From positions 1 through 62,673 of IMG/VR virus record IMGVR_UViG_3300006751_000010: 62,673 nucleotides of DNA; one strand, given 5' to 3'. The notes beneath the pieces were generated by a model, which saw only the letters and a list, made by a program, of their open reading frames with translations, was not told the DNA's origin and ran no database searches. Numbering within the stretch: position 1 is the first letter of the stretch; every line of letters begins with the position of its first letter. The position numbers were made by a program, and so were the translations under genes. Source of the stretch: a virus. Taxonomy: Duplodnaviria > Caudoviricetes. Positions 1-62,673 of this stretch are shown piece by piece.

Positions 1-307
1 AAAAGTCTGCTGTTAAAGGAATAACATCATGTTGAAAACATATAATATATTTACAATTAGGTCTATTTTTATTTATCCAATCTATAAGAGTTTGTGTGGC
101 CATTTGCACTCCAGTAGATTTATTTTCTAAAAAAACAATATTATGTTGATTACAAATAGATTTACCTTTTTGCAATTCTTGACTACAAGAACCGTCGTCG
201 ACATTTATAAATTCAAACCCGTCGAAATTTATATGTTTAAGAACTTCTCCTTGTAACATATCGTAATTATTCCTAGAAGAAACGTATATAATTATATTAT
301 CTTTCAT
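1..307 (-). CDS. GT2-family glycosyltransferase, partial (runs off left edge)
   Basis: Not in the ORF track. ATG at 307 overlaps the stop of 304..1323 (ATGA). Manual translation MKDNNIIIYVSSRNNYDML...FINVDDGS...YIICFQHD shows the GT-A 'VDDGS' motif and an xHD (DxD-like) motif. Confidence 0.75.
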   Translation of the reverse strand, partial: MKDNIIIYVSSRNNYDMLQGEVLKHINFDGFEFINVDDGSCSQELQKGKSICNQHNIVFLENKSTGVQMATQTLIDWINKNRPNCKYIICFQHDVIPLTADF

Positions 308-1323
308 AAAAACTTTTTAATATTATTTAACATGATTTTAGTCGAATTAAAATCAATTCCTCCTTCAATTGTATTTTTAATAAAATCATGTTTTGTTTCA
401 TAATTATCTATATATGTTATTATATCATCTGTTAAATTAAAAACTCCATCATAATCATGAAATGCTCCAATTTGTCCAGAATTTTTAATAATAACAGTAG
501 GTATGCCTAATTGTATTGATTTAAATGTTAATGTAGATGGCGCAGATATTACAAATTTACTTTCTGCTACTAGTTTATTATCATTAATTGTATCTACTAT
601 AATTTTATATTTTAATGTTTTTGGTAATATAGAACGTAAATATTTAACATTACGATTATAATCTAATTCGTCTGCCCTACTTTTTAATTTAATTGCAATT
701 GGTAAATTATATATATTTTGTAATTTTTTTAAATTAAGTTCTTTTATAAATTTGTCATTAAATACTATAGGAAATGGGCTTTTGCGATTTCCTAAAAAAT
801 TTACAATAATTAATATATGTTTTTTCTCTAAATTTTGATATAGTTTTAATATATCATTTGATGGAATTCCACCTAAAAGACAATGATCATATAATTTTTC
901 TGTTTTTCCAAAAACAAAACATTTGTCAAATGATATTTTATGTGATTTTTTTACGTGCCATGTTTTATCTAAATTCCAATTACCATGACTACATGCAATC
1001 AATGGACATGATTTTAATAAATAAATGTCCATTAAATTAGTTTTTTGAGAATCGCGATTATCATCACTTATTATTAAATCATATTTTTTAAAATTAATTT
1101 TTTTAATCGATCTATTTCCATTATATTTATTATCAAAATAATGTAAGTATGTTTTATCGAAATAGTTTCGTAAATCATAGTCTCCTACCCATCTATGTCT
1201 AGTAGAATCCATTTGATATACTTTTAATAAATCAAGTTTATAATCTTTAGATAAAAAAGGAATTATAGGATATATTCGTTCACCTGTTCGATATTGGGAT
1301 GTTATAAATAATATTCGTTTCAT
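304..1323 (-). CDS. putative GT-B glycosyltransferase / polysaccharide biosynthesis-like protein
   Basis: 339 aa. C-terminal 'FVISAPSTLTFKSIQLGIPTVII' resembles the GT-B donor-binding segment; lies in a GT cluster. Confidence 0.5.
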   Translation of the reverse strand: MKRILFITSQYRTGERIYPIIPFLSKDYKLDLLKVYQMDSTRHRWVGDYDLRNYFDKTYLHYFDNKYNGNRSIKKINFKKYDLIISDDNRDSQKTNLMDIYLLKSCPLIACSHGNWNLDKTWHVKKSHKISFDKCFVFGKTEKLYDHCLLGGIPSNDILKLYQNLEKKHILIIVNFLGNRKSPFPIVFNDKFIKELNLKKLQNIYNLPIAIKLKSRADELDYNRNVKYLRSILPKTLKYKIIVDTINDNKLVAESKFVISAPSTLTFKSIQLGIPTVIIKNSGQIGAFHDYDGVFNLTDDIITYIDNYETKHDFIKNTIEGGIDFNSTKIMLNNIKKFL

Positions 1324-1985
1324 TTGTGATTCTTTATATCAAAATACTGATTGTGTCTAATATCATCATGAATATACTCAAAATCAAAATTATTTTTCCA
1401 AGCTGAATAATTAAAACTAAGTTGGTCTCTTTTAGAACCATATTTAATTTCAGTCCACCAATCTTCCATTACTTTGATTACTGATGTATTATTATGCGCA
1501 CGGTATAATATACCACTTGACAGTAAACCATTGTCTTTCGGATACCCTTTACTAAGATATCGGTTCATTTGTTCTTTGATAATATATGGATTATCCTTAA
1601 ATTGTTTTCCGGGGACTTGGCCTAATGCAAATATTGCATTTGCTTCTTCATATATACAATTTCTTTTATCATAACATTTGGTATGATCATATACTTTCAT
1701 CTTTATAGGTGTAATTTGTTCTAAGAACTCGCCAACTATTTGAAAGTTACCATCTTGCCAAATAGAATAATCATATTCAGGAAACCATCGATGAGGTAAT
1801 ATTTTATATTTTCTAGCAGTTCTCGTATTATCTTCATATAAAGGGAATATTTTACGAATTTCCCATATTTTGCTTTTAATATCTCTATCAGTAAAACATA
1901 CAAAATCAACGCCAGGTGGTTTTACAAGTGGTTCGTTGAGAATATCATATCCTCCAATAATTGCTGTATATACTACTATTTTCAT
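1320..1985 (-). CDS. DUF616/TOD1-MUCI70-like glycosyltransferase
   Basis: Motifs VYTAIIGGYD, CFTD, RKYKILPHRWFPEYDYSIWQDGN and RDQLSFNY are typical of DUF616. Confidence 0.8.
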   Translation of the reverse strand: MKIVVYTAIIGGYDILNEPLVKPPGVDFVCFTDRDIKSKIWEIRKIFPLYEDNTRTARKYKILPHRWFPEYDYSIWQDGNFQIVGEFLEQITPIKMKVYDHTKCYDKRNCIYEEANAIFALGQVPGKQFKDNPYIIKEQMNRYLSKGYPKDNGLLSSGILYRAHNNTSVIKVMEDWWTEIKYGSKRDQLSFNYSAWKNNFDFEYIHDDIRHNQYFDIKNHK

Positions 1986-2827
1986 AAATATATTTCACTT
2001 TTTATATAATTAGATCCTAATTTTCCACGTGGAATAGTATATGTAGGAGCATAGTTTGCAATAGTATCATTAACACCAGTTTGATTTCCAATATTAAATT
2101 TAGCTAACGATTTAATAAATAATTGAATTCGTATATTAATATATCTCATATCTAATGCTTTTTGGAAATTAAAACAATTATCTTGTTTAGATGTCCAATA
2201 AAACATAGGTAAATTATATTCATCTAATTTTTGTTGTATTAATTCTTGATTTTCATTATTATATCGATTGGAAATCAATAATGTACCAAATTCTCCTTTG
2301 CAATGATCATTAATTATATTTTTTGCAAATTGTTTTTCTTTTTCTGTCCAATATATTTCAGGTTCGATATCTTCAAAGTTATCAAATTGCCAAAAACGTA
2401 ATATTTGTTCTAATAATGGCATATCTTCATCTCCATTATATATTCGATAATGATCGTTAAATATATCTCCATCAAATGAATCTATAAATCCATCAACATA
2501 TGGATTATTATCAAAAATAGTATGAACTACTTGAAATGGATCATTCCACGAAGACCAATTATTTTCTAAATGTGCAAACATTTGTCTTAATAATTTTAGA
2601 CTTGGAATCCATACTTTACAATTAGGATATTTTTCTTTTAATTTACGAGGCATTGCTGAAATAATACCCCAATCACCTAAACCAAAACATGTACGTAAAA
2701 TTATAAAATTTTCTTGTTGTAAATATTCATCTGGAATGTATGATGGAGATGAAGTAGGAAATCCTAATTGAGTAACGTCGCCGGCATTAAAAAGTTGATT
2801 ATTATATGTTCTCCAAAATAGTGGCAT
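1982..2827 (-). CDS. putative glycosyltransferase (GT9-like)
   Basis: 'GLGDWGIISAMPRKLKEKYPNC' and 'FDNNPYVD' resemble heptosyltransferase-like N-termini; GT cluster context. Confidence 0.5.
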   Translation of the reverse strand: MPLFWRTYNNQLFNAGDVTQLGFPTSSPSYIPDEYLQQENFIILRTCFGLGDWGIISAMPRKLKEKYPNCKVWIPSLKLLRQMFAHLENNWSSWNDPFQVVHTIFDNNPYVDGFIDSFDGDIFNDHYRIYNGDEDMPLLEQILRFWQFDNFEDIEPEIYWTEKEKQFAKNIINDHCKGEFGTLLISNRYNNENQELIQQKLDEYNLPMFYWTSKQDNCFNFQKALDMRYINIRIQLFIKSLAKFNIGNQTGVNDTIANYAPTYTIPRGKLGSNYIKSEIYL

Positions 2828-2828
2828 A

Positions 2829-3452
2829 TTATTGTAATGTATTATAATAGTTATTTTGCTGTTCTTGTCTTGTAATAGTTTTTTCGTGTATTAAACACCA
2901 TTCTTTATCTGTAGGTAAATGTGATATAGTTTTATAACCTTCTAATACTTCATGTACCTTATTTTTCCATTGTATTTTGCTGTTATTTTTATATATTCTC
3001 CATTGATAGTCCGGAAAATTTACCCAGCCATGTTCGTTTACTCGCCATCCCCATTTATCAATATGTTGTTGAGTAAGTCCCTCTACCGTATTAATTCTTG
3101 GAACTAATAATACATCTACATCATTTTGTTGTAGAACTTGTGGTAAAATTTTAAAAATATATTCATTAGGTAATTCGTCTGCATCAATTTGATAAATGTA
3201 ATCTCCTTTACACATATCCGTTAATCGATTTTTCATATTAGCAAAATGACCATCAAAAGAATAAAAAAACCAATTAAATTCGTCATTTATTGAATTTTCT
3301 TTTAAAAAAGCTTCTACTGATTCTGATCCATTTTTACTATCAAATAATACTATTACTTCATCATTAATTTGTTTATTCGCGACTAAATATGGTATTAAAC
3401 GTTGGATTTCTGTTAATTCAGTACATACCGTAACAGCGTAACTTATTTTCAT
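2829..3452 (-). CDS. GT2-family glycosyltransferase
   Basis: MKISYAVTVCTE start, YQIDADE (DxD) motif, and PDYQWRIY...VHE. Confidence 0.85.
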   Translation of the reverse strand: MKISYAVTVCTELTEIQRLIPYLVANKQINDEVIVLFDSKNGSESVEAFLKENSINDEFNWFFYSFDGHFANMKNRLTDMCKGDYIYQIDADELPNEYIFKILPQVLQQNDVDVLLVPRINTVEGLTQQHIDKWGWRVNEHGWVNFPDYQWRIYKNNSKIQWKNKVHEVLEGYKTISHLPTDKEWCLIHEKTITRQEQQNNYYNTLQ

Positions 3453-3455
3453 ATT

Positions 3456-4736
3456 TTATGCTTTTTGTAAATTAGGTAATTTTAATTTTGGTAATTCATT
3501 TGTTGATTTTAACTTTGGTAATTCTAATTTTACTTGTTGCGGAATATCTGATACATTTTGTTGAATCATATTAATAATATCTTCATATGATTTAGATATA
3601 TGTTGTTTAGTAAAATTAGATCTAACAAAATATCTTTGCCGTTTTGCTAATTCAGACCATTTTTTATAATTTTTTAAAATGTCTTCAAACATTTTACTAG
3701 CATATTTATAATCTACAGAAAACCATTTTGCGCCTTTAATAAGAAATTTATCTCTAGCAGATTTATGAATTGGGGTTAATTGACCTGGTAAGGCACATAT
3801 AAAATCTTTTTTGAGAAAATCAACCTGTCCGGAATAATGTGGAGCGAGTATTGGTTTTCCTATAGAGCTAAATTCTAATAAAGGCCGGCCAAACCCTTCT
3901 GATTTTGTAAATGAAACCATTGCTTTAATTTTAGGGTGATTATATAATGCATTCATTTCGCGCGTAGTTAAATCTCCATGTAATAAATATACTGACGGTA
4001 ATTTATTATTTACAAATAATTTAGATATTTCGTTAATACGATTTTCTATATCTAATCTATCTGATACAGAATATGTAGCTCCGCTAGTTTTTAATATTAA
4101 AGCTGGGGTATTGTTTTTATTTTTATATGTATTAAAAAAGCAATGTAATAACCCAGAAAGATTTTTTCTATCTTCTCCTAAATATCCTTTTAACCAATGT
4201 CCTACACATAAAAACGCTTTAGACTCTTTTACTTGTTGATCGATAACTGAGATATTTGTTGTTACATTTTTATTATCATATAATGTATCATCAAAATATT
4301 CAGAAATAACTTGTATATTTGTTGTTATTGGTTTATTATGTTGTTTTGCTGTATCTTCAAATACTTTCTTCGTAAAATTACTAGGAACAATAGTTATTTG
4401 CATTTTATTTATATTATCAATCCATTCAGGAGGACAAATATCTCCTTCAGTGCCAGCCGTAACGCCGATATTATATTTGCCGACGGGTTGAAATTCATTG
4501 GGTACTGTAATTTGTACCCAAATATCTGGTTGTGATGTTAGTGGTAAAGGAATTATCTGGGCTTGCCACTCGGTTGGTATAGGATATGTAAATGGTGTAT
4601 GTCCCCATGGCATGGATAATAATTTAATGTTCCAATCATTTGGTTTTTTATCAAAAAAATTACTAATAACTTCTCGAGCGTGATGGCCATAGCCACTTTG
4701 TGTAGCAACTGGTGATGATATGATTACTGTTCGCAT
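3456..4736 (-). CDS. GT4-family (GT-B) glycosyltransferase
   Basis: N-terminal SGYG; EGFGRPLLE (E-x7-E) signature. Confidence 0.85.
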   Translation of the reverse strand: MRTVIISSPVATQSGYGHHAREVISNFFDKKPNDWNIKLLSMPWGHTPFTYPIPTEWQAQIIPLPLTSQPDIWVQITVPNEFQPVGKYNIGVTAGTEGDICPPEWIDNINKMQITIVPSNFTKKVFEDTAKQHNKPITTNIQVISEYFDDTLYDNKNVTTNISVIDQQVKESKAFLCVGHWLKGYLGEDRKNLSGLLHCFFNTYKNKNNTPALILKTSGATYSVSDRLDIENRINEISKLFVNNKLPSVYLLHGDLTTREMNALYNHPKIKAMVSFTKSEGFGRPLLEFSSIGKPILAPHYSGQVDFLKKDFICALPGQLTPIHKSARDKFLIKGAKWFSVDYKYASKMFEDILKNYKKWSELAKRQRYFVRSNFTKQHISKSYEDIINMIQQNVSDIPQQVKLELPKLKSTNELPKLKLPNLQKA

Positions 4737-6232
4737 ACTATTCCTAAATTTTTATATTTTTTTGGTGTTACTTTATTTAATGTATATCTTAATTTTGGTT
4801 GTTTTGGTACTTCAAATAAATAATTAATCATTTCGATCATTTTATTTCCCATTTGTTGTCCGGTTAATCCATTTTCTAAACAAAATGATCTTCCAGCAGC
4901 GCCACAATCTTTTCTAACATCGGGTGGTGTTTCCCACCATTGCATAATAGCATTAGCTACATCTTCAAATTTGACTCTATCATCAAAAATATATGGTGTA
5001 GCTGGAGATCCTTGTAATGATCTATTGCTAGGAAAAACAGGAGCCACCCAACGGCCATGTGTTTTATAGTTGCCTCGGTGATTTGTTGCGAAATCACCTG
5101 TAAATTGTAGCCATTTTCCATTTTCATCTAAAAAGCCGCATTGATCTTGTAATCCGCCAGTTACATTATTAATAATTGGAGTTTCAGATAATAATGCTTC
5201 TGTACTACTGAGTCCCCATCCTTCATTTGATGCTATATTAATAACGACATCTGCTACATTATACATTGCGTTTAATTCAGGTGCGGATAATTTTGATTCA
5301 GAAAATAATATTTTACAATTTGGTGCTAATATGTCTCCGATCGCTCTTAAATCTGTTCCATTGCTATCTACAACAACAGTATGCATTAATAATGCTACTC
5401 TAGATTGATCTTCTTTTGGTAATTTATCAACAAATGTTTTAAATGATAATATTACATCTCCTGGTTGTTTTCTTCTTATATTTCGATTATTCCAAAATAC
5501 AATAAAATCTACATTATTTTTTAATTTAATCTCTTTATGTAATTTTTTATATAATTCATCAGAATCATCTAATGGTTTAAATATATTATGATTTAATCCA
5601 TGAGGAACATATCCAGTAATTGTAGTATCTGAATATTTAAATTGATCTAATTTATTATCTTTATCATAATTTATAACATTAAATCCATTTTGAGTTAAAA
5701 CTTCCCGGTGGATGTTATCAGACTGACTACTTATACCCATAATAAGATCACAACTTGCATAAAATGGAGCATTCCACATTGGATATGGGAGATCATCCCA
5801 TATAGAATAATAAATAATAGGTATTCCGTATGTTGTTTTAATTTCATGTTCTATTTGATATAGCCACGTCCAATATCTAGGATCAGTAAAATGAAAAATA
5901 GCATCTGGTTTTTCTTGTGTCAGTAATGCAAATAATATATTTCTATCTCCATAACCAGACCACGGAATAATTTTTACTGATGCATCGTGTATTCCGGATT
6001 CTTTTGCGAATTCTGTAGATACGTCTACCCCTTTAGCATGATCCGGATGTTTAAGTGCTGCTCCTAATTGAACCCAATCATATTCTTTTACTGTATTTAA
6101 AATTATTTCTTTACTAATAGTACCTATTCCAGATGGCAATCTTAAATCATCTGAAAGTAATAAAATTTTTTTCTTTTTAATTTTAGGAGTAGTGGAGTCT
6201 ATTTTTTTTAATTTTGGCAATTTTATTTCCAT
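4724..6232 (-). CDS. GT4-family (GT-B) glycosyltransferase
   Basis: LLLSDD..SGIG; RRKQP; SNEGWGLSSTEAL (E-x7-E). Confidence 0.85.
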   Translation of the reverse strand: MEIKLPKLKKIDSTTPKIKKKKILLLSDDLRLPSGIGTISKEIILNTVKEYDWVQLGAALKHPDHAKGVDVSTEFAKESGIHDASVKIIPWSGYGDRNILFALLTQEKPDAIFHFTDPRYWTWLYQIEHEIKTTYGIPIIYYSIWDDLPYPMWNAPFYASCDLIMGISSQSDNIHREVLTQNGFNVINYDKDNKLDQFKYSDTTITGYVPHGLNHNIFKPLDDSDELYKKLHKEIKLKNNVDFIVFWNNRNIRRKQPGDVILSFKTFVDKLPKEDQSRVALLMHTVVVDSNGTDLRAIGDILAPNCKILFSESKLSAPELNAMYNVADVVINIASNEGWGLSSTEALLSETPIINNVTGGLQDQCGFLDENGKWLQFTGDFATNHRGNYKTHGRWVAPVFPSNRSLQGSPATPYIFDDRVKFEDVANAIMQWWETPPDVRKDCGAAGRSFCLENGLTGQQMGNKMIEMINYLFEVPKQPKLRYTLNKVTPKKYKNLGIVCEQ

Positions 6233-6259
6233 TGTAACCTTTTACTTTTATAACTTTTA

Positions 6260-6268
6260 TATAAATAT
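6260..6268 (-). promoter_or_regulatory. late-type promoter motif ATATTTATA upstream of GT cluster
   Basis: Same 9-mer as found before structural genes. Confidence 0.6.
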
Positions 6269-6270
6269 TA

Positions 6271-6675
6271 TTAACCTAAAATAACTACTGGTTTTTTTAG
6301 TTTATTTATGTTAGTATATGCTGTTTTTAATACAGGATCTAATTTTTCTTCGTTAGTCATAATAATCATGTAATCACAATTTTGTGCTAATAATTTCATT
6401 CTATGATGTAATTGACTGAAATGATATTGTTTTCCGTAATATGATTTGGGCATGGCTGAATATAAATTATATCCTGAAAATGATGGATTATATTCTTGAT
6501 ATTTCAATCCAAATTCTAATGTATATTTTCTAACCATACTATTGGCACCTTCTTTTCCTCCTGCTCCTAATACAGTAACATCATCACCGAAACGATGTTT
6601 AAGTTCTGTTAAAGTTTTTTGAACTTTTCTTCGATTTTGCCAATTTGTATTTCCTAGTACCGCTACTTGTTTCAT
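6271..6675 (-). CDS. SLOG/YspA-like (DUF2493-like) protein
   Basis: Likely start is MKQVAVLG at 6675 (ATGA overlap). Rossmannoid 'VAVLG...GAGGKEGAN...AQNCDYMII...KKPVVIL'. Confidence 0.55.
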   Translation of the reverse strand: MKQVAVLGNTNWQNRRKVQKTLTELKHRFGDDVTVLGAGGKEGANSMVRKYTLEFGLKYQEYNPSFSGYNLYSAMPKSYYGKQYHFSQLHHRMKLLAQNCDYMIIMTNEEKLDPVLKTAYTNINKLKKPVVILG

Positions 6676-7628
6676 TCTCGTATTCTCTCCTGTTTTGGAC
6701 AATTAACTTCATCTGTTTTAAATGGGCACCATTTGCAATGTTTATTACCTTTGCCGGCAATTGCTAAATAGTTAGCGGAGGTATTTTTATTTCCGTCTTC
6801 ATCAAAACAATTTGATATAAATGCATCTATACTTTTTTGAACTTTTCTTTGAGTAACAGTACCAGCTGCTGGTCTGTGAATTTGTATACGTTTTTGTGGA
6901 AACATTGAATTTTCAATTAATTTTCTTTTAACTATAAAAAATTCAACATCTATTTTTTCTTTAGGTATTCCAAATTGTTTAGAAAAATAATTTTTATATG
7001 CAACTAATTGTGCTGATTTTATATTATCCGCTTTTTGCCATTTATTCCAACCCATTCGGCTAGTTTTTATATCATATATAGTTATACTATTAGTTGGAAT
7101 ATGTCTAACAACTAAATCTATAAATCCATACCAATATACAGACGAATTTTCTTCAGAAGCTTGAGAACATAATTCAACTTCGATTCCAACTAATTCATAA
7201 TTTTTAGTAGAAAAATATTGAGCTCGTTTCTTTTTAAACCAATCTAATATAGCAATACCATCTTCTAAATATTCAGTTAATTCGTCAGGATTAGAAAAAT
7301 GTTCTCCATTATTTTTTTCTACAGATTCAGTATATTCTTTTCTTAAATTATTAATTAACATCGTAGATAAATCTAATTTATCTGCTTGTTTAACTGAGTC
7401 TGTATATAATATGGTTAAATAGTCTTGAAGTGTTTCATGAAATGCAGTACCAAAACTTAAATTAATGCCATAATTAAATGGAGCTAATCCGTCTATATAT
7501 GATAATTTCCATTGTTTAGGACATTTTTCATACATTGACCATTGTGAGTATGATATACGTCTAGGTACTTGTGTTGCATCCCTTAAGGATAACTTATAAA
7601 TTGGATTAATATAATTGCCGCTTTTCAT
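6672..7628 (-). CDS. PD-(D/E)xK RecB/Cas4-like exonuclease
   Basis: SYSQ..CP, FGTAFHE, GFIDLV, IYDIKT, QLVAY, C-terminal CKWCPF..C (Fe-S ligands). Confidence 0.85.
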   Translation of the reverse strand: MKSGNYINPIYKLSLRDATQVPRRISYSQWSMYEKCPKQWKLSYIDGLAPFNYGINLSFGTAFHETLQDYLTILYTDSVKQADKLDLSTMLINNLRKEYTESVEKNNGEHFSNPDELTEYLEDGIAILDWFKKKRAQYFSTKNYELVGIEVELCSQASEENSSVYWYGFIDLVVRHIPTNSITIYDIKTSRMGWNKWQKADNIKSAQLVAYKNYFSKQFGIPKEKIDVEFFIVKRKLIENSMFPQKRIQIHRPAAGTVTQRKVQKSIDAFISNCFDEDGNKNTSANYLAIAGKGNKHCKWCPFKTDEVNCPKQERIRE

Positions 7629-7664
7629 TATTTATATAATAATAAATTTTACAATAATATCCAA

Positions 7665-8108
7665 TTATTTTATACCTTTTAATAATCGTTTTTTATCTGT
7701 TAATGAATATCCATATAATGTTAAAATATATTCACATTTTTCTTTGTTCATTAATCCAATATATTCAGTAGCTTCAGATTGACTTATTTGATAATGCTCT
7801 GCTAATTGTTTAACTAACTCTTTATTGTATTTATCTGCAGCTTTCCCTTTTATATATTTTGCAAAGCTTTTAGATTGAGGTAACATATCATGATATAATC
7901 GATAAGTGTCTTTTGGAGACAACGTGCCTATAGTAAAATGTTGAAATGCATTGATTATTTCAACTAATTCTTGTCTCATTGATAGCCATCTATTAACGAT
8001 GAATGGAGAAAATTTCTTTTGGTCTATATCAGAATATTTATTCCAATCTTTCTTTTTATGGGTTATCCCAGCAATAAAATCAAATATAGTTGCAGGTTTT
8101 TTTGACAT
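7665..8108 (-). CDS. clamp loader small subunit (gp62-like)
   Basis: 'FSPFIVNRWLSM' and 'AEHYQISQSEATEY' resemble gp62; lies downstream of the gp44/gp45-like genes. Confidence 0.65.
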   Translation of the reverse strand: MSKKPATIFDFIAGITHKKKDWNKYSDIDQKKFSPFIVNRWLSMRQELVEIINAFQHFTIGTLSPKDTYRLYHDMLPQSKSFAKYIKGKAADKYNKELVKQLAEHYQISQSEATEYIGLMNKEKCEYILTLYGYSLTDKKRLLKGIK

Positions 8109-8109
8109 A

Positions 8110-8319
8110 TTATAATTTATATTTTTGTATATATTTTTCCTTTAAACGTTTGCCCATTCCAATTTCTAATATAATTGCATTTTCGGGTATTCCAATTATT
8201 TTCTTTTGGTTAAGTATATCATCTATACATTTATTCCGGAAAGTTTTAATTTTTGTTCTAGCATTAGACCTATTAGATGTTTTAAAAACTATACTTACTA
8301 AATCTTTATGTATTTTCAT
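8110..8319 (-). CDS. hypothetical basic protein
   Basis: 69-aa ORF tiling tightly between neighbours. Confidence 0.55.
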   Translation of the reverse strand: MKIHKDLVSIVFKTSNRSNARTKIKTFRNKCIDDILNQKKIIGIPENAIILEIGMGKRLKEKYIQKYKL

Positions 8320-8561
8320 TTATCATTTGATTTAATATCGTCTTCTTTTTCTTGTTCAACTGGTCTAAATTCTTCTGGTATAAAGCCACAATCATCGCAA
8401 CGAAATGTAGGTATTGGTATTACCGAGTCTTGTGCTTCACCTGTTAATAATTTAGAAACTTTATTAATTGCTAAAACTTGTCGAAAGTATACACCTCCAC
8501 AATTATCGCATGTTATCGGCTTCATATCCGACGGTTTGATTTTTGGGTTTAAGTCCATCAT
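8316..8561 (-). CDS. small zinc-ribbon protein
   Basis: CDNC...CDDC pairs in 81 aa. Confidence 0.65.
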   Translation of the reverse strand: MMDLNPKIKPSDMKPITCDNCGGVYFRQVLAINKVSKLLTGEAQDSVIPIPTFRCDDCGFIPEEFRPVEQEKEDDIKSNDK

Positions 8562-8564
8562 AAT

Positions 8565-9491
8565 TTATATCTCATTTAAAAGTTTAACAAACATGGCCAT
8601 GGCATTTATTTCATGATCAACTACCATGGCATCTTGGTATTGAGCTTCAGCTATAATTAGTATAACCGGAGCAATATGTCCTATAGCAAATTCATCTAAA
8701 TTATCAAATAAAAATCTATATAGTGCAGTAAAATCTCTAACTTTACTATCAGCTATTTTTTGTCTTATTTTAGTAAATGATTGCTTTTTATTTTTTTCAT
8801 TTTTTAATATATCTAATACCTCTGTCATATAATTAGCTTGTGCGACACTATTTTTGTCTAAAACTAATTTATTTTTTACAACGTGGCTTTGTGCAGAATT
8901 AATTGCACGACGAATATCTGGATAACTGGAATTAATAATTACAGCAATATCTTTAACATCAAATTCAACTTCATTGTCAGTTAATACTGTTACTAACCTC
9001 TGTGCTACATCTGTTTTATTAGGAGGAGTAATAGCAAATGTCTGACATCTGGATTGTATTGGATCTATAATTTTTTCAACGTAATTACATGTTAATATAA
9101 ATCTTGTAGTTTTGCTATATGTTTCCATTAAATTACGTAATGCAGCTTGTGCATTAGGTGTTAGATAATCTGCTTCATCTAATATGATTATTTTCCATCG
9201 TTTAAATCCAACAGTTGAAGCATATCTTTTTATCTTATCTCTAACGGCGTCTACTGAGTTTTCATCTGATGCATTTATATACATTATATCAGCGTCTACT
9301 GAATTTGCAATAATTTTAGATAAAGTAGTTTTTCCTGTTCCTGCAGGACCGTAAAATAATAAATGAGGAACGTCTCCGTTTTCAATAAAAATTTTAACTT
9401 TATCAATAATATGCTCATTACCAATATAGCCATCTAATGTATCTGGGCGAAATGATTCTACCCATAATGTATTTTCTTTTGTTGCAAACAT
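8565..9491 (-). CDS. clamp loader AAA+ subunit (gp44/RFC small subunit-like)
   Basis: LWVE.FRP, GPAGTGKT Walker A, ILDEAD Walker B, SRC motif. Likely start MFATKEN at 9491. Confidence 0.95.
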   Translation of the reverse strand: MFATKENTLWVESFRPDTLDGYIGNEHIIDKVKIFIENGDVPHLLFYGPAGTGKTTLSKIIANSVDADIMYINASDENSVDAVRDKIKRYASTVGFKRWKIIILDEADYLTPNAQAALRNLMETYSKTTRFILTCNYVEKIIDPIQSRCQTFAITPPNKTDVAQRLVTVLTDNEVEFDVKDIAVIINSSYPDIRRAINSAQSHVVKNKLVLDKNSVAQANYMTEVLDILKNEKNKKQSFTKIRQKIADSKVRDFTALYRFLFDNLDEFAIGHIAPVILIIAEAQYQDAMVVDHEINAMAMFVKLLNEI

Positions 9492-9493
9492 AA

Positions 9494-10201
9494 TTAATTT
9501 TGTAATTGAACTAACCAATAATTTGAATCAAAATCATTTCCCGTAAAATCTATACGAGCTAATCCATCTGGCGAAATATACATTTTACCAGAGTCTCCTT
9601 TATTTGCTACAAGAACTTCTTTAAGTTTATCTGCAGAAAAACATATTGGTTCCATTTCATTAGTCCCTCCATCAATTTCAAAAGAAATATTATCTGAATT
9701 AATCGTTGAATAATTAATGATGAATTTAATTTTTCCTTGTTGCACTTGCACTGCAAAATTATTAGCATCTGGTAAAGCATTTTTTGCTTTTATAAATTTA
9801 GATGTAAATTCATCATTTAAATCAATTGTAACTTGATATTCAGGTTCTGCATTAATAGCAGGAACTCCAGGTATTACTGTTGTATCTGCTAACATAAATG
9901 TTGCTTTAGTGGTACCTTCTGATATTTTCATTGCATAATTTTTACCTGCAGCTTCTTGAACATCGATATTTAAATTTTCACCTACAGCTGATAACATTTT
10001 TATTAATGCGCCGGTGTGATTAATTCCTAATTCTCCATTCATGAACGGATCTGTTTTCCATTTTACTTTACCAACTACTGTTTGATCAGCGTCTATTAAA
10101 TCACAACAAACTGTGTCTGTGTTATTTTTAAGAACAACTGCTTCACAATTTCCAGCAAGATAATATCTGTTGATAAAAGATTGTAATTTACTTTTTTCCA
10201 T
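9494..10201 (-). CDS. DNA sliding clamp (gp45/PCNA-like)
   Basis: 235-aa acidic beta-rich protein immediately upstream of the clamp loader; PCNA-like size and C-terminal pattern. Confidence 0.65.
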   Translation of the reverse strand: MEKSKLQSFINRYYLAGNCEAVVLKNNTDTVCCDLIDADQTVVGKVKWKTDPFMNGELGINHTGALIKMLSAVGENLNIDVQEAAGKNYAMKISEGTTKATFMLADTTVIPGVPAINAEPEYQVTIDLNDEFTSKFIKAKNALPDANNFAVQVQQGKIKFIINYSTINSDNISFEIDGGTNEMEPICFSADKLKEVLVANKGDSGKMYISPDGLARIDFTGNDFDSNYWLVQLQN

Positions 10202-10211
10202 TTGTTACTTT

Positions 10212-11462
10212 TTATAATTTAAAAAATTCGTTAAACTTATTTGCGTCTGTAGTAGAAATACTATCTCCTCCAAACTTTTTATATGTCTTTTTATATGTTG
10301 CGTATACATTTAATGCATTATCTGGATCTGCAAACATTTCATGTAATGATAAAATTACATTGAATAATTGAGTGGGTATTGCAGTTTCTAATAATTCTAC
10401 ATGACTATCAACCATTTGATTGATTTCTTCTGCTATTTTTACATATAGATGAGTATTATGTATAACCATTCTAGGCATACCTTCTTGAGAATATCTATCT
10501 AACCCTGTTGATGTCTGTCCTCCCAAATAATCATATGTAAAATCTTTACATGCCGGGCAATCTAAACTACAAGGAACATGTTTAGTTTTATCTATAGTTA
10601 CACTTTCTTTTCCTTGTTTAATATGAGTTTTTCTACGATATTCTGCATTTTTAGGAAAATATAATTCTGTAAATGTTTGGGTCTTATGATTTCCAGAATG
10701 TAAATATGTTCCAAATACTGGATATTGTCCTGGAGAAGATGAATCTGTTGATAATTGTACTCGTCCATTTGTATATTCATTTAATAACTTCTGTAATGTC
10801 GATAATATATAAAAGTCTGATATTTTACTTATTCCTAATAAATGAATAAATTGTACATGTTTCTTTTCAAATTCTCTTTCTTTTAACATTAATGCAACAA
10901 CATACATAAAGTCTACTAATTTTTTAGGACCTCCAATACACCAGCCATTAAAATCAAAATCTTTAAATTTATGATACCATTCATGATATTCTTCACTATA
11001 TGTACCTTGAATAACATTTAAAAATTTAGTTTTTCCACTTTGATGTTTTTCAAACCATTTAAAATTATCAAAACTAATGTTCATAGAATCATTAAATCTA
11101 TTTTCATATGTAGCTCTAGGTGGTATATCTAAATTAGCTGCTACATCTGAGTTAGCTTCAAGCCAATGAAATATTTTTTCTCGTATTGTAGTATCCCATT
11201 TTAAAGCACCAGTTGCTATTTGAAATCCGCCACTATCTCCAAATACAAATACATCATCTTCTAATCCTATTTGTTGCCGGAAATCCATTTTTTTATAATG
11301 ATGACCTGCTGTAATTAAAAAATAAGGATGTCTCCAATCTGCAGGATATTCTGAAGAAAAGAATCTTGTTGTAGTTCCGTCTTCAAATTTAGTATTCTTT
11401 TTAAAAGCAGATACCATTGATCCTGCAGATAACGAAGGAAAATATATAAAATTTTTATCCAT
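10212..11462 (-). CDS. dpdA: DpdA-like 7-deazaguanine DNA transglycosylase (TGT fold)
   Basis: TGT motifs GDSGGFQ, LDIPP, VIQG, GWCIGG, HLLG, DSSS and Zn site CSLDCPAC...HN; folE/queD/queE nearby. Likely start MDKNF at 11462 (TAATG overlap). A DNA rather than tRNA target is inferred from context. Confidence 0.8.
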   Translation of the reverse strand: MDKNFIYFPSLSAGSMVSAFKKNTKFEDGTTTRFFSSEYPADWRHPYFLITAGHHYKKMDFRQQIGLEDDVFVFGDSGGFQIATGALKWDTTIREKIFHWLEANSDVAANLDIPPRATYENRFNDSMNISFDNFKWFEKHQSGKTKFLNVIQGTYSEEYHEWYHKFKDFDFNGWCIGGPKKLVDFMYVVALMLKEREFEKKHVQFIHLLGISKISDFYILSTLQKLLNEYTNGRVQLSTDSSSPGQYPVFGTYLHSGNHKTQTFTELYFPKNAEYRRKTHIKQGKESVTIDKTKHVPCSLDCPACKDFTYDYLGGQTSTGLDRYSQEGMPRMVIHNTHLYVKIAEEINQMVDSHVELLETAIPTQLFNVILSLHEMFADPDNALNVYATYKKTYKKFGGDSISTTDANKFNEFFKL

Positions 11463-11647
11463 TACTCTATAATTTCCCATTGACTTTTTGGATTTTCTAT
11501 TTTTTGTATATTATTTAATATAAAAGTAACTATTTCTGCTACATCTTTTTTTAGATATCCTTTTTTATCTAATTTATTTGCTAAACCAATTAATGGTGTT
11601 TCGATAGTATTTTTTATTTCTTCGATTCCTTGTTGATTAATTTTCAT
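11462..11647 (-). CDS. hypothetical protein (61 aa)
   Basis: SD-like AAGGA upstream; its stop overlaps the dpdA start. Confidence 0.55.
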   Translation of the reverse strand: MKINQQGIEEIKNTIETPLIGLANKLDKKGYLKKDVAEIVTFILNNIQKIENPKSQWEIIE

Positions 11648-11656
11648 AATTATTCC

Positions 11657-12820
11657 TTATTTTTTATTTAAAAGTCGTTTACAATATTCTGATTCATGCC
11701 ATATATTTATTTCATGATCAATTCCATTTGTTACTATATGACCTTCCATTTGTCGTCCTAAATCACTTAAATATGTTATATTATAAGCTGGGTCTGTTTT
11801 TGTCATAACTTCTCGTAATCTAATAACTGCTGAATTAACATTAAATGCAGTATATAATCGATCAGGTGGTATAAATTCTGGAAATGATCTAAAATTTGGA
11901 TATACTAAATCACAACCAAATGTCGTTGCTTCTAACACCGTCCAAGAAACATAATCTTGAAGAGCACAATTAAATTGTATTCTGGCACTTGCTAATTCAG
12001 TATAATATTCTTCTTTAGTAAGATTATTTAATAATTTAAATCTAGGTTGTCTTTGAGCTAATTCTTCCATTGCATCTATAACTCCAGGCATCATTGATTT
12101 AAATTCTTTACCGGATGTAGTGACGTGCCATTCTGCAGAAGGTAATTTTTTTAAAAATTGTTCTGCAACTGACAACATAAAAAATGGATTCTTTTCTTTG
12201 TCTAATCTGCTAGAATATATAACATTACATGGTTTCCTTTCCGGTAATATATCTTTTAATTTAGCTTCTGTTAATTCTTTATGTATTGGTAATGACACTA
12301 CGTGAATTGGAGCTTCAAAACCAGCTTGTCTTAATTGTTCTTTGTGTATAGTGCTACCAACAAATATACCGGTCATTCTTTTATCGAGTCCTAATTCAAA
12401 TCCTCTCATCCAATGTCTCATAGGGTATGTAAAATCATATTCATCTACACTTTGTGCGTGAAGCATTGCATATATTTCAATTGAAATACCGTATAAATCT
12501 AATGCATATAATATAGACTCAATTCCAGGATGCCAATAATCTTGCAAAAATATAACATCGCCATTTTTAACCATATCTTTATTAAGCATATCCAGAAAAT
12601 TGCTACATTGACTCATAGCAAACTTTCCTCTACCTACTGCATCTAATACAGCTCCTACTTTAATTTGCTGATCAGGGTCAAACTCCCCCTCCACATCTAT
12701 AAATTTAATTTTACCAGCATCAACATAAGGTTGAAATGTAGCTGGCATCCATTCTTTAGATAACTGATAAGTATATCTTGCCTTTAATGGCTCTAATCCA
12801 AAATAAAATATGTTTTTCAT
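11657..12820 (-). CDS. GT-B (GT4-like) glycosyltransferase within the deazaguanine operon
   Basis: SSRLDKEKNP, 'LQDYVSWTVLEA', 'YPNFRSFPE'. Likely start MKNIF at 12820, overlapping the dpdL-like stop (ATGA). Confidence 0.75.
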   Translation of the reverse strand: MKNIFYFGLEPLKARYTYQLSKEWMPATFQPYVDAGKIKFIDVEGEFDPDQQIKVGAVLDAVGRGKFAMSQCSNFLDMLNKDMVKNGDVIFLQDYWHPGIESILYALDLYGISIEIYAMLHAQSVDEYDFTYPMRHWMRGFELGLDKRMTGIFVGSTIHKEQLRQAGFEAPIHVVSLPIHKELTEAKLKDILPERKPCNVIYSSRLDKEKNPFFMLSVAEQFLKKLPSAEWHVTTSGKEFKSMMPGVIDAMEELAQRQPRFKLLNNLTKEEYYTELASARIQFNCALQDYVSWTVLEATTFGCDLVYPNFRSFPEFIPPDRLYTAFNVNSAVIRLREVMTKTDPAYNITYLSDLGRQMEGHIVTNGIDHEINIWHESEYCKRLLNKK

Positions 12821-13161
12821 CTTTCTACTATTGCACCATTTTCCCAATCTTCCCATACTTCAACTTTGTATAAGTAACCAGGATTATTATTTAATAACCA
12901 CTCTCCAATATCCTCACAACTCATTCGACCAAACTTTAATATATTACCACCAAAATTTGTTCTTAATTGTTTTTTTATTCTTCTTTGCATTAAAATAAAT
13001 TCTTCATCTCTATCTGTGTGACTTACTGAAGCATAACAACGAAATCCAAATTGATGTCGATGATTGTCAGATAAAAATGCTACTTCTGGAAATTCTTCTT
13101 TAGCTTCTGGCCAGCAATGAAATCCTTCTATGCTAAATGATACTACTACTGAATATTTCAT
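12817..13161 (-). CDS. dpdL: QueD-paralog T-fold protein, DpdL-like (putative CDG decarboxylase)
   Basis: H.W..A, LSDNHRHQF (LxxxHRHxF), SCEDIG, VWEDWENGA. It is a second QueD-like protein besides the canonical queD. Confidence 0.65.
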   Translation of the reverse strand: MKYSVVVSFSIEGFHCWPEAKEEFPEVAFLSDNHRHQFGFRCYASVSHTDRDEEFILMQRRIKKQLRTNFGGNILKFGRMSCEDIGEWLLNNNPGYLYKVEVWEDWENGAIVER

Positions 13162-13607
13162 GATTGTTCGTCAAATTTATAATTGTCAGGATTCATTTCC
13201 ATCATATTACATTTCATGATTTGATGAACACGATACCAACCAGCATCTATACTTAATGTATCGGTATCTTTTAGTTTTTGTAATGCATTATCTTGTATAC
13301 GGTATATAATATGACATCTATTAACCAAGTCAGGTGGTAGCTCATCTAAGGTATGCTTATCCGCTTCAATTGTAACTACATTATTAGTTGAATCTAATAT
13401 ATGTCTTATAGTTTCTAATTCTGGTATCATGTCATAATCAGATAAAAATATTTTATTCATATATTCAATAGTAAAATAATAATGAGGATAATCTGTAAAT
13501 GTAACATCTAAATCTTGATCTTCATTCAATGAACGAACAAACCATGTCATCATATCAGAATAACGGCCTTCTACTTCTCTACCTCGCCATTGATTCTTAC
13601 CGTACAT
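13158..13607 (-). CDS. hypothetical protein, first gene of the modification operon
   Basis: 149 aa; own promoter-like element upstream; ATGA-coupled to the dpdL-like gene. Confidence 0.6.
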   Translation of the reverse strand: MYGKNQWRGREVEGRYSDMMTWFVRSLNEDQDLDVTFTDYPHYYFTIEYMNKIFLSDYDMIPELETIRHILDSTNNVVTIEADKHTLDELPPDLVNRCHIIYRIQDNALQKLKDTDTLSIDAGWYRVHQIMKCNMMEMNPDNYKFDEQS

Positions 13608-13621
13608 ATATTTTTATTTTT

Positions 13622-13651
13622 AATATAATAATTTTATTATTAATTTCCAAA
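13622..13651 (-). promoter_or_regulatory. promoter-like TTGGAA-N17-TATATT upstream of the modification operon
   Basis: Variant of the class above. Confidence 0.4.
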
Positions 13652-16150
13652 GGAAAAGAATTTATTTACTGAATTATTTTCTGGAAATTTACCCCAATTC
13701 ATTGCAGTATAAAAATCATCTAATTTATTTTGTAACTCTCGTTGAAATGTTTTATTTCGATCTACATATGTTTCTACAAAATCAACTATTTGTTTAGGAT
13801 CTTCATAACCCCGTAATGCTATTGTATCAAACCCAAAAGGATTATTTTTAAGATAAATCCATTTAATCTTTTCTCCATTAAAAATAGGATCTATATCTTT
13901 AATATTATATTTATGCAATAAGTCATTATAATTTATTGCAGATTTTACATGTGCAGGTGTTCCTAATAGATACCCCGTAAATGGTTTTCTGTTTTTAGTA
14001 TATTTTGATATAGCTTTTACACCAGAATTTTTCATTACATTTACAACAGGTGATGTTTGTATTTGTTTTTTAAAATCATGAATCATATCCGTAGTAGCAG
14101 TTTTTCCATTTTGTTTAAGAATATGCCATAATGTTTCTTTCATTATCTTTTTAAAATCTGTAGGGAAAGACGATCTAACTACATCTAATCCTTTTATATC
14201 AATTTTATTAGTTGGCTTACCTTCTTTAAAAATAACCCACTGAGCATATCTTTTCTTTGCAATCCATACCCCAGACTTTGCAACATATTCTTGTTTAATT
14301 TGCCAACGATGAGTTTTAGTATTATGAAATACATCTGCATATTTATCATACATTATATTTACATGTTTTTGTATTTCATTTGCAACTTCATTAGTCTTTT
14401 CAATCATGAATTGTTCGTCAGTTTCATCATAATTAGGATATCGTTTTTCTATTAAAGGTAAACTAGATACAAATGTTGAATCAGTATCTGTATAAAATGA
14501 AAATTCTGCTTTATGACCAGTAGGATTAATAAAATGATCTTTGCCTACCTCTTTTGCATAATATGCATTAATTACTTTTGCTGAAAATTTAATTACGCTT
14601 TGGCCTGTTGCTGTAATGGCTCCGGCATTATCTAAATCATGAAATCTAAATGTTTTTAATCCTAATACTCCATAAAACGAATTAAGTAGTACTTTTTGTG
14701 TAAGTTGCATTGCATCATAAAATTTATATTTTTCAGATCCAACTTCATGATTATCTCTTTCTGTTTTAAATTCAACCCGCTCATCAAACCACTTTTCTAA
14801 TATAGTAGGAAGAAATCCTTTTTTGGTAGTCTGGTATACAGCTCCATTTGTTGCTATTGTATAATTATTTTCTTGTAACCATTGTTTAATATCAGGAATA
14901 TCATCATATCCCATTTTAACTGCAACAGGTTCTTTATTTAAAAGACAATGTTCATCCCAATTATTAATAACTCCTATTTTAGTTTCTGGAGATATATTTA
15001 AACTCATAATAATACTAGGATATAGAGAAGTTAAATCTAAATCATATATCCATTTATATAATCCAGGAATAGGAGGCATAACATATGCTCCAGCTAATGC
15101 GTCTTGTTTTTCTTCTTGTACAAATCTAAATTGTTTATTTGGAGCAACTAATCCGTTTCTTTTTAAATCTACTACTGCTGCACCATCTAAATATTTAGAT
15201 GCATAATATACATCTTCATATGGAACATGTCCTTTATGACATATAGTTCTAGCTAAATTTAATAATTGTAACTTTTCATCCATTTCATAAACCAAATCAA
15301 CATCTGTCATGTTATATTCAATAAACTTGTGAATATCAGTTTCAAATAATTCATTTAAATCGCCATCATATTCAATTTTACCTTTGCCTAATTCTTGTTT
15401 ACCAACTGTGTCTAATCGATAATTAGGAAGTTCTGTGTATGTAAAGTTTTTATATAATTTTATATAATCTAAACTTGATACTCCAAAGATTTTATATTGC
15501 TCTCGGTGTTTATTCCAATGAACAATTCCTGCAGGAGATAGTTTTTTTATTGCTTGAGCTCCTAATATTTTTTTAATTCTATTAAGCAGATATGGAATAT
15601 CAAATCCATCTGTATTCCACCCGGTTATAACAGTAGGAGAAATTTCACTAAAATAATTAATAAATTTAGTTAATAGATTGGCTTCATTATCAAAAACTTC
15701 AACCGTATAATTATCTCCATGTATCTTATTTTCTGATAATCGATTATCTTCATCTAATACTAATACTTTTCGATCTTTTCCTAATTTATCATGATATGCT
15801 ATCGAAGTTATTTTATTTCTAGCTTCGGTGGGCGTGGAATATCCATTTTCATCTCTTTCAACTTCTATATCAAAAAAGAAATCTCGATGTCCTGTAGATA
15901 CTAAATCAGACTCATGGTATAAATCAATAAGTGTACGAACTTCTTCATTTAAATCAGATTCATATGCATTTGGATTATCTTTATGATTGCCAGTAACACG
16001 TTTTAATTTTGTGCCATCTAATGATTGATATTTACCAGAAACATGAGGAACATATGCATAAGGTTTAAAATTAAACTTTTGATAACCTAACTCATCATCC
16101 CATACGTGTATAGTATTAGACTTTTTATCATAACCAATTGCTTGATACAT
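13640..16150 (-). CDS. family B DNA polymerase (gp43-like)
   Basis: Exo I FFDIEV, Exo II GWNTDGFDIPY, DLTSLYPS, KVLLNSFYG, YTDTDS, KKRY. Confidence 0.97.
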   Translation of the reverse strand: MYQAIGYDKKSNTIHVWDDELGYQKFNFKPYAYVPHVSGKYQSLDGTKLKRVTGNHKDNPNAYESDLNEEVRTLIDLYHESDLVSTGHRDFFFDIEVERDENGYSTPTEARNKITSIAYHDKLGKDRKVLVLDEDNRLSENKIHGDNYTVEVFDNEANLLTKFINYFSEISPTVITGWNTDGFDIPYLLNRIKKILGAQAIKKLSPAGIVHWNKHREQYKIFGVSSLDYIKLYKNFTYTELPNYRLDTVGKQELGKGKIEYDGDLNELFETDIHKFIEYNMTDVDLVYEMDEKLQLLNLARTICHKGHVPYEDVYYASKYLDGAAVVDLKRNGLVAPNKQFRFVQEEKQDALAGAYVMPPIPGLYKWIYDLDLTSLYPSIIMSLNISPETKIGVINNWDEHCLLNKEPVAVKMGYDDIPDIKQWLQENNYTIATNGAVYQTTKKGFLPTILEKWFDERVEFKTERDNHEVGSEKYKFYDAMQLTQKVLLNSFYGVLGLKTFRFHDLDNAGAITATGQSVIKFSAKVINAYYAKEVGKDHFINPTGHKAEFSFYTDTDSTFVSSLPLIEKRYPNYDETDEQFMIEKTNEVANEIQKHVNIMYDKYADVFHNTKTHRWQIKQEYVAKSGVWIAKKRYAQWVIFKEGKPTNKIDIKGLDVVRSSFPTDFKKIMKETLWHILKQNGKTATTDMIHDFKKQIQTSPVVNVMKNSGVKAISKYTKNRKPFTGYLLGTPAHVKSAINYNDLLHKYNIKDIDPIFNGEKIKWIYLKNNPFGFDTIALRGYEDPKQIVDFVETYVDRNKTFQRELQNKLDDFYTAMNWGKFPENNSVNKFFSFGN

Positions 16151-16162
16151 ATTATTTTTATA

Positions 16163-16456
16163 TTAAACTGATACTAATGCTATTTCTGATTCTCGTACTA
16201 AAAGATATGTTTTTCCATCTAAGATTACATTCTTTCCATCATGATTTTCATTTTTATGTATCATGATACTATCACCTACTTTTACGGTCATTGGAATTCT
16301 ATCCCCTGTTGCTGTAAATAAACCAGGTCCGATAGATGCTACGTTAGCAGTAATATATCCTGTTTTATTATCCATTAAAATAATTCCACTTTTTGTTTTT
16401 TCTTTAATTTCGTCTAATTCTAATAGAACTAAATCTCCAATTGGTTTCATTTTCAT
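16163..16456 (-). CDS. groES: co-chaperonin GroES
   Basis: MKPIGDLVL, KTKSGIIL mobile loop, GPG, VKVGD, LVRESEI; AAGGAG SD. Confidence 0.92.
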   Translation of the reverse strand: MKMKPIGDLVLLELDEIKEKTKSGIILMDNKTGYITANVASIGPGLFTATGDRIPMTVKVGDSIMIHKNENHDGKNVILDGKTYLLVRESEIALVSV

Positions 16457-16474
16457 TGTAACTCCTTTTATTTA

Positions 16475-17254
16475 TTAAACTCCTCGTTCTGTATTAAATG
16501 CTATGATATGATCTCGTCCTGTCATATTATATCCTTCTTCGGCACACATATAGAATACTATTGGATACATTAATATTAATTGTTTCCTTGTATCTCCTGC
16601 TGGCATTACAAATGTTTTATGTTTTGGAATATTCATCTTGACTCTAAAATCTTCTATTTCTTTTAAATTTGATACAGTACCATTCCATACAGGTTTATAG
16701 TGGTAGTCGTGGTGGTATTTTAAAGTTTGATCAATCGCTTCGTAATTCAATCTCAATCGATTATGTGTTTTAATCATTTTTTCGTCAACCACTTTACCAG
16801 TTGGCGTCTTAGCATCCAAAACGGGAATACTATTACTAAACTTAGGACTGAGACTAATAAGATTAATAGGATAATCAGTAGGTAAAAAATGTGAACCTTC
16901 AGTCTCAATAGTGATAAAAATTTCTCTTTCATTTGCAAAATGTGTTAATTCATTAACTAATGCTGGATGTATGGTTGGTGATCCTCCAGTTAACATCATC
17001 TCTTTAATATGAGGGTTTTCATCATATATTTTAATAATATCATTAAAATTAAATGTTCCTTTTTCTGGATGAATAGAAGTATACCAACTATCACACCAAC
17101 CACCTTCACCAAAATAACATCGATGGGTACATCCGGTTGTTCTAACTGCTATAGTAGGCCGGCCTAATCTACTGCCTTCGGATTGAACACATCTGTATAC
17201 TTCTAATACTGGTAATGTCTTATTATAATCTGTTATTCGTTTCAATTGTTTCAT
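16475..17254 (-). CDS. queE: 7-carboxy-7-deazaguanine synthase (radical SAM)
   Basis: QSEG..GRPT.AVRTTGC, CTHRC..CDS, LTGGSP, TIETEG, SLSPK. Confidence 0.9.
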   Translation of the reverse strand: MKQLKRITDYNKTLPVLEVYRCVQSEGSRLGRPTIAVRTTGCTHRCYFGEGGWCDSWYTSIHPEKGTFNFNDIIKIYDENPHIKEMMLTGGSPTIHPALVNELTHFANEREIFITIETEGSHFLPTDYPINLISLSPKFSNSIPVLDAKTPTGKVVDEKMIKTHNRLRLNYEAIDQTLKYHHDYHYKPVWNGTVSNLKEIEDFRVKMNIPKHKTFVMPAGDTRKQLILMYPIVFYMCAEEGYNMTGRDHIIAFNTERGV

Positions 17255-17256
17255 AG

Positions 17257-17628
17257 TTAAAAAGGAAGTTCATCATCAAAATCTATTGTTAGTTGGGTAT
17301 CATCTGCTTTTTTGGATATGGCATCTTTCAATAAAAATATTTCATTTTCTAATGCTTCTACCCGTTTACATAAAATTTTTAATTCTTTTATTTCTGGAGA
17401 ATTTTGTCTAACTATTGCAGATAAAGGTTCTGCTGGTTTGGCTTTAAAATATTCTTCAAGAAACATTCTTGGATATGTAATTACTCCTTCGTAATTTGCA
17501 TTATAATCTTTAGGTAATTCACGATATCCTGTTTTTATTTTATGTTCTTGTGAATATCTATATACATCTTTTCCGTGATCACTCTTTCTGCCTAAATATT
17601 CATATAATGATAAGTATTCTTCTGACAT
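17257..17628 (-). CDS. hypothetical protein with coiled coil and SSB-like acidic tail
   Basis: 123 aa ending in DFDDELPF. Confidence 0.6.
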   Translation of the reverse strand: MSEEYLSLYEYLGRKSDHGKDVYRYSQEHKIKTGYRELPKDYNANYEGVITYPRMFLEEYFKAKPAEPLSAIVRQNSPEIKELKILCKRVEALENEIFLLKDAISKKADDTQLTIDFDDELPF

Positions 17629-17697
17629 TGTTTTTTGTTTTTAATAATATTATAAATAATTTTTATATTTCCAATTGAAGTTGTAGTAACCCAATAA

Positions 17698-18243
17698 TTA
17701 TAGTACTCCGCCATTTTCTCTTCCATTTACAAAACCAATTATTTTTTCTGGTTCTTTTTTGTTAATTTCATAATATACTGATGAATTTTTTTCGTTCTCA
17801 AAACATTCTACTTTTACGACTTTACATCTTCCAGCATCTGTTTTAGATAGAACTTCATTAAATTTATCATAAACTAATTTAGCACAACTCTCTGCTCCCA
17901 TTTTATCTAAAAAATGAACTTTACATAAACCCATTTGAGCCATTTGTTCGAATATATCTCGATATGGATCATTTGATTGGATTAATGTTGTATGGTCCCA
18001 CATATCATTCATCCATGATTTTAAACCATTTCCCTTTGGTGCATCTTTAAATCCACCATAATCAACTATCCAATTCATATCATCTAATCCATCATTTTCA
18101 TCAAATGGCGTATTAGACTCAAACCACACTTTAAATTTTAAAGCATATCCATGTAGTAACTGACAATGTGAATGTTGTGCTTTCCATTGTCTTATTGCAA
18201 TTGAATAATTATCAAATATTTTAGTTGATTGAAATTTACCCAT
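17698..18243 (-). CDS. queD: 6-carboxy-5,6,7,8-tetrahydropterin synthase
   Basis: HCQLLHGY (CxxxHGH-like), WIVDYG, WDHT, AESCA, V.CFEN.KNS. Confidence 0.9.
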   Translation of the reverse strand: MGKFQSTKIFDNYSIAIRQWKAQHSHCQLLHGYALKFKVWFESNTPFDENDGLDDMNWIVDYGGFKDAPKGNGLKSWMNDMWDHTTLIQSNDPYRDIFEQMAQMGLCKVHFLDKMGAESCAKLVYDKFNEVLSKTDAGRCKVVKVECFENEKNSSVYYEINKKEPEKIIGFVNGRENGGVL

Positions 18244-18943
18244 TATAATAACCTTTTATAAATTCATAAAACTCTGCTCTAGTAGCAGTATCATCTTTAA
18301 ATGCTCCTGTTAGTTTAGAAGTTTTCATAGATGCTCCTCCATGTTTAACTCCTCTACACTGAACGCAATTATGAGTAGCTTCAATCATAACTGCTACTCC
18401 TTTATTATCATTAATAATAGTATTTATAGAATTATGAATAGCAACTGTTAATTGTTCTTGTATTGCTCCTCTTCTTGCAAAATGCTCTACTAATCTATTT
18501 AATTTACTTAATCCAATTACTTTACTATCTTTGCCTGGTATATATGCTACATGAACTTTACCCATAATAGTTTGATGATGATGTGAACACATCGATGTTA
18601 ATGGAATACCTCCTTCAAAAACCATGCCGTCATAACCATCACTAGGAAATGCGGTAATATCTGGAGCTTTATCATATCTACCAGCCCATAGATCATTAAC
18701 ATATGCTTTTGCTACACGGTTGGGTGTATTATTTGAATTAGGATCATTTTCCCAATCAACACCTAATGCAGTTAAAAATTCTCCATAATAATAAGCTGCA
18801 GCTTCAATAATAGAATTTTTTTCTTCTTGAGATAAATTACTATCAGATCCTTTAATTATTTGTTTATTTTCTAATTGTTTAGATATTCCATTAGCAAACC
18901 CAGCTTTTACTAATTCTAAATTTTTTCTTTGTGTCTTTGTCAT
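18236..18943 (-). CDS. folE: GTP cyclohydrolase I
   Basis: TPNRVAK, SMCSHH, GLSKLNR, IQEQLT, HNCVQCRG. Confidence 0.96.
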   Translation of the reverse strand: MTKTQRKNLELVKAGFANGISKQLENKQIIKGSDSNLSQEEKNSIIEAAAYYYGEFLTALGVDWENDPNSNNTPNRVAKAYVNDLWAGRYDKAPDITAFPSDGYDGMVFEGGIPLTSMCSHHHQTIMGKVHVAYIPGKDSKVIGLSKLNRLVEHFARRGAIQEQLTVAIHNSINTIINDNKGVAVMIEATHNCVQCRGVKHGGASMKTSKLTGAFKDDTATRAEFYEFIKGYYNG

Positions 18944-18953
18944 AACTAATTAT

Positions 18954-18982
18954 ATTATAATAAACTTTAATTTATTTTCAAA
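18954..18982 (-). promoter_or_regulatory. early/middle-type promoter TTTGAA-N17-TATAAT (folE)
   Basis: Same architecture before the helicase and SSB genes. Confidence 0.55.
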
Positions 18983-19053
18983 GTTTTTTTAGATGATTTT
19001 ATTATTGTTTTAATATATAATTGGTATATCCAATCATTATTTAAATTTTTCAT
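18967..19053 (-). CDS. possible 28-aa small protein
   Basis: MKNLNNDWIYQLYIKTIIKSSKKTLKIN* fills the nrdJ-folE gap; TAAGG upstream. Shorter than any ORF in the track. Confidence 0.3.
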   Translation of the reverse strand: MKNLNNDWIYQLYIKTIIKSSKKTLKIN

Positions 19054-19061
19054 TTAATGCC

Positions 19062-20921
19062 TTATGTTATTTCACAACTACCACCAGCACACGCTAATTC
19101 ACCAGTTAAATCAGTATTGTCATCTGTTTCTACTATTTTTGATAAATCTACTTCTGTTAATGCTGTTAACATTTCTTTATATATTTCTTCTGTGCAATCT
19201 TCAAATGGAGCTTGTACATATGTTCCACCATTAAATGGTAATACAGACAATCCATTATAATGTTCTCTATTTTTCCACATCCATTCTCCAGCTAATTCCC
19301 AATCTTCTGTTTTTAATGAAATAGTTGCCGAAACATTATGAGTATTAGAACCTGTTCTGTGTCCTGATTTTACCCATTCATTTGCAATTAATTTTATTCT
19401 TTCTAATAATTGAAATGGAGACTCTGTTCTTAATATAGCACCCTTTGGAGCTTTTTGTGGAATAGATATTACCGCAGTATCATGTGGCCTAAAATATTCA
19501 TCTTCTATTAAAACTGGATGATTTTGTTTAAGATAATTATATATCGTTTCATTTTTTCCGACTCTAATTCTTCTAATATAAAAATCATTATGCCATGCAT
19601 GGATTCCAGATGAGGTTCCTAATGCTAACGAAGTAGTTCCTGCAGGTTTAACTGTAGTGCATCTTGCTGCTTTTCTAATTCCTATCAGTTTTGCTACTCT
19701 GCTATTTTCTCGCTTTACTACATCTGCTGCTTTTTGCATATCATATCCTAATACAGCTCCAGAACCAATACCGGTCATCGATACTCCTATTAAAGCATCC
19801 TTTTCTGTTGTTTCTCTCCAAATTTCTCGTAAATAATGAAAATTAGTATATCCTGCTTGAAGTGTACCGATAAATGCAGCTGCTTTAACTCTTTTATTAA
19901 ATTCATCTTGTGAATCAATATCAGATGCATTTACTTCACATAAATTACAAAATTGATAAGGCCTCAATGCAATTTCACAACAAGGATTAGTTCCCCAATC
20001 TTTATCATTATTAAAATATATTCCAGGTTCTCCAGCTCCAGATAATTCAACACGTTTCCACAATTCCATAAAGAATTTTTTAGTAATTTTATGTCTCATT
20101 AATACAGCTGAATTATTTGCTCGGCCTCTTTGTGGATTAGTTTCCCACCAGTTACCCGATTTGCAAGATATCATTTCTCCGTCGTCGGCACTAAATAAAC
20201 TTATTAATGCAGCTCTTCTTATTCCTCCGGCTAATACTGCATCTGCAATATAACAAATAATATCATGTGTTTCTAATGTAGTTAAACATTCCCCATCTCC
20301 TTTTTCTTCAAGTATTCCAGCAATTTTAAGAATGCATTCTTTTAATGGTTGAGGGCCTGGAGCTTTTCCTCCGGATGTTACTAATTGTGCTCCTTTGGGT
20401 CTTATATCAGAAAAATCAAAATCAATCCTACTTCCTCCACCATTCATATATGATTTCATAAGTACTTTTACTGCATCAGCCCAACCTTCAATTGAATCTC
20501 CAACTAAGAATCGTTTTTTTCTTTTTGGGTATGGCTTTCTAATAGGAGGTAATTTTGCTACATGATGTTTTTGCACTGAATATCCTACACCAGTGCCTCC
20601 TAATAATAAAAACATTGTTTCACTAAATGAGTCGATATGATCAATTGGTAGATATGCACAATTATATACTCTATTAGGAGATATTTCAATTGGTTTACCA
20701 CCAAATTGTAAACTTCTCATTGACGGTAAAACTTTTTTATCATAAACAAATTTATATACTTCATTAATTTCATCTTTCAATTTAGGATATGTTTTGAGAT
20801 GCATTTTTTTGTTTCGAGTTACTAATTCTTCCCATGTTTCCCTCCTATTTAATTCTGGTATATATTTTGCATACTTCATATATACTGTTATGTCTGATAA
20901 AATTTTGTTTGAAATATTCAT
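19062..20921 (-). CDS. nrdJ: class II (adenosylcobalamin-dependent) ribonucleotide reductase
   Basis: PSMRSL, YNCA, GGTGVG, TNPCCEI (thiyl Cys), VKPAGT, C-terminal CAGGSCE; no small subunit adjacent. Confidence 0.9.
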   Translation of the reverse strand: MNISNKILSDITVYMKYAKYIPELNRRETWEELVTRNKKMHLKTYPKLKDEINEVYKFVYDKKVLPSMRSLQFGGKPIEISPNRVYNCAYLPIDHIDSFSETMFLLLGGTGVGYSVQKHHVAKLPPIRKPYPKRKKRFLVGDSIEGWADAVKVLMKSYMNGGGSRIDFDFSDIRPKGAQLVTSGGKAPGPQPLKECILKIAGILEEKGDGECLTTLETHDIICYIADAVLAGGIRRAALISLFSADDGEMISCKSGNWWETNPQRGRANNSAVLMRHKITKKFFMELWKRVELSGAGEPGIYFNNDKDWGTNPCCEIALRPYQFCNLCEVNASDIDSQDEFNKRVKAAAFIGTLQAGYTNFHYLREIWRETTEKDALIGVSMTGIGSGAVLGYDMQKAADVVKRENSRVAKLIGIRKAARCTTVKPAGTTSLALGTSSGIHAWHNDFYIRRIRVGKNETIYNYLKQNHPVLIEDEYFRPHDTAVISIPQKAPKGAILRTESPFQLLERIKLIANEWVKSGHRTGSNTHNVSATISLKTEDWELAGEWMWKNREHYNGLSVLPFNGGTYVQAPFEDCTEEIYKEMLTALTEVDLSKIVETDDNTDLTGELACAGGSCEIT

Positions 20922-20997
20922 TTATGACTCCTTTAATATTTTTAGATAAAAAATGGCCCGGAGTTTTTTCGCAGGCCTTCTATTATATATATGTTAA

Positions 20998-22353
20998 TTA
21001 TCCTAAACTTCCGCCAAGATCTTTAAATTTTTGTGCTAAATTTTTCTTAATCATAGACTCACCCGTTTTCATTATTTGGGTCGTTTGCTTACCTTGTGTT
21101 GTTTGTGGCTCGAAGAATTGAAATTGTCCATTATTTGTGTTAATTTTACTAGGCAATGTAATACCATCCGGGCCGAATCTATTTTTTATTACATGGCCCC
21201 GACCAGTGCCAGAGAGCTTATCTTCAACTTTTCTTGAAAGTGACATTAAAAAGTCAGAAACCATTACTTTTCCATATGATGCTGCAATCTTATCTGCTTC
21301 AATAATATCATCTTCTAAACTAGATCTTCCTGCTTGTGATGCAGTCCAAACTGGTATTTCATATTCACCAGCCATGCCCCTAAGATCTTCATATAACTCT
21401 TCTAATGCTTCATGTTTATCTTTTTTATTATTTACTTTCAATAAATCTGCATAATCTACAATAACTAGATCCGGGGTTTTTCCTAACATTGCACTTTTTT
21501 CAATATGAGCTTTTATTCCCATTACACCAGTAGATTTTGTTGGATAATATTTTATTACTAATTCTCCTGAAATAGTTTTCATTTTTTCTTCTATATCTTC
21601 TTGATAATTTTTTAGATTTTGTGCTGGTATTCCTGTTAATACTGAATCATATCTTTGTCCTACATAATTCTGATTAAGTTCTAATGTATAATGAATTACT
21701 GTTTTGCCGGCTTTGACTGCATGAGCTCCTATATTAATAAGCAACCATGATTTACCAATGCCGGCCGGTGCCATTACTACTCCTAATTCCCCAGGAGCTA
21801 AACCACCATCCATTAAATCATCAATAACATCCCAACCGGTTGTGATTGTATGTCGGGCTGCTTCATTATATCGAATATCTACTTGATCTTTATATTCTAA
21901 CCCAACATCTGTGTCGGCGCCGGCTTTCATAGCCGAATCGATATTAGATTTAATTTCATCATAGTTACCCATTTTTAATAAAGCAACTGATTCCATTATA
22001 GCTCGTTTAATTTCTTGATTTTTACAAAAATTAAGTATTTCTGCTTTTACAAAAGACAAATCTTCCGAATCCATATACCGGAATACATCTTTTAATTGTT
22101 CTAATATTGCAGTTTTAAAAACATCATTATCAATTTCTGTTATTTTTACTTTTAAAACGTCTTTAGTAGGTGGTGTTTTATATTCTCGAAAATGAGCTAA
22201 TGAAGTTTCTAATAGCCAACTATTAGCATCGGATTCAAAATATTCTGGTTGGATTATATCTGCTATTTGTTGTAGAAATAATCTATCAGTAAATAATGCA
22301 GCTATAACTTTAACTTGGAACCCCCAACCATACTCACTTAACTTATCCGTCAT
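20998..22353 (-). CDS. DnaB/gp41-like replicative helicase
   Basis: APAGIGKS Walker A, TLE, IVDYADLL, WTASQ, KNRFG. Confidence 0.93.
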   Translation of the reverse strand: MTDKLSEYGWGFQVKVIAALFTDRLFLQQIADIIQPEYFESDANSWLLETSLAHFREYKTPPTKDVLKVKITEIDNDVFKTAILEQLKDVFRYMDSEDLSFVKAEILNFCKNQEIKRAIMESVALLKMGNYDEIKSNIDSAMKAGADTDVGLEYKDQVDIRYNEAARHTITTGWDVIDDLMDGGLAPGELGVVMAPAGIGKSWLLINIGAHAVKAGKTVIHYTLELNQNYVGQRYDSVLTGIPAQNLKNYQEDIEEKMKTISGELVIKYYPTKSTGVMGIKAHIEKSAMLGKTPDLVIVDYADLLKVNNKKDKHEALEELYEDLRGMAGEYEIPVWTASQAGRSSLEDDIIEADKIAASYGKVMVSDFLMSLSRKVEDKLSGTGRGHVIKNRFGPDGITLPSKINTNNGQFQFFEPQTTQGKQTTQIMKTGESMIKKNLAQKFKDLGGSLG

Positions 22354-22359
22354 GTAAAA

Positions 22360-22388
22360 ATTATATTAAAAATATATTATAAATCAAA
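22360..22388 (-). promoter_or_regulatory. early/middle-type promoter TTTGAT-N17-TATAAT (helicase)
   Basis: Same architecture before folE and SSB. Confidence 0.55.
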
Positions 22389-22389
22389 A

Positions 22390-23442
22390 TTAATGTGTCT
22401 GTTTTGCAAATGCACTCAATGAAAGCCAGGTATTAGTTAACCAATCTGGTAAATTTTTCATTACACTCCACATTTTATCTTCATAGAATAATCTTTGAAA
22501 TTCTTTTCTATCAAGCATTGGCACAGGTTGTGCCATTATCCCTCTAATTTTAGAACTAGTTGCTGCAGGAATATTTAATAATTTTATATTCATTAAACGA
22601 TAATTTTGTTCTATCGTATCAAAGTTATCTAGTATTTTTTGATATGTTTTAGATTCATTTAAACTAGATTTGCTTTTCTCTTGTAATTCGTCTAATGTAT
22701 AACATTTGTCTGCAGAAAGTTCTGGTAAATGTTTTTGTATCGTTTTTGGACCGATTCCAGATACACCTGGTATATTATCAGACTTATCTCCTGTAAATGA
22801 TCTATATAATACCATATTATTAGGATGTATATTAAATTCGTCTAATACCATTTGGGTATCATACATTTTCTTTTTAATAGGAGACCAGACTTGAATTTTA
22901 TCATCAATTAATTGATAAAAATCTCTATCGGTTGATACTATAGTAATCTTTTTACTTTTATCATGATATTGATCTGCAATATATGCAATAGTATCATCTG
23001 CTTCAATACCATCCATAGCTAAAAATGTAACTGGTAAACAATCTAAATATGAAACTAATCTGCTAAATTGAAACCGCATTGCTACTTGTTCATCTTCTAT
23101 TGTAGTAAAATGATGATCATGTCTTCGTAACTTTGTTTTATTGGCTCGATTTGCTTTATAATCTTTATAAATAGTTTTTCTTCGAGCAGAACCTCTTTGT
23201 CCGTCAAATGCTATAACACATCTAGATGGTTTAAAATCTCTAACTGTTTTTCCTATAGAATATAAAAATCCAGTTATACCACCTATATGGTCACCATCTT
23301 CATTATATGCTGGGGTTGCTCCGAAGCTACGAATGAAAGTGTTAAGTCCGTCAAAGATAATTATATGATCATCTGGTGCTGACGGACCTAAACTCTTTTC
23401 GTTTTGTAACTCATTGAATAGTTGTTGGAATCTATTCTTCAT
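22390..23442 (-). CDS. RNase H / 5'-3' exonuclease (FEN-like, T4 rnh-type)
   Basis: DGLN, FDG, YKANR, EADD, STDRDFYQ, GDKSDNIPGVSGIGPKT. Confidence 0.93.
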   Translation of the reverse strand: MKNRFQQLFNELQNEKSLGPSAPDDHIIIFDGLNTFIRSFGATPAYNEDGDHIGGITGFLYSIGKTVRDFKPSRCVIAFDGQRGSARRKTIYKDYKANRANKTKLRRHDHHFTTIEDEQVAMRFQFSRLVSYLDCLPVTFLAMDGIEADDTIAYIADQYHDKSKKITIVSTDRDFYQLIDDKIQVWSPIKKKMYDTQMVLDEFNIHPNNMVLYRSFTGDKSDNIPGVSGIGPKTIQKHLPELSADKCYTLDELQEKSKSSLNESKTYQKILDNFDTIEQNYRLMNIKLLNIPAATSSKIRGIMAQPVPMLDRKEFQRLFYEDKMWSVMKNLPDWLTNTWLSLSAFAKQTH

Positions 23443-24592
23443 TTATAACATTTTCGTCAATTACTACATCATCTATACCTCCATCGATGCCGGCTTGATA
23501 TTTGAAAATATAAGCATCACATATACGTTGATATAATCTTTGTTTTGTTTCTGGAATATTAATTACTTTTTCTAGAAAGTCTTTTGATTGAAATTTTATT
23601 TCAGAAAAAACTTCTCCAGTTAATGGATCTACATCTTCAAGCGTATACCATGCACCTGATTGTTTTACTATATCAAATGTTTTCATAACAGACAACCAAC
23701 CACCATAATTATCAATACCGCTATCATAATAAATTTCATAATTTATTTTTCTATGCGGAGGACCCATACGATTTTTTACTACTTGCACACTTGTTTTATT
23801 ACCAACCACTTGTTCGACTTTATTAACTTTAGCTTTGATTTGGCCTAGGTTTTTTAAACGAAGTCTAACTGATGCATGGAATGGAATTGCTTTGCCACCT
23901 GCTGTCGTCCAAGGGTCACCAAATGATACACCCATTTTTGTACGAAGTTGATTAGTAAATATAAGACAAATTCGTTCTCTTGCAATCCAATTGGTAACTT
24001 TACGCATTGCTTTAGAAAGGATAATAGATTTGGAAGTTGCATATCCATCTTTATCATATTCCATTGACATCTCAATTTTTGTAGATGCCCCCATAATAGA
24101 ATCGACTACTATAGTTACTAATCTATCTTTATCAGATTTTCTAACACCTTCAACGATAGTTTCAATAGTTTCAAATATTTCTTCTACTGTTTCTAATGGA
24201 ACATATAACATTTTTTTGAGATCTACTCCAATAGCAGTTAGAAACTCAGAACTAGTTGCAGACTCTGTGTCTATATAAACAGCTAGGCCTCCTTTTTTCT
24301 GAGTTTCTGCTAATGTATGTGCAGCTAATAAAGATTTACCAGAAGCTTCAAGACCAGTAATTTCTGTAATTCTTCCTACTGGAAATCCTCCCATGGGTTT
24401 ATTTGAAATTGCTAGATCTAGCATGGAACATCCAGAAGATATCCATTCATGAACATTTGTAGGAGCATCTAAATCTCCATCCAAAAAATAAGCTGTCTTA
24501 AGAGCTTGTCCTTTAAATTGTTTGTTAATGCTTTCTGCTAACACTGTAGCTAAGCCGTCCTCGACTTCCTGTTTACTTTTAGCTTTCGCCAT
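23432..24592 (-). CDS. recA: RecA/UvsX recombinase
   Basis: GRITEITGLEASGKS, YIDTE, VVDS, FTNQLR, GGKAIPFHASVRL, KNRMGPP. Confidence 0.95.
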   Translation of the reverse strand: MAKAKSKQEVEDGLATVLAESINKQFKGQALKTAYFLDGDLDAPTNVHEWISSGCSMLDLAISNKPMGGFPVGRITEITGLEASGKSLLAAHTLAETQKKGGLAVYIDTESATSSEFLTAIGVDLKKMLYVPLETVEEIFETIETIVEGVRKSDKDRLVTIVVDSIMGASTKIEMSMEYDKDGYATSKSIILSKAMRKVTNWIARERICLIFTNQLRTKMGVSFGDPWTTAGGKAIPFHASVRLRLKNLGQIKAKVNKVEQVVGNKTSVQVVKNRMGPPHRKINYEIYYDSGIDNYGGWLSVMKTFDIVKQSGAWYTLEDVDPLTGEVFSEIKFQSKDFLEKVINIPETKQRLYQRICDAYIFKYQAGIDGGIDDVVIDENVINEE

Positions 24593-24600
24593 AATACTCC

Positions 24601-25371
24601 TTATGAATTAAATAAATCGTCAAATGCAGCCGATACGTCTGCTTTCTTTTCTGTTACCGGTTCATTTTTAGAATCGGTTGTTGTGGTAGCTTTTTTTTCT
24701 GTTGTGGTTACATCAGAATCAGCACCATCTGGATTCATCCATTCTTTAAGAGTAGTCTCAAGTTCTTCGTAAGTTGGTTCTGGAAATATATCAGTTATTT
24801 TAGCCTGATTCATAATTTTCTTTGCAACGTCTTTATCTTCTGTTGCTGCAGATGTATTTGGCTTAACACGAATAGAAGTTTTAGGATATCCTCCACCCTC
24901 TGCTGGTGTAAATTCTACATCTATATCACGACCATTCATTAAGTCTGTAATATCGCCATAATCTGGATCAGAAATAATAGATAATAATTCTGCATAAATG
25001 GTTTTACCAAACCCCCAGAATTTTGGTCCTTCTGATTCTTTACCTCTAACAATAACCGGGACATATGTCCTCATTTTCGGCTCGATTTTTCTTCCCATTA
25101 GCCATTCGTCTTTATCTCCAGTTTTCTTAAGTTTTTCTGCAAACTCTACTACTGGATCTGCGTTACCAAAAGTGATAGGCGAAAGCATACTACGCTTTGC
25201 TATATCATAATGGAAATACATTTCTAAAAATGGGTTTTCTTTGCGATGCACGTAAGGTACAATTCGAACTCTTTGCTTGCCTGGTTCAGGTTTCCAAAGA
25301 TTGTTTCTCTTTTCGTCGGTTTTGTTTAATTGGTTAAGTTTTGCCTTGATGGCGTTTAAATCTAAACTCAT
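24601..25371 (-). CDS. single-stranded DNA-binding protein (gp32-like)
   Basis: LWKP, RIVP, FHY, WGFGK, YGDITD..GRD, acidic tail AFDDLFNS; adjacent to recA. Confidence 0.8.
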   Translation of the reverse strand: MSLDLNAIKAKLNQLNKTDEKRNNLWKPEPGKQRVRIVPYVHRKENPFLEMYFHYDIAKRSMLSPITFGNADPVVEFAEKLKKTGDKDEWLMGRKIEPKMRTYVPVIVRGKESEGPKFWGFGKTIYAELLSIISDPDYGDITDLMNGRDIDVEFTPAEGGGYPKTSIRVKPNTSAATEDKDVAKKIMNQAKITDIFPEPTYEELETTLKEWMNPDGADSDVTTTEKKATTTTDSKNEPVTEKKADVSAAFDDLFNS

Positions 25372-25413
25372 AGTTTATTCCTTTAATTGTTTATTTATTT
25401 ATTTATTAATTAT

Positions 25414-25442
25414 ATTATAGATATTTAAATCTTTAATTCAAA
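25414..25442 (-). promoter_or_regulatory. early/middle-type promoter TTTGAA-N17-TATAAT (SSB)
   Basis: Same architecture before folE and helicase. Confidence 0.55.
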
Positions 25443-25475
25443 GTTTATTAGTTAATTTTTTTATATAAATATAGT

Positions 25476-25859
25476 TTAAAATGATATTCTTGTAAAATAT
25501 TTTAATGCAACAATTTTATATCCTGGGTTGGCAGTTAATATAAAAGAATTTTCATATTTGGGCCAATATAATTGAAAACTTTTGTCTAACACCCCATTAT
25601 TTTGTTCTATGATTATTTCATTTAGAGCATTAACGGTATATAGAGTATTTGTTTCTTTTTTTCTATGTATCGATATTGTATTTTTACCTCTGAAGCCGGT
25701 ATCTTCTGCATTATATGTGCAATATAATTCATGTTGTTTATTTGCATTTTCAAATACAAATATCCGGTTTTCTGGTATAGTAAAGTTTTGTTTGATATAT
25801 TCTATTACGATATCAAGATTATTTCGATGTGCAAATGTGCACAATAGTTGTGTTTTCAA
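25476..25859 (-). CDS. hypothetical protein
   Basis: 127-aa ORF tiling on the coding strand. Confidence 0.6.
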   Translation of the reverse strand: MKTQLLCTFAHRNNLDIVIEYIKQNFTIPENRIFVFENANKQHELYCTYNAEDTGFRGKNTISIHRKKETNTLYTVNALNEIIIEQNNGVLDKSFQLYWPKYENSFILTANPGYKIVALKYFTRISF

Positions 25860-25864
25860 ATCTA

Positions 25865-27148
25865 CTACCTTTGTTCTATAATCTTTATACCGCCTTGACT
25901 GATGCCGGCGAATTTAAAATCAGATAATACTTTAATCCCGTCTGGTCTAAATAATATAAATGGAATTTCGTCGCCTATTATATCATTTACGGAGTTTTGT
26001 AAATCTACTGTTAATTGTTGTGGGTTTCGTATATATTCTAATCTACGTAATCTAGTAATTATTTGATCTATACCAGCAGTACCTATTACTTTAACATTTA
26101 ATGTTTCTATATCTTCATAAACATCAGTGGATGGTACGTCGACTGCTAAACTAACTGGTTTTTGATTAGGGCCACGTAAAATCATCATATCATATGATTC
26201 TTTGGTTGATGTAGCTATAGAAGCTAATGAATCATATGCTTTTATAAATGCTGGTAAATCTTTACTTTTATTAAATTCGCCAGTTGGTATAAAATCAAAT
26301 CTAGTTCGTCCATCACTACTAGGCTTATTTAAATAATTAATAAAATCTTTTACGCCTTTATTATCAGGTTGATTTATCCAATCTATTCCATTATCTGTTT
26401 CTAACAATTGTTTCATTAATTCTAATGTAGGAAGTATTTGTGTTCTCCACCAATTTTGTTTTGTAATTACTCCTTTTACTCCTAAACGAATTGCAGATGA
26501 TTTTGATGTTCTATAATCCTTTACTTCAAATTTTGTTTTGCCGGCATATGGACCTTCTTTTTCTGACGCACTAGGCGGAACTGTTAAATCATAACTCTCT
26601 CCTCCTCCACTTACTTTAGCGCCCCGAATTAATGCTGATAAATAAATTTCTCCTCTTCCTAACCCTTTTGGCTCCAATTGTACTAATTTTGCTGCTACTC
26701 CTTCATCAAACTTTAAATTATCTAATGCATCTATAGACGTTTCTGTATATAACAATTTAGAAAATTCTATCATTTCTGATTCAGTTATATTATCAAAAAA
26801 TCGTTGTAATGCTTCTATTGACGCGCCTTTTGGTAATAATTCTAAAAATTGATTAAAATCATTTTGTTTTCCGGCGGCGTTTATAATTTCAATAAATTCC
26901 GGATGTAAATTAAAATCTCCTTGATGTATTCTAGCTGGAGCTTGTTCTGAATTTGGGTCTAACTCATTATCTGGTTTAGCTTCTGTTATTCCTTTTGATT
27001 GATTAACAATAGTATTAATAACTGGTCGTTCAAAATCAGTCAGTTCTGTTAATACATCTCGCAACACTTCATAATCTGAATCTGTTTTGGGATATCCTGA
27101 ATCTAAACGATACGTCCATTCAGTTAAAATTTTATGCATATCTGTCAT
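25865..27148 (-). CDS. hypothetical protein, possible PD-(D/E)xK nuclease domain
   Basis: GRGE...SYDL...FEVK arrangement; late-type motif upstream. Confidence 0.45.
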   Translation of the reverse strand: MTDMHKILTEWTYRLDSGYPKTDSDYEVLRDVLTELTDFERPVINTIVNQSKGITEAKPDNELDPNSEQAPARIHQGDFNLHPEFIEIINAAGKQNDFNQFLELLPKGASIEALQRFFDNITESEMIEFSKLLYTETSIDALDNLKFDEGVAAKLVQLEPKGLGRGEIYLSALIRGAKVSGGGESYDLTVPPSASEKEGPYAGKTKFEVKDYRTSKSSAIRLGVKGVITKQNWWRTQILPTLELMKQLLETDNGIDWINQPDNKGVKDFINYLNKPSSDGRTRFDFIPTGEFNKSKDLPAFIKAYDSLASIATSTKESYDMMILRGPNQKPVSLAVDVPSTDVYEDIETLNVKVIGTAGIDQIITRLRRLEYIRNPQQLTVDLQNSVNDIIGDEIPFILFRPDGIKVLSDFKFAGISQGGIKIIEQR

Positions 27149-28467
27149 AACAATATAGTTTTCATTTTACTATAAATATTTCCTACTTTACATTTAACCG
27201 GGAAATTTCCAGATTCTAACGAATTTTTAATATCAGGAAGCACGTATTTAGCTTCTGATATAGGAACATCAAATAAAATAGAGTCATATGTATATAATAT
27301 CATACACGTTTTACGACCGATTAATATGTCTTGAACTTTATCTAATTTTTGCACAGATACTTCTGTTTCTACTGCCTGTAAATAATAATTAAATAATTTA
27401 TTTGCAGTCATATTTTTTAAAAAGTCTGAACTAAGACGTCTTTTTAATATTGGGGTTTCTATATACTTTTGCCGCTTCCATTTATCCCACAATTCATATA
27501 TCATCGAATTTACTTGTTTAAAAAATGGAATTGATAAAAATTCTTTGTCTATATTACCATATAATAGTCTAAATGTTATTTGTTTGCTTTTTTCATATTG
27601 TTCTTTAGTTAATGTTTCTACACCAAAATAAAATTTACCAAAATATTCATGTATAGATCCATGTGGTAATTTATATCCTATTAATCTTGCAATAAGCCGT
27701 ACATGATATGCATCAAAATCCATTTCAACTAAAGCACCATCTTTAAATCTGCTACAAAATGCATCTCTAGTGCCATCTGTTTTGTTCATTGCTGCAAAAT
27801 TAAAGCCTCTGAAAGCATTTGACGGTCTTCCTGTTGCTGTATGATAATGATATTGAGAATAAACATAATCATTATTTATTAATTCAGGCAATTTAAACGA
27901 ATTTGTTACTTTTAATCCATTTTGTTCTATATCAGCAAATACTTTAGGATATATGCTATTGAATTGTTTATATGAATCTGATAATTTTGAGTTTATTATC
28001 ATTGGCCATGCATATTTTCTTATCTTTTGACACATAGACAAATGTTGTTGCATTGGAACTATACCATTTACTTGTGGTAAATTAGAATGTCTGCGCCAAT
28101 AAAATTCATGAGCTGGTGTGGGATAATGTGATTCTTCATATGACTCTCCATAGGTGTACCACCACAATGTTTTTACATCCCATACAGCATCATTTCCACC
28201 TATTTGTAGCCATTTCTTTTTGTCATGAACAAAGATGTCTTTTAGTTGGAGAAAGTCGTGTATATACTTGCGAAAGCCCCTTACTTGCTCTGTATGATGT
28301 ATTGGAATTATAACTTCTATATCATTTTCTGAATATATGTATATTGCGGATAAATTTGATGTAGATACATGGTGTTGAGAATTACAGAATATAGGTACTA
28401 ATAAAGTTTTTTTATTTTGTATATCTTGCAATATTGCAGTAACTTCTTCGTTATGATCCAGTATCAT
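27145..28467 (-). CDS. divergent family A DNA polymerase-like protein
   Basis: TATGRPS, motif A DFDAYHVR, motif B SKQITFRLLYG, FNYYLQA, motif C TYDSILFD. Confidence 0.8.
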   Translation of the reverse strand: MILDHNEEVTAILQDIQNKKTLLVPIFCNSQHHVSTSNLSAIYIYSENDIEVIIPIHHTEQVRGFRKYIHDFLQLKDIFVHDKKKWLQIGGNDAVWDVKTLWWYTYGESYEESHYPTPAHEFYWRRHSNLPQVNGIVPMQQHLSMCQKIRKYAWPMIINSKLSDSYKQFNSIYPKVFADIEQNGLKVTNSFKLPELINNDYVYSQYHYHTATGRPSNAFRGFNFAAMNKTDGTRDAFCSRFKDGALVEMDFDAYHVRLIARLIGYKLPHGSIHEYFGKFYFGVETLTKEQYEKSKQITFRLLYGNIDKEFLSIPFFKQVNSMIYELWDKWKRQKYIETPILKRRLSSDFLKNMTANKLFNYYLQAVETEVSVQKLDKVQDILIGRKTCMILYTYDSILFDVPISEAKYVLPDIKNSLESGNFPVKCKVGNIYSKMKTILL

Positions 28468-28490
28468 ATATTAATAATAAGAAAAAAAAG

Positions 28491-28838
28491 TTAAATAGCC
28501 GAATCATTTATATCAGGCGGAACTATAATTAAACGTTCTAATAGAATATTATTATTTATAGTTTGGTCATCAGCTGATTCTTTTAATGCGTTATTTTTAA
28601 TAGGAATTTTTATTTTAGGTTTTAATTTTTTATATTCTATTGAATTCGCTTCGAGTTTAATAAAGGATTCTAATTTTTTTGATTTTCCTGTAATATATAT
28701 TTTGCCAGTATATGCTTGACCATTTGATTGTATATTGTAAAATCCTTTATATTCTATATTTTTTAACATAAATTGCTTGCCAAAACTATATAAGTTTTTA
28801 TAATTTTTACTTGTCGTTGTATATAAATCGTTTAACAT
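28491..28838 (-). CDS. hypothetical protein
   Basis: 115 aa with a YKGFY..GQAYTG motif, following the baseplate genes. Confidence 0.5.
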   Translation of the reverse strand: MLNDLYTTTSKNYKNLYSFGKQFMLKNIEYKGFYNIQSNGQAYTGKIYITGKSKKLESFIKLEANSIEYKKLKPKIKIPIKNNALKESADDQTINNNILLERLIIVPPDINDSAI

Positions 28839-28857
28839 AATTTTATTATTATTTTAT

Positions 28858-31800
28858 TTAGCTAATTTTTGGTCGCATTTGTGCTTGTATTTGAGTAGTC
28901 CATTCGCCATCAGTTGACACACTGTGTTGTATACCTTTGATAAAAAATACTGTATTTTTTCTATAATTACTAGGCAATATATCAAAATCCAATACATCTC
29001 CAATTCTAAAACCAGTAATACCATCGATTGTAAATGAGCAATCCCACGTAAATATAGGTGATGTTATTTCTAATGCTGATTTTGGATTGTCAGCTGGATA
29101 TTGTATATATCGTTTCAATGCTTTAGTTAATGCATCTCGATTTCCAGAATTAGATTCTCTTCCAAATTTAATTTTTGATTTAATTAAGTTTTTCATATGT
29201 TTGATATGATTATCTTTATATTCTTTATTAAGTTTTTCTAAAAATTTAGAATTTCCACTACTTTGCATTAAATATAAAAATGGAGCAAAATCTTTTGAAT
29301 CTAAATTATCTGCACTTCCCATCAATGCATATGAATAATTTGACAAAGAAGCTGGCATTTTTGAAGATAAACTAAAATCTCTAACTATTGTTCCAATTTT
29401 TGTTCCTTCTGGGGTTTTGTCTAAATTAGGTGATTTTAATATATCAGTTGATAATTTATTTGTTAATCGAGCGGTCATCGGAACTATATATGGAACTACT
29501 GCATTTTTTTCTATAGCAGTACCAGAAAAATTTGCATCATAAAATAATAATTTATTTTGAAATATTCTATCTGGGTGGGTTACTAATTTCATTAAAACTG
29601 CCCCAGCTGTAGCATCGTTAATTAAATTACTAATACTTTCTAAAAATTGATTAACTGAAAATTCTAATGCAGATTTATCAACCATTGATGTAAATATATT
29701 ATCAATTTCTTGTAAGTTTATAAATATTCTACTCGGACATCCAACTGAAGATTTAATTCCGGTTTCATTTTCTACAGTATCAAAAAAGCCTGGAAAATGA
29801 TGTGGAGTATTTCCATTCGTTCCTAGTATATCTTTCATATAAATTGTAGATCCATATTTTTCAGTTGTCCCTCGTTTGTCATCTGCTGGTAATAATAATA
29901 CTTTTTCAGGATGTATTGAAACTAAATTAGGTAAATAATTACTAAAACACATTTTATCAGAACAAATTACACCAGCATCATCAGATCGGTCTTTAGTTTT
30001 TGAAATAATATTATCATTTAAAAATTGAATTAGGGTTCCTAATGTTATATATCGAGACCATGAAGCAATCGATGTATCAGATGGATCTGGTGTTGGTTCT
30101 CCTTGAAGAAACCACTGATCTGTAAATTTAAGAGTTGTTTTATTTTCTTCATTTATTGTTTCTTCATAATTGGTAGGACATAATCTAAATGCAAATGAAA
30201 ATTGTTGCAACTGTTCTTGTTGTTTAATTGTATAATCTTCTAACAAAATATCGTTTGTAAATCCAGTTGCATAAAATGTTAATGATTGATATGGATCATT
30301 TTGAGGAATAGAACTTATTGTTTTATATTCTATTGGCTGTATTGACATTGGATTAATAGCAAATTTTGGTCTGGTATCAGCCATTCCCCCTGGAGGTCCT
30401 TTATATGTTAGATCTTGGTCTGTTTGTGTAACACTACCAGAAGCAAATGATGTTATAATATTTTCAAAAATTCCTTTTGCTTGTTTATTTATATCGTCTG
30501 GTACATTTGGTAGGACTCCTCTATTTTTAGTATTAAAATGGGCTGGTATTTCTTCATCTGGTATATCAGGAACATTATATAATTCTTCATCTGAGATGTT
30601 TATTAAATATTGAATTGTTTGATATGTATTAACTATATCTATAAACTCAATTAATTTATGGTGAAATTGATAACTAGACATACGTTTTCGAGATACCGTA
30701 TTCAGTAATTCAAGTGTGCGTAATCCTTTTTCAAATTGTTGTTGTTTTAATTTTTGTTTTGATGTTTCATTTGCAACATTTTCTAATAATGTAGACGTTA
30801 AACTAGGTATTATTTTTTGTGCTATTGATAATGATGATTCTAAATTTTCAGTAGGAGCTCCTTTAGATTTAGCTTCAAATAGTTTTTTCTTTATATTAGC
30901 TATTTTGCTTTGTAATTTTTTTAATTTTTTTGCTCGTTTTTCTTGTCGTGCTTGTTTTTTCTTTTGTTTTTCTAATTGTTTTAATGTTTGTTTGTTCCGG
31001 TCTTCTTTTTCTTTTTCTAATTTGTTAAAAAAATCTTTTTCATACGTTCCTTCTGATGTATCGCGTAATGACTCTATTTCATCTTCATCATAATATGTAT
31101 CTGTTTGTTCATCATAATATATAGTTTCTTCATCAATCTCTTCAATGATATCAATATCTTCGTCTTCGAATTCATCTTCTCCTGGAAATTCCGTTGGGAG
31201 CGTGTTAATGGGAGTACTCGAATTATATTCAGGATCATCAGAAACATTGTTTTGTATCATACTAATATCTGTATGAGTATTTGATATACCTCTTAATTTT
31301 AATGTTAACTGACCGGAGAAATCTGATTGTATACTTAAATCAAAATTAATAATTAATCCGGAGAATTCAAATACATTTAATTTACTTAATTCTTGTAGTT
31401 TTTGTTGTACTTGTTCATCTTTTAAACCTGTTAATTTTTTTAATTCAGTAGCAGTTGCTGTCATCGTTTCACTTAAACGTAATTCGGTTATAACAGCTTC
31501 ATCTGGATATACAAATTTAATAACACAAAATCTGCCTGGGCGCATTAATATACTTTCGATTGAATCTAAGTCTCGTTGCATATTTGGAATTGATATTGTA
31601 ATATCTGCAGAATTTAATAATTTCTGTGCATGATCTCCGATAGTTACAGAAGCATTAACGATATATGGTGGTATTCTTTGTTGAACATTACCTCTACGAT
31701 AATTACCATATAAAGCTTCCTTGCCAGGCGTTGTAAATTTTTCTCCTTCGAATTCTGTTGTTATAGGATCTCCTTCGACCCACTCTATGGTACTAGCTGG

Positions 31801-32082
31801 TTTAAATATCTGAGCTGAAGGGCCTGCAGTTTCAGATAAAAATCCATTTTTTCCTGTCGGCTGATACTCTTCCCGCCTTACAGAATCCCCTCCTAGATTT
31901 AATATCTGTCTTGTTGTTTCATCTTTTCCAGCAAATGATTTTAATTCAACATTTGCTATTTTACCAACCATATAATTGATATCTCTAGTTGTTCTTCTAT
32001 AACCAGCTACTGCACGAGCATCTAGTTCTTGTTGCAAATTAGAATCTAATTCTGAATAAAATAAATTACCTTTTGTTGCCAT
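28858..32082 (-). CDS. putative baseplate hub protein (gp27/gpD-like)
   Basis: Follows the LysM baseplate gene; C-terminal 'FTIDGITGFRIGD...FFIKGIQHSVS..GEWTTQI' is typical of hub proteins. Confidence 0.55.
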   Translation of the reverse strand: MATKGNLFYSELDSNLQQELDARAVAGYRRTTRDINYMVGKIANVELKSFAGKDETTRQILNLGGDSVRREEYQPTGKNGFLSETAGPSAQIFKPASTIEWVEGDPITTEFEGEKFTTPGKEALYGNYRRGNVQQRIPPYIVNASVTIGDHAQKLLNSADITISIPNMQRDLDSIESILMRPGRFCVIKFVYPDEAVITELRLSETMTATATELKKLTGLKDEQVQQKLQELSKLNVFEFSGLIINFDLSIQSDFSGQLTLKLRGISNTHTDISMIQNNVSDDPEYNSSTPINTLPTEFPGEDEFEDEDIDIIEEIDEETIYYDEQTDTYYDEDEIESLRDTSEGTYEKDFFNKLEKEKEDRNKQTLKQLEKQKKKQARQEKRAKKLKKLQSKIANIKKKLFEAKSKGAPTENLESSLSIAQKIIPSLTSTLLENVANETSKQKLKQQQFEKGLRTLELLNTVSRKRMSSYQFHHKLIEFIDIVNTYQTIQYLINISDEELYNVPDIPDEEIPAHFNTKNRGVLPNVPDDINKQAKGIFENIITSFASGSVTQTDQDLTYKGPPGGMADTRPKFAINPMSIQPIEYKTISSIPQNDPYQSLTFYATGFTNDILLEDYTIKQQEQLQQFSFAFRLCPTNYEETINEENKTTLKFTDQWFLQGEPTPDPSDTSIASWSRYITLGTLIQFLNDNIISKTKDRSDDAGVICSDKMCFSNYLPNLVSIHPEKVLLLPADDKRGTTEKYGSTIYMKDILGTNGNTPHHFPGFFDTVENETGIKSSVGCPSRIFINLQEIDNIFTSMVDKSALEFSVNQFLESISNLINDATAGAVLMKLVTHPDRIFQNKLLFYDANFSGTAIEKNAVVPYIVPMTARLTNKLSTDILKSPNLDKTPEGTKIGTIVRDFSLSSKMPASLSNYSYALMGSADNLDSKDFAPFLYLMQSSGNSKFLEKLNKEYKDNHIKHMKNLIKSKIKFGRESNSGNRDALTKALKRYIQYPADNPKSALEITSPIFTWDCSFTIDGITGFRIGDVLDFDILPSNYRKNTVFFIKGIQHSVSTDGEWTTQIQAQMRPKIS

Positions 32083-32083
32083 T

Positions 32084-32380
32084 TTATCTTGTTTTATTTA
32101 TATTTTCAATTTCATCTAATATTCGGTCTTTATTTGGTATTCGTATAATAGTGTTTCTTGGCACTATCAATGTGCCTTTTCCTAATTTATTTACTGTTGC
32201 AATAATCCACCACAATGTTGGATCTCCATAAAAATCATTTGCTATTTTATCTAAACGCTCTGGAGTTGAAGTTTGTATCACGGTGTCCGTGCTATTAGGG
32301 GATGCTGATATAAGTATGCTGTGTAGTTTACGAATACCTTGTTTATTTTTTACAATTGTTGCTATGTCATACCGTTTCAT
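32084..32380 (-). CDS. LysM-domain baseplate protein (gp53/gpX-like)
   Basis: ERLDKIANDFYGDPTLWWIIATVN...IRIP. Confidence 0.8.
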   Translation of the reverse strand: MKRYDIATIVKNKQGIRKLHSILISASPNSTDTVIQTSTPERLDKIANDFYGDPTLWWIIATVNKLGKGTLIVPRNTIIRIPNKDRILDEIENINKTR

Positions 32381-33924
32381 TATTGTCCTTTAGCTTTTTT
32401 GAATTCGTCAGTTTCTCTAAGTTTAGTTTCTAATATTCCACCGCTACCATGACCTTTTTTATTTAGATCTTTAAAAATACCACTTTGTTTTGCATCATCT
32501 AGCCAATCTTTTTCTGTATTAGATGGGGTTATATTTCCATGTTTATCAGTACCTGTTTTTCTTTGCATATTTGCATCATAAGTATGTTTATCACCTAATG
32601 AGTAGAATGCTCCACCTTTCTCTGGTAATTCATTTGTGATTATATCTAATCCAATAGAAACTGATATTTTATGTGGAACTTGTTTCATTTCCGGGTCTTC
32701 TTCTAAATTTATTTCCCATGTAGTGTCACCATCCATTAATGTATAACTTAATGAATTAATTATAGCTGGAGTTGAAACGAATAAATCTCCAATTGTTACT
32801 CTTAGCCATGGTGCTATTAATGAAATTGAATTATTTTTATATTCAGGAGCTGTATATCCAGCTAGATAATTTAATTTTCGATATATAAATTTCATTTCAT
32901 CTCTAGATGTTGCATATACAGTGAAACTTAAATCGACGCTTCTACCATATCCACTATAATGATAATTGCTGTCAGCACGACCGATCATATTAATTGGCAT
33001 CCATGATGGCGAAAATGTGTCTGATAAACTAGTCATTGTTGCTCTAAAAACTAATATATCATCTTTTGCAGTTTTATTTCCTACATGTGCCTTGGGTCCG
33101 GTGAAAAAGAATTTAATAAAATCTTTAGTTGTGCCATATGGATTTGCTCCTAAGAATTTTGTTGCTTTCTGGATTTTTGTATTTTGTTTACTAAGCCATT
33201 TTCCAACTCCTCCTTCAGCATCTCCAAATAATTCTTTTTGCGGAAGCCATCTATATATTTGATGATGATTTCTTTTCCCGTAATCTATAACATTAACTTT
33301 ATCTCCCCGGAATGGTTGTAGTTTATTAGCTATATTTCTAGCTTTATCCATAAATGATGAGCCTTTCCACGTAGTACTCTGGCCGGCCATTGTTTTTAAG
33401 GTAAAATCATTTCTTAGCGCTGGTGCACCTTGAGTTCCTAAACCATAATAACTGTCTACATTATATAAACTATACACTCCAGTAGTGGCTGATGCACCGG
33501 CTAATACTCCAGCTTTAACACTACCTCTTAAAGAAGCACTTAATCCGTCTACACGCGTTCCCATAATATTAGGAGCTTTTCCCATTTTTGTCCAGAATTT
33601 TTCTTCTCCAAGTAATGATATTTTCCTAGTTCTAAAATCTGGATATGGTACCGGCATTAAATTAAAAGGCCTATTATTTAAATTTACAAAAGGAGCGGTA
33701 GCGAATATACTTTGATTCTTACCAACACCGGCGGCAGCTACATCTATAAATGCATTTACTCCAGGAACTCCTAATGCAGCAGCTGACATTTTTCCTCCGA
33801 TAGATAGAAGTCCGCCACCAATATTTCCCCAATCAATTCCAGAATCTTTATTATATGGAACTTTTTGATTGGTATTCAAAAACATATAATTTGGATGTCT
33901 ATCTCTATAGCTATTTATTTTCAT
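32380..33924 (-). CDS. baseplate/tail-tube initiator-like protein
   Basis: FRA..LSDTFSPSW...GRAD..Y.YSGYGRSVDLSF, and P.LRVTIGDLF: a tube-like fold located after the tape measure. Confidence 0.6.
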   Translation of the reverse strand: MKINSYRDRHPNYMFLNTNQKVPYNKDSGIDWGNIGGGLLSIGGKMSAAALGVPGVNAFIDVAAAGVGKNQSIFATAPFVNLNNRPFNLMPVPYPDFRTRKISLLGEEKFWTKMGKAPNIMGTRVDGLSASLRGSVKAGVLAGASATTGVYSLYNVDSYYGLGTQGAPALRNDFTLKTMAGQSTTWKGSSFMDKARNIANKLQPFRGDKVNVIDYGKRNHHQIYRWLPQKELFGDAEGGVGKWLSKQNTKIQKATKFLGANPYGTTKDFIKFFFTGPKAHVGNKTAKDDILVFRATMTSLSDTFSPSWMPINMIGRADSNYHYSGYGRSVDLSFTVYATSRDEMKFIYRKLNYLAGYTAPEYKNNSISLIAPWLRVTIGDLFVSTPAIINSLSYTLMDGDTTWEINLEEDPEMKQVPHKISVSIGLDIITNELPEKGGAFYSLGDKHTYDANMQRKTGTDKHGNITPSNTEKDWLDDAKQSGIFKDLNKKGHGSGGILETKLRETDEFKKAKGQ

Positions 33925-33933
33925 AATATTATC

Positions 33934-35847
33934 CTATGCTCTTCCTGATTGCATTTGAAATGGTGTATCTACAGTTACTTTTATTTGGCTCATGGCAGCT
34001 GCTAATAAAGCATAATCTATTGGTGCGCCTTGAACCGTAACTGGGATTGATTTTCCGTCTGGTAATGGTACTACTGCTTCTATTCCATGTAATGTTGCAG
34101 GATATCCCGTTGTTGGTCCTGATGCTATTCCTCCCTTTGCCCGTTCTATAACGTTTTTTACATTAACATTGCCTCCCTCAGCGACTGGTATTGTCATGTT
34201 CGGGATTGATGCACCTTGAATTCCTTTAACAATTGATGCCGGAAATTTACTGGTGAAAAAATCTTTAAGGTCTGTCATGACAGCTGTTGCTAAAGTTGAT
34301 GTACCTCCAAATCCTTCTACGAAATCGGTTAATGCCTTATACAAAGGTGCCTTTTGGTTATCCAATAGCGATTTCACAAGATTTAATTGTACATTCCCTA
34401 AATCTGTCATTACATTGGCTGCTTGTAATGATTGACCGAAAAATCCTTTTGCATCAGTAACTTGAGTATGAAAATTCGCTGTATATCCTTCCATTGTAGC
34501 TCTTGCATCTTCTAATCTTTTTGTAAATCCTTCGTCGTCCCCTCCATAAGCAGCTGAGCTGACTATCCCTGCAGTTAATGTTTTATCAATATTTTGTAGA
34601 TATACTTCAGACATAGTCATTTTATCTTTTTCTGATGTTTCTATCTCTTTTATATACTCTTCTAAGGCTGTTTTCTTTTTACCGTGTGTTTTTGATAATT
34701 CGGATTTCAGTTCTTTGGCACTTTTTCCGAATAAATTTCCTAAGCCTGATTTTTCAAGCATTTTAAATCTTGCTACTTGTTCTGCTACATCGTTTGCACT
34801 TTGATTGGTAAGTTTTGCAAATGATTCCATATTAAACACTGATCCGTCTAAAACATGAACTTGTGATTTAAGCATTTTATGATATACATCGGCGGCTTCT
34901 GCAGATTTACCTTGCATGGTATACTGATTCATTTGAGATATTAAATTTTCGCCATTTTGGTCAACAAGTCTTTGGCCGGAAATTAATTGATAGTCTATTT
35001 CATTTCCAACGGATTCTTCTATATTTAAAAAGCCTTTGGCTGTTTTATGTAATGCGTCCATGGACATGCCCAAAGACTTCATCTTTAGCACTGCTAATCC
35101 AATTTGATTAGGATATCTTGAAAATGTGTTTAATGTGGCCAATCCTGTTTTTGCAATTTCTTGTCCTATAAGATTTGATGCATTTTCAAAACCGGTTTTC
35201 TCTGATATAATCTCATTGAGTTCATATTGCAACATCATTTGTTTCTCCAGAGTAGGGATTACTTCTCCTTCATCATTTAGTTTTTGTAAACTCGAATAAA
35301 ATAATTGATTTTTACTTGCTTGTTCTCCGGTTAATCTAATATTTCTTTGTAATATCTTTTGGCCTCGGATTAATTTTTTATCAAACTCAGAAACTGACGT
35401 TGTTGATTTTAAAAACCCACCTTGAAGTTTTTTTACTGCTAAAAAATATTTTTCAGTTTCTTGTCTACCGGTTTTTAATGTTGCAGAATATATATCTAAT
35501 TGTTTTCCTAATGTCCCGGCTTCTTTATATGTTAAATTAAAAGCTTTTTGAAGCTTTGTATTTCTCTCTTCCATTTTACCAAGCATTTCAACATTTGTTT
35601 TATATACGTTTGCTAATTGTTCTGCTTGACCAATGGTTTTTTGAACGCCGACTAATATCTTAGAGTTAGCCGTTTCGTAACCGGACATTGCAGTTATAAG
35701 TTTTTTATATTCCTCTACTGCTGCAGTTGCACCTGGCTTGGTACCGGTTTTGGCCCCTGTATTTTTCTTCTTATGGGACTTTCCTCCTTGGCCATGTCTA
35801 GGTAACGACCTTAAATAAGAATATAATAATTTGTTTGTATGCTTCAT
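33934..35847 (-). CDS. tape measure protein
   Basis: 637 aa, helical; C-terminal AKGGI..GP...EAVVPL motif; follows tube and chaperone. Confidence 0.7.
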   Translation of the reverse strand: MKHTNKLLYSYLRSLPRHGQGGKSHKKKNTGAKTGTKPGATAAVEEYKKLITAMSGYETANSKILVGVQKTIGQAEQLANVYKTNVEMLGKMEERNTKLQKAFNLTYKEAGTLGKQLDIYSATLKTGRQETEKYFLAVKKLQGGFLKSTTSVSEFDKKLIRGQKILQRNIRLTGEQASKNQLFYSSLQKLNDEGEVIPTLEKQMMLQYELNEIISEKTGFENASNLIGQEIAKTGLATLNTFSRYPNQIGLAVLKMKSLGMSMDALHKTAKGFLNIEESVGNEIDYQLISGQRLVDQNGENLISQMNQYTMQGKSAEAADVYHKMLKSQVHVLDGSVFNMESFAKLTNQSANDVAEQVARFKMLEKSGLGNLFGKSAKELKSELSKTHGKKKTALEEYIKEIETSEKDKMTMSEVYLQNIDKTLTAGIVSSAAYGGDDEGFTKRLEDARATMEGYTANFHTQVTDAKGFFGQSLQAANVMTDLGNVQLNLVKSLLDNQKAPLYKALTDFVEGFGGTSTLATAVMTDLKDFFTSKFPASIVKGIQGASIPNMTIPVAEGGNVNVKNVIERAKGGIASGPTTGYPATLHGIEAVVPLPDGKSIPVTVQGAPIDYALLAAAMSQIKVTVDTPFQMQSGRA

Positions 35848-35867
35848 ATAATAATAAATATTATACT

Positions 35868-36100
35868 TTATTTTTTCTGAGTCGGTCCGCGGTTGATAGT
35901 TTTAGCAGGACGAGATGCTTTTTTATTTTGTTGGTTGATAGCATCGTGTTTTTTATTAACTTGTTCTATCCAAAATTTTCTAAGAAAAATTGGCATATGA
36001 TATATAGTATCCCAATCCCATCGACCTTCACCAAACCAAATTAAATTGAATATATGTTCATGAAGAATTTTTCGATCAGATGGTTTAAAACCAAAAAAAG
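35868..36100 (-). CDS. gp51-like / tail assembly chaperone C-terminal extension (probably reached by frameshift)
   Basis: 'IFNLIW..EGRWDWDTIYHMPIFLRKFWI' lies in the +1 frame overlapping the end of the upstream gene, with no convincing start of its own. Confidence 0.6.
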
Positions 36101-36852
36101 TCTGCTTTAAGAGGAAACCCGGCAGTGAAGGTGCTCCCATCTTCACCTTCAAAATCTGCTTCTAATATTACGCCTGGAGAATTATTAATAATATATTGTC
36201 TAAATTGTTTTGCTTGTTTAGATAAAAATTCATAACGAATAAAATGTTTAATACTTTCTTCATCTCTTTTATCTCTTACTTGTGTGATAATATTTAATAA
36301 AAACATACTAACAGTTTCATTTTCATTTGGAATAGTTTTTTTGATAAAAGAAAATTTTATAGTTAAATCAGTAGTTACTTGATATGAAAATTCACCATTA
36401 TCATCTGAGTTTAAATTAAATGGTTTGTATTTTATTTTTGTTAAATCTACTGATCGTTCTAAATCTTTATTTGTTACTGGATCTGTTACCATTACCGGAT
36501 AATCAGCTCCATATGCAAGTATTCTGGCTTGAATAACCAAACCATCTTTGTCTGTGTCTGATATATCATTTATATTAATACCTGGTGTTGTTATTATGCT
36601 TTCTAATAATTTATCTAACATAATTCCTTGTTGTATATATGATTTATTAGTTAATATATCTTCGTCATATGCTGTCATATAACGCATTTCTATAGTTCCA
36701 GATGCTAATGGATGATCTTTTGGATATATTTTACCTTCAGATGACAATTTTACAATTTCACTAGGTAATGAACTTTTTTGTGATGTATCATATTCTTGTT
36801 TTGCTAATTCAACAATATTGTCTTTGCTTAAACGATCGGTAACTCGTGCCAT
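36085..36852 (-). CDS. gp26-like baseplate hub assembly / tail assembly chaperone
   Basis: LSSEGKIYP, MRYMTAYDEDIL, ARILAYGADY, ends ADFFWF; lies between tube and tape measure. Confidence 0.7.
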   Translation of the reverse strand: MARVTDRLSKDNIVELAKQEYDTSQKSSLPSEIVKLSSEGKIYPKDHPLASGTIEMRYMTAYDEDILTNKSYIQQGIMLDKLLESIITTPGININDISDTDKDGLVIQARILAYGADYPVMVTDPVTNKDLERSVDLTKIKYKPFNLNSDDNGEFSYQVTTDLTIKFSFIKKTIPNENETVSMFLLNIITQVRDKRDEESIKHFIRYEFLSKQAKQFRQYIINNSPGVILEADFEGEDGSTFTAGFPLKADFFWF

Positions 36853-36895
36853 ATATTTCCTTTTATAACTTTTTTTATATAAATATCATGAACAT

Positions 36896-36922
36896 AAAAA
36901 ATGGGAGCTTTTGACTCCCATT
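36896..36922 (-). terminator. rho-independent terminator after tail tube
   Basis: Minus strand AATGGGAG-TCAAAAG-CTCCCATT followed by a T run. Confidence 0.8.
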
Positions 36923-36945
36923 ACTATAATATTATTATTAATATT

Positions 36946-37557
36946 TTAAAAACTTAATAATGCCCAATCATATCGAAGAGTTAATTCAATTGAAACGACT
37001 TCTTCTGAACTCCAATCTAAAGAACCAAAATTGGCACTAGTAATAAATGCACCTTTTAATTGCCATTCTTCAACAACTTCACCTAACGGACTTAATTGTT
37101 TTAATAAAATATCTTTTTTATAAAAATCCGAATATCCATCTCTTCCAGTTGCTGATTCGTGATGAGCTCGTATCCATTGCATTACGGCTTGTGCACCTGA
37201 TGGAACAATTGCATCATAAACTGTTATTGATAAACTACTCCATTTCGATTTACCTTTAATATATCTTTGGATATTTATATGATCTAATGTAATTTCGCCG
37301 TTTTCTATACTAGGTTTCGCTGCAGTTTTTATTAAAAATGCTGGTATAGCTGCTCCATTTGTATCAATGATTGACATTACAAATTGATGTCCTTTTTTTG
37401 GCTCCCAAGTAAACGCATTATCGAAAAAATCATTTTCATTGCCATTAACATAATCAGTAACACCTGTTAAATCTCCCGTCAATGTATGATTAGTGTTGGT
37501 TTGTGCTGCTAATGCAGAATTATTTGGATCAAATGGGTTAAACTGATCATTAGCCAT
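36946..37557 (-). CDS. tail tube protein (gp19-like)
   Basis: KGKSKW, GAQAVMQW, GRDGYSDFYKKD, EEWQLKGAF, LTLRYDWA; directly after sheath. Confidence 0.9.
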   Translation of the reverse strand: MANDQFNPFDPNNSALAAQTNTNHTLTGDLTGVTDYVNGNENDFFDNAFTWEPKKGHQFVMSIIDTNGAAIPAFLIKTAAKPSIENGEITLDHINIQRYIKGKSKWSSLSITVYDAIVPSGAQAVMQWIRAHHESATGRDGYSDFYKKDILLKQLSPLGEVVEEWQLKGAFITSANFGSLDWSSEEVVSIELTLRYDWALLSF

Positions 37558-37575
37558 AATATTTTCCTTTTTTTA

Positions 37576-37584
37576 TATAAATAT
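37576..37584 (-). promoter_or_regulatory. late-type promoter motif ATATTTATA (tail tube)
   Basis: Recurrent intergenic 9-mer. Confidence 0.65.
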
Positions 37585-37606
37585 ATACAACATTAAAAAA
37601 TTATCA

Positions 37607-40138
37607 CTATTCTGGGAATGTTGCACCCGTTGGTTCTATACTAAAGTCTAACACAATAAATTCAGCCGTACGTGTTGGTTGTAATGCTATTTTACCATAT
37701 AATACATTTTCGCCCTGGAATTCTGTCGGAACATCTACATTATCCATTATTACCATAAATGCATTTAAACCTTGTTGTGATTTTACTTGTTGCAAATATG
37801 GATTAACAATTGATATAAATCGTTCTCTGGTTACTGAATCGTTTTGATCAAATACTATATATTTAGATACACTTGTAATATATTTTTTAACTGTTATTAA
37901 TAATCGTCTTACGTTAACTCTAGTTAATGCATTATTAGGACCTGCTTGAGAATCTTGAAGTGTTTTTTGTCCCCATATACAAACCCCATCGTTAGGGAAA
38001 TTTGCTATAGGATTAATTCTTACATTATATAAATCATCGCGATTTTGTTGTGTAAGCGTAGTACTAGTTCCTGCTGCTTGTAATCCTCCCCGATTTAAAC
38101 CAGCTGGTGCATACCATGGAGCTGCAATTGCATCGTTAAATGAAATTGCGCCGGCTACACCTATAGACGGAGGAACAAATTCTAATCTATTACTCTGATT
38201 GGCAATTTGAATCCATGGCCAATATACTGCAGTATAATTATTATTATACTTTTTATCATTCATATGAGTAATAACATCAGCCACAGTAGATTGTCTTTTT
38301 CCCTCTCCGCTATCGCCGTCTATATGAATATCCATTACATAAAATACATCTTGCCTAGTTTGTGCCATATTCATGGCCGAGAATGTTACATTAGAATGAT
38401 AATAATCAATAATACCAGGTGTATATAACATATTAATATCATAAAAATCTAGATCAGATAATGTGTTTATAGCTTTGGTATATGTATTAGTTCCAGTTGA
38501 TGTTGCTGTACTACAATCAAAACCAAATGTGTTAGTTGTTGTAATATATTGTCCGTAATATTTCTTTAAATTTGGTTTTGCTCCATCATATCCTTCTTGG
38601 AATGGTATTATAAATCTTCTAGTAGAAAGTTTAACCTTATTTGAAAATATTGATCCTGTTAATGCATTTTCTAATGATCCGGTGTATTTACCTGCTATGG
38701 TTGGGAAATTTGCTGAAATAGATTGTTCAACATCTCCTAAATAAAAATCAGCATTACTACCAGTGCTTTCACCTGTCGATGGAATTGGAGCTAAATAATT
38801 TAAGTTATTAACTTTTGTATAATCAAATCCATGATATATTCGACCTGAATATCCAGATGACCCATTTTGTGTAGTTATATTTGTAACTGGTGCCAAGTTT
38901 ACTGTAGTAGTACCAGTACCATGTGGTGAAGTTACATCTTGAATTGGAGATTTTAATGCTTTATACCCAAATGGTATTTTTGATATGAATGTACTTAATC
39001 CATTTTTGATACCTTCTGCAACTTCTATACGAATATATTGTGAATTATTTTTATCGGTACCGTTTGTCTGTATATTTTCATTAGTATCAAATTCTATATA
39101 TTGAGTACCAATTCGTTTTTCAATATAATCAGGAGAATTTGGATTAAAAGTTACATTTCTAAATGTTTCTATTATTTCTGGATCTTCATCAGTATCATCG
39201 GAATTAAATGGTGTAGTTTTAAAATATGATGATTTAACTTTTCGTACAACTACGGTAAATGTACCATAATTTAATGGATCTGATGTTTCTGATCCTTGTC
39301 TTATATCTCTAATTCCTATTTTAGTTTCATAATTAACAGCTGTTCCATGTGATAATGTATGAAATCTAAATAAATTATCTACTCCTCCACTTGAATCTTT
39401 TTGTGAAGTAATCCAAGGCGTGCTAGCATATTTATAATCATCTGTATTTGTATATGATGCAGTAACCATTGACATACTTACTCCAGACATCTGATTAAAT
39501 AATGTAGTAGCAGTTGGATGTTTACATAATTGATATATTGGATATTTATTGCTTTTTGGATCACTTCCAAAAACATTTTCTAAATCTTTAGAAGGAATTC
39601 CAGTATTAATAGTACCACTAATTGCTGTAAGTGATTTAAAATCACCAGAAAATCCTATTGCGTTATCAGAGGCTGCAGTATATCCTGGCTCTGAGCCGTG
39701 GCCGTCTAATGTTAACGCAAAACTTCCACTTCCTGCATCTTGTATTGACGAAGATGCCCATAAATTAGCTTCATTAGTAACAGGACGCGTTGGGTGAAAT
39801 ACATGCGTTACATATTCCACAGAGCCAGATTTGGCTACTAAATGAATCAATCCACCACCAGATAAAGTATATCCATCTTCATATAATAAACGTGTTACCG
39901 TTATATTGTCGCCATTGGATAAATGTCTACGAACTAATTCTGGGACATAGCTATCTTTAAGATCTCCACTTCCAAATATTCTTTTATATTCAGCAATTGA
40001 TGATATTTTTGTTGGTACTAATGCTGGGCCTTTCTCTGTAGGTCCTATAACTGCAGGTCCAGGAACTTGTGGAATAGCTCCTAAATTTCGTGTGTTGTCT
40101 ATTTCTCTAGTAAATACTCCTGGCGAGTTTAATGACAT
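37607..40138 (-). CDS. tail sheath protein (gp18-like)
   Basis: SPGVFTREID, GPTEKGP, YWPW, PWYAPAGLNRG, WGQKTLQ, RVNVRRLL, PTRTAEFI. Confidence 0.95.
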   Translation of the reverse strand: MSLNSPGVFTREIDNTRNLGAIPQVPGPAVIGPTEKGPALVPTKISSIAEYKRIFGSGDLKDSYVPELVRRHLSNGDNITVTRLLYEDGYTLSGGGLIHLVAKSGSVEYVTHVFHPTRPVTNEANLWASSSIQDAGSGSFALTLDGHGSEPGYTAASDNAIGFSGDFKSLTAISGTINTGIPSKDLENVFGSDPKSNKYPIYQLCKHPTATTLFNQMSGVSMSMVTASYTNTDDYKYASTPWITSQKDSSGGVDNLFRFHTLSHGTAVNYETKIGIRDIRQGSETSDPLNYGTFTVVVRKVKSSYFKTTPFNSDDTDEDPEIIETFRNVTFNPNSPDYIEKRIGTQYIEFDTNENIQTNGTDKNNSQYIRIEVAEGIKNGLSTFISKIPFGYKALKSPIQDVTSPHGTGTTTVNLAPVTNITTQNGSSGYSGRIYHGFDYTKVNNLNYLAPIPSTGESTGSNADFYLGDVEQSISANFPTIAGKYTGSLENALTGSIFSNKVKLSTRRFIIPFQEGYDGAKPNLKKYYGQYITTTNTFGFDCSTATSTGTNTYTKAINTLSDLDFYDINMLYTPGIIDYYHSNVTFSAMNMAQTRQDVFYVMDIHIDGDSGEGKRQSTVADVITHMNDKKYNNNYTAVYWPWIQIANQSNRLEFVPPSIGVAGAISFNDAIAAPWYAPAGLNRGGLQAAGTSTTLTQQNRDDLYNVRINPIANFPNDGVCIWGQKTLQDSQAGPNNALTRVNVRRLLITVKKYITSVSKYIVFDQNDSVTRERFISIVNPYLQQVKSQQGLNAFMVIMDNVDVPTEFQGENVLYGKIALQPTRTAEFIVLDFSIEPTGATFPE

Positions 40139-40164
40139 TTTTTACTCCTATATATTTCTTTATT

Positions 40165-40173
40165 TATAAATAT
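40165..40173 (-). promoter_or_regulatory. late-type promoter motif ATATTTATA (sheath)
   Basis: Recurrent intergenic 9-mer. Confidence 0.65.
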
Positions 40174-40192
40174 AATGTAACTAGTTCAAAAA

Positions 40193-40438
40193 TTACATTG
40201 ATGTAAATGTTCCATCATTTATATTAATTTGCCCATCGCCATATTTTTCTTTTAGCTTAGACAGTAATTCTTGTTCTTGTTTTCTTAAATTTTCAAATTC
40301 ATTTAAATAATGCAATTTTTCTTGTTTTAAAATATGTTGTTCTGTAGTAATATTTCCTAATGCATTATAATTTTTTGCAAAGTTTTCTTGAATATTTTGT
40401 ATTAAATTTAAATCTTCTTTATCTAATTTTTTAGTCAT
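40193..40438 (-). CDS. hypothetical coiled-coil protein
   Basis: 81 aa ending KEKYGDGQININDGTF. Confidence 0.6.
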   Translation of the reverse strand: MTKKLDKEDLNLIQNIQENFAKNYNALGNITTEQHILKQEKLHYLNEFENLRKQEQELLSKLKEKYGDGQININDGTFTSM

Positions 40439-40491
40439 ATTCCGTATTATTTATTTTAATAATAAAAAATTAAATATAAATATCCAAGATT

Positions 40492-41379
40492 TTATTGAGA
40501 TATATTTCCACCTAATTCATTTGTAATATTAGTGCTAGGTGCATTATTTGATGATCCATTGGTTATTTCTACTTTCCATATAACTTTTTTAACAGAATGT
40601 CGCTTTTTTATAGTTTCTTTATTTACTTCATGTTGTGATAATAATGTTCCTTTAACAGTTAACGGAATTGTTGCTCTAACTAACCGATCTTCTCCTATAG
40701 TATTAACAGTTTCAAAACTAACAGAGCCTAATATAGATTCAAATTGGTTCCGGCCTTCTCCCCACGAATATCGATTATGAGGTAATAATTGATCTATTAA
40801 ATCATTTAATTGTGTAGTAAAATCACACCATATTAACATTTCATATTCTACATCAACATATTTTGGAATATCAACAATATATATTTTATTAGATTTAACT
40901 GGTTGATTAAATGGATTAGGAAATAATGTATCTTGATATCGATTACGTTTATTATAGTTACCTTTATATATAAAATAATTTGAATCTGGAGTGTTATTTA
41001 CATCTAATCCTTTATGAGATTCTCGCTCTACTGCAGAATTTCTTTTTAACATAATAAGTGGAGATTGAAGTTTTCCTTTTTCGTCTCTAGTATATCCTAA
41101 TCTTTGTACATTATCCCACTTTTCTCCATTTGAAAATATCACCGGGACAATAGAAATATTTTTGTTAACTGTTACTTGAGGCCGGATTTTGTGTTCGATA
41201 TACCATTTTATTGCATAATCAATATCATATAACGTACGTTGTGGAGTTCGTATTACATCATCATCACGCCTTCCGTGGTCTTTGCGATCATGGATTGGAT
41301 CATTTCTATATCCTTCTGTTCGAATTGGATTAGGTTTATTTGTTTTTCTATCGATATTTTTACGATTCATCCGTGCCAT
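40492..41379 (-). CDS. tail terminator / sheath stabilizer (gp15-like)
   Basis: DIDYAI, VPVIF..GEKW, PLIMLKR, P.YVDVEYE; position between neck and sheath. Confidence 0.65.
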   Translation of the reverse strand: MARMNRKNIDRKTNKPNPIRTEGYRNDPIHDRKDHGRRDDDVIRTPQRTLYDIDYAIKWYIEHKIRPQVTVNKNISIVPVIFSNGEKWDNVQRLGYTRDEKGKLQSPLIMLKRNSAVERESHKGLDVNNTPDSNYFIYKGNYNKRNRYQDTLFPNPFNQPVKSNKIYIVDIPKYVDVEYEMLIWCDFTTQLNDLIDQLLPHNRYSWGEGRNQFESILGSVSFETVNTIGEDRLVRATIPLTVKGTLLSQHEVNKETIKKRHSVKKVIWKVEITNGSSNNAPSTNITNELGGNISQ

Positions 41380-41900
41380 TAAAATCCTTTATATGATGGT
41401 GATTTTGTATTGCCTCCGAATCGTAGATCTTTAATTGCTTGCGGTGTTTGTCTAGTTACATGAGCATTACATACAACAGAAACACTATATCCATGTTCAG
41501 ATCCGTTTGGCCAAGTGTCTGGATTTTTACCGGTGAAATATTGATTTGCGTCTACATTATCTAATTCATAATATTCATTATCCCAAGATACTATATCTCC
41601 TACTTCTGGATAAAAATCAGCTTTTTCTAATAAATCTCTAGATATTGAAAATGTAGCTGTTCTTGTATAACTATATCCATAATCATCCATTCCAGCAGTT
41701 TTATCCTCTTTTGTAACTACACATGGAATTAATATAGAATCATAATATGACTTATTTTCCGATTCTCCATATATATTCGCATTACTTTGTTCTATTATAA
41801 GTTTATAAAATTCAATTTCAGTATCAATTATAGAATTAATCAGTTCGGAATTTATGGCAGCTACAAATCTTGCGTCTCGTTTACCTCCAAACAGTGCCAT
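41379..41900 (-). CDS. neck/head-closure protein (gp14-like)
   Basis: NIYGES..K, PEVGDIV.W...YYE; follows the gp13-like gene. Confidence 0.65.
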   Translation of the reverse strand: MALFGGKRDARFVAAINSELINSIIDTEIEFYKLIIEQSNANIYGESENKSYYDSILIPCVVTKEDKTAGMDDYGYSYTRTATFSISRDLLEKADFYPEVGDIVSWDNEYYELDNVDANQYFTGKNPDTWPNGSEHGYSVSVVCNAHVTRQTPQAIKDLRFGGNTKSPSYKGF

Positions 41901-41909
41901 ATTTTATCC

Positions 41910-43133
41910 TTATCCAACATATAAACGAAGTGGAATTTTAGCCATCATTTCATTTATTTGTGTTGCTTCTGTATTTTGTCTAGTTAACATTTGTTCTTTT
42001 GTCATTTTCTCTAAAAATTCTCGTAATTGAGTTATTAATGCGTCTTTTTCACTTTGTCCTTGTGATACTAAGTCGCTGCCATTAAGTGTTACTTCTCCAT
42101 TTGGAATGGGTACTGATGAATATTTACTACGAATATATCCTAGCATTTCTTTTGCAATAGCAGATCCATATCTAATAATCCATGCCCTACCCATATCGTT
42201 AATTGTACTATATTTTTGATATGTATATGGTATATTTGACGCGTCTGATATAGCTCCTTTTGTTAATGCTGTGTTGCCGAATAAAACTGCGTCATTAGCT
42301 TTATCTTCTTCAAGCATAAATTCAAACCATACATTTTTAAAAAATGGTTCCATATTAGATCCAGAAGTAGTAGGAACTGGATACAATCGTATATCATCTC
42401 CATGTATATCAAATGTATAATGTGATTTTCTTATTCTATCATTAAATTCTATAGTTTGTATTCTTAATAAGTCTGCGTGTAATGGCATTAACATAAAATT
42501 AACAGATGGTGAAAACCCACCGAAATCAAATGCATCTAATAATTGTTGTGAACCTAAACCAGTTCCAACAAATGGATCAAAATATCTTATAATAGCTGGG
42601 GGCGCATTATGTAATACGCGCCTAACTTCTATTCCGTTAGAAGTTGATAATGTAGTTCCTAATGCAGTTTCAGCTGCAGCTTTTAAATTATATGTTTGTT
42701 GTCCGGGTTTAACATCAATTGATGCAGAATACCATTTTGTATATCCACCTGAATCAGCTTCAGTACCATATGCTTTTGATAATTTTGTTATATATCCAAA
42801 CGAATTTCCAACAACAGCTCCAGTAAAACCAGAATTATCCATAAAACTAGATCCAGTTTGGATTCCAATAGTATTTACTAAATTATTAACAATATTAACT
42901 TGGTTAACCTGATTAGAATATTCAATTACAGCTGCTTCGAATGCAGTATAAAAATTTACATCTTCTAATTCGACATCCATAACTGGATATCCAACGTGTT
43001 GTGCTGCGAATTTAGCAAATTTATCTGCGTGTTCTTGAAATACGGTATCATTATCAAAAAAGCCAAATGGAGTCTGTCCAACAGAAAATGATGAACTTCC
43101 GGGCCATATTGGTTTATTTTCGCTGTAATCCAT
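41910..43133 (-). CDS. neck protein (gp13-like)
   Basis: GYPVMDVEL, W..RY..A.AKEMLG..RSKY, VTLNG. Confidence 0.75.
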   Translation of the reverse strand: MDYSENKPIWPGSSSFSVGQTPFGFFDNDTVFQEHADKFAKFAAQHVGYPVMDVELEDVNFYTAFEAAVIEYSNQVNQVNIVNNLVNTIGIQTGSSFMDNSGFTGAVVGNSFGYITKLSKAYGTEADSGGYTKWYSASIDVKPGQQTYNLKAAAETALGTTLSTSNGIEVRRVLHNAPPAIIRYFDPFVGTGLGSQQLLDAFDFGGFSPSVNFMLMPLHADLLRIQTIEFNDRIRKSHYTFDIHGDDIRLYPVPTTSGSNMEPFFKNVWFEFMLEEDKANDAVLFGNTALTKGAISDASNIPYTYQKYSTINDMGRAWIIRYGSAIAKEMLGYIRSKYSSVPIPNGEVTLNGSDLVSQGQSEKDALITQLREFLEKMTKEQMLTRQNTEATQINEMMAKIPLRLYVG

Positions 43134-43151
43134 AGATATACCTTATTTTAA

Positions 43152-43160
43152 TATAAATAT
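43152..43160 (-). promoter_or_regulatory. late-type promoter motif ATATTTATA (neck)
   Basis: Recurrent intergenic 9-mer. Confidence 0.65.
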
Positions 43161-43168
43161 CAAGTATG

Positions 43169-43444
43169 TTAGAATAATTTGGTAAGAGTGCTTTCTAAAA
43201 GAGTCATGTCTTTTAGAGTTTCAATTTTTCCTATGCATAATTTACGTACAGCAAAAAATGATTGTCGAGCAGGATATTGTGTCATAAGTTTTATTGTTAC
43301 TAATTCGTGTTCTTTGCCTAAATCTTTTTCTATATGAACCATTAATACTAATCGTATTGCTCGAATTCGGTCTAATACATCTACTAATCTGCCAGTATAT
43401 CGTATACGAACTTGCATTGAATATTTACTTCTTGAAACTGCCAT
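43169..43444 (-). CDS. hypothetical protein
   Basis: 91 aa; own late-type motif upstream. Confidence 0.6.
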   Translation of the reverse strand: MAVSRSKYSMQVRIRYTGRLVDVLDRIRAIRLVLMVHIEKDLGKEHELVTIKLMTQYPARQSFFAVRKLCIGKIETLKDMTLLESTLTKLF

Positions 43445-43503
43445 AATACTATTTATATATAAATATATTTAATTAAAATTTGTCTAAAAACAAATTATTT
43501 TTA

Positions 43504-43734
43504 TTATGATTCTTTTTTCTTAAAGATTTTTTCTAAACCTGATATACCGAAACTTCCTAATGTGATTATTACAAAAGAATTATAAATAAATTCATTAATA
43601 ACTAAATCTTTTCCTGTATATCCTGTTATTATGTCTACTATTATTACAATAACCATTACTGCAAATGAAAAGAATCCTATTACAGATTTTTCATTGACAT
43701 CATTTTTGTCTTTAAATATATTTCGAAATGACAT
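43504..43734 (-). CDS. small two-TM membrane protein (holin-like)
   Basis: Two hydrophobic segments, basic C-terminus, SD and late motif. Confidence 0.5.
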   Translation of the reverse strand: MSFRNIFKDKNDVNEKSVIGFFSFAVMVIVIIVDIITGYTGKDLVINEFIYNSFVIITLGSFGISGLEKIFKKKES

Positions 43735-43777
43735 TTGATATTCCTTTTTTTTTATATAAATATCAAAATAAATCAGT

Positions 43778-43807
43778 AAAAAAAGGGTGAATTAAAAAAT
43801 CCACCCT
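43778..43807 (-). terminator. rho-independent terminator after major capsid gene
   Basis: Minus strand AGGGTGGA-loop-TTCACCCT followed by TTTTTT. Confidence 0.8.
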
Positions 43808-43836
43808 AATATTATTATTATATTAAAAATTAAATA

Positions 43837-45528
43837 CTATAGAGTATTCAATCCTTTAACATATACTTTACCATAAAATTCTGGTCTAACAACTTTCTTA
43901 GCATATCTAGTCATAACACCCTTTCTTGGAGTGAAGTTAATTGGATCGTATACTAATGGAGTCATTATTAATGGAACATATGGAGAATAAACTGCTCCAC
44001 ACTCAAGGAATTGACTTCCTCTAAAGCCCATCAATATGACGTTCTCTTTCATGTATGGATTTTTATATACAGTGTATCTATTATTAATTGCACCAATTTT
44101 CTGAACGCCGGCTGCGAATTCTAATTTAGTTCCATCTGTGTCTGCTGCAAATCCTGGAATAGATTCTAGGATAGTTGCTACTGACGGAGATGTTACTAAG
44201 AAATTTGCACCACCACGTAAAGTTTTTTGGTGAATTTTATTTGATACCTTTTGCAGTTTAGTACCTAATGTTTGGAACCATCCACCTTGAGTATTATAAT
44301 ATCCACCTGTTGTCGCAGTTGTTTGATCAAATACACTAGTAGCTGTATTATAAACTTCATTGTTCACTGCTGACCAATACTCAGTAGTAGGTGCCGAAGA
44401 AATCAACATATCAAGAATTTCTAAATCAATTTCCATTGATACATATTCAGATAACATCGAAGTTAATTCTGCTTCAGCGTCAATTGAATGATAAGCATTA
44501 AGATCTTGAGCGAACTCAGGCGTCCATACTGCTTTCAATTTACGTGTTTTAGCAACAATTGCTTCCGATTGCATTTCTAAATTCAATTCTGGAATGTCGA
44601 TATCTGTACCATCATTAACACCAGCTGCTCCAGATCCTGAAGTAGCTCCTTTGAATGCATCCGTCTCTTCAAAGTCACCTCTAGTTACATCAGTTGGTTG
44701 TTTGTGATATTTTACTGTCCATGTTGCGGATGGAGTTCCTGCGATAGAAGAAGAGAATGTACCAGATTGTTTAATTACGAAGTCAATTTCGTAAGGGTTA
44801 GTTCCACCAAGTTTTGTATATGCTGGATATAATGTATCAACATATGATGATGAACTAGGTACAAATGCTCTAACACCTTTTGGATCATAACCTGATAATG
44901 ATGCAGTTGGTACGTGTAGAATTTTGAAATTAGTTTTAAAATTAGCTAAATCTGTTAAGTCACTATCAAAGTTAACTGATGCTGACGTAATAGATGATGT
45001 AGTAGCAGTTGCATTAGATACAGTTACATCATTAACTGAATATCCAAATCTACCTGCTCCATAAAGACCACCTGATGGATCGCTACTTGTATTAGTAACA
45101 CCAAACATTGAATCTGCTGATTCAGAAGATCCAAATGGATGATCATCAGTTGATACTGGATCTGTTTGATCTGCAGTAAATCCTGCTTGAGAAGTACCAT
45201 ATTTAAAATCTAAATAGAATACTAGTCCTGATGGAAGATTCATTGGTTGTACTGATACAAACTCTTTTGCAGCAAATTCTGCAAAGATTCTTCTTACTAA
45301 TGGAAGTGCAACACCTGACCATTCTTCTGATCCATTTGCTGTACCTGTTTGTGAAGCTTCTTTTACCAATTGTCTTGCTTGGTTTTCAAGAAGCTGAGCC
45401 ATTCCTGCTCTTTCTGTCTCAGATCTGAGACCTTCTAAAAGTCCAGTCTTTTCCCATTTATTAACATGCGCTAGCGCTTGTTTTCTTTGAGATCCGTCCG
45501 GGCTTTGTAATAAGTTACTTAAACTCAT
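43837..45528 (-). CDS. major capsid protein (gp23-like)
   Basis: LLENQ, PLVRR, VQPMNLPSGLVF, AKTRKLKAVWT.E.AQDL.A.H.IDAEAEL, YSPYVPL, GVMTRYA. Confidence 0.97.
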   Translation of the reverse strand: MSLSNLLQSPDGSQRKQALAHVNKWEKTGLLEGLRSETERAGMAQLLENQARQLVKEASQTGTANGSEEWSGVALPLVRRIFAEFAAKEFVSVQPMNLPSGLVFYLDFKYGTSQAGFTADQTDPVSTDDHPFGSSESADSMFGVTNTSSDPSGGLYGAGRFGYSVNDVTVSNATATTSSITSASVNFDSDLTDLANFKTNFKILHVPTASLSGYDPKGVRAFVPSSSSYVDTLYPAYTKLGGTNPYEIDFVIKQSGTFSSSIAGTPSATWTVKYHKQPTDVTRGDFEETDAFKGATSGSGAAGVNDGTDIDIPELNLEMQSEAIVAKTRKLKAVWTPEFAQDLNAYHSIDAEAELTSMLSEYVSMEIDLEILDMLISSAPTTEYWSAVNNEVYNTATSVFDQTTATTGGYYNTQGGWFQTLGTKLQKVSNKIHQKTLRGGANFLVTSPSVATILESIPGFAADTDGTKLEFAAGVQKIGAINNRYTVYKNPYMKENVILMGFRGSQFLECGAVYSPYVPLIMTPLVYDPINFTPRKGVMTRYAKKVVRPEFYGKVYVKGLNTL

Positions 45529-45549
45529 TTTTTTATCCTTTTTTTTTAA

Positions 45550-46581
45550 TTAAATTAATCCTGCTAATTTTTTCCAACGATTTGCATGTTCAAATCCTTC
45601 AGATAAAATTTGCGTGTTTTCCTTAAACTTCTTAGACGGAGCCGTTGACGTACTAGGTCGAGACGCATAAGATTCTTTTACAACACGTTTTTTAGTTGGC
45701 CTTGTAAAGCTTTCTGCTAATGTTGTGAATACTAATTTTGTTTCTCTAGTAGTTGTAGCTCTATCAAAGTTTTCAATTACTTTCATTTTTTGCGATTCTG
45801 ATAACTCAAAATTGCGGAATAACTTGTTGGTGTAAAGAAGTTTTGCGTTTAAAAGATTGACTTCATTAATAACTGATTTTAAATGATGAATAGTTTTATA
45901 TGATTCTTCTAAAGATTGTAAAGCTTCATTTAATTCAGCTCCATTTGAGTCTATAGATTCAGCTCCAATTTGTGCTTCTTCTACTACTTCTTCCTCTTCT
46001 ACATCCATTTCTTCATCTAGAATTTCATTGATAATATCATCAATTGATTCGGAATATACTTCTTCATCTTCTTCATACATAGAACCTTCGTCTACTGGTT
46101 CATCTTCTAGATCCAATTCCATATCACCTTCTAATTCAGCAATAATTTCATCTAAACCTAAATCGCCTTCTTCTTCAAATTCTGCGTCTGCTTCTTCATC
46201 TGACATTTCTGCTTCTGGTTCTGCTTCTGGTTCCATTTCGCCTCCTGGGGCTTCTTTCGACATGATATCACCATAGAAATCCATTTCGCCATCTGCGTCG
46301 GTATCTAATTCTATATCACCTACATCTGTACCCATTTCGTCTCCAGCATCCTCCATGTCATCCATTCCACCTTCTACATCACCCATATCATCCATTTCTG
46401 CTTCTGGTTCTGCTTCTAATTCTTCCTCATCTCCGAGTTCTTCAGATAATTTAGCTGATAGCATATTTTGGATTCTAGGAGCAAATGCTTCTTGTAACGC
46501 AATCTTTGCATTAGCTAATGCAGTTTCTTTAACCGCTTTAGCATCCGCAATTGCTTCTTTTAGCAAATCTGATTTTGCCAT
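45550..46581 (-). CDS. prohead scaffold/core protein (gp22-like)
   Basis: Highly acidic, directly before MCP. True start is MAKSDLL at 46581 (AAGGAG at 46589-46594), not the track's 46704. Confidence 0.8.
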   Translation of the reverse strand: MAKSDLLKEAIADAKAVKETALANAKIALQEAFAPRIQNMLSAKLSEELGDEEELEAEPEAEMDDMGDVEGGMDDMEDAGDEMGTDVGDIELDTDADGEMDFYGDIMSKEAPGGEMEPEAEPEAEMSDEEADAEFEEEGDLGLDEIIAELEGDMELDLEDEPVDEGSMYEEDEEVYSESIDDIINEILDEEMDVEEEEVVEEAQIGAESIDSNGAELNEALQSLEESYKTIHHLKSVINEVNLLNAKLLYTNKLFRNFELSESQKMKVIENFDRATTTRETKLVFTTLAESFTRPTKKRVVKESYASRPSTSTAPSKKFKENTQILSEGFEHANRWKKLAGLI

Positions 46582-46719
46582 AGTTTTTCTCCTTAAATTT
46601 TTTTTTTTGGAAATAAGATTATTTAAAAATCTTAATAAGAATAAATAATTTTTTATAAACACTATATAATGATGGATAGTGTATTCTACAATAAATATAA
46701 GCAAGTTGAAAAAAACAGT

Positions 46720-46746
46720 AAAAAACCCAATAAATTAATATTGGGT
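46720..46746 (-). terminator. rho-independent terminator after bS21
   Basis: Minus strand ACCCAATA-TTAATT-TATTGGGT followed by TTTTT. Confidence 0.75.
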
Positions 46747-46774
46747 GCAATTTAATTAAAAATAATAAAATAAA

Positions 46775-47017
46775 TTAATATAAATTATTATTTAAATCTT
46801 TTATTTGTTGTATATATTTAGCTCGAGATATTTGTTTTCTTCGTTTATTGCTTGGTTTAGTAAATGTTTGATTATCTTTAAAATTATCTAAAATTTTTGA
46901 TTCTTTTATTTTTCTTTTAAAAGTTCTCATTGCAAAGCTTAAATCTCGATTAACTACTGATACTGCATTTCCGTTACCGGCCACAATTGTTTTGTGTTGT
47001 TTCTGACGTTTATTCAT
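46775..47017 (-). CDS. rpsU: phage-encoded ribosomal protein bS21
   Basis: V.V.NRDLSFAMRTFKRKIKES.IL...K....FTKPS.KRR...RA matches the bS21 pattern; located in the head module as in described bS21 phages. Confidence 0.8.
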   Translation of the reverse strand: MNKRQKQHKTIVAGNGNAVSVVNRDLSFAMRTFKRKIKESKILDNFKDNQTFTKPSNKRRKQISRAKYIQQIKDLNNNLY

Positions 47018-47022
47018 ATAAC

Positions 47023-47412
47023 TTATATTTTTAATTTTCTTTTTGGTATAATTGGTTTTGGTTTTTTATTTTTAACATTAAATCTAAAATGTTTTAATTC
47101 TGGTTTTTGAGCGAAATATCCTTGGATTTTTTGTGATTCATCTCCTGGGTCATCTCCTAGTCTAAAATAAAAATATCCAATTTTCCCAGATTTGCTAATT
47201 GTATGATTTATAATAGTAAATCCTTTTCCTTCAGTCCATTGTCGAATTTCTGCAGCAGTTGTTTGTGCTTCTGCAGGATCATTAATAATATATTCAACTC
47301 CGCCTCTATAATCAGAAAGATTATTTATGAGCTGTGCTTCTTCTATATCTTGCATTTCATTTAATTTTTTATATCCGAAATAATCTTGATACATTTTTTT
47401 GAATATATTCAT
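47023..47412 (-). CDS. hypothetical head-module protein
   Basis: 129 aa with an N-terminal LNE motif. Confidence 0.55.
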   Translation of the reverse strand: MNIFKKMYQDYFGYKKLNEMQDIEEAQLINNLSDYRGGVEYIINDPAEAQTTAAEIRQWTEGKGFTIINHTISKSGKIGYFYFRLGDDPGDESQKIQGYFAQKPELKHFRFNVKNKKPKPIIPKRKLKI

Positions 47413-47453
47413 TGTATTACCTTATAATATATATTTTTTTTCATTAAACCAAA

Positions 47454-47852
47454 TTAATGAACTTCATAATATTTTTGTATTCCTTGTGCAATGTCTTCAA
47501 ATGCTGCTGTTAATCTTCGTTCGTGAATCATAACCTCGTTTGCAGATTTTGAAAATTGTTTTAATGCTTCATTGATTACTTTAAAATGTCTACTCGAATT
47601 AACGTTATCAACTAAATCATCAGATTCTTCTGTTACTAACCGGTTTGCAGTTTCTACTACCTTAGTAAGATTTTCGACAACTTCTTGCAATTTACCAGTA
47701 CCATATACTGATTCTCCCATTTGTGAAAATCCTTTTAATGCTTCACGAAAAGCCATTTTTTCTTCTGTTGTTAATGGTGCTTTTTGTTCTGAGAATCCTA
47801 TTTCTTTTTGTTCTCGTACTAAGTCTTGTATTATTTGCAATTTACTTTTCAT
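47454..47852 (-). CDS. hypothetical head-module protein
   Basis: 132-aa helical ORF coupled to the protease gene. Confidence 0.6.
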   Translation of the reverse strand: MKSKLQIIQDLVREQKEIGFSEQKAPLTTEEKMAFREALKGFSQMGESVYGTGKLQEVVENLTKVVETANRLVTEESDDLVDNVNSSRHFKVINEALKQFSKSANEVMIHERRLTAAFEDIAQGIQKYYEVH

Positions 47853-48481
47853 TTTAATATCCTACATTTTCCATCTTCACATAATATTGAAGTTATAATT
47901 TCGTTTACTTTATTATATTTATTTGTCATTATACGTTTTACCGATTCATTCATTGTTCCTGGTTTCATAAATGCACCTTGTGTTGATGGATTTGAAACAA
48001 AGTCCCAACAAATTAATTCGAAATCTTCTTGTACTTCTACCACACCTTCATTCCTTAATTCCTTAACCGATCCCAATCCCCTCGAACTAATACCTAAAAT
48101 TATTCCAGCTTTAAATAAAGATTTTAAAATATTTCCAGATGGAGTATCTAATATTTGTACTGTTCCATTTAAATCATCTCCATTCCACCATACTTTTAAA
48201 ACATTATGTGATACATTATTTAAATTAACTACAGAAGACTCTGGATGGTCTAATTCACCTAAGGCTCTGTGTTGATCTATATATTCTTTTTTATATTTTT
48301 CGCATTCTCTTAGTAAAATATGTTTTGGATAAACTCTACCATTTTGATTTTTGGCTCCGGCTCTTTGTAATACCCCTTGTACAATAAATCCTCCAGGGAC
48401 TCCATATTTAGCTCCATTAGATTCATTTAATGAACCAATTGGTTTAAATTGCATATGGTCCATAATTAATTGTTTTGACAT
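47849..48481 (-). CDS. prohead core protease (gp21-like)
   Basis: NQNGRVYP, ALGELDHP (His), GISSRGLGS (Ser), DFVSNPS. Confidence 0.95.
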   Translation of the reverse strand: MSKQLIMDHMQFKPIGSLNESNGAKYGVPGGFIVQGVLQRAGAKNQNGRVYPKHILLRECEKYKKEYIDQHRALGELDHPESSVVNLNNVSHNVLKVWWNGDDLNGTVQILDTPSGNILKSLFKAGIILGISSRGLGSVKELRNEGVVEVQEDFELICWDFVSNPSTQGAFMKPGTMNESVKRIMTNKYNKVNEIITSILCEDGKCRILK

Positions 48482-48482
48482 A

Positions 48483-49085
48483 TTACTCCCCTATTGCTCT
48501 TACTCGTTCTGCTATTTTAATTAATTTTTCTGAAATTTTATTAAGTGCATTTTCTGTTCTTGGTCCATAATTATCTCTTGACATACCAGACTCTGTTTTT
48601 AATTTATTAGTATGATTAACTAATATTTCAATCTCTTTTAATTTTTTTGAAACTTCTTGAATGGTACGTTTAACTTTATTTTCCGGAGTCATTTTTTTAT
48701 CGCCTCTAGAAAATTGTCGATATGATTCAATTAATCGTTCATATTTACGATCCATTGCTTCATGAACTTTGCTATATCCACCTTGTGTTATAGTATCTTC
48801 ATCAGCAGGTGAAAATGCATGTTTCATTTTAGGTGGGCCAGCGCCTCCATCTAATCCACCTGTTACACTCATCTCGTCGATTTCTTTTAGTTCAAACTCT
48901 TCATGAGTCATTCCTGGATGGTCTCGTTTACAATTATGGTCATCTTTTCCTTCAACATTAACTTCTTTTTCTGGATCATCTATCAACTGTTGGATTTGTG
49001 GATTTGATAAGTCATCTTTAGAAACATTAACTACTTCTTCTAATTCAACAAATTTATCTTCTATTTCTCGTAAAAATGATTTCAT
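48483..49085 (-). CDS. hypothetical head-module protein
   Basis: 200 aa between portal and protease. Confidence 0.6.
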   Translation of the reverse strand: MKSFLREIEDKFVELEEVVNVSKDDLSNPQIQQLIDDPEKEVNVEGKDDHNCKRDHPGMTHEEFELKEIDEMSVTGGLDGGAGPPKMKHAFSPADEDTITQGGYSKVHEAMDRKYERLIESYRQFSRGDKKMTPENKVKRTIQEVSKKLKEIEILVNHTNKLKTESGMSRDNYGPRTENALNKISEKLIKIAERVRAIGE

Positions 49086-49933
49086 GAATGTACCTGTTTT
49101 AATTCGTTAATTAAATCCATATACCGTAATAATGATAAAACATGGGATTCTTTAATTATTTTTTTGTTCTCAACAGAACATAACATTTCAGATAATTTTT
49201 TTATTTTTATTTTAGTAACTTTATCTGTAGTTTTAGTAGAATGTTTTTTTAATTCATTTTTAATTGTTGGAATTATTTTTCCTATATACTGTTTAAATGA
49301 TTGCGTATCATTTACACTTGTAATATATTGTGATAATAATCCTTTTTGTTGTTCTGATAATATACCATATTTTTTATTAAATTTGTCAACTAATAAATTA
49401 TATGATAATAATCTCATATCTTCTGATTGGTTTGAATATGTTTCTAATAATTCATTTTTATTTAAAATAGTTTTATTAGATGGCATTCCATGTTCAGCAA
49501 TTATTGTTTTACAATCCATTATCTGTTTCGGATTTTTTGATTCGGAATGTTCAAAAAGCATATATATCGAAGCTAATATTTTATAATTATTAATACGTGT
49601 TTTAGATATATTTTCAAACACAAAATTTTCAGAAATTTCTTTTACTAAATTATATCGTTGTCGTTTTAAAACACTTTGATTTAATTTTTCGTGTGCTTTT
49701 TTTACTTGACGTATAAAATCTAATGCATACGCTTCTGATTTATATTGTTCTTTTATTAAATTATTATAAAGTTGTAATTCTTTTGCTAATTCGGTATTTT
49801 TACCAAAATATTTTTTGATTATATCAATAGTCAATGACTTATCTGACGTCATCGTTTCTGATGTAAGTTTTCTCACTAATAATTCAAATAGAATACCTGT
49901 ATTTCTATATTTTGAATGTTTTAATTTTTTCAT
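49082..49933 (-). CDS. hypothetical protein (head module)
   Basis: 283 aa starting MKKLKHSKYRNTGILFELL, immediately after portal. Confidence 0.65.
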   Translation of the reverse strand: MKKLKHSKYRNTGILFELLVRKLTSETMTSDKSLTIDIIKKYFGKNTELAKELQLYNNLIKEQYKSEAYALDFIRQVKKAHEKLNQSVLKRQRYNLVKEISENFVFENISKTRINNYKILASIYMLFEHSESKNPKQIMDCKTIIAEHGMPSNKTILNKNELLETYSNQSEDMRLLSYNLLVDKFNKKYGILSEQQKGLLSQYITSVNDTQSFKQYIGKIIPTIKNELKKHSTKTTDKVTKIKIKKLSEMLCSVENKKIIKESHVLSLLRYMDLINELKQVHS

Positions 49934-49971
49934 ATCATACCGATAGTTTATAATAAATATATTTAAAAAAT

Positions 49972-51807
49972 TTATTCTAGTATATTATCCTCATCTAAAA
50001 TTGTTCCGCGGTCATTTTTTTCTTCTGGATTCTTTAAAGATTCTGTAATTATGTTGGGAGTTTTACTATATTTATTTTTTAATGATTTTAATAAATTATT
50101 ATTTTCAGTGGTAAATGACATTTTTCTTTTACGGGATATTGGTTCAAAAGCTGTTTTTTGATTATCTGCATCAAATGCTTGTTTCATTGTTTTTTGTCCT
50201 GTCGAATCCCAACCGAAGGCATTATCATGTTGTCCGTATTTAATACCTTCTTTCGGCCGACCGCCTTCGTCTTTATCTTCGACTTCGTCTGACGACATAT
50301 GTATCGTTGCTAAATCATGGGGGGTACCATATGAGACTCCGGTAAGTGCAGGATCATTTCCTTCTTGTTCTATTTGTGTTTGTCGGAATCTTAATTTAAG
50401 ATCTTCAATAACATTAATTCTTTCTTGTAACCACTGTTCTTCTGACATATTAAATATGTATTCGTAAATGTATTTATCTGAAACTAATTTACTATCTTTC
50501 ATTGTATTAGCTAATGTTATTTTTTCATTCATTAGCGCTACTTTTTGTTGATCATAAATTATAGATGGGGATGTTAATTCTAATTCAAATCCAACTAAAT
50601 CCTCCCCTTCAAATCCTTGTGCATATAAATGAACTATAGCTATTTTAGTTAATTCTGAAACCATTATTTTTTGTAAACGTTCTATTGTCCTAGCAAATCT
50701 AATATCCATTGATGCTAAAGTAGTTTTTCCTTCTACGCCTTCATCAAACCCCAAAAATGGCTTTGGAATTTTCAAAGCAGCCATCATTTTATGTTTAACA
50801 TAATCAATATCTTCTATACCAGTAAATGTCATTCCAGGTAATGTGTCTATAGACGTTGAACTTTGGCCGCCCCTAACAGGTAAATAATAATCTTCCAACA
50901 TATTATTAATATTAAATTTAAGATTATAATTTCCAGTTGCTGCGTCAATATGAGGAATTTTTTTCATTTTATTGATAACTTGTTCCATATATGTATCAAC
51001 TTCATTAGGAGGAATATTACCAATATCAATTTTAAAAATACGTTTTTCAGGAGCTCTCATTATACGATGAATTAACATTGCATCTTCAAGCATCATTAAT
51101 TTTTGAAATTCTTTTCGGGCTCCTTCTAACATACTTCTACCATATGGTAAAAAATTAGAATCAGATATCATACGAAAATGTGCCATTTCATATACATCAT
51201 ATCCAGCATGTGGACTAGAAGCATGGCGGAATTTTATATTATATTCGCCAGTTTCTTCATTATATTCTTCTGTACGTTCTACTTCATAACTCGAAAATGG
51301 CCGGGCGTTAACAATACCTAATTCTTCTGTTATATCTAATTTTAAAAAGAAATCTCCATATTTAGCCATATTTCTAATCCATGGCCACATATTGAATTCT
51401 ACATTTAAAACATCATTAAATAAATTTTGGAGAATTTTTTGAATATTTGTTTTATTAGTTTTAATAGATAATACTTCTCCAAATTGATTAGCTAATGTTG
51501 ATTCATCTGAATATATATCTAAAGCAGAGCTAATTATTGGATCTTTATCCATCATTTCATAATCAACATATAATTGTACACGATTTTGATTTGCATAATA
51601 ATTTGAATCATAACCTCCATGGCCACCGGTTTTCCACCTATTTGAGCCATGTAATCTTGTATATCTGTCTGCTATTTTTGTTTGACTTATATTTCCTGAA
51701 GATTGTAATCTATTTGTATCAACAATCCGTACTTTATTTTTACCGTATGCTCGTACGATAACATTAGTACTAAATAAATTTCGTAAACGTTTTCTTAGTG
51801 ACGCCAT
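49972..51807 (-). CDS. portal protein (gp20-like)
   Basis: PYGRSMLE, EDAMLIHRIMRAPEKRIFKIDIGN, EDYYLPVRG, IDTLPG, ALKIPK. Confidence 0.95.
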   Translation of the reverse strand: MASLRKRLRNLFSTNVIVRAYGKNKVRIVDTNRLQSSGNISQTKIADRYTRLHGSNRWKTGGHGGYDSNYYANQNRVQLYVDYEMMDKDPIISSALDIYSDESTLANQFGEVLSIKTNKTNIQKILQNLFNDVLNVEFNMWPWIRNMAKYGDFFLKLDITEELGIVNARPFSSYEVERTEEYNEETGEYNIKFRHASSPHAGYDVYEMAHFRMISDSNFLPYGRSMLEGARKEFQKLMMLEDAMLIHRIMRAPEKRIFKIDIGNIPPNEVDTYMEQVINKMKKIPHIDAATGNYNLKFNINNMLEDYYLPVRGGQSSTSIDTLPGMTFTGIEDIDYVKHKMMAALKIPKPFLGFDEGVEGKTTLASMDIRFARTIERLQKIMVSELTKIAIVHLYAQGFEGEDLVGFELELTSPSIIYDQQKVALMNEKITLANTMKDSKLVSDKYIYEYIFNMSEEQWLQERINVIEDLKLRFRQTQIEQEGNDPALTGVSYGTPHDLATIHMSSDEVEDKDEGGRPKEGIKYGQHDNAFGWDSTGQKTMKQAFDADNQKTAFEPISRKRKMSFTTENNNLLKSLKNKYSKTPNIITESLKNPEEKNDRGTILDEDNILE

Positions 51808-51842
51808 TATAATATGTTTATTTTTTTAATAAATATAACTAA

Positions 51843-53426
51843 CTACAGAAGCCAGGTTAAATTTTCATCATCTGTTCCATTATTCCATTTCCAACCTGTA
51901 TTGTCTGCATTTGGTTTTCCTGTATATATAACTGAATCTGATTTTTGCAAACGTGTAATCGCTCGTTTATTTAAATCAATTCCTTGTTGTCTTAATTTTA
52001 ATGATGTATCCCGTAACCAAAGGCCTATTGCAAAACTCATTACTAAATCATCATTATATCCAATTTGTGCTTGAGCTTTGCCATTTAACCAAACAAACAC
52101 AAATAATTCTTGTATTAATCTTTTACTGCGTATTAATGGAGTTTTCTCTCTCATATACATTTCTAAGGCAGATATCATTAATGGTCTTGTTCTGCTAGTA
52201 GTAGAAACTCCAGGTACCATTTTTGTTTTATCTTTTATATCATACCCTTTCTTAAGATGTACCTCTAAATCTACATATCCATCATCTTTATATGTGTAAA
52301 ATAAATTTTCATAATTTCTATCTAATGCTGGTTGAATTGCTGCCCATCCGATATTTGCATTTTCAATTGCTAATAATGCATTATTCCATTCTGTTGCAAC
52401 AGAAACAAGCATATTTCCAAAATCTTTTGGTGGGAGTTTTCCTTTGTATTCAGCAACTTGTTTTATAGATTCAATTTCTATAACATGGAATGTAGACCAA
52501 TCAGCTCCATCTCCCCGGGCAACGTCTGCTACCACTACATAGTCTTGACTATAATCCGGATATTCCCATATCCAATAAGCATTGTCATACCCTCTTTTTT
52601 CAACAGGTTCGATACATTTATTTTCATATTCTTGTAAACATTTACCTTCTACAACAGTATGTCCGGAGGAAACAAAATCACAATCACATTCCTGTGCTGC
52701 CCCCCTTTCTCCTAATAATTGAGTTTGTCTTCTCCTCCATTCTTCATCTCTTTCTGGATGTACTGTCCAATGTAATTTTATATTATACCATTCTGTATTT
52801 GGATTAGTTTCTCCATCAACCCATGTTTTATGAAACCAATTTCCTATACCATTTGGGGTAGAAAGTACAATAGCCGATCCACCAGTTGATAATGTTGCTT
52901 GCGATGCTATCCATATTTCTTCTACATTACGAATAAAAGCTGCTTCATCAACAATTAATAATGATAAGGCTTCTGAACGAGCTCCTGTTGTTGCGGAAGA
53001 AACTGCTTTTATTTGTGATCCATTTCTGAATTTTAATGATAATTTATTGTCTGCTTCTATATTACCTTTTAGCCAACTCGGTAAATTGTCATGCATAATT
53101 CTAACTTTAGTCACTAAATTTTTAGCTACTTCTTGTGTAGTTGCAATTACCAATGTATTGAAATCTTCTTTAAATAACATACACCATAAAGCATAGCCGG
53201 CTGTAAGTGTTGAAATACCTAATTGTCTAGATTTTAAAATTACATTATAACGATTCTCTTTTAATTCAGATAAAGATGTTTCTTGAAAATTATATAAATT
53301 AAATTTTATTTTACCTCTTTTTGGGTGTTGTATATAACAATATTGTCTCATGAAAAATATAGGATCTGCAGCACATGTAGTGTACTGTTGTCGTATTAGA
53401 TCTTTTATATTTGGTTTATTAGACAT
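51843..53426 (-). CDS. terminase large subunit (gp17-like)
   Basis: LKSRQLGIST, IVDEAAF, STPNG, ADVARGDG.D.S, DDLVM. Confidence 0.96.
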   Translation of the reverse strand: MSNKPNIKDLIRQQYTTCAADPIFFMRQYCYIQHPKRGKIKFNLYNFQETSLSELKENRYNVILKSRQLGISTLTAGYALWCMLFKEDFNTLVIATTQEVAKNLVTKVRIMHDNLPSWLKGNIEADNKLSLKFRNGSQIKAVSSATTGARSEALSLLIVDEAAFIRNVEEIWIASQATLSTGGSAIVLSTPNGIGNWFHKTWVDGETNPNTEWYNIKLHWTVHPERDEEWRRRQTQLLGERGAAQECDCDFVSSGHTVVEGKCLQEYENKCIEPVEKRGYDNAYWIWEYPDYSQDYVVVADVARGDGADWSTFHVIEIESIKQVAEYKGKLPPKDFGNMLVSVATEWNNALLAIENANIGWAAIQPALDRNYENLFYTYKDDGYVDLEVHLKKGYDIKDKTKMVPGVSTTSRTRPLMISALEMYMREKTPLIRSKRLIQELFVFVWLNGKAQAQIGYNDDLVMSFAIGLWLRDTSLKLRQQGIDLNKRAITRLQKSDSVIYTGKPNADNTGWKWNNGTDDENLTWLL

Positions 53427-53807
53427 CTATTTTATAGCTTGTATGATAAATATACTAGTTACGGTTGTTGTTAATATTCCACCACTAAACCATAATAATT
53501 TACTATCATACCATTTTGGTTGCAGTCTTTTTTGACGTTCGACATATAAATTTATATTATTTTTTAATAATGTAATTTGTTGTTCTTTATATTCATGTTG
53601 TAATGAATCTAATTTAATTAAATGCTCTAAATCTTGAATTAATGATGATTGTTGTGATATTAATTGATTGTTAATTGAGTCTGTATAATGTAATGAATCT
53701 AACGTTTCAGAAATATCATGAATTTGTTCTTGAGTAAAACATGTATCTACTTGTGCAAATGAATAATTGCATATAATAAAAAATAATACGTAAATCAACC
53801 ATTTCAT
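53427..53807 (-). CDS. secreted/membrane coiled-coil protein (spanin-like candidate)
   Basis: Signal peptide ending SFA-Q, coiled coil, C-terminal TM segment. Confidence 0.4.
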   Translation of the reverse strand: MKWLIYVLFFIICNYSFAQVDTCFTQEQIHDISETLDSLHYTDSINNQLISQQSSLIQDLEHLIKLDSLQHEYKEQQITLLKNNINLYVERQKRLQPKWYDSKLLWFSGGILTTTVTSIFIIQAIK

Positions 53808-54154
53808 TTTTTCTTTGTTTTAGATATAATATTTTTCTTTGCAGTTGCAGTGGACTTTTTCTTTGGCGGATGTTTTGCTGCTGGTTTTTTTAATTTTGAT
53901 GATTTTGTTTTTTGAATTTGTTTCTTTTTAGCAACAATTTTCTTTTTAACTTCAGTTTTTTGGTCTTCTACTTGTTCAACTTTTCCTTGCAATTTTTCTA
54001 CAGCTTTTTCATTTTCATTGATCTTTTTATCAATTTTTTTAACTGCTTTTCTTTTACGAATATTACCTAAAGTAATTATACTCAATACGAGTACAATAAT
54101 ACCTACTAGTATTTTCCAAGATTTTTTAAGAATCTTTGTTATTATTTTTATCAT
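53804..54154 (-). CDS. membrane-anchored coiled-coil protein (i-spanin-like candidate)
   Basis: N-terminal TM (WKILVGIIVLVLSIITLG) followed by a Lys-rich coiled coil. Confidence 0.4.
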   Translation of the reverse strand: MIKIITKILKKSWKILVGIIVLVLSIITLGNIRKRKAVKKIDKKINENEKAVEKLQGKVEQVEDQKTEVKKKIVAKKKQIQKTKSSKLKKPAAKHPPKKKSTATAKKNIISKTKKK

Positions 54155-54809
54155 TTTGTATTTCTTTTAATTTATTATATGAAATTTTTTCCACATTGGA
54201 AAGTTTTTCTTCAATATTTTTTAAAAATTTATCTTTAAACTCATCAAATTGTTTTTGTACCGTTTCTTCAAATTCTTCTACAGACATTTTTGAATGCCAT
54301 GTTTCTACATCTCCTTGTGAATTTTGTACGAATTTAGCACTTTGAGTATATGCTTCTTTTAATATTTTTATATCATCTTCTGCTCTTTTTAACCACGCTT
54401 CTGCATTATTTCGAATTCTATTTCGTTCATATTCTTCAAATTTACCTTCCTTTCTTAATTCATGTTCCATTTGTATTACACAATCAAAGCACATTCCATG
54501 TATTTTTTGCATTTTTTTATCTAGATGGGTTGGAACTTCGCATTTACAATCTTTGCGGCAATTAGGAAATGAATTTAAATATGATTGAATATCCTCTCTT
54601 ATAGAATTTTTTGGTTTTTTTACCCGGAAGCCTTTTTTTTGTTCTATAGTATATAATGTGCCATTGATAGTTTCTTCCCATTTTTCCCCAACTTTTCGAA
54701 TTTGATGTTTTTTTCCAGTATATAATCCTACTGAATTTTTTGTTTGAGTACGATGGGTACCTTCTATCATTTGTTTGATAGCTTTAATGTTTTGTAACTT
54801 TTTTGCCAT
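54126..54809 (-). CDS. hypothetical protein with Cys cluster
   Basis: CRKDCKC...HGMCFDC. Position upstream of terL; function unknown. Confidence 0.55.
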   Translation of the reverse strand: MAKKLQNIKAIKQMIEGTHRTQTKNSVGLYTGKKHQIRKVGEKWEETINGTLYTIEQKKGFRVKKPKNSIREDIQSYLNSFPNCRKDCKCEVPTHLDKKMQKIHGMCFDCVIQMEHELRKEGKFEEYERNRIRNNAEAWLKRAEDDIKILKEAYTQSAKFVQNSQGDVETWHSKMSVEEFEETVQKQFDEFKDKFLKNIEEKLSNVEKISYNKLKEIQNDKNNNKDS

Positions 54810-54813
54810 GGTT

Positions 54814-55704
54814 TTAGTTTTCTTTATTTTTTTTATTTAATCTTCTTGTTTTAAATAAACTACGAACTAACATTTTTATAGCCATTTTCCAATCATTTGG
54901 ATCGGCTTCTTCATATGCCATTGAAAATGCTTTAGATATAAATTGAACTTTATTTCTAACTCCTACTTTATCTTTGATAAATTGAGCCGTTTTTTCTTCT
55001 GGTGTTTTGATTATAGGCTCTGATGCAGTTTTTGTTGGTATTTCAGTTGCCGGTAATGTGGGTAGAGTTTCTGCTGCTGGTGTTGGAGCAACTGGTGCTA
55101 TGGCGGCATCTGTTGGTGCCGGATCAACTGTTGGTGCCGGATCAACTGTTGGTGCAGTATCATCTGTTGGTGCAGTATCATCTGTTGGTGCCGTATCATC
55201 TGTTGGTGCCGTATCTAAGTCGGCTTCATCCTCTGCTGCAGTTTTGATAGCACCTTCTTCTTCTTCTTCTGCTTCTTTTATTTTTTGTTCTGATATAAGT
55301 TTTTTTAGTTTTCTACGAACATACTCTCGAACTAATCTTTCTTTTTGCTCTCTTGTAAGATTTTCTATTTTATCTTTTATTTCTTGTTTACTATCCTTTT
55401 CGTCTGCATCTTGAAGTTTAGCTCTTTCTTTTGCAGTATGTTTAGGATCATGATCGCCTTCTACTTTATAATATTTCGCAACGTGTTTATCTTTTGGAAC
55501 CATATTATCTACATCATCAATAACTAATTTATCTGTTTTACGTAATACATTTGTTTGAGGTTTTCCAACAGAATTAGGATTCATCCCTCCATCTTTATCG
55601 TCAGCAGTATAATCTTTAAGATCTTTCCTCGCTTCTTGTTTTTGAGATTTCTTAAAATCTTTTGGTTCTTTATATTTACTTTTATGTTTTTCTGCTCTAG
55701 CCAT
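54814..55704 (-). CDS. hypothetical low-complexity protein with (D/V)D(T/P)APT repeats
   Basis: 296 aa; SD AGGA and late motif upstream. Confidence 0.6.
   Translation of the reverse strand: MARAEKHKSKYKEPKDFKKSQKQEARKDLKDYTADDKDGGMNPNSVGKPQTNVLRKTDKLVIDDVDNMVPKDKHVAKYYKVEGDHDPKHTAKERAKLQDADEKDSKQEIKDKIENLTREQKERLVREYVRRKLKKLISEQKIKEAEEEEEGAIKTAAEDEADLDTAPTDDTAPTDDTAPTDDTAPTVDPAPTVDPAPTDAAIAPVAPTPAAETLPTLPATEIPTKTASEPIIKTPEEKTAQFIKDKVGVRNKVQFISKAFSMAYEEADPNDWKMAIKMLVRSLFKTRRLNKKNKEN
55107..55215. repeat. 18-bp coding tandem repeat, about 6 copies
   Basis: Unit approx. catctgttggtgc(c/a)g(t/g)at, encoding TAPTDD/PAPTVD. Confidence 0.9.
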
Positions 55705-55733
55705 TAGTTATTCCTATATATTTTATATAAATA

Positions 55734-57782
55734 TTATCGTGCATACTTTAACGCTCCTACTACTTGATTTATAGGTGCAAATGCTCCTGTTAATTTATAT
55801 GTTTTACCTTTGAATACAAATACAATTCCTTCTGTCGGAACTATTGCATCTACTCCACCAAGTTTTTCTATTTTTTTTAATTGATGTTCTAATTTATTAA
55901 GTGCGTCAATGTTATCTGCTGTTTGTAATTGTTCTATTGTTGAAGAAAAATCTTGTTTTAAATCTTGAACAGCTTTATCAGGATTAGCTGATAAAAAGTT
56001 TTGTGCATTTTTTAAAACTACTACACCTAATCTTAAAAATATACTTTCAAATGGTTCCATATTTTGTTTTTGATATGTCTTGAAATCATTTTTATCAAAA
56101 TTATTTACCCAGGCTGAAAATTCTTCAGATTCAATATTTTTTAAAATATTTGTTATTCTAGGTGATTTAACATTAAAAGCCCAACGATATACTAAATTAT
56201 TTAAAATATCATCTGTAATATTATATTGCATTGTGGTTGCTTGTTTTTCTATAACTTCTGCCCACCAGGCTTTATGATATTCTGTTACTAAGTCTGTTTC
56301 TTTTAATCCATAATGATTTCTTAATTGATCTATTTCATTAAAGAAAGCTTCTTGTTGATCTTCAAAATCTGTTATTCGTCCTAATTTAATTTGATGTGGA
56401 GGAATAAAAGAAAATGTTTTTTGTAAATGTGCATTAGCTTCTTGAACAACACTTTGTATGAGTTTACCGCCACTCATATCTGTTAATATTGCTTGTCCTG
56501 TTTCTAAATCAAATTCTACTAGATTATGAAATTGTAATACTGCTATTTCATATGTTATAGTATTTTTTGTTTCTGGGTATATAATTTCCATGTTAGCAAA
56601 TACTTTACCATTTTTAAAAATACCGTTTAATTTTTTTTGATCAACACGACTAAATGCTTCTGCTAAATCTTCTGCAGATAATCCGAATGCTCTTGATACT
56701 GCTCCCCGACCGGCAAATTTATCTTGTATAACTTGTACTGACATCGGATTTTTAATTGTTCGTACGCCTCTTGCAAATCCAATCTGTCCGGCTTTAAAGG
56801 TTACGAATATGTTTTGTCCATCAGTTTTTTCGGTTACTGCTTCTTCAATATCTAATCTACCTTGCAATGCTCTAGACACCATTTCCTTCATATTATTAAA
56901 AGTTAATGAATGATCATCATATGGATGATTCATATGGCCTCCTGCGCCTCCTTCAGTTATTAATTGTTTTGATTCATTAATTTTTTTATTATTATATGTA
57001 GTTTTTGCATTAGCTCCAAAAATTGTTTTTTCAAAATCTTTAAAATCATATACAAATTCTCTTCCGTGATTCTTATCTAAAAATGCTCGAAGCTTATCTA
57101 GTTTCTTTTTGTGTTTTTTAGCTCCTTCATGCCCCATCGATCCTTCTAATATTTTATGAAATTCCGGTTGTAAATTTTTTATCCACCATTCTTTGGTTAG
57201 AACTGGTTTATTAGTTAATATTTCCCATGCATTGCTTATGATAGCTTCTAGTTGTTTTGGATATGATGCTTTAAATATACTATAATCATCATTGGCTAAT
57301 GATTGTCTTACAGTTGAAGCACTTATTGGTTGTCCATTTTCGTATGCTAATGGATCTACATCTAAATTTAATTCTATAGCATCTACACCTTTGGCAATCA
57401 TTCTACCTTCTTTATCTCCGGTGATTTTATACATATCTACATTTGGTACAAATGTTTTGGTTCTAACATAATCATCTCCTTTTGTAGAAGCTGCCATGGC
57501 ATATCTACCTATCCATTGTTCTGGCAATTCAAATAAAAATTCATATGCTGCTTTGATAGGAGAATTAAATTCTGTGGGCCGTATTTCTATGTTAGGATTT
57601 TTATTTAATAGATTAAATAGCTCTATAGTTTTCTCTCTGGTGATGCCGGCTCTTGGTTTTGGGCTGCATAACATGATAACACGATCTACTTCTGGATGTG
57701 CTGCGTATCGATTGGCTAACTCTAAATGAGCTCCGGTTATTGGTTTGAATCCTCCTGGAAATAATACTGTTATGTCTTTCAT
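55734..57782 (-). CDS. fusion of a HIGH-family nucleotidyltransferase and an ATP-dependent ligase-like nucleotidyltransferase
   Basis: N-terminal FPGGFKPITGAH and ISASTVR; C-terminal TEKTDGQN (KxDG), NMEII, EGIVF, YKLTG. Confidence 0.65.
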   Translation of the reverse strand: MKDITVLFPGGFKPITGAHLELANRYAAHPEVDRVIMLCSPKPRAGITREKTIELFNLLNKNPNIEIRPTEFNSPIKAAYEFLFELPEQWIGRYAMAASTKGDDYVRTKTFVPNVDMYKITGDKEGRMIAKGVDAIELNLDVDPLAYENGQPISASTVRQSLANDDYSIFKASYPKQLEAIISNAWEILTNKPVLTKEWWIKNLQPEFHKILEGSMGHEGAKKHKKKLDKLRAFLDKNHGREFVYDFKDFEKTIFGANAKTTYNNKKINESKQLITEGGAGGHMNHPYDDHSLTFNNMKEMVSRALQGRLDIEEAVTEKTDGQNIFVTFKAGQIGFARGVRTIKNPMSVQVIQDKFAGRGAVSRAFGLSAEDLAEAFSRVDQKKLNGIFKNGKVFANMEIIYPETKNTITYEIAVLQFHNLVEFDLETGQAILTDMSGGKLIQSVVQEANAHLQKTFSFIPPHQIKLGRITDFEDQQEAFFNEIDQLRNHYGLKETDLVTEYHKAWWAEVIEKQATTMQYNITDDILNNLVYRWAFNVKSPRITNILKNIESEEFSAWVNNFDKNDFKTYQKQNMEPFESIFLRLGVVVLKNAQNFLSANPDKAVQDLKQDFSSTIEQLQTADNIDALNKLEHQLKKIEKLGGVDAIVPTEGIVFVFKGKTYKLTGAFAPINQVVGALKYAR

Positions 57783-57794
57783 TTTATATAAATA

Positions 57795-60653
57795 TTAATC
57801 TAATTGTTTCCATGATCCATTTAGATAACAATATGCATGTTGATTAGCACCAGATCCGGAGACAACAAAAGTACCAGCAGCTGTTGATATTATAGATCCA
57901 GTTATTTCAGTTGGATGTACTGGGGGTAATGTTATACTAGCAACTGTGATTGGACCGGTATCTATACGAGATAATGCTACAATTTTCCAGTCAAATGTAC
58001 TCTGAGCTAACACAATTCTAGTTCCTTGTGTTACTAGCATTGTATTTGGATATGTTACTCCATTAATGGTATATTCTTTAAATAACCCCGCATACATATC
58101 ATCTGTAAAGATTTTACCGCCGGCACTCGATACACCAAAAACGGTGTCAAATAATATTTCTGCATCAGGGTGATTACTATCACTCGGTACTGCTGATATA
58201 AAAATTCCATGAATTGATGCAACTTCTATTATACATATAGCTCCATATTTTTGATAATTATTACCTGTTGTCCAATATGAATCATTGGGATGTAATCTTA
58301 TATTTCCTATAGGATGATCATCTAAATCAGTACCAGCTTCGAGTCGTAAAAATGTAGATGGGCCGTTACTAGTTATTGATGAATCATAACTGCCAGTTAA
58401 ATTTATCGCAACATATTCGCGAGATCCGTAAGCTGGTATTGTAGCATTGAATGTTGATAAAAGTGTATCATTACTGTTAACTGTCGAATTTCTAAATAAA
58501 TACATATCTGCTAAATTAGTACCTCGAAATTCTCCACTAGATGCTATAACATCTCCGCTACTACTAACAAGAAAATTACTAGATGATATTTCTAATAATC
58601 CATTGCTTCCACTTAAATACGATGAACTAGGATGTCCTAAAAAGAATTTAGTAGTTCTTATATCTAATTCGTCATCAGATGTACTATATCTAAAATAACT
58701 TTCAGTGTTTGCATATAATTCTAATCCTACTCCGCTATATGCAACTCCTTTAGAAGTTTGTCCGGGCATTGCAGAGCCTGACCAAAGTAAAAATCCAGGA
58801 AACCCGGCATCAAATCCTTGATAACTCAATGATCTAATAAAACCAGAATTTGGATATCCGCTAATAGCAACACCAGTTTCTAAAGAGTCAGCTACATATA
58901 ATGAGCCTGTCATTAAAGAATAATCGCCATCTATATAACGATTACCTCCTTGCCAATTTTTATTGTATATATATGATATTTGTTTACTACCAGCTCCGTC
59001 TGCATTATAATATTCTAATTTAAACGAAATTTGATTTCCTAATTTATGTGTAGTTTCTATAGGAGTTTTTATTCGTGTATAGTTAGGAGTATAACCAGAA
59101 TCGTTATCTGATAAAATATGTACATCTGCAAGTTGCCAATCTCCAGATTCAACAACAAATATTAATTTACCTTTACCATTATTATCACTTTTAAAACTAA
59201 AACTTTTGTCATCTACTCGTTGACTGTTTCCTGATAATTTTAATTGTCCTACTTTTTTTCCTATATTAACTGGTAATTCTTGATTTAAAAAATCTGTTGA
59301 ATTAAAGTTAAAAGCACTTCCAGATATATAAATTGATAATGTTGGATCTAAATTATTACTATTAGCACTTCTTGTTCCTATAGCATCTAAACGAACTTTA
59401 TATGCAGAATCTTTTACAAAAATTCCCATATAATCGTCTTTTACTTGAAATGTATGCACGCTATTTGCATTAGCAATGTTTGTAGAGCTTTCTATTTTTG
59501 CTCCGCCGGATAATGAACTAGTATACCATACTAAAGAAGGAGCAGTTGTTGTAGTATTTCCGATATATGTATTAGCTTCCCAAAAATCAATTAAACTTTG
59601 TGAAGTAAATAAACCTATAGTTTCATCTGGAAATAAGGATGCTGTATTTTCTATAAGAATTTCTGTTTCTTCTATTTCAAAATCATTTACTAAGTCCCAT
59701 GTGCCAACAGTACCTTTATTATTAGTAAAAACTTTGATTCTAGAAACATCTCCAGCAGCTGGATCTAAACCGCTTACTTGAATATATGCAAATGATTGTG
59801 AATTTTGAGTAGCAGTATATACTGGCGAAGCTTCATAATCTATAGTAAAGGCAGAATGATCAAATGCCCCATATGTATGAGGTGAAATACTTTGGCTACT
59901 AAATACCGTATATTCTGTATCTAATAAAGCCGAGCCAGTTGTTAATATTTTTTTTATCGTAGACACATACGCCGTGCTAGGCACCGTATATGTAGCCGCA
60001 GGCGTAGGATTTGATGGACTAGCAACTGTTAATGTGCCTCCTTTCATTTCTGATGTTAATTCTCCCCCTAATATTTCTATAGCTGGTTGATTATTTGATG
60101 AATAATATCTAACAGTGCCTGTATTATATGTAGGAAATTGTCCTGTTCCTGGATAACTTCGATCTAATTGTACTCCTACTATTTCTTCAACTGTAACACT
60201 AGGTGGTGTTTCAAATATTATTTCAGATATATTAGTAATATTAGGATTAACTGGAATTGTTCTACTCCATCTAACGTTAGCCTTTCCTTGCCAGTTAATT
60301 GGTGTAGGAGCTCCTTCGATTATTGCAGCTTCTGCTACTAATGTTATAGTACAATCTCCAGGCGATGTTTCTTCGTAAATGTATATTGCAATTGCTCTAG
60401 ACTTATCTTCATCGATGAAGTCTACAATTTGATGATATATAGGATCTCCGTTATAATCTAAAACTTCTACCCCTAATACACCACCAGGTTTTAAATTTGT
60501 TGGATGTCCTCGAAGTTTAAATACATTTTTACCGGCTGTAAGTTTTGTGGGAAATTCTGTAATTTGAAAATATTCTGGAGATGTTAATGATGTATCTTCA
60601 AAATCAATTGGTATAAATTCTAAACCTTTATATACAGCTTCTTTACGTTCCAT
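57795..60653 (-). CDS. large virion structural protein (baseplate/fibre-like)
   Basis: 952 aa, S/T/G-rich with recurrent SGS/TGS/SSS; late motif upstream. Confidence 0.55.
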   Translation of the reverse strand: MERKEAVYKGLEFIPIDFEDTSLTSPEYFQITEFPTKLTAGKNVFKLRGHPTNLKPGGVLGVEVLDYNGDPIYHQIVDFIDEDKSRAIAIYIYEETSPGDCTITLVAEAAIIEGAPTPINWQGKANVRWSRTIPVNPNITNISEIIFETPPSVTVEEIVGVQLDRSYPGTGQFPTYNTGTVRYYSSNNQPAIEILGGELTSEMKGGTLTVASPSNPTPAATYTVPSTAYVSTIKKILTTGSALLDTEYTVFSSQSISPHTYGAFDHSAFTIDYEASPVYTATQNSQSFAYIQVSGLDPAAGDVSRIKVFTNNKGTVGTWDLVNDFEIEETEILIENTASLFPDETIGLFTSQSLIDFWEANTYIGNTTTTAPSLVWYTSSLSGGAKIESSTNIANANSVHTFQVKDDYMGIFVKDSAYKVRLDAIGTRSANSNNLDPTLSIYISGSAFNFNSTDFLNQELPVNIGKKVGQLKLSGNSQRVDDKSFSFKSDNNGKGKLIFVVESGDWQLADVHILSDNDSGYTPNYTRIKTPIETTHKLGNQISFKLEYYNADGAGSKQISYIYNKNWQGGNRYIDGDYSLMTGSLYVADSLETGVAISGYPNSGFIRSLSYQGFDAGFPGFLLWSGSAMPGQTSKGVAYSGVGLELYANTESYFRYSTSDDELDIRTTKFFLGHPSSSYLSGSNGLLEISSSNFLVSSSGDVIASSGEFRGTNLADMYLFRNSTVNSNDTLLSTFNATIPAYGSREYVAINLTGSYDSSITSNGPSTFLRLEAGTDLDDHPIGNIRLHPNDSYWTTGNNYQKYGAICIIEVASIHGIFISAVPSDSNHPDAEILFDTVFGVSSAGGKIFTDDMYAGLFKEYTINGVTYPNTMLVTQGTRIVLAQSTFDWKIVALSRIDTGPITVASITLPPVHPTEITGSIISTAAGTFVVSGSGANQHAYCYLNGSWKQLD

Positions 60654-60666
60654 GGAATACTTTTTA

Positions 60667-60675
60667 TATAAATAT
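60667..60675 (-). promoter_or_regulatory. late-type promoter motif ATATTTATA (952-aa virion protein)
   Basis: Recurrent intergenic 9-mer. Confidence 0.6.
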
Positions 60676-62673
60676 TATACATGATTTATTTGGCTATAAT
60701 TATCAATTTTATTAACTTCAATTAAATTATCAACCATATCACGCATTGTATCTACATGAGAAATAATTATAGAAAAATCAAATTTAGTTCTAAAATATTC
60801 AAATAAATTAATAACAGCTGCTATATGTTCTTGATCTAAACTACCCCACCCTTCGTCAATAGCAATAAAATTAGGACGTGGTAATGCAGATACATTTATA
60901 AGTGCTATTCTGATAGCTAATGATGAAATAAATCGTTCCATACCAGATGTTAATTCTAATGGCCAATAATCTGTATCACTATATACAATATATCCATTAA
61001 TATTTTTGCCGTCTGTTTCTAATACCATATTAAAATCTACAACTTGATTTAATACATTATTTATTTCTGCTTCTATTTTAGGGAGGGTTTTAGATATTAA
61101 GTCATATGGAATTCCATTACGTCGTATAGCACTTAAATAATATTCATATGCTTTATATTCTGTTTCTAATTGTTTATATATGTCTAATTGTTCTACAGCT
61201 GTATTTTTATTAGTTTTTGCTACTTCTGTTTCTCCATGTGTAGTTTTAATAGTTGTTTGAATTTTTTTAATTTTAATGGAAGCTTCTTCTATTATTTTTT
61301 TATATTCGGAAATTTGTTTATCAATTTGTTTATTATGTGCAATTGCTGATTGATTTTTTGTAAATAATTCTTGTCGATCTATTGTTGTTTCTAATTCAGA
61401 TTCTTTTGTTTGCAAATCACTTTCTAATACTTGTTGACGAAGCTCTTCTTTTTCTACTTCACTTTGTTTTGATTCTATTAATCCTTTATTCACATGATAT
61501 GCAGTTTGTTGTTCTAAATATGGTTCTAAATCTTCAACTATAGTGTCAATATCTAATTGATCAAATTGTAATTCTCGAAGTTTATCTTGATCTTCTTTTA
61601 TTGTTTTTTCTGCTTCTAATGCATCTTGGACAAATACATTACTTGTGCAATATTCACATTTTGGATCATATTCATGTTCTTTAAGATGTGCAATCTTTTT
61701 TTGTTTATTTTGAACTAAATTCCATTGGTTTTTAGTTTGTTGATCTGTTTCTTTTTGTTTTTCTTGATATTCTTTTAATTTTTCTACATTTTTATTTATA
61801 AAATTAATATCAATATTATTATTAGTTTTTTGAATAGTTTTGATACTTTCATTTATTACAGAAATTTCCGATTCTACTATTTCAATATCTAATTGTAATT
61901 GTTCAATATCTGATATTAATTCAATTTCTAATTCGTTTAATTCTTCAATATCAGCTCCTTCATAAGTAGTCGGTTGTTTTTGTTCAATTAAATTAACTAT
62001 TTGTTGTTGTGTTTTTTCTCTGTTAGTTTGATGTGTTTTTTCTTTAGTTTCTAAATTAGAGATATTTTGTTTATTTTTATTAATAACTTCTTCTGCTGTT
62101 GTTATTATAGTAGCAAAATCAGTTTTTTTATATTCTTTTAACTTGCCTGCTGTTTCTTTTATATCAGTTGAAGCTAATTGATATATTTGTTCAAATAATG
62201 TCATATCCATAAATTGAGATAATAAATCTTTTCTTTCACGTTGTGATTTTGTTATAAAATTATTATTATCATTTTGTAATGAAAATGCAGTTAATATGAA
62301 ATCATCATAAGTGCCTAAATATCTACGTATATTTTTATTTGTTTCACTTCGCTCTTCTCCATTTAAATTTTCAGATTCTGTATAAAAATTTACATTAACT
62401 TTTACATGGCCGTGTTTTAATTTAATACCCTCCCTTTCTATTGTGTATATTTTTCCATTTAATTCAAAACAAAATTTAGCTTTAAATGTATTTTGTTTAT
62501 TATTTAATACTTCTTTTGCTTTACTAGTTTTACTACATTTATCAAATATTGTATATGTTATTGCATCTAATAAAGAAGATTTACCAGATGTATTAGCAGC
62601 AAATAAACCACATACACTTTCTAAACATGTAAAGTCTACAACGTTTCCTTGACCATATGAAAACATATTGTCA
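60675..62673 (-). CDS. SbcC/Rad50/gp46-like recombination ATPase, N-terminus probably outside the window
   Basis: NTSGKSS Walker A, coiled coil with CEYC zinc hook, TSGME signature, IDEGWGSLD, IISH. The frame is open to the window edge. Confidence 0.92.
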   Translation of the reverse strand, partial: DNMFSYGQGNVVDFTCLESVCGLFAANTSGKSSLLDAITYTIFDKCSKTSKAKEVLNNKQNTFKAKFCFELNGKIYTIEREGIKLKHGHVKVNVNFYTESENLNGEERSETNKNIRRYLGTYDDFILTAFSLQNDNNNFITKSQRERKDLLSQFMDMTLFEQIYQLASTDIKETAGKLKEYKKTDFATIITTAEEVINKNKQNISNLETKEKTHQTNREKTQQQIVNLIEQKQPTTYEGADIEELNELEIELISDIEQLQLDIEIVESEISVINESIKTIQKTNNNIDINFINKNVEKLKEYQEKQKETDQQTKNQWNLVQNKQKKIAHLKEHEYDPKCEYCTSNVFVQDALEAEKTIKEDQDKLRELQFDQLDIDTIVEDLEPYLEQQTAYHVNKGLIESKQSEVEKEELRQQVLESDLQTKESELETTIDRQELFTKNQSAIAHNKQIDKQISEYKKIIEEASIKIKKIQTTIKTTHGETEVAKTNKNTAVEQLDIYKQLETEYKAYEYYLSAIRRNGIPYDLISKTLPKIEAEINNVLNQVVDFNMVLETDGKNINGYIVYSDTDYWPLELTSGMERFISSLAIRIALINVSALPRPNFIAIDEGWGSLDQEHIAAVINLFEYFRTKFDFSIIISHVDTMRDMVDNLIEVNKIDNYSQINHV

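Follow-up and report, generated by a model that had tools for sequence, protein, structure and literature searches.

A survey published in 2023 describes, in the accessible part of its text, eight phage 7-deazaguanine DNA bases, all of which are without a sugar (PMC10516641). The same text defines DpdL by an LxxxHRHxF motif that replaces the CxxxHGH motif of QueD, and proposes that the protein is a decarboxylase. In the DpdL system of the Cellulophaga phage phiST, dDG was measured and was reported to replace G completely (Cui et al. 2023, PMC10516641). According to the available text, the dpdL and dpdA genes of phage ACP17 gave no dDG in E. coli when they were introduced without the glycosyltransferase (GT), leading the authors to suggest that other enzymes may be needed; the corresponding pair of phiST likewise failed (PMC10516641). 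As described in the accessible part of another report, the DNA of phage PA5oct resists enzymes with G in their sites, its chemistry being left undetermined there, and the phage is targeted by the END family of modification-sensing nucleases (PMC12191111).

Here we analyzed a DNA stretch of 62,673 nucleotides (hereafter the window), which is the entire record of an uncultured, marine, T4-like phage and covers only about 37% of a genome. The phiST system and the window both have FolE, QueD, and QueE but no QueC, a DpdL in which LxxxHRHxF is present, a TGT-superfamily transglycosylase, and replication genes alongside. Unlike the window, phiST has no match to the GT and no homologue of orf149, and carries MazG and a kinase-like ATPase instead. 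The DpdA3 of phiST (CGPG_00065), whose subfamily also includes proteins of Campylobacter phages, consists of 259 aa, compared with 416 aa for DpdA of the window, and a BLASTP comparison of the two detected no similarity (E 0.31).

Organization of the locus

The five ORFs of the initial annotation are all present where they had been placed, on the minus strand: orf149 (13158..13607), the DpdL-type QueD paralog (12817..13161, 114 aa), the GT-B glycosyltransferase (11657..12820), the small orf61 (11462..11647), and the TGT-fold, DpdA-like putative DNA transglycosylase of the long form (10212..11480, 416 or 422 aa depending on the start). The cluster is flanked by DNA polymerase and sliding clamp genes. 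ATGA overlaps join orf149 to DpdL and DpdL to the GT, the second only with the GT start at 12820, which gives 387 aa; the first ATG of this frame is at 12856. The 387-aa form is also the one that gene callers give for proteins of the same or nearly the same sequence. orf61 and DpdA meet in a TAATG junction if DpdA starts at 11462, with the in-frame ATG at 11480 as an alternative. A promoter-like element had also been noticed before orf149, but only 9 of 12 positions match (13650..13622), and such matches are not enriched over chance in the window (68 found versus 72.9 expected). The top match of the region (11/12) is located at 18981..18954, immediately upstream of FolE. A separate cluster of GT genes, the late GT cluster of the initial annotation, is present at 304-6232.

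PHROG matches confirmed three biosynthetic genes upstream of the cluster on the same strand, namely FolE (GTP cyclohydrolase I; 18236..18943; phrog_2197, E 3.7e-62), QueD (CPH4 synthase; 17698..18243; phrog_2389, E 1.3e-33), and QueE (CDG synthase; 16475..17254; phrog_2076, E 3.1e-47). The queE DNA is 72-74% identical to queE of Flavobacterium and Cellulophaga phages. The reported lack of queC and queF in the window also holds, with zero matches for queC and only a sub-threshold T-fold echo within FolE for queF. Two 100%-complete relatives likewise have no QueC, nor do PA5oct, BCSR5, BUCT-ZZ01, and Phosso.

DpdL and DpdA

The sequence FLSDNHRHQF fits the LxxxHRHxF motif, as expected for the QueD paralog that had been recognized here. 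The protein matches phrog_17812 (E 8.3e-21) and is 38% identical to phiST DpdL (CGPG_00067; tblastn E 6e-14, profile E 6.8e-23). The window DpdL has no direct Pfam QueD match, and the DpdL profile matches PDB 2dj6, which has the QueD/PTPS T-fold, at E 0.0015. LxxxHRHxF is kept in 17 of 19 aligned DpdLs; PA5oct has HFH, and one other sequence lacks the final Phe. The genome context of DpdL is also found in the window (FolE, QueD, QueE, and DpdA present; QueC absent). The DpdLs showed no division by GT presence, and their motifs are the same in GT-linked and GT-less forms.

The TGT-fold assignment is supported by PF01702 (E 2.4e-7; 30.6 bits against a cut-off of 26.3) in a match covering residues 109-185 only, and the TIGR00449 score (E 3e-6) is under its cut-off. 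The aspartate of DSGGxQ and a later nucleophile aspartate are the catalytic signatures of TGT. The window DpdA contains GDSGGFQ and STDSSS; across 11 divergent long DpdAs, D-S-G-G-x-Q, H-x-L-G, and the later Asp do not vary. DpdA groups with the long-form proteins of PA5oct (profile E 1.3e-19) and ACP17, and is the sole TGT-like gene within the window. Its phage context and its position in the replication module suggest that it acts on DNA rather than tRNA.

Fold and family of the glycosyltransferase

Because both Pfam matches of the window GT itself are below cut-off (E 0.011 and 0.024; 14.7 and 16.5 bits against 26.4 and 27), its GT-B assignment is based on family-level matches and a structure model, which bear out the initial call. 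Of 69 family members, 52 match Glycos_transf_1 at E up to 1 (4.5e-10 at best), and 8 match PF13439, a GT4-type N-terminal domain. In a search of PDB sequences, the family profile matched WlaC (6eji) at E 1.5e-4, and neither the alpha- nor the beta-glucosyltransferase of T4 was among its 13 matches (E up to 1). The predicted structure is of high confidence (pLDDT 95.8, pTM 0.93) and shows strand-helix alternation in two halves. Its best Foldseek matches are MshA, sucrose-phosphate synthase, BshA, and GlgM (E 5e-13 to 5e-12), and the probability is 1.00 and the TM score 0.44-0.67 for MshA, BshA, GlgM, and glycogen synthase, as read from the top ranks among at least 500 matches. Judging from this model, the closest solved structures appear to be retaining GT4 enzymes with small-molecule acceptors (MshA and BshA). 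Among the matches listed, the acceptors are small molecules, proteins, or polymers rather than DNA, and the T4 DNA glucosyltransferases are absent.

The alignment of the 69 GT sequences has 11 invariant columns. R15, D94, G99, R205, and K210 are invariant and E297 is almost so; R205, K210, and E297 are candidates for the donor-sugar-binding Arg/Lys/Glu of the C-terminal domain. The family is very common, as indicated by 955 clusters at 50% identity for the GT and 1041 homologues at 90% clustering for orf149. Outside phages the GT is nearly absent, with 185,579 species genomes yielding 4 short MAG contigs.

Gene neighborhoods of the glycosyltransferase

DpdL and DpdA adjoin the GT in all 80 close marine loci by tblastn; with an iterated profile, the same loci gave DpdL in 78 and DpdA in 80. 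The GT also lies inside a 7-deazaguanine cluster, in shuffled gene order, in each of the 16 loci in which GT identity is below 60%. DpdL is within 2.7 kb in 14 of these; of the other two, one is at the contig edge of a DpdL-bearing lineage and one is a Gat-QueC cluster. Cultured phages with the GT in the cluster include PA5oct, ACP17, BUDD, BCSR5, BUCT-ZZ01, and Phosso. The order is DpdL-GT-DpdA in the window, DpdA-GT-DpdL in ACP17 and PA5oct, GT-DpdA-DpdL in BUDD, and DpdA-DpdL-GT in BUCT-ZZ01. The co-occurrence and synteny check proposed in the initial annotation placed the GT in such clusters in every lineage examined. Part of the common gene order could be inherited, as the phages behind these loci are related ones of the T4-like or jumbo type.

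The initial annotation had coupled the GT to dpdL. Its functional tie to the deazaguanine genes stood, but the tightest unit is orf149-GT-DpdA instead; DpdL is usually adjacent and sometimes elsewhere in the genome. Across 95 distinct GT loci, DpdA was found in 87 (iterated profile), orf149 in 69, and orf61 in 23. In three loci, approximately 8 kb upstream of the GT is free of DpdL. Among 50,697 phage records, the GT was detected in 22, DpdL in 27, and both in 15. GT-less DpdL phages are common (11 of the 27 DpdL records), suggesting that the GT is an optional addition.

In PhiXhv-12, an apparent exception, the GT stands directly after a PIG-L family GlcNAc de-N-acetylase, with a Gat-QueC fusion and a GFO/IDH/MocA oxidoreductase also beside it. 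An FkbM methyltransferase adjoins the GT in one other locus, and a second GT in BUCT-ZZ01. We considered a GT that requires a free C7 and is thus specific to DpdL systems, and rejected this because of the Gat-QueC neighbor in PhiXhv-12 and the non-adjacent DpdL in some relatives. The occurrence of the GT family beside Gat-QueC suggests that the enzyme is not specific to the decarboxylated base.

orf149 and orf61

orf149 is conserved and has no recognized fold. It gave zero matches in Pfam, PHROG, NCBIfam, and PADLOC, and nothing below E 0.66 among PDB sequences; its 120 listed homologues lack Pfam domains. Its Atlas feature matches, all below 0.9 and to dynein-type clusters, were treated as noise. 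Invariant residues in 26 sequences are W7, G9, E11, E13, G14, T21, F23, H42, Y44, T79, E81, L112, D116, Y143, and D146. The family adjoins the GT in several lineages, and a 155-aa protein directly upstream of the BCSR5 GT aligns with orf149 at an hhalign probability of 71% (E 3.6e-5). Kinship with DpdL was rejected (hhalign probability 0.3%), as was the 132-aa neighbor in ACP17 as a homologue (hhalign 1.9%, HMM E 0.43), which has the N-terminal motif alone in common. The small orf61 has no family match except a sub-threshold Sigma54_CBD (Pfam, E 0.043; 14 bits against a cut-off of 22.9). It is restricted to part of the lineage, and no homologue was found in the distant phage loci.

Proposed pathway and alternative explanations

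On balance, we lean slightly toward a 7-deazaguanine DNA modification without QueC, with a glycosylated 7-deazaguanine in DNA as the product. FolE, QueD, and QueE belong to families whose route to 7-carboxy-7-deazaguanine is established, and would make this compound here. DpdL may then strip its carboxyl group, an activity proposed in the literature. The GT4-type GT-B enzyme would move a sugar from an NDP-sugar to the deazaguanine, either as the free base before insertion or as the base already in DNA. As its family suggests, the long DpdA would swap guanine in phage DNA for the deazaguanine, and orf149 may be a fourth component, one that accompanies the GT. Virion DNA would end up with a sugar-bearing 7-deazaguanine, which is predicted to protect it from host nucleases. 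A search for nanopore runs, in which such a base might show up as miscalled G, listed none. The initial annotation had proposed a sugar on the inserted base. The parts that stood are the tie of the GT to deazaguanine genes, its nature as a real GT-B enzyme, and the absence of QueC from complete relatives; the sugar itself is what we infer.

As for the order of the last two steps, we tentatively propose, as a possibility about which we have considerable doubt, that the GT glycosylates the free 7-deazaguanine base and that the long DpdA then inserts the sugar-bearing base into DNA. This order is suggested by HuiG, MshA, and BshA (see below), which act on small molecules. A parallel is queuine, a bulky base that the TGT of eukaryotes places in tRNA.

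The acceptor might instead lie elsewhere, for example in a different DNA base, a protein of the phage or its host, or a polymer of the host envelope, with proximity reflecting an early replication module. The genes do sit between DNA polymerase and the sliding clamp, GT4 acceptors are very diverse, and the separate GT cluster suggests that the phage glycosylates for other ends too. However, the genes stay adjacent despite reshuffled order in at least seven lineages, the GT family is nearly confined to phages, and 21 of the 22 cultured-phage GT records are in deazaguanine clusters or have DpdL, the uninspected one being record 30-2. Moreover, a gene of the thymidylate-synthase (ThyA) family was not found in one complete relative, which makes a hydroxymethyl-pyrimidine acceptor unlikely. 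We therefore regard an acceptor outside the deazaguanine pathway as unlikely.

Quite unlikely, in our estimate, is a GT that acts in the deazaguanine pathway without its sugar appearing in the final base, whether through a transient intermediate or carrier or as a partner of DpdA. Such a role would suit the small-molecule GTs that are its structural neighbors and the locking of the GT to DpdA. It would also suit the inactivity of ACP17 dpdA and dpdL without the GT in the accessible report (PMC10516641); the failure of the phiST pair, however, means that this result does not discriminate. The deacetylase, oxidoreductase, and methyltransferase genes by the GT argue for a persisting, elaborated sugar rather than a leaving group. 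Furthermore, no transglycosylase is known to us for which a glycosylated base is a required intermediate. A pathway that stops at plain dDG or dCDG, with the GT inactive or redundant, would parallel the full replacement of G by dDG reported for phiST in the accessible text (PMC10516641) and the likeness of DpdL motifs irrespective of the GT, but is very improbable given the strong conservation of the GT in sequence and its retention in all 80 close relatives.

Implications

Our literature search found no description of a sugar-bearing deazaguanine in DNA, in agreement with the initial annotation, and no paper linking a GT with DNA deazaguanine genes. To our knowledge, all DNA glycosylations are on hydroxymethyl-pyrimidines and use a hydroxyl handle, which 7-deazaguanine does not have. 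This point speaks against the proposed product, as does the lack of DNA-acting enzymes among the Foldseek matches listed. If the glycosylated product is correct, DNA hypermodification would gain a new class, a glycosylated deazapurine, which would also be the first sugar-bearing purine in DNA and would arise from a four-gene module of DpdL, orf149, GT, and long DpdA. Ocean T4-like phages would carry this module in abundance, and cultured phages such as PA5oct and ACP17 would have it too. A base of this kind would matter for how phages evade restriction and CRISPR, for modification-sensing nucleases (the END family, for example), and for the way environmental phage DNA is sequenced and handled with enzymes. 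The missing GT may explain the lack of product from ACP17 dpdL and dpdA in E. coli. With several module-bearing phages in culture, the prediction is open to immediate testing.

Comparison with known glycosyltransferase systems

In the biosynthesis of mycothiol (MshA/MshB) and bacillithiol (BshA/BshB), a retaining GT4 GlcNAc transferase is followed by a PIG-L/LmbE deacetylase. In structure, the GT model is matched best by MshA (3c48) and BshA (6n1x, 3mbo, and 5d00), with a sequence identity of only 10-15%; the acceptors of these enzymes are inositol phosphate and malate. The window is without a deacetylase, and the pairing with such an enzyme is paralleled in PhiXhv-12.

Huimycin and dapiramicin of actinomycetes resemble the window in having a GT gene beside FolE, QueD, and QueE homologues. 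In the accessible description of huimycin, HuiG, encoded beside FolE, QueD, QueE, and QueC, attaches GlcNAc to a 7-deazapurine at its 2-amino group (PMC7439116). The likeness between HuiG and the phage GT is one of a common Pfam family rather than of compared sequences, PF13439 being reported for the HuiG-type family in the available part of a preprint (bioRxiv 10.64898/2026.04.15.718813). Unlike the predicted product of the window, huimycin is, in its accessible description, a free secondary metabolite; it derives from preQ0 following O6-methylation, and its pathway has QueC but no DpdA.

The alpha- and beta-glucosyltransferases of T4 glucosylate 5-hydroxymethylcytosine in DNA. The acceptor in T4 is a hydroxymethyl group, which is missing from deazaguanine, and one complete relative has no ThyA-family hydroxymethylase candidate. 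The T4 system and the window nevertheless both involve phage GT-B enzymes, and in T4 the sugar is placed on an unusual base and protects the DNA from host nucleases.

Organization of the gene cluster

The gene cluster is confirmed in the window, which is the entire record and represents approximately 37% of one genome. Judged by its polymerase, the closest relative in culture is Microcystis phage Mel-JY01 (45% identity). On the minus strand, the reading order begins with FolE (18943..18236) and QueD (18243..17698), followed by orf123 (17628..17257), QueE (17254..16475), a GroES-like ORF, and a family-B DNA polymerase (16150..13640). After the polymerase come orf149 (13607..13158), a 114-aa QueD paralog designated DpdL (13161..12817), a GT-B glycosyltransferase (GT), the small ORF orf61 (11647..11462), and a TGT-fold protein designated DpdA (end 10212), beyond which a sliding clamp and a clamp loader lie on the same strand. 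A GT start at 12820 is supported by identical or nearly identical proteins, which are called at 387 aa. With this start, and if DpdA begins at 11462, both ATGA overlaps described in the initial annotation are present, as is its TAATG junction. The reported LxxxHRHxF motif is borne out by FLSDNHRHQF in DpdL. The reported promoter-like element is a 9-of-12 match, a level of similarity that shows no enrichment (68 observed versus 72.9 expected).

Elsewhere in the window, positions 304-6232 hold further glycosyltransferase-like genes, separate from the cluster above: TOD1/MUCI70-like and GT2 types, together with a 502-aa protein whose Glycos_transf_1 match falls below threshold. A SLOG/YspA-family protein lies at 6271-6702 (25.8 bits, under the cut-off of 28.2). 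Besides the family-B polymerase, the window has a family-A polymerase-like protein of 440 aa at 27145-28467.

Precursor genes, DpdL, and DpdA

FolE, QueD, and QueE strongly match their own PHROG families. The QueD of the window reads C-QLL-H-G-Y, versus the CxxxHGH signature quoted in PMC10516641, and relatives carry two QueD types, approximately 70-91% and 40% identical to it. A search for QueC (PF06508) was negative for the window, for three related records located via the GT (two of them, of 173 and 169 kb, with an estimated completeness of 100%), and for the full records of the cultured phages PA5oct, BCSR5, BUCT-ZZ01, and Phosso; 13 of 14 control genomes were matched. The initially noted absence of queC from the window is confirmed and extends to two complete relatives and four full cultured-phage records.

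The 114-aa DpdL matches phrog_17812 (E 8.3e-21) and is 38% identical to the gene of Cellulophaga phage phiST named DpdL by Cui et al.; its profile reaches PDB 2dj6, a PTPS/QueD-like entry (E 0.0015). DpdL is defined by the LxxxHRHxF motif and is a proposed, unproven decarboxylase of 7-carboxy-7-deazaguanine (CDG) (PMC10516641). According to the same source, G is wholly replaced by 2'-deoxy-7-deazaguanosine (dDG, 267 Da) in phiST DNA, and E. coli carrying dpdL and dpdA of either phiST or phage ACP17 did not produce dDG. A MazG gene lies directly upstream of DpdL in phiST. In three loci, DpdL forms the C-terminal portion of a longer protein of 279-301 aa (L131, 6387-7223; L150, 7081-7983; and L189 from Chryseobacterium phage MA9V-3, 6452-7333); the N-terminal halves scanned, those of L131 and L150, have no Pfam match. 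The TGT-fold protein scores above the Pfam TGT cut-off, and the DSGGxQ, HxLG, and Asp motifs are invariant in it and in ten divergent long relatives. No similarity was found between it and the short phiST DpdA3.

Linkage of the GT to deazaguanine genes

Among close relatives, the order orf149-DpdL-GT-(orf61)-DpdA-clamp is kept in all 80 loci fetched via the GT (tblastn). An iterated profile search of 95 distinct GT loci detected DpdA in 87, DpdL in 84, orf149 in 69, and orf61 in 23, with many of the absences being contig edges. When the GT is less than 60% identical to that of the window (16 distant loci), DpdL is found within 2.7 kb in 14 loci, where it mostly overlaps the GT and FolE, QueD, or QueE is close by. 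Of the remaining two loci, L135 belongs to the L140 lineage and stops at a contig edge. The other is from PhiXhv-12 (L087, Xanthomonas phage, PV764601.1), in which the gene annotated as GlmS, located two genes before the GT, encodes a fusion of GATase and QueC (PF06508, E 2.3e-49). PhiXhv-12 was the record inspected; the same arrangement is expected in four similar records, whose tblastn statistics are identical. With the GT of PhiXhv-12 beside GATase-QueC, every one of the 16 distant loci has a deazaguanine context. The GT co-occurs with deazaguanine genes in close and distant loci alike, in varied order.

This variation is evident in cultured phages. The order is DpdA-GT-DpdL and then QueE in PA5oct; QueD, FolE, an uncharacterised gene, and DpdA-GT-DpdL-QueE in ACP17; and FolE, an uncharacterised gene, and GT-DpdA-DpdL-QueE in BUDD. 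The GT of BCSR5 is inside the deazaguanine cluster, and Phosso has DpdL-GT followed by FolE and QueE, with a DpdA-like gene approximately 170 kb off. BUCT-ZZ01 (L084, Synechococcus phage) has QueE, a phosphoribosyltransferase, QueD, FolE, a second GT, a DpdA-like gene, DpdL, and the GT. In 50,697 phage records, the GT was matched in 22, DpdL in 27, and both in 15.

Coupling of the GT to DpdA and orf149 is tight, but its proposed coupling to DpdL does not extend to all relatives. Three loci (L136, L164, and L172) have the order QueD-QueE-FolE-PolB-orf149-GT-DpdA-clamp, and no DpdL was found within approximately 8 kb on either side of the GT; in this sublineage, DpdL has been lost from between orf149 and the GT. 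The 72-kb record of L136 has a DpdL homologue (42% identity) more than 20 kb distant, and none was found in the 85-kb fragment carrying L172. DpdL-bearing phage records without a GT match numbered 11 of 27, and the profile found no GT in three such loci inspected (D479, MA9V-3, and RHph_I1_18). No partition was seen when DpdL sequences were sorted by GT presence. The long-DpdA profile had no match in eight GT loci, some of which have unassigned ORFs of 290-350 aa downstream.

Fold of the GT and conservation of orf149

By itself, the GT of the window is weakly recognized by Pfam. Its family comprises 955 clusters at 50% identity, and Glycos_transf_1 matches 52 of 69 members. The AlphaFold2 model built from 69 sequences (pLDDT 95.8, pTM 0.93) falls among retaining GT4 GT-B enzymes in Foldseek, with matches to MshA, BshA, sucrose-phosphate synthase, GlgM, glycogen synthase, OtsA, SenB, and LmbT. 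Among the matches listed, the nearest folds are enzymes that do not act on DNA, and T4 DNA glucosyltransferase appears in neither the PDB sequence nor the Foldseek matches. The 69-sequence alignment has 11 invariant columns, including R205 and K210, and E297 is almost invariant. Outside phages, a search of 185,579 species genomes found the close subfamily only on four short MAG contigs.

orf149 has 1041 homologues, and an alignment of 26 sequences shows a set of invariant acidic, His, and aromatic residues. Searches including Pfam, PHROGs, NCBIfam, and PADLOC found no family, PDB relative, or informative Atlas neighbour for it. Beyond the marine group, homology is solid in L134, L161, and L179, moderate in BCSR5 (hhalign 71%), weak in BUDD (hhalign 20%), and not significant in ACP17; no homologue was found in PA5oct, BUCT-ZZ01, or Phosso.

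Sugar-tailoring neighbours

In L131, the DpdL fusion is separated from the GT by an FkbM-family methyltransferase (7057-7980; PF05050, E 2.6e-18). Approximately 700 bases downstream of its GT, L179 has a gene (9781-10524; PF02592, E 2e-29) of the YhhQ/Vut_1 transporter family, which transports queuosine precursors. The BUCT-ZZ01 region at 4093-7353 includes the phosphoribosyltransferase, annotated as a xanthine-guanine phosphoribosyltransferase, and the second GT (447 aa; Glyco_trans_1_4, E 3.4e-5), which hint at either a disaccharide or a route at the level of nucleotides.

The PhiXhv-12 cluster (1483-10740) is compact and on one strand. Its first gene resembles a Leu/Phe-tRNA protein transferase and is followed by a GNAT/Acetyltransf_6 protein of 545 aa and three uncharacterised genes. 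Next come the Gat-QueC fusion wrongly annotated as GlmS, a GlcNAc de-N-acetylase of the PIG-L family, the GT, and, at the end, a GFO/IDH/MocA oxidoreductase. The cluster has the look of a deazaguanine modification of greater complexity, one that includes a sugar and perhaps an aminoacyl group. A GT next to a PIG-L deacetylase recalls MshA/MshB and BshA/BshB, the top structural matches, so that UDP-GlcNAc would be a sensible starting assumption for the sugar donor in this lineage.

Proposed pathway

FolE, QueD, and QueE would convert GTP to CDG, as established for their families, and DpdL would decarboxylate CDG, as proposed in the literature. DpdA would insert the base into DNA, as suggested by the TGT family and the measured phage systems. 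The GT, as the new element, would install a sugar, which may be elaborated in some lineages, because it is conserved, has a GT4 fold, is locked to DpdA and orf149, and is accompanied by tailoring genes in relatives. We lean slightly towards a sugar-bearing deazaguanine in the DNA. The glycosylated 7-deazaguanine of the initial annotation is partly supported: the genes are strongly linked, and the chemistry is predicted.

Because the GT family occurs with DpdL, with distant DpdL, and with Gat-QueC, the acceptor site may be common to all deazaguanines; such a shared site, for example the 2-amino group, is no less likely than C7. The 2-amino group of a 7-deazapurine is glycosylated in huimycin and dapiramicin (PMC7439116). 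The small-molecule structural neighbours and the order DpdL-GT-DpdA are weakly consistent with a sugar being added to the free base ahead of its insertion.

Comparison with known systems

A literature search of article text retrieved no paper linking a GT to DNA deazaguanines. The term 'glycosyl' occurs 0 times in the available text of PMC10516641, and a jumbo-phage review notes the PA5oct deazaguanine system in a text without a GT link (PMC7824862). The modified G of PA5oct was inferred from restriction resistance in PMC12191111, which did not determine its chemistry. The closest known system is the dDG pathway of phiST, from which the window departs in having the GT and orf149 and in a long DpdA whose sequence shows no relationship to that of DpdA3.
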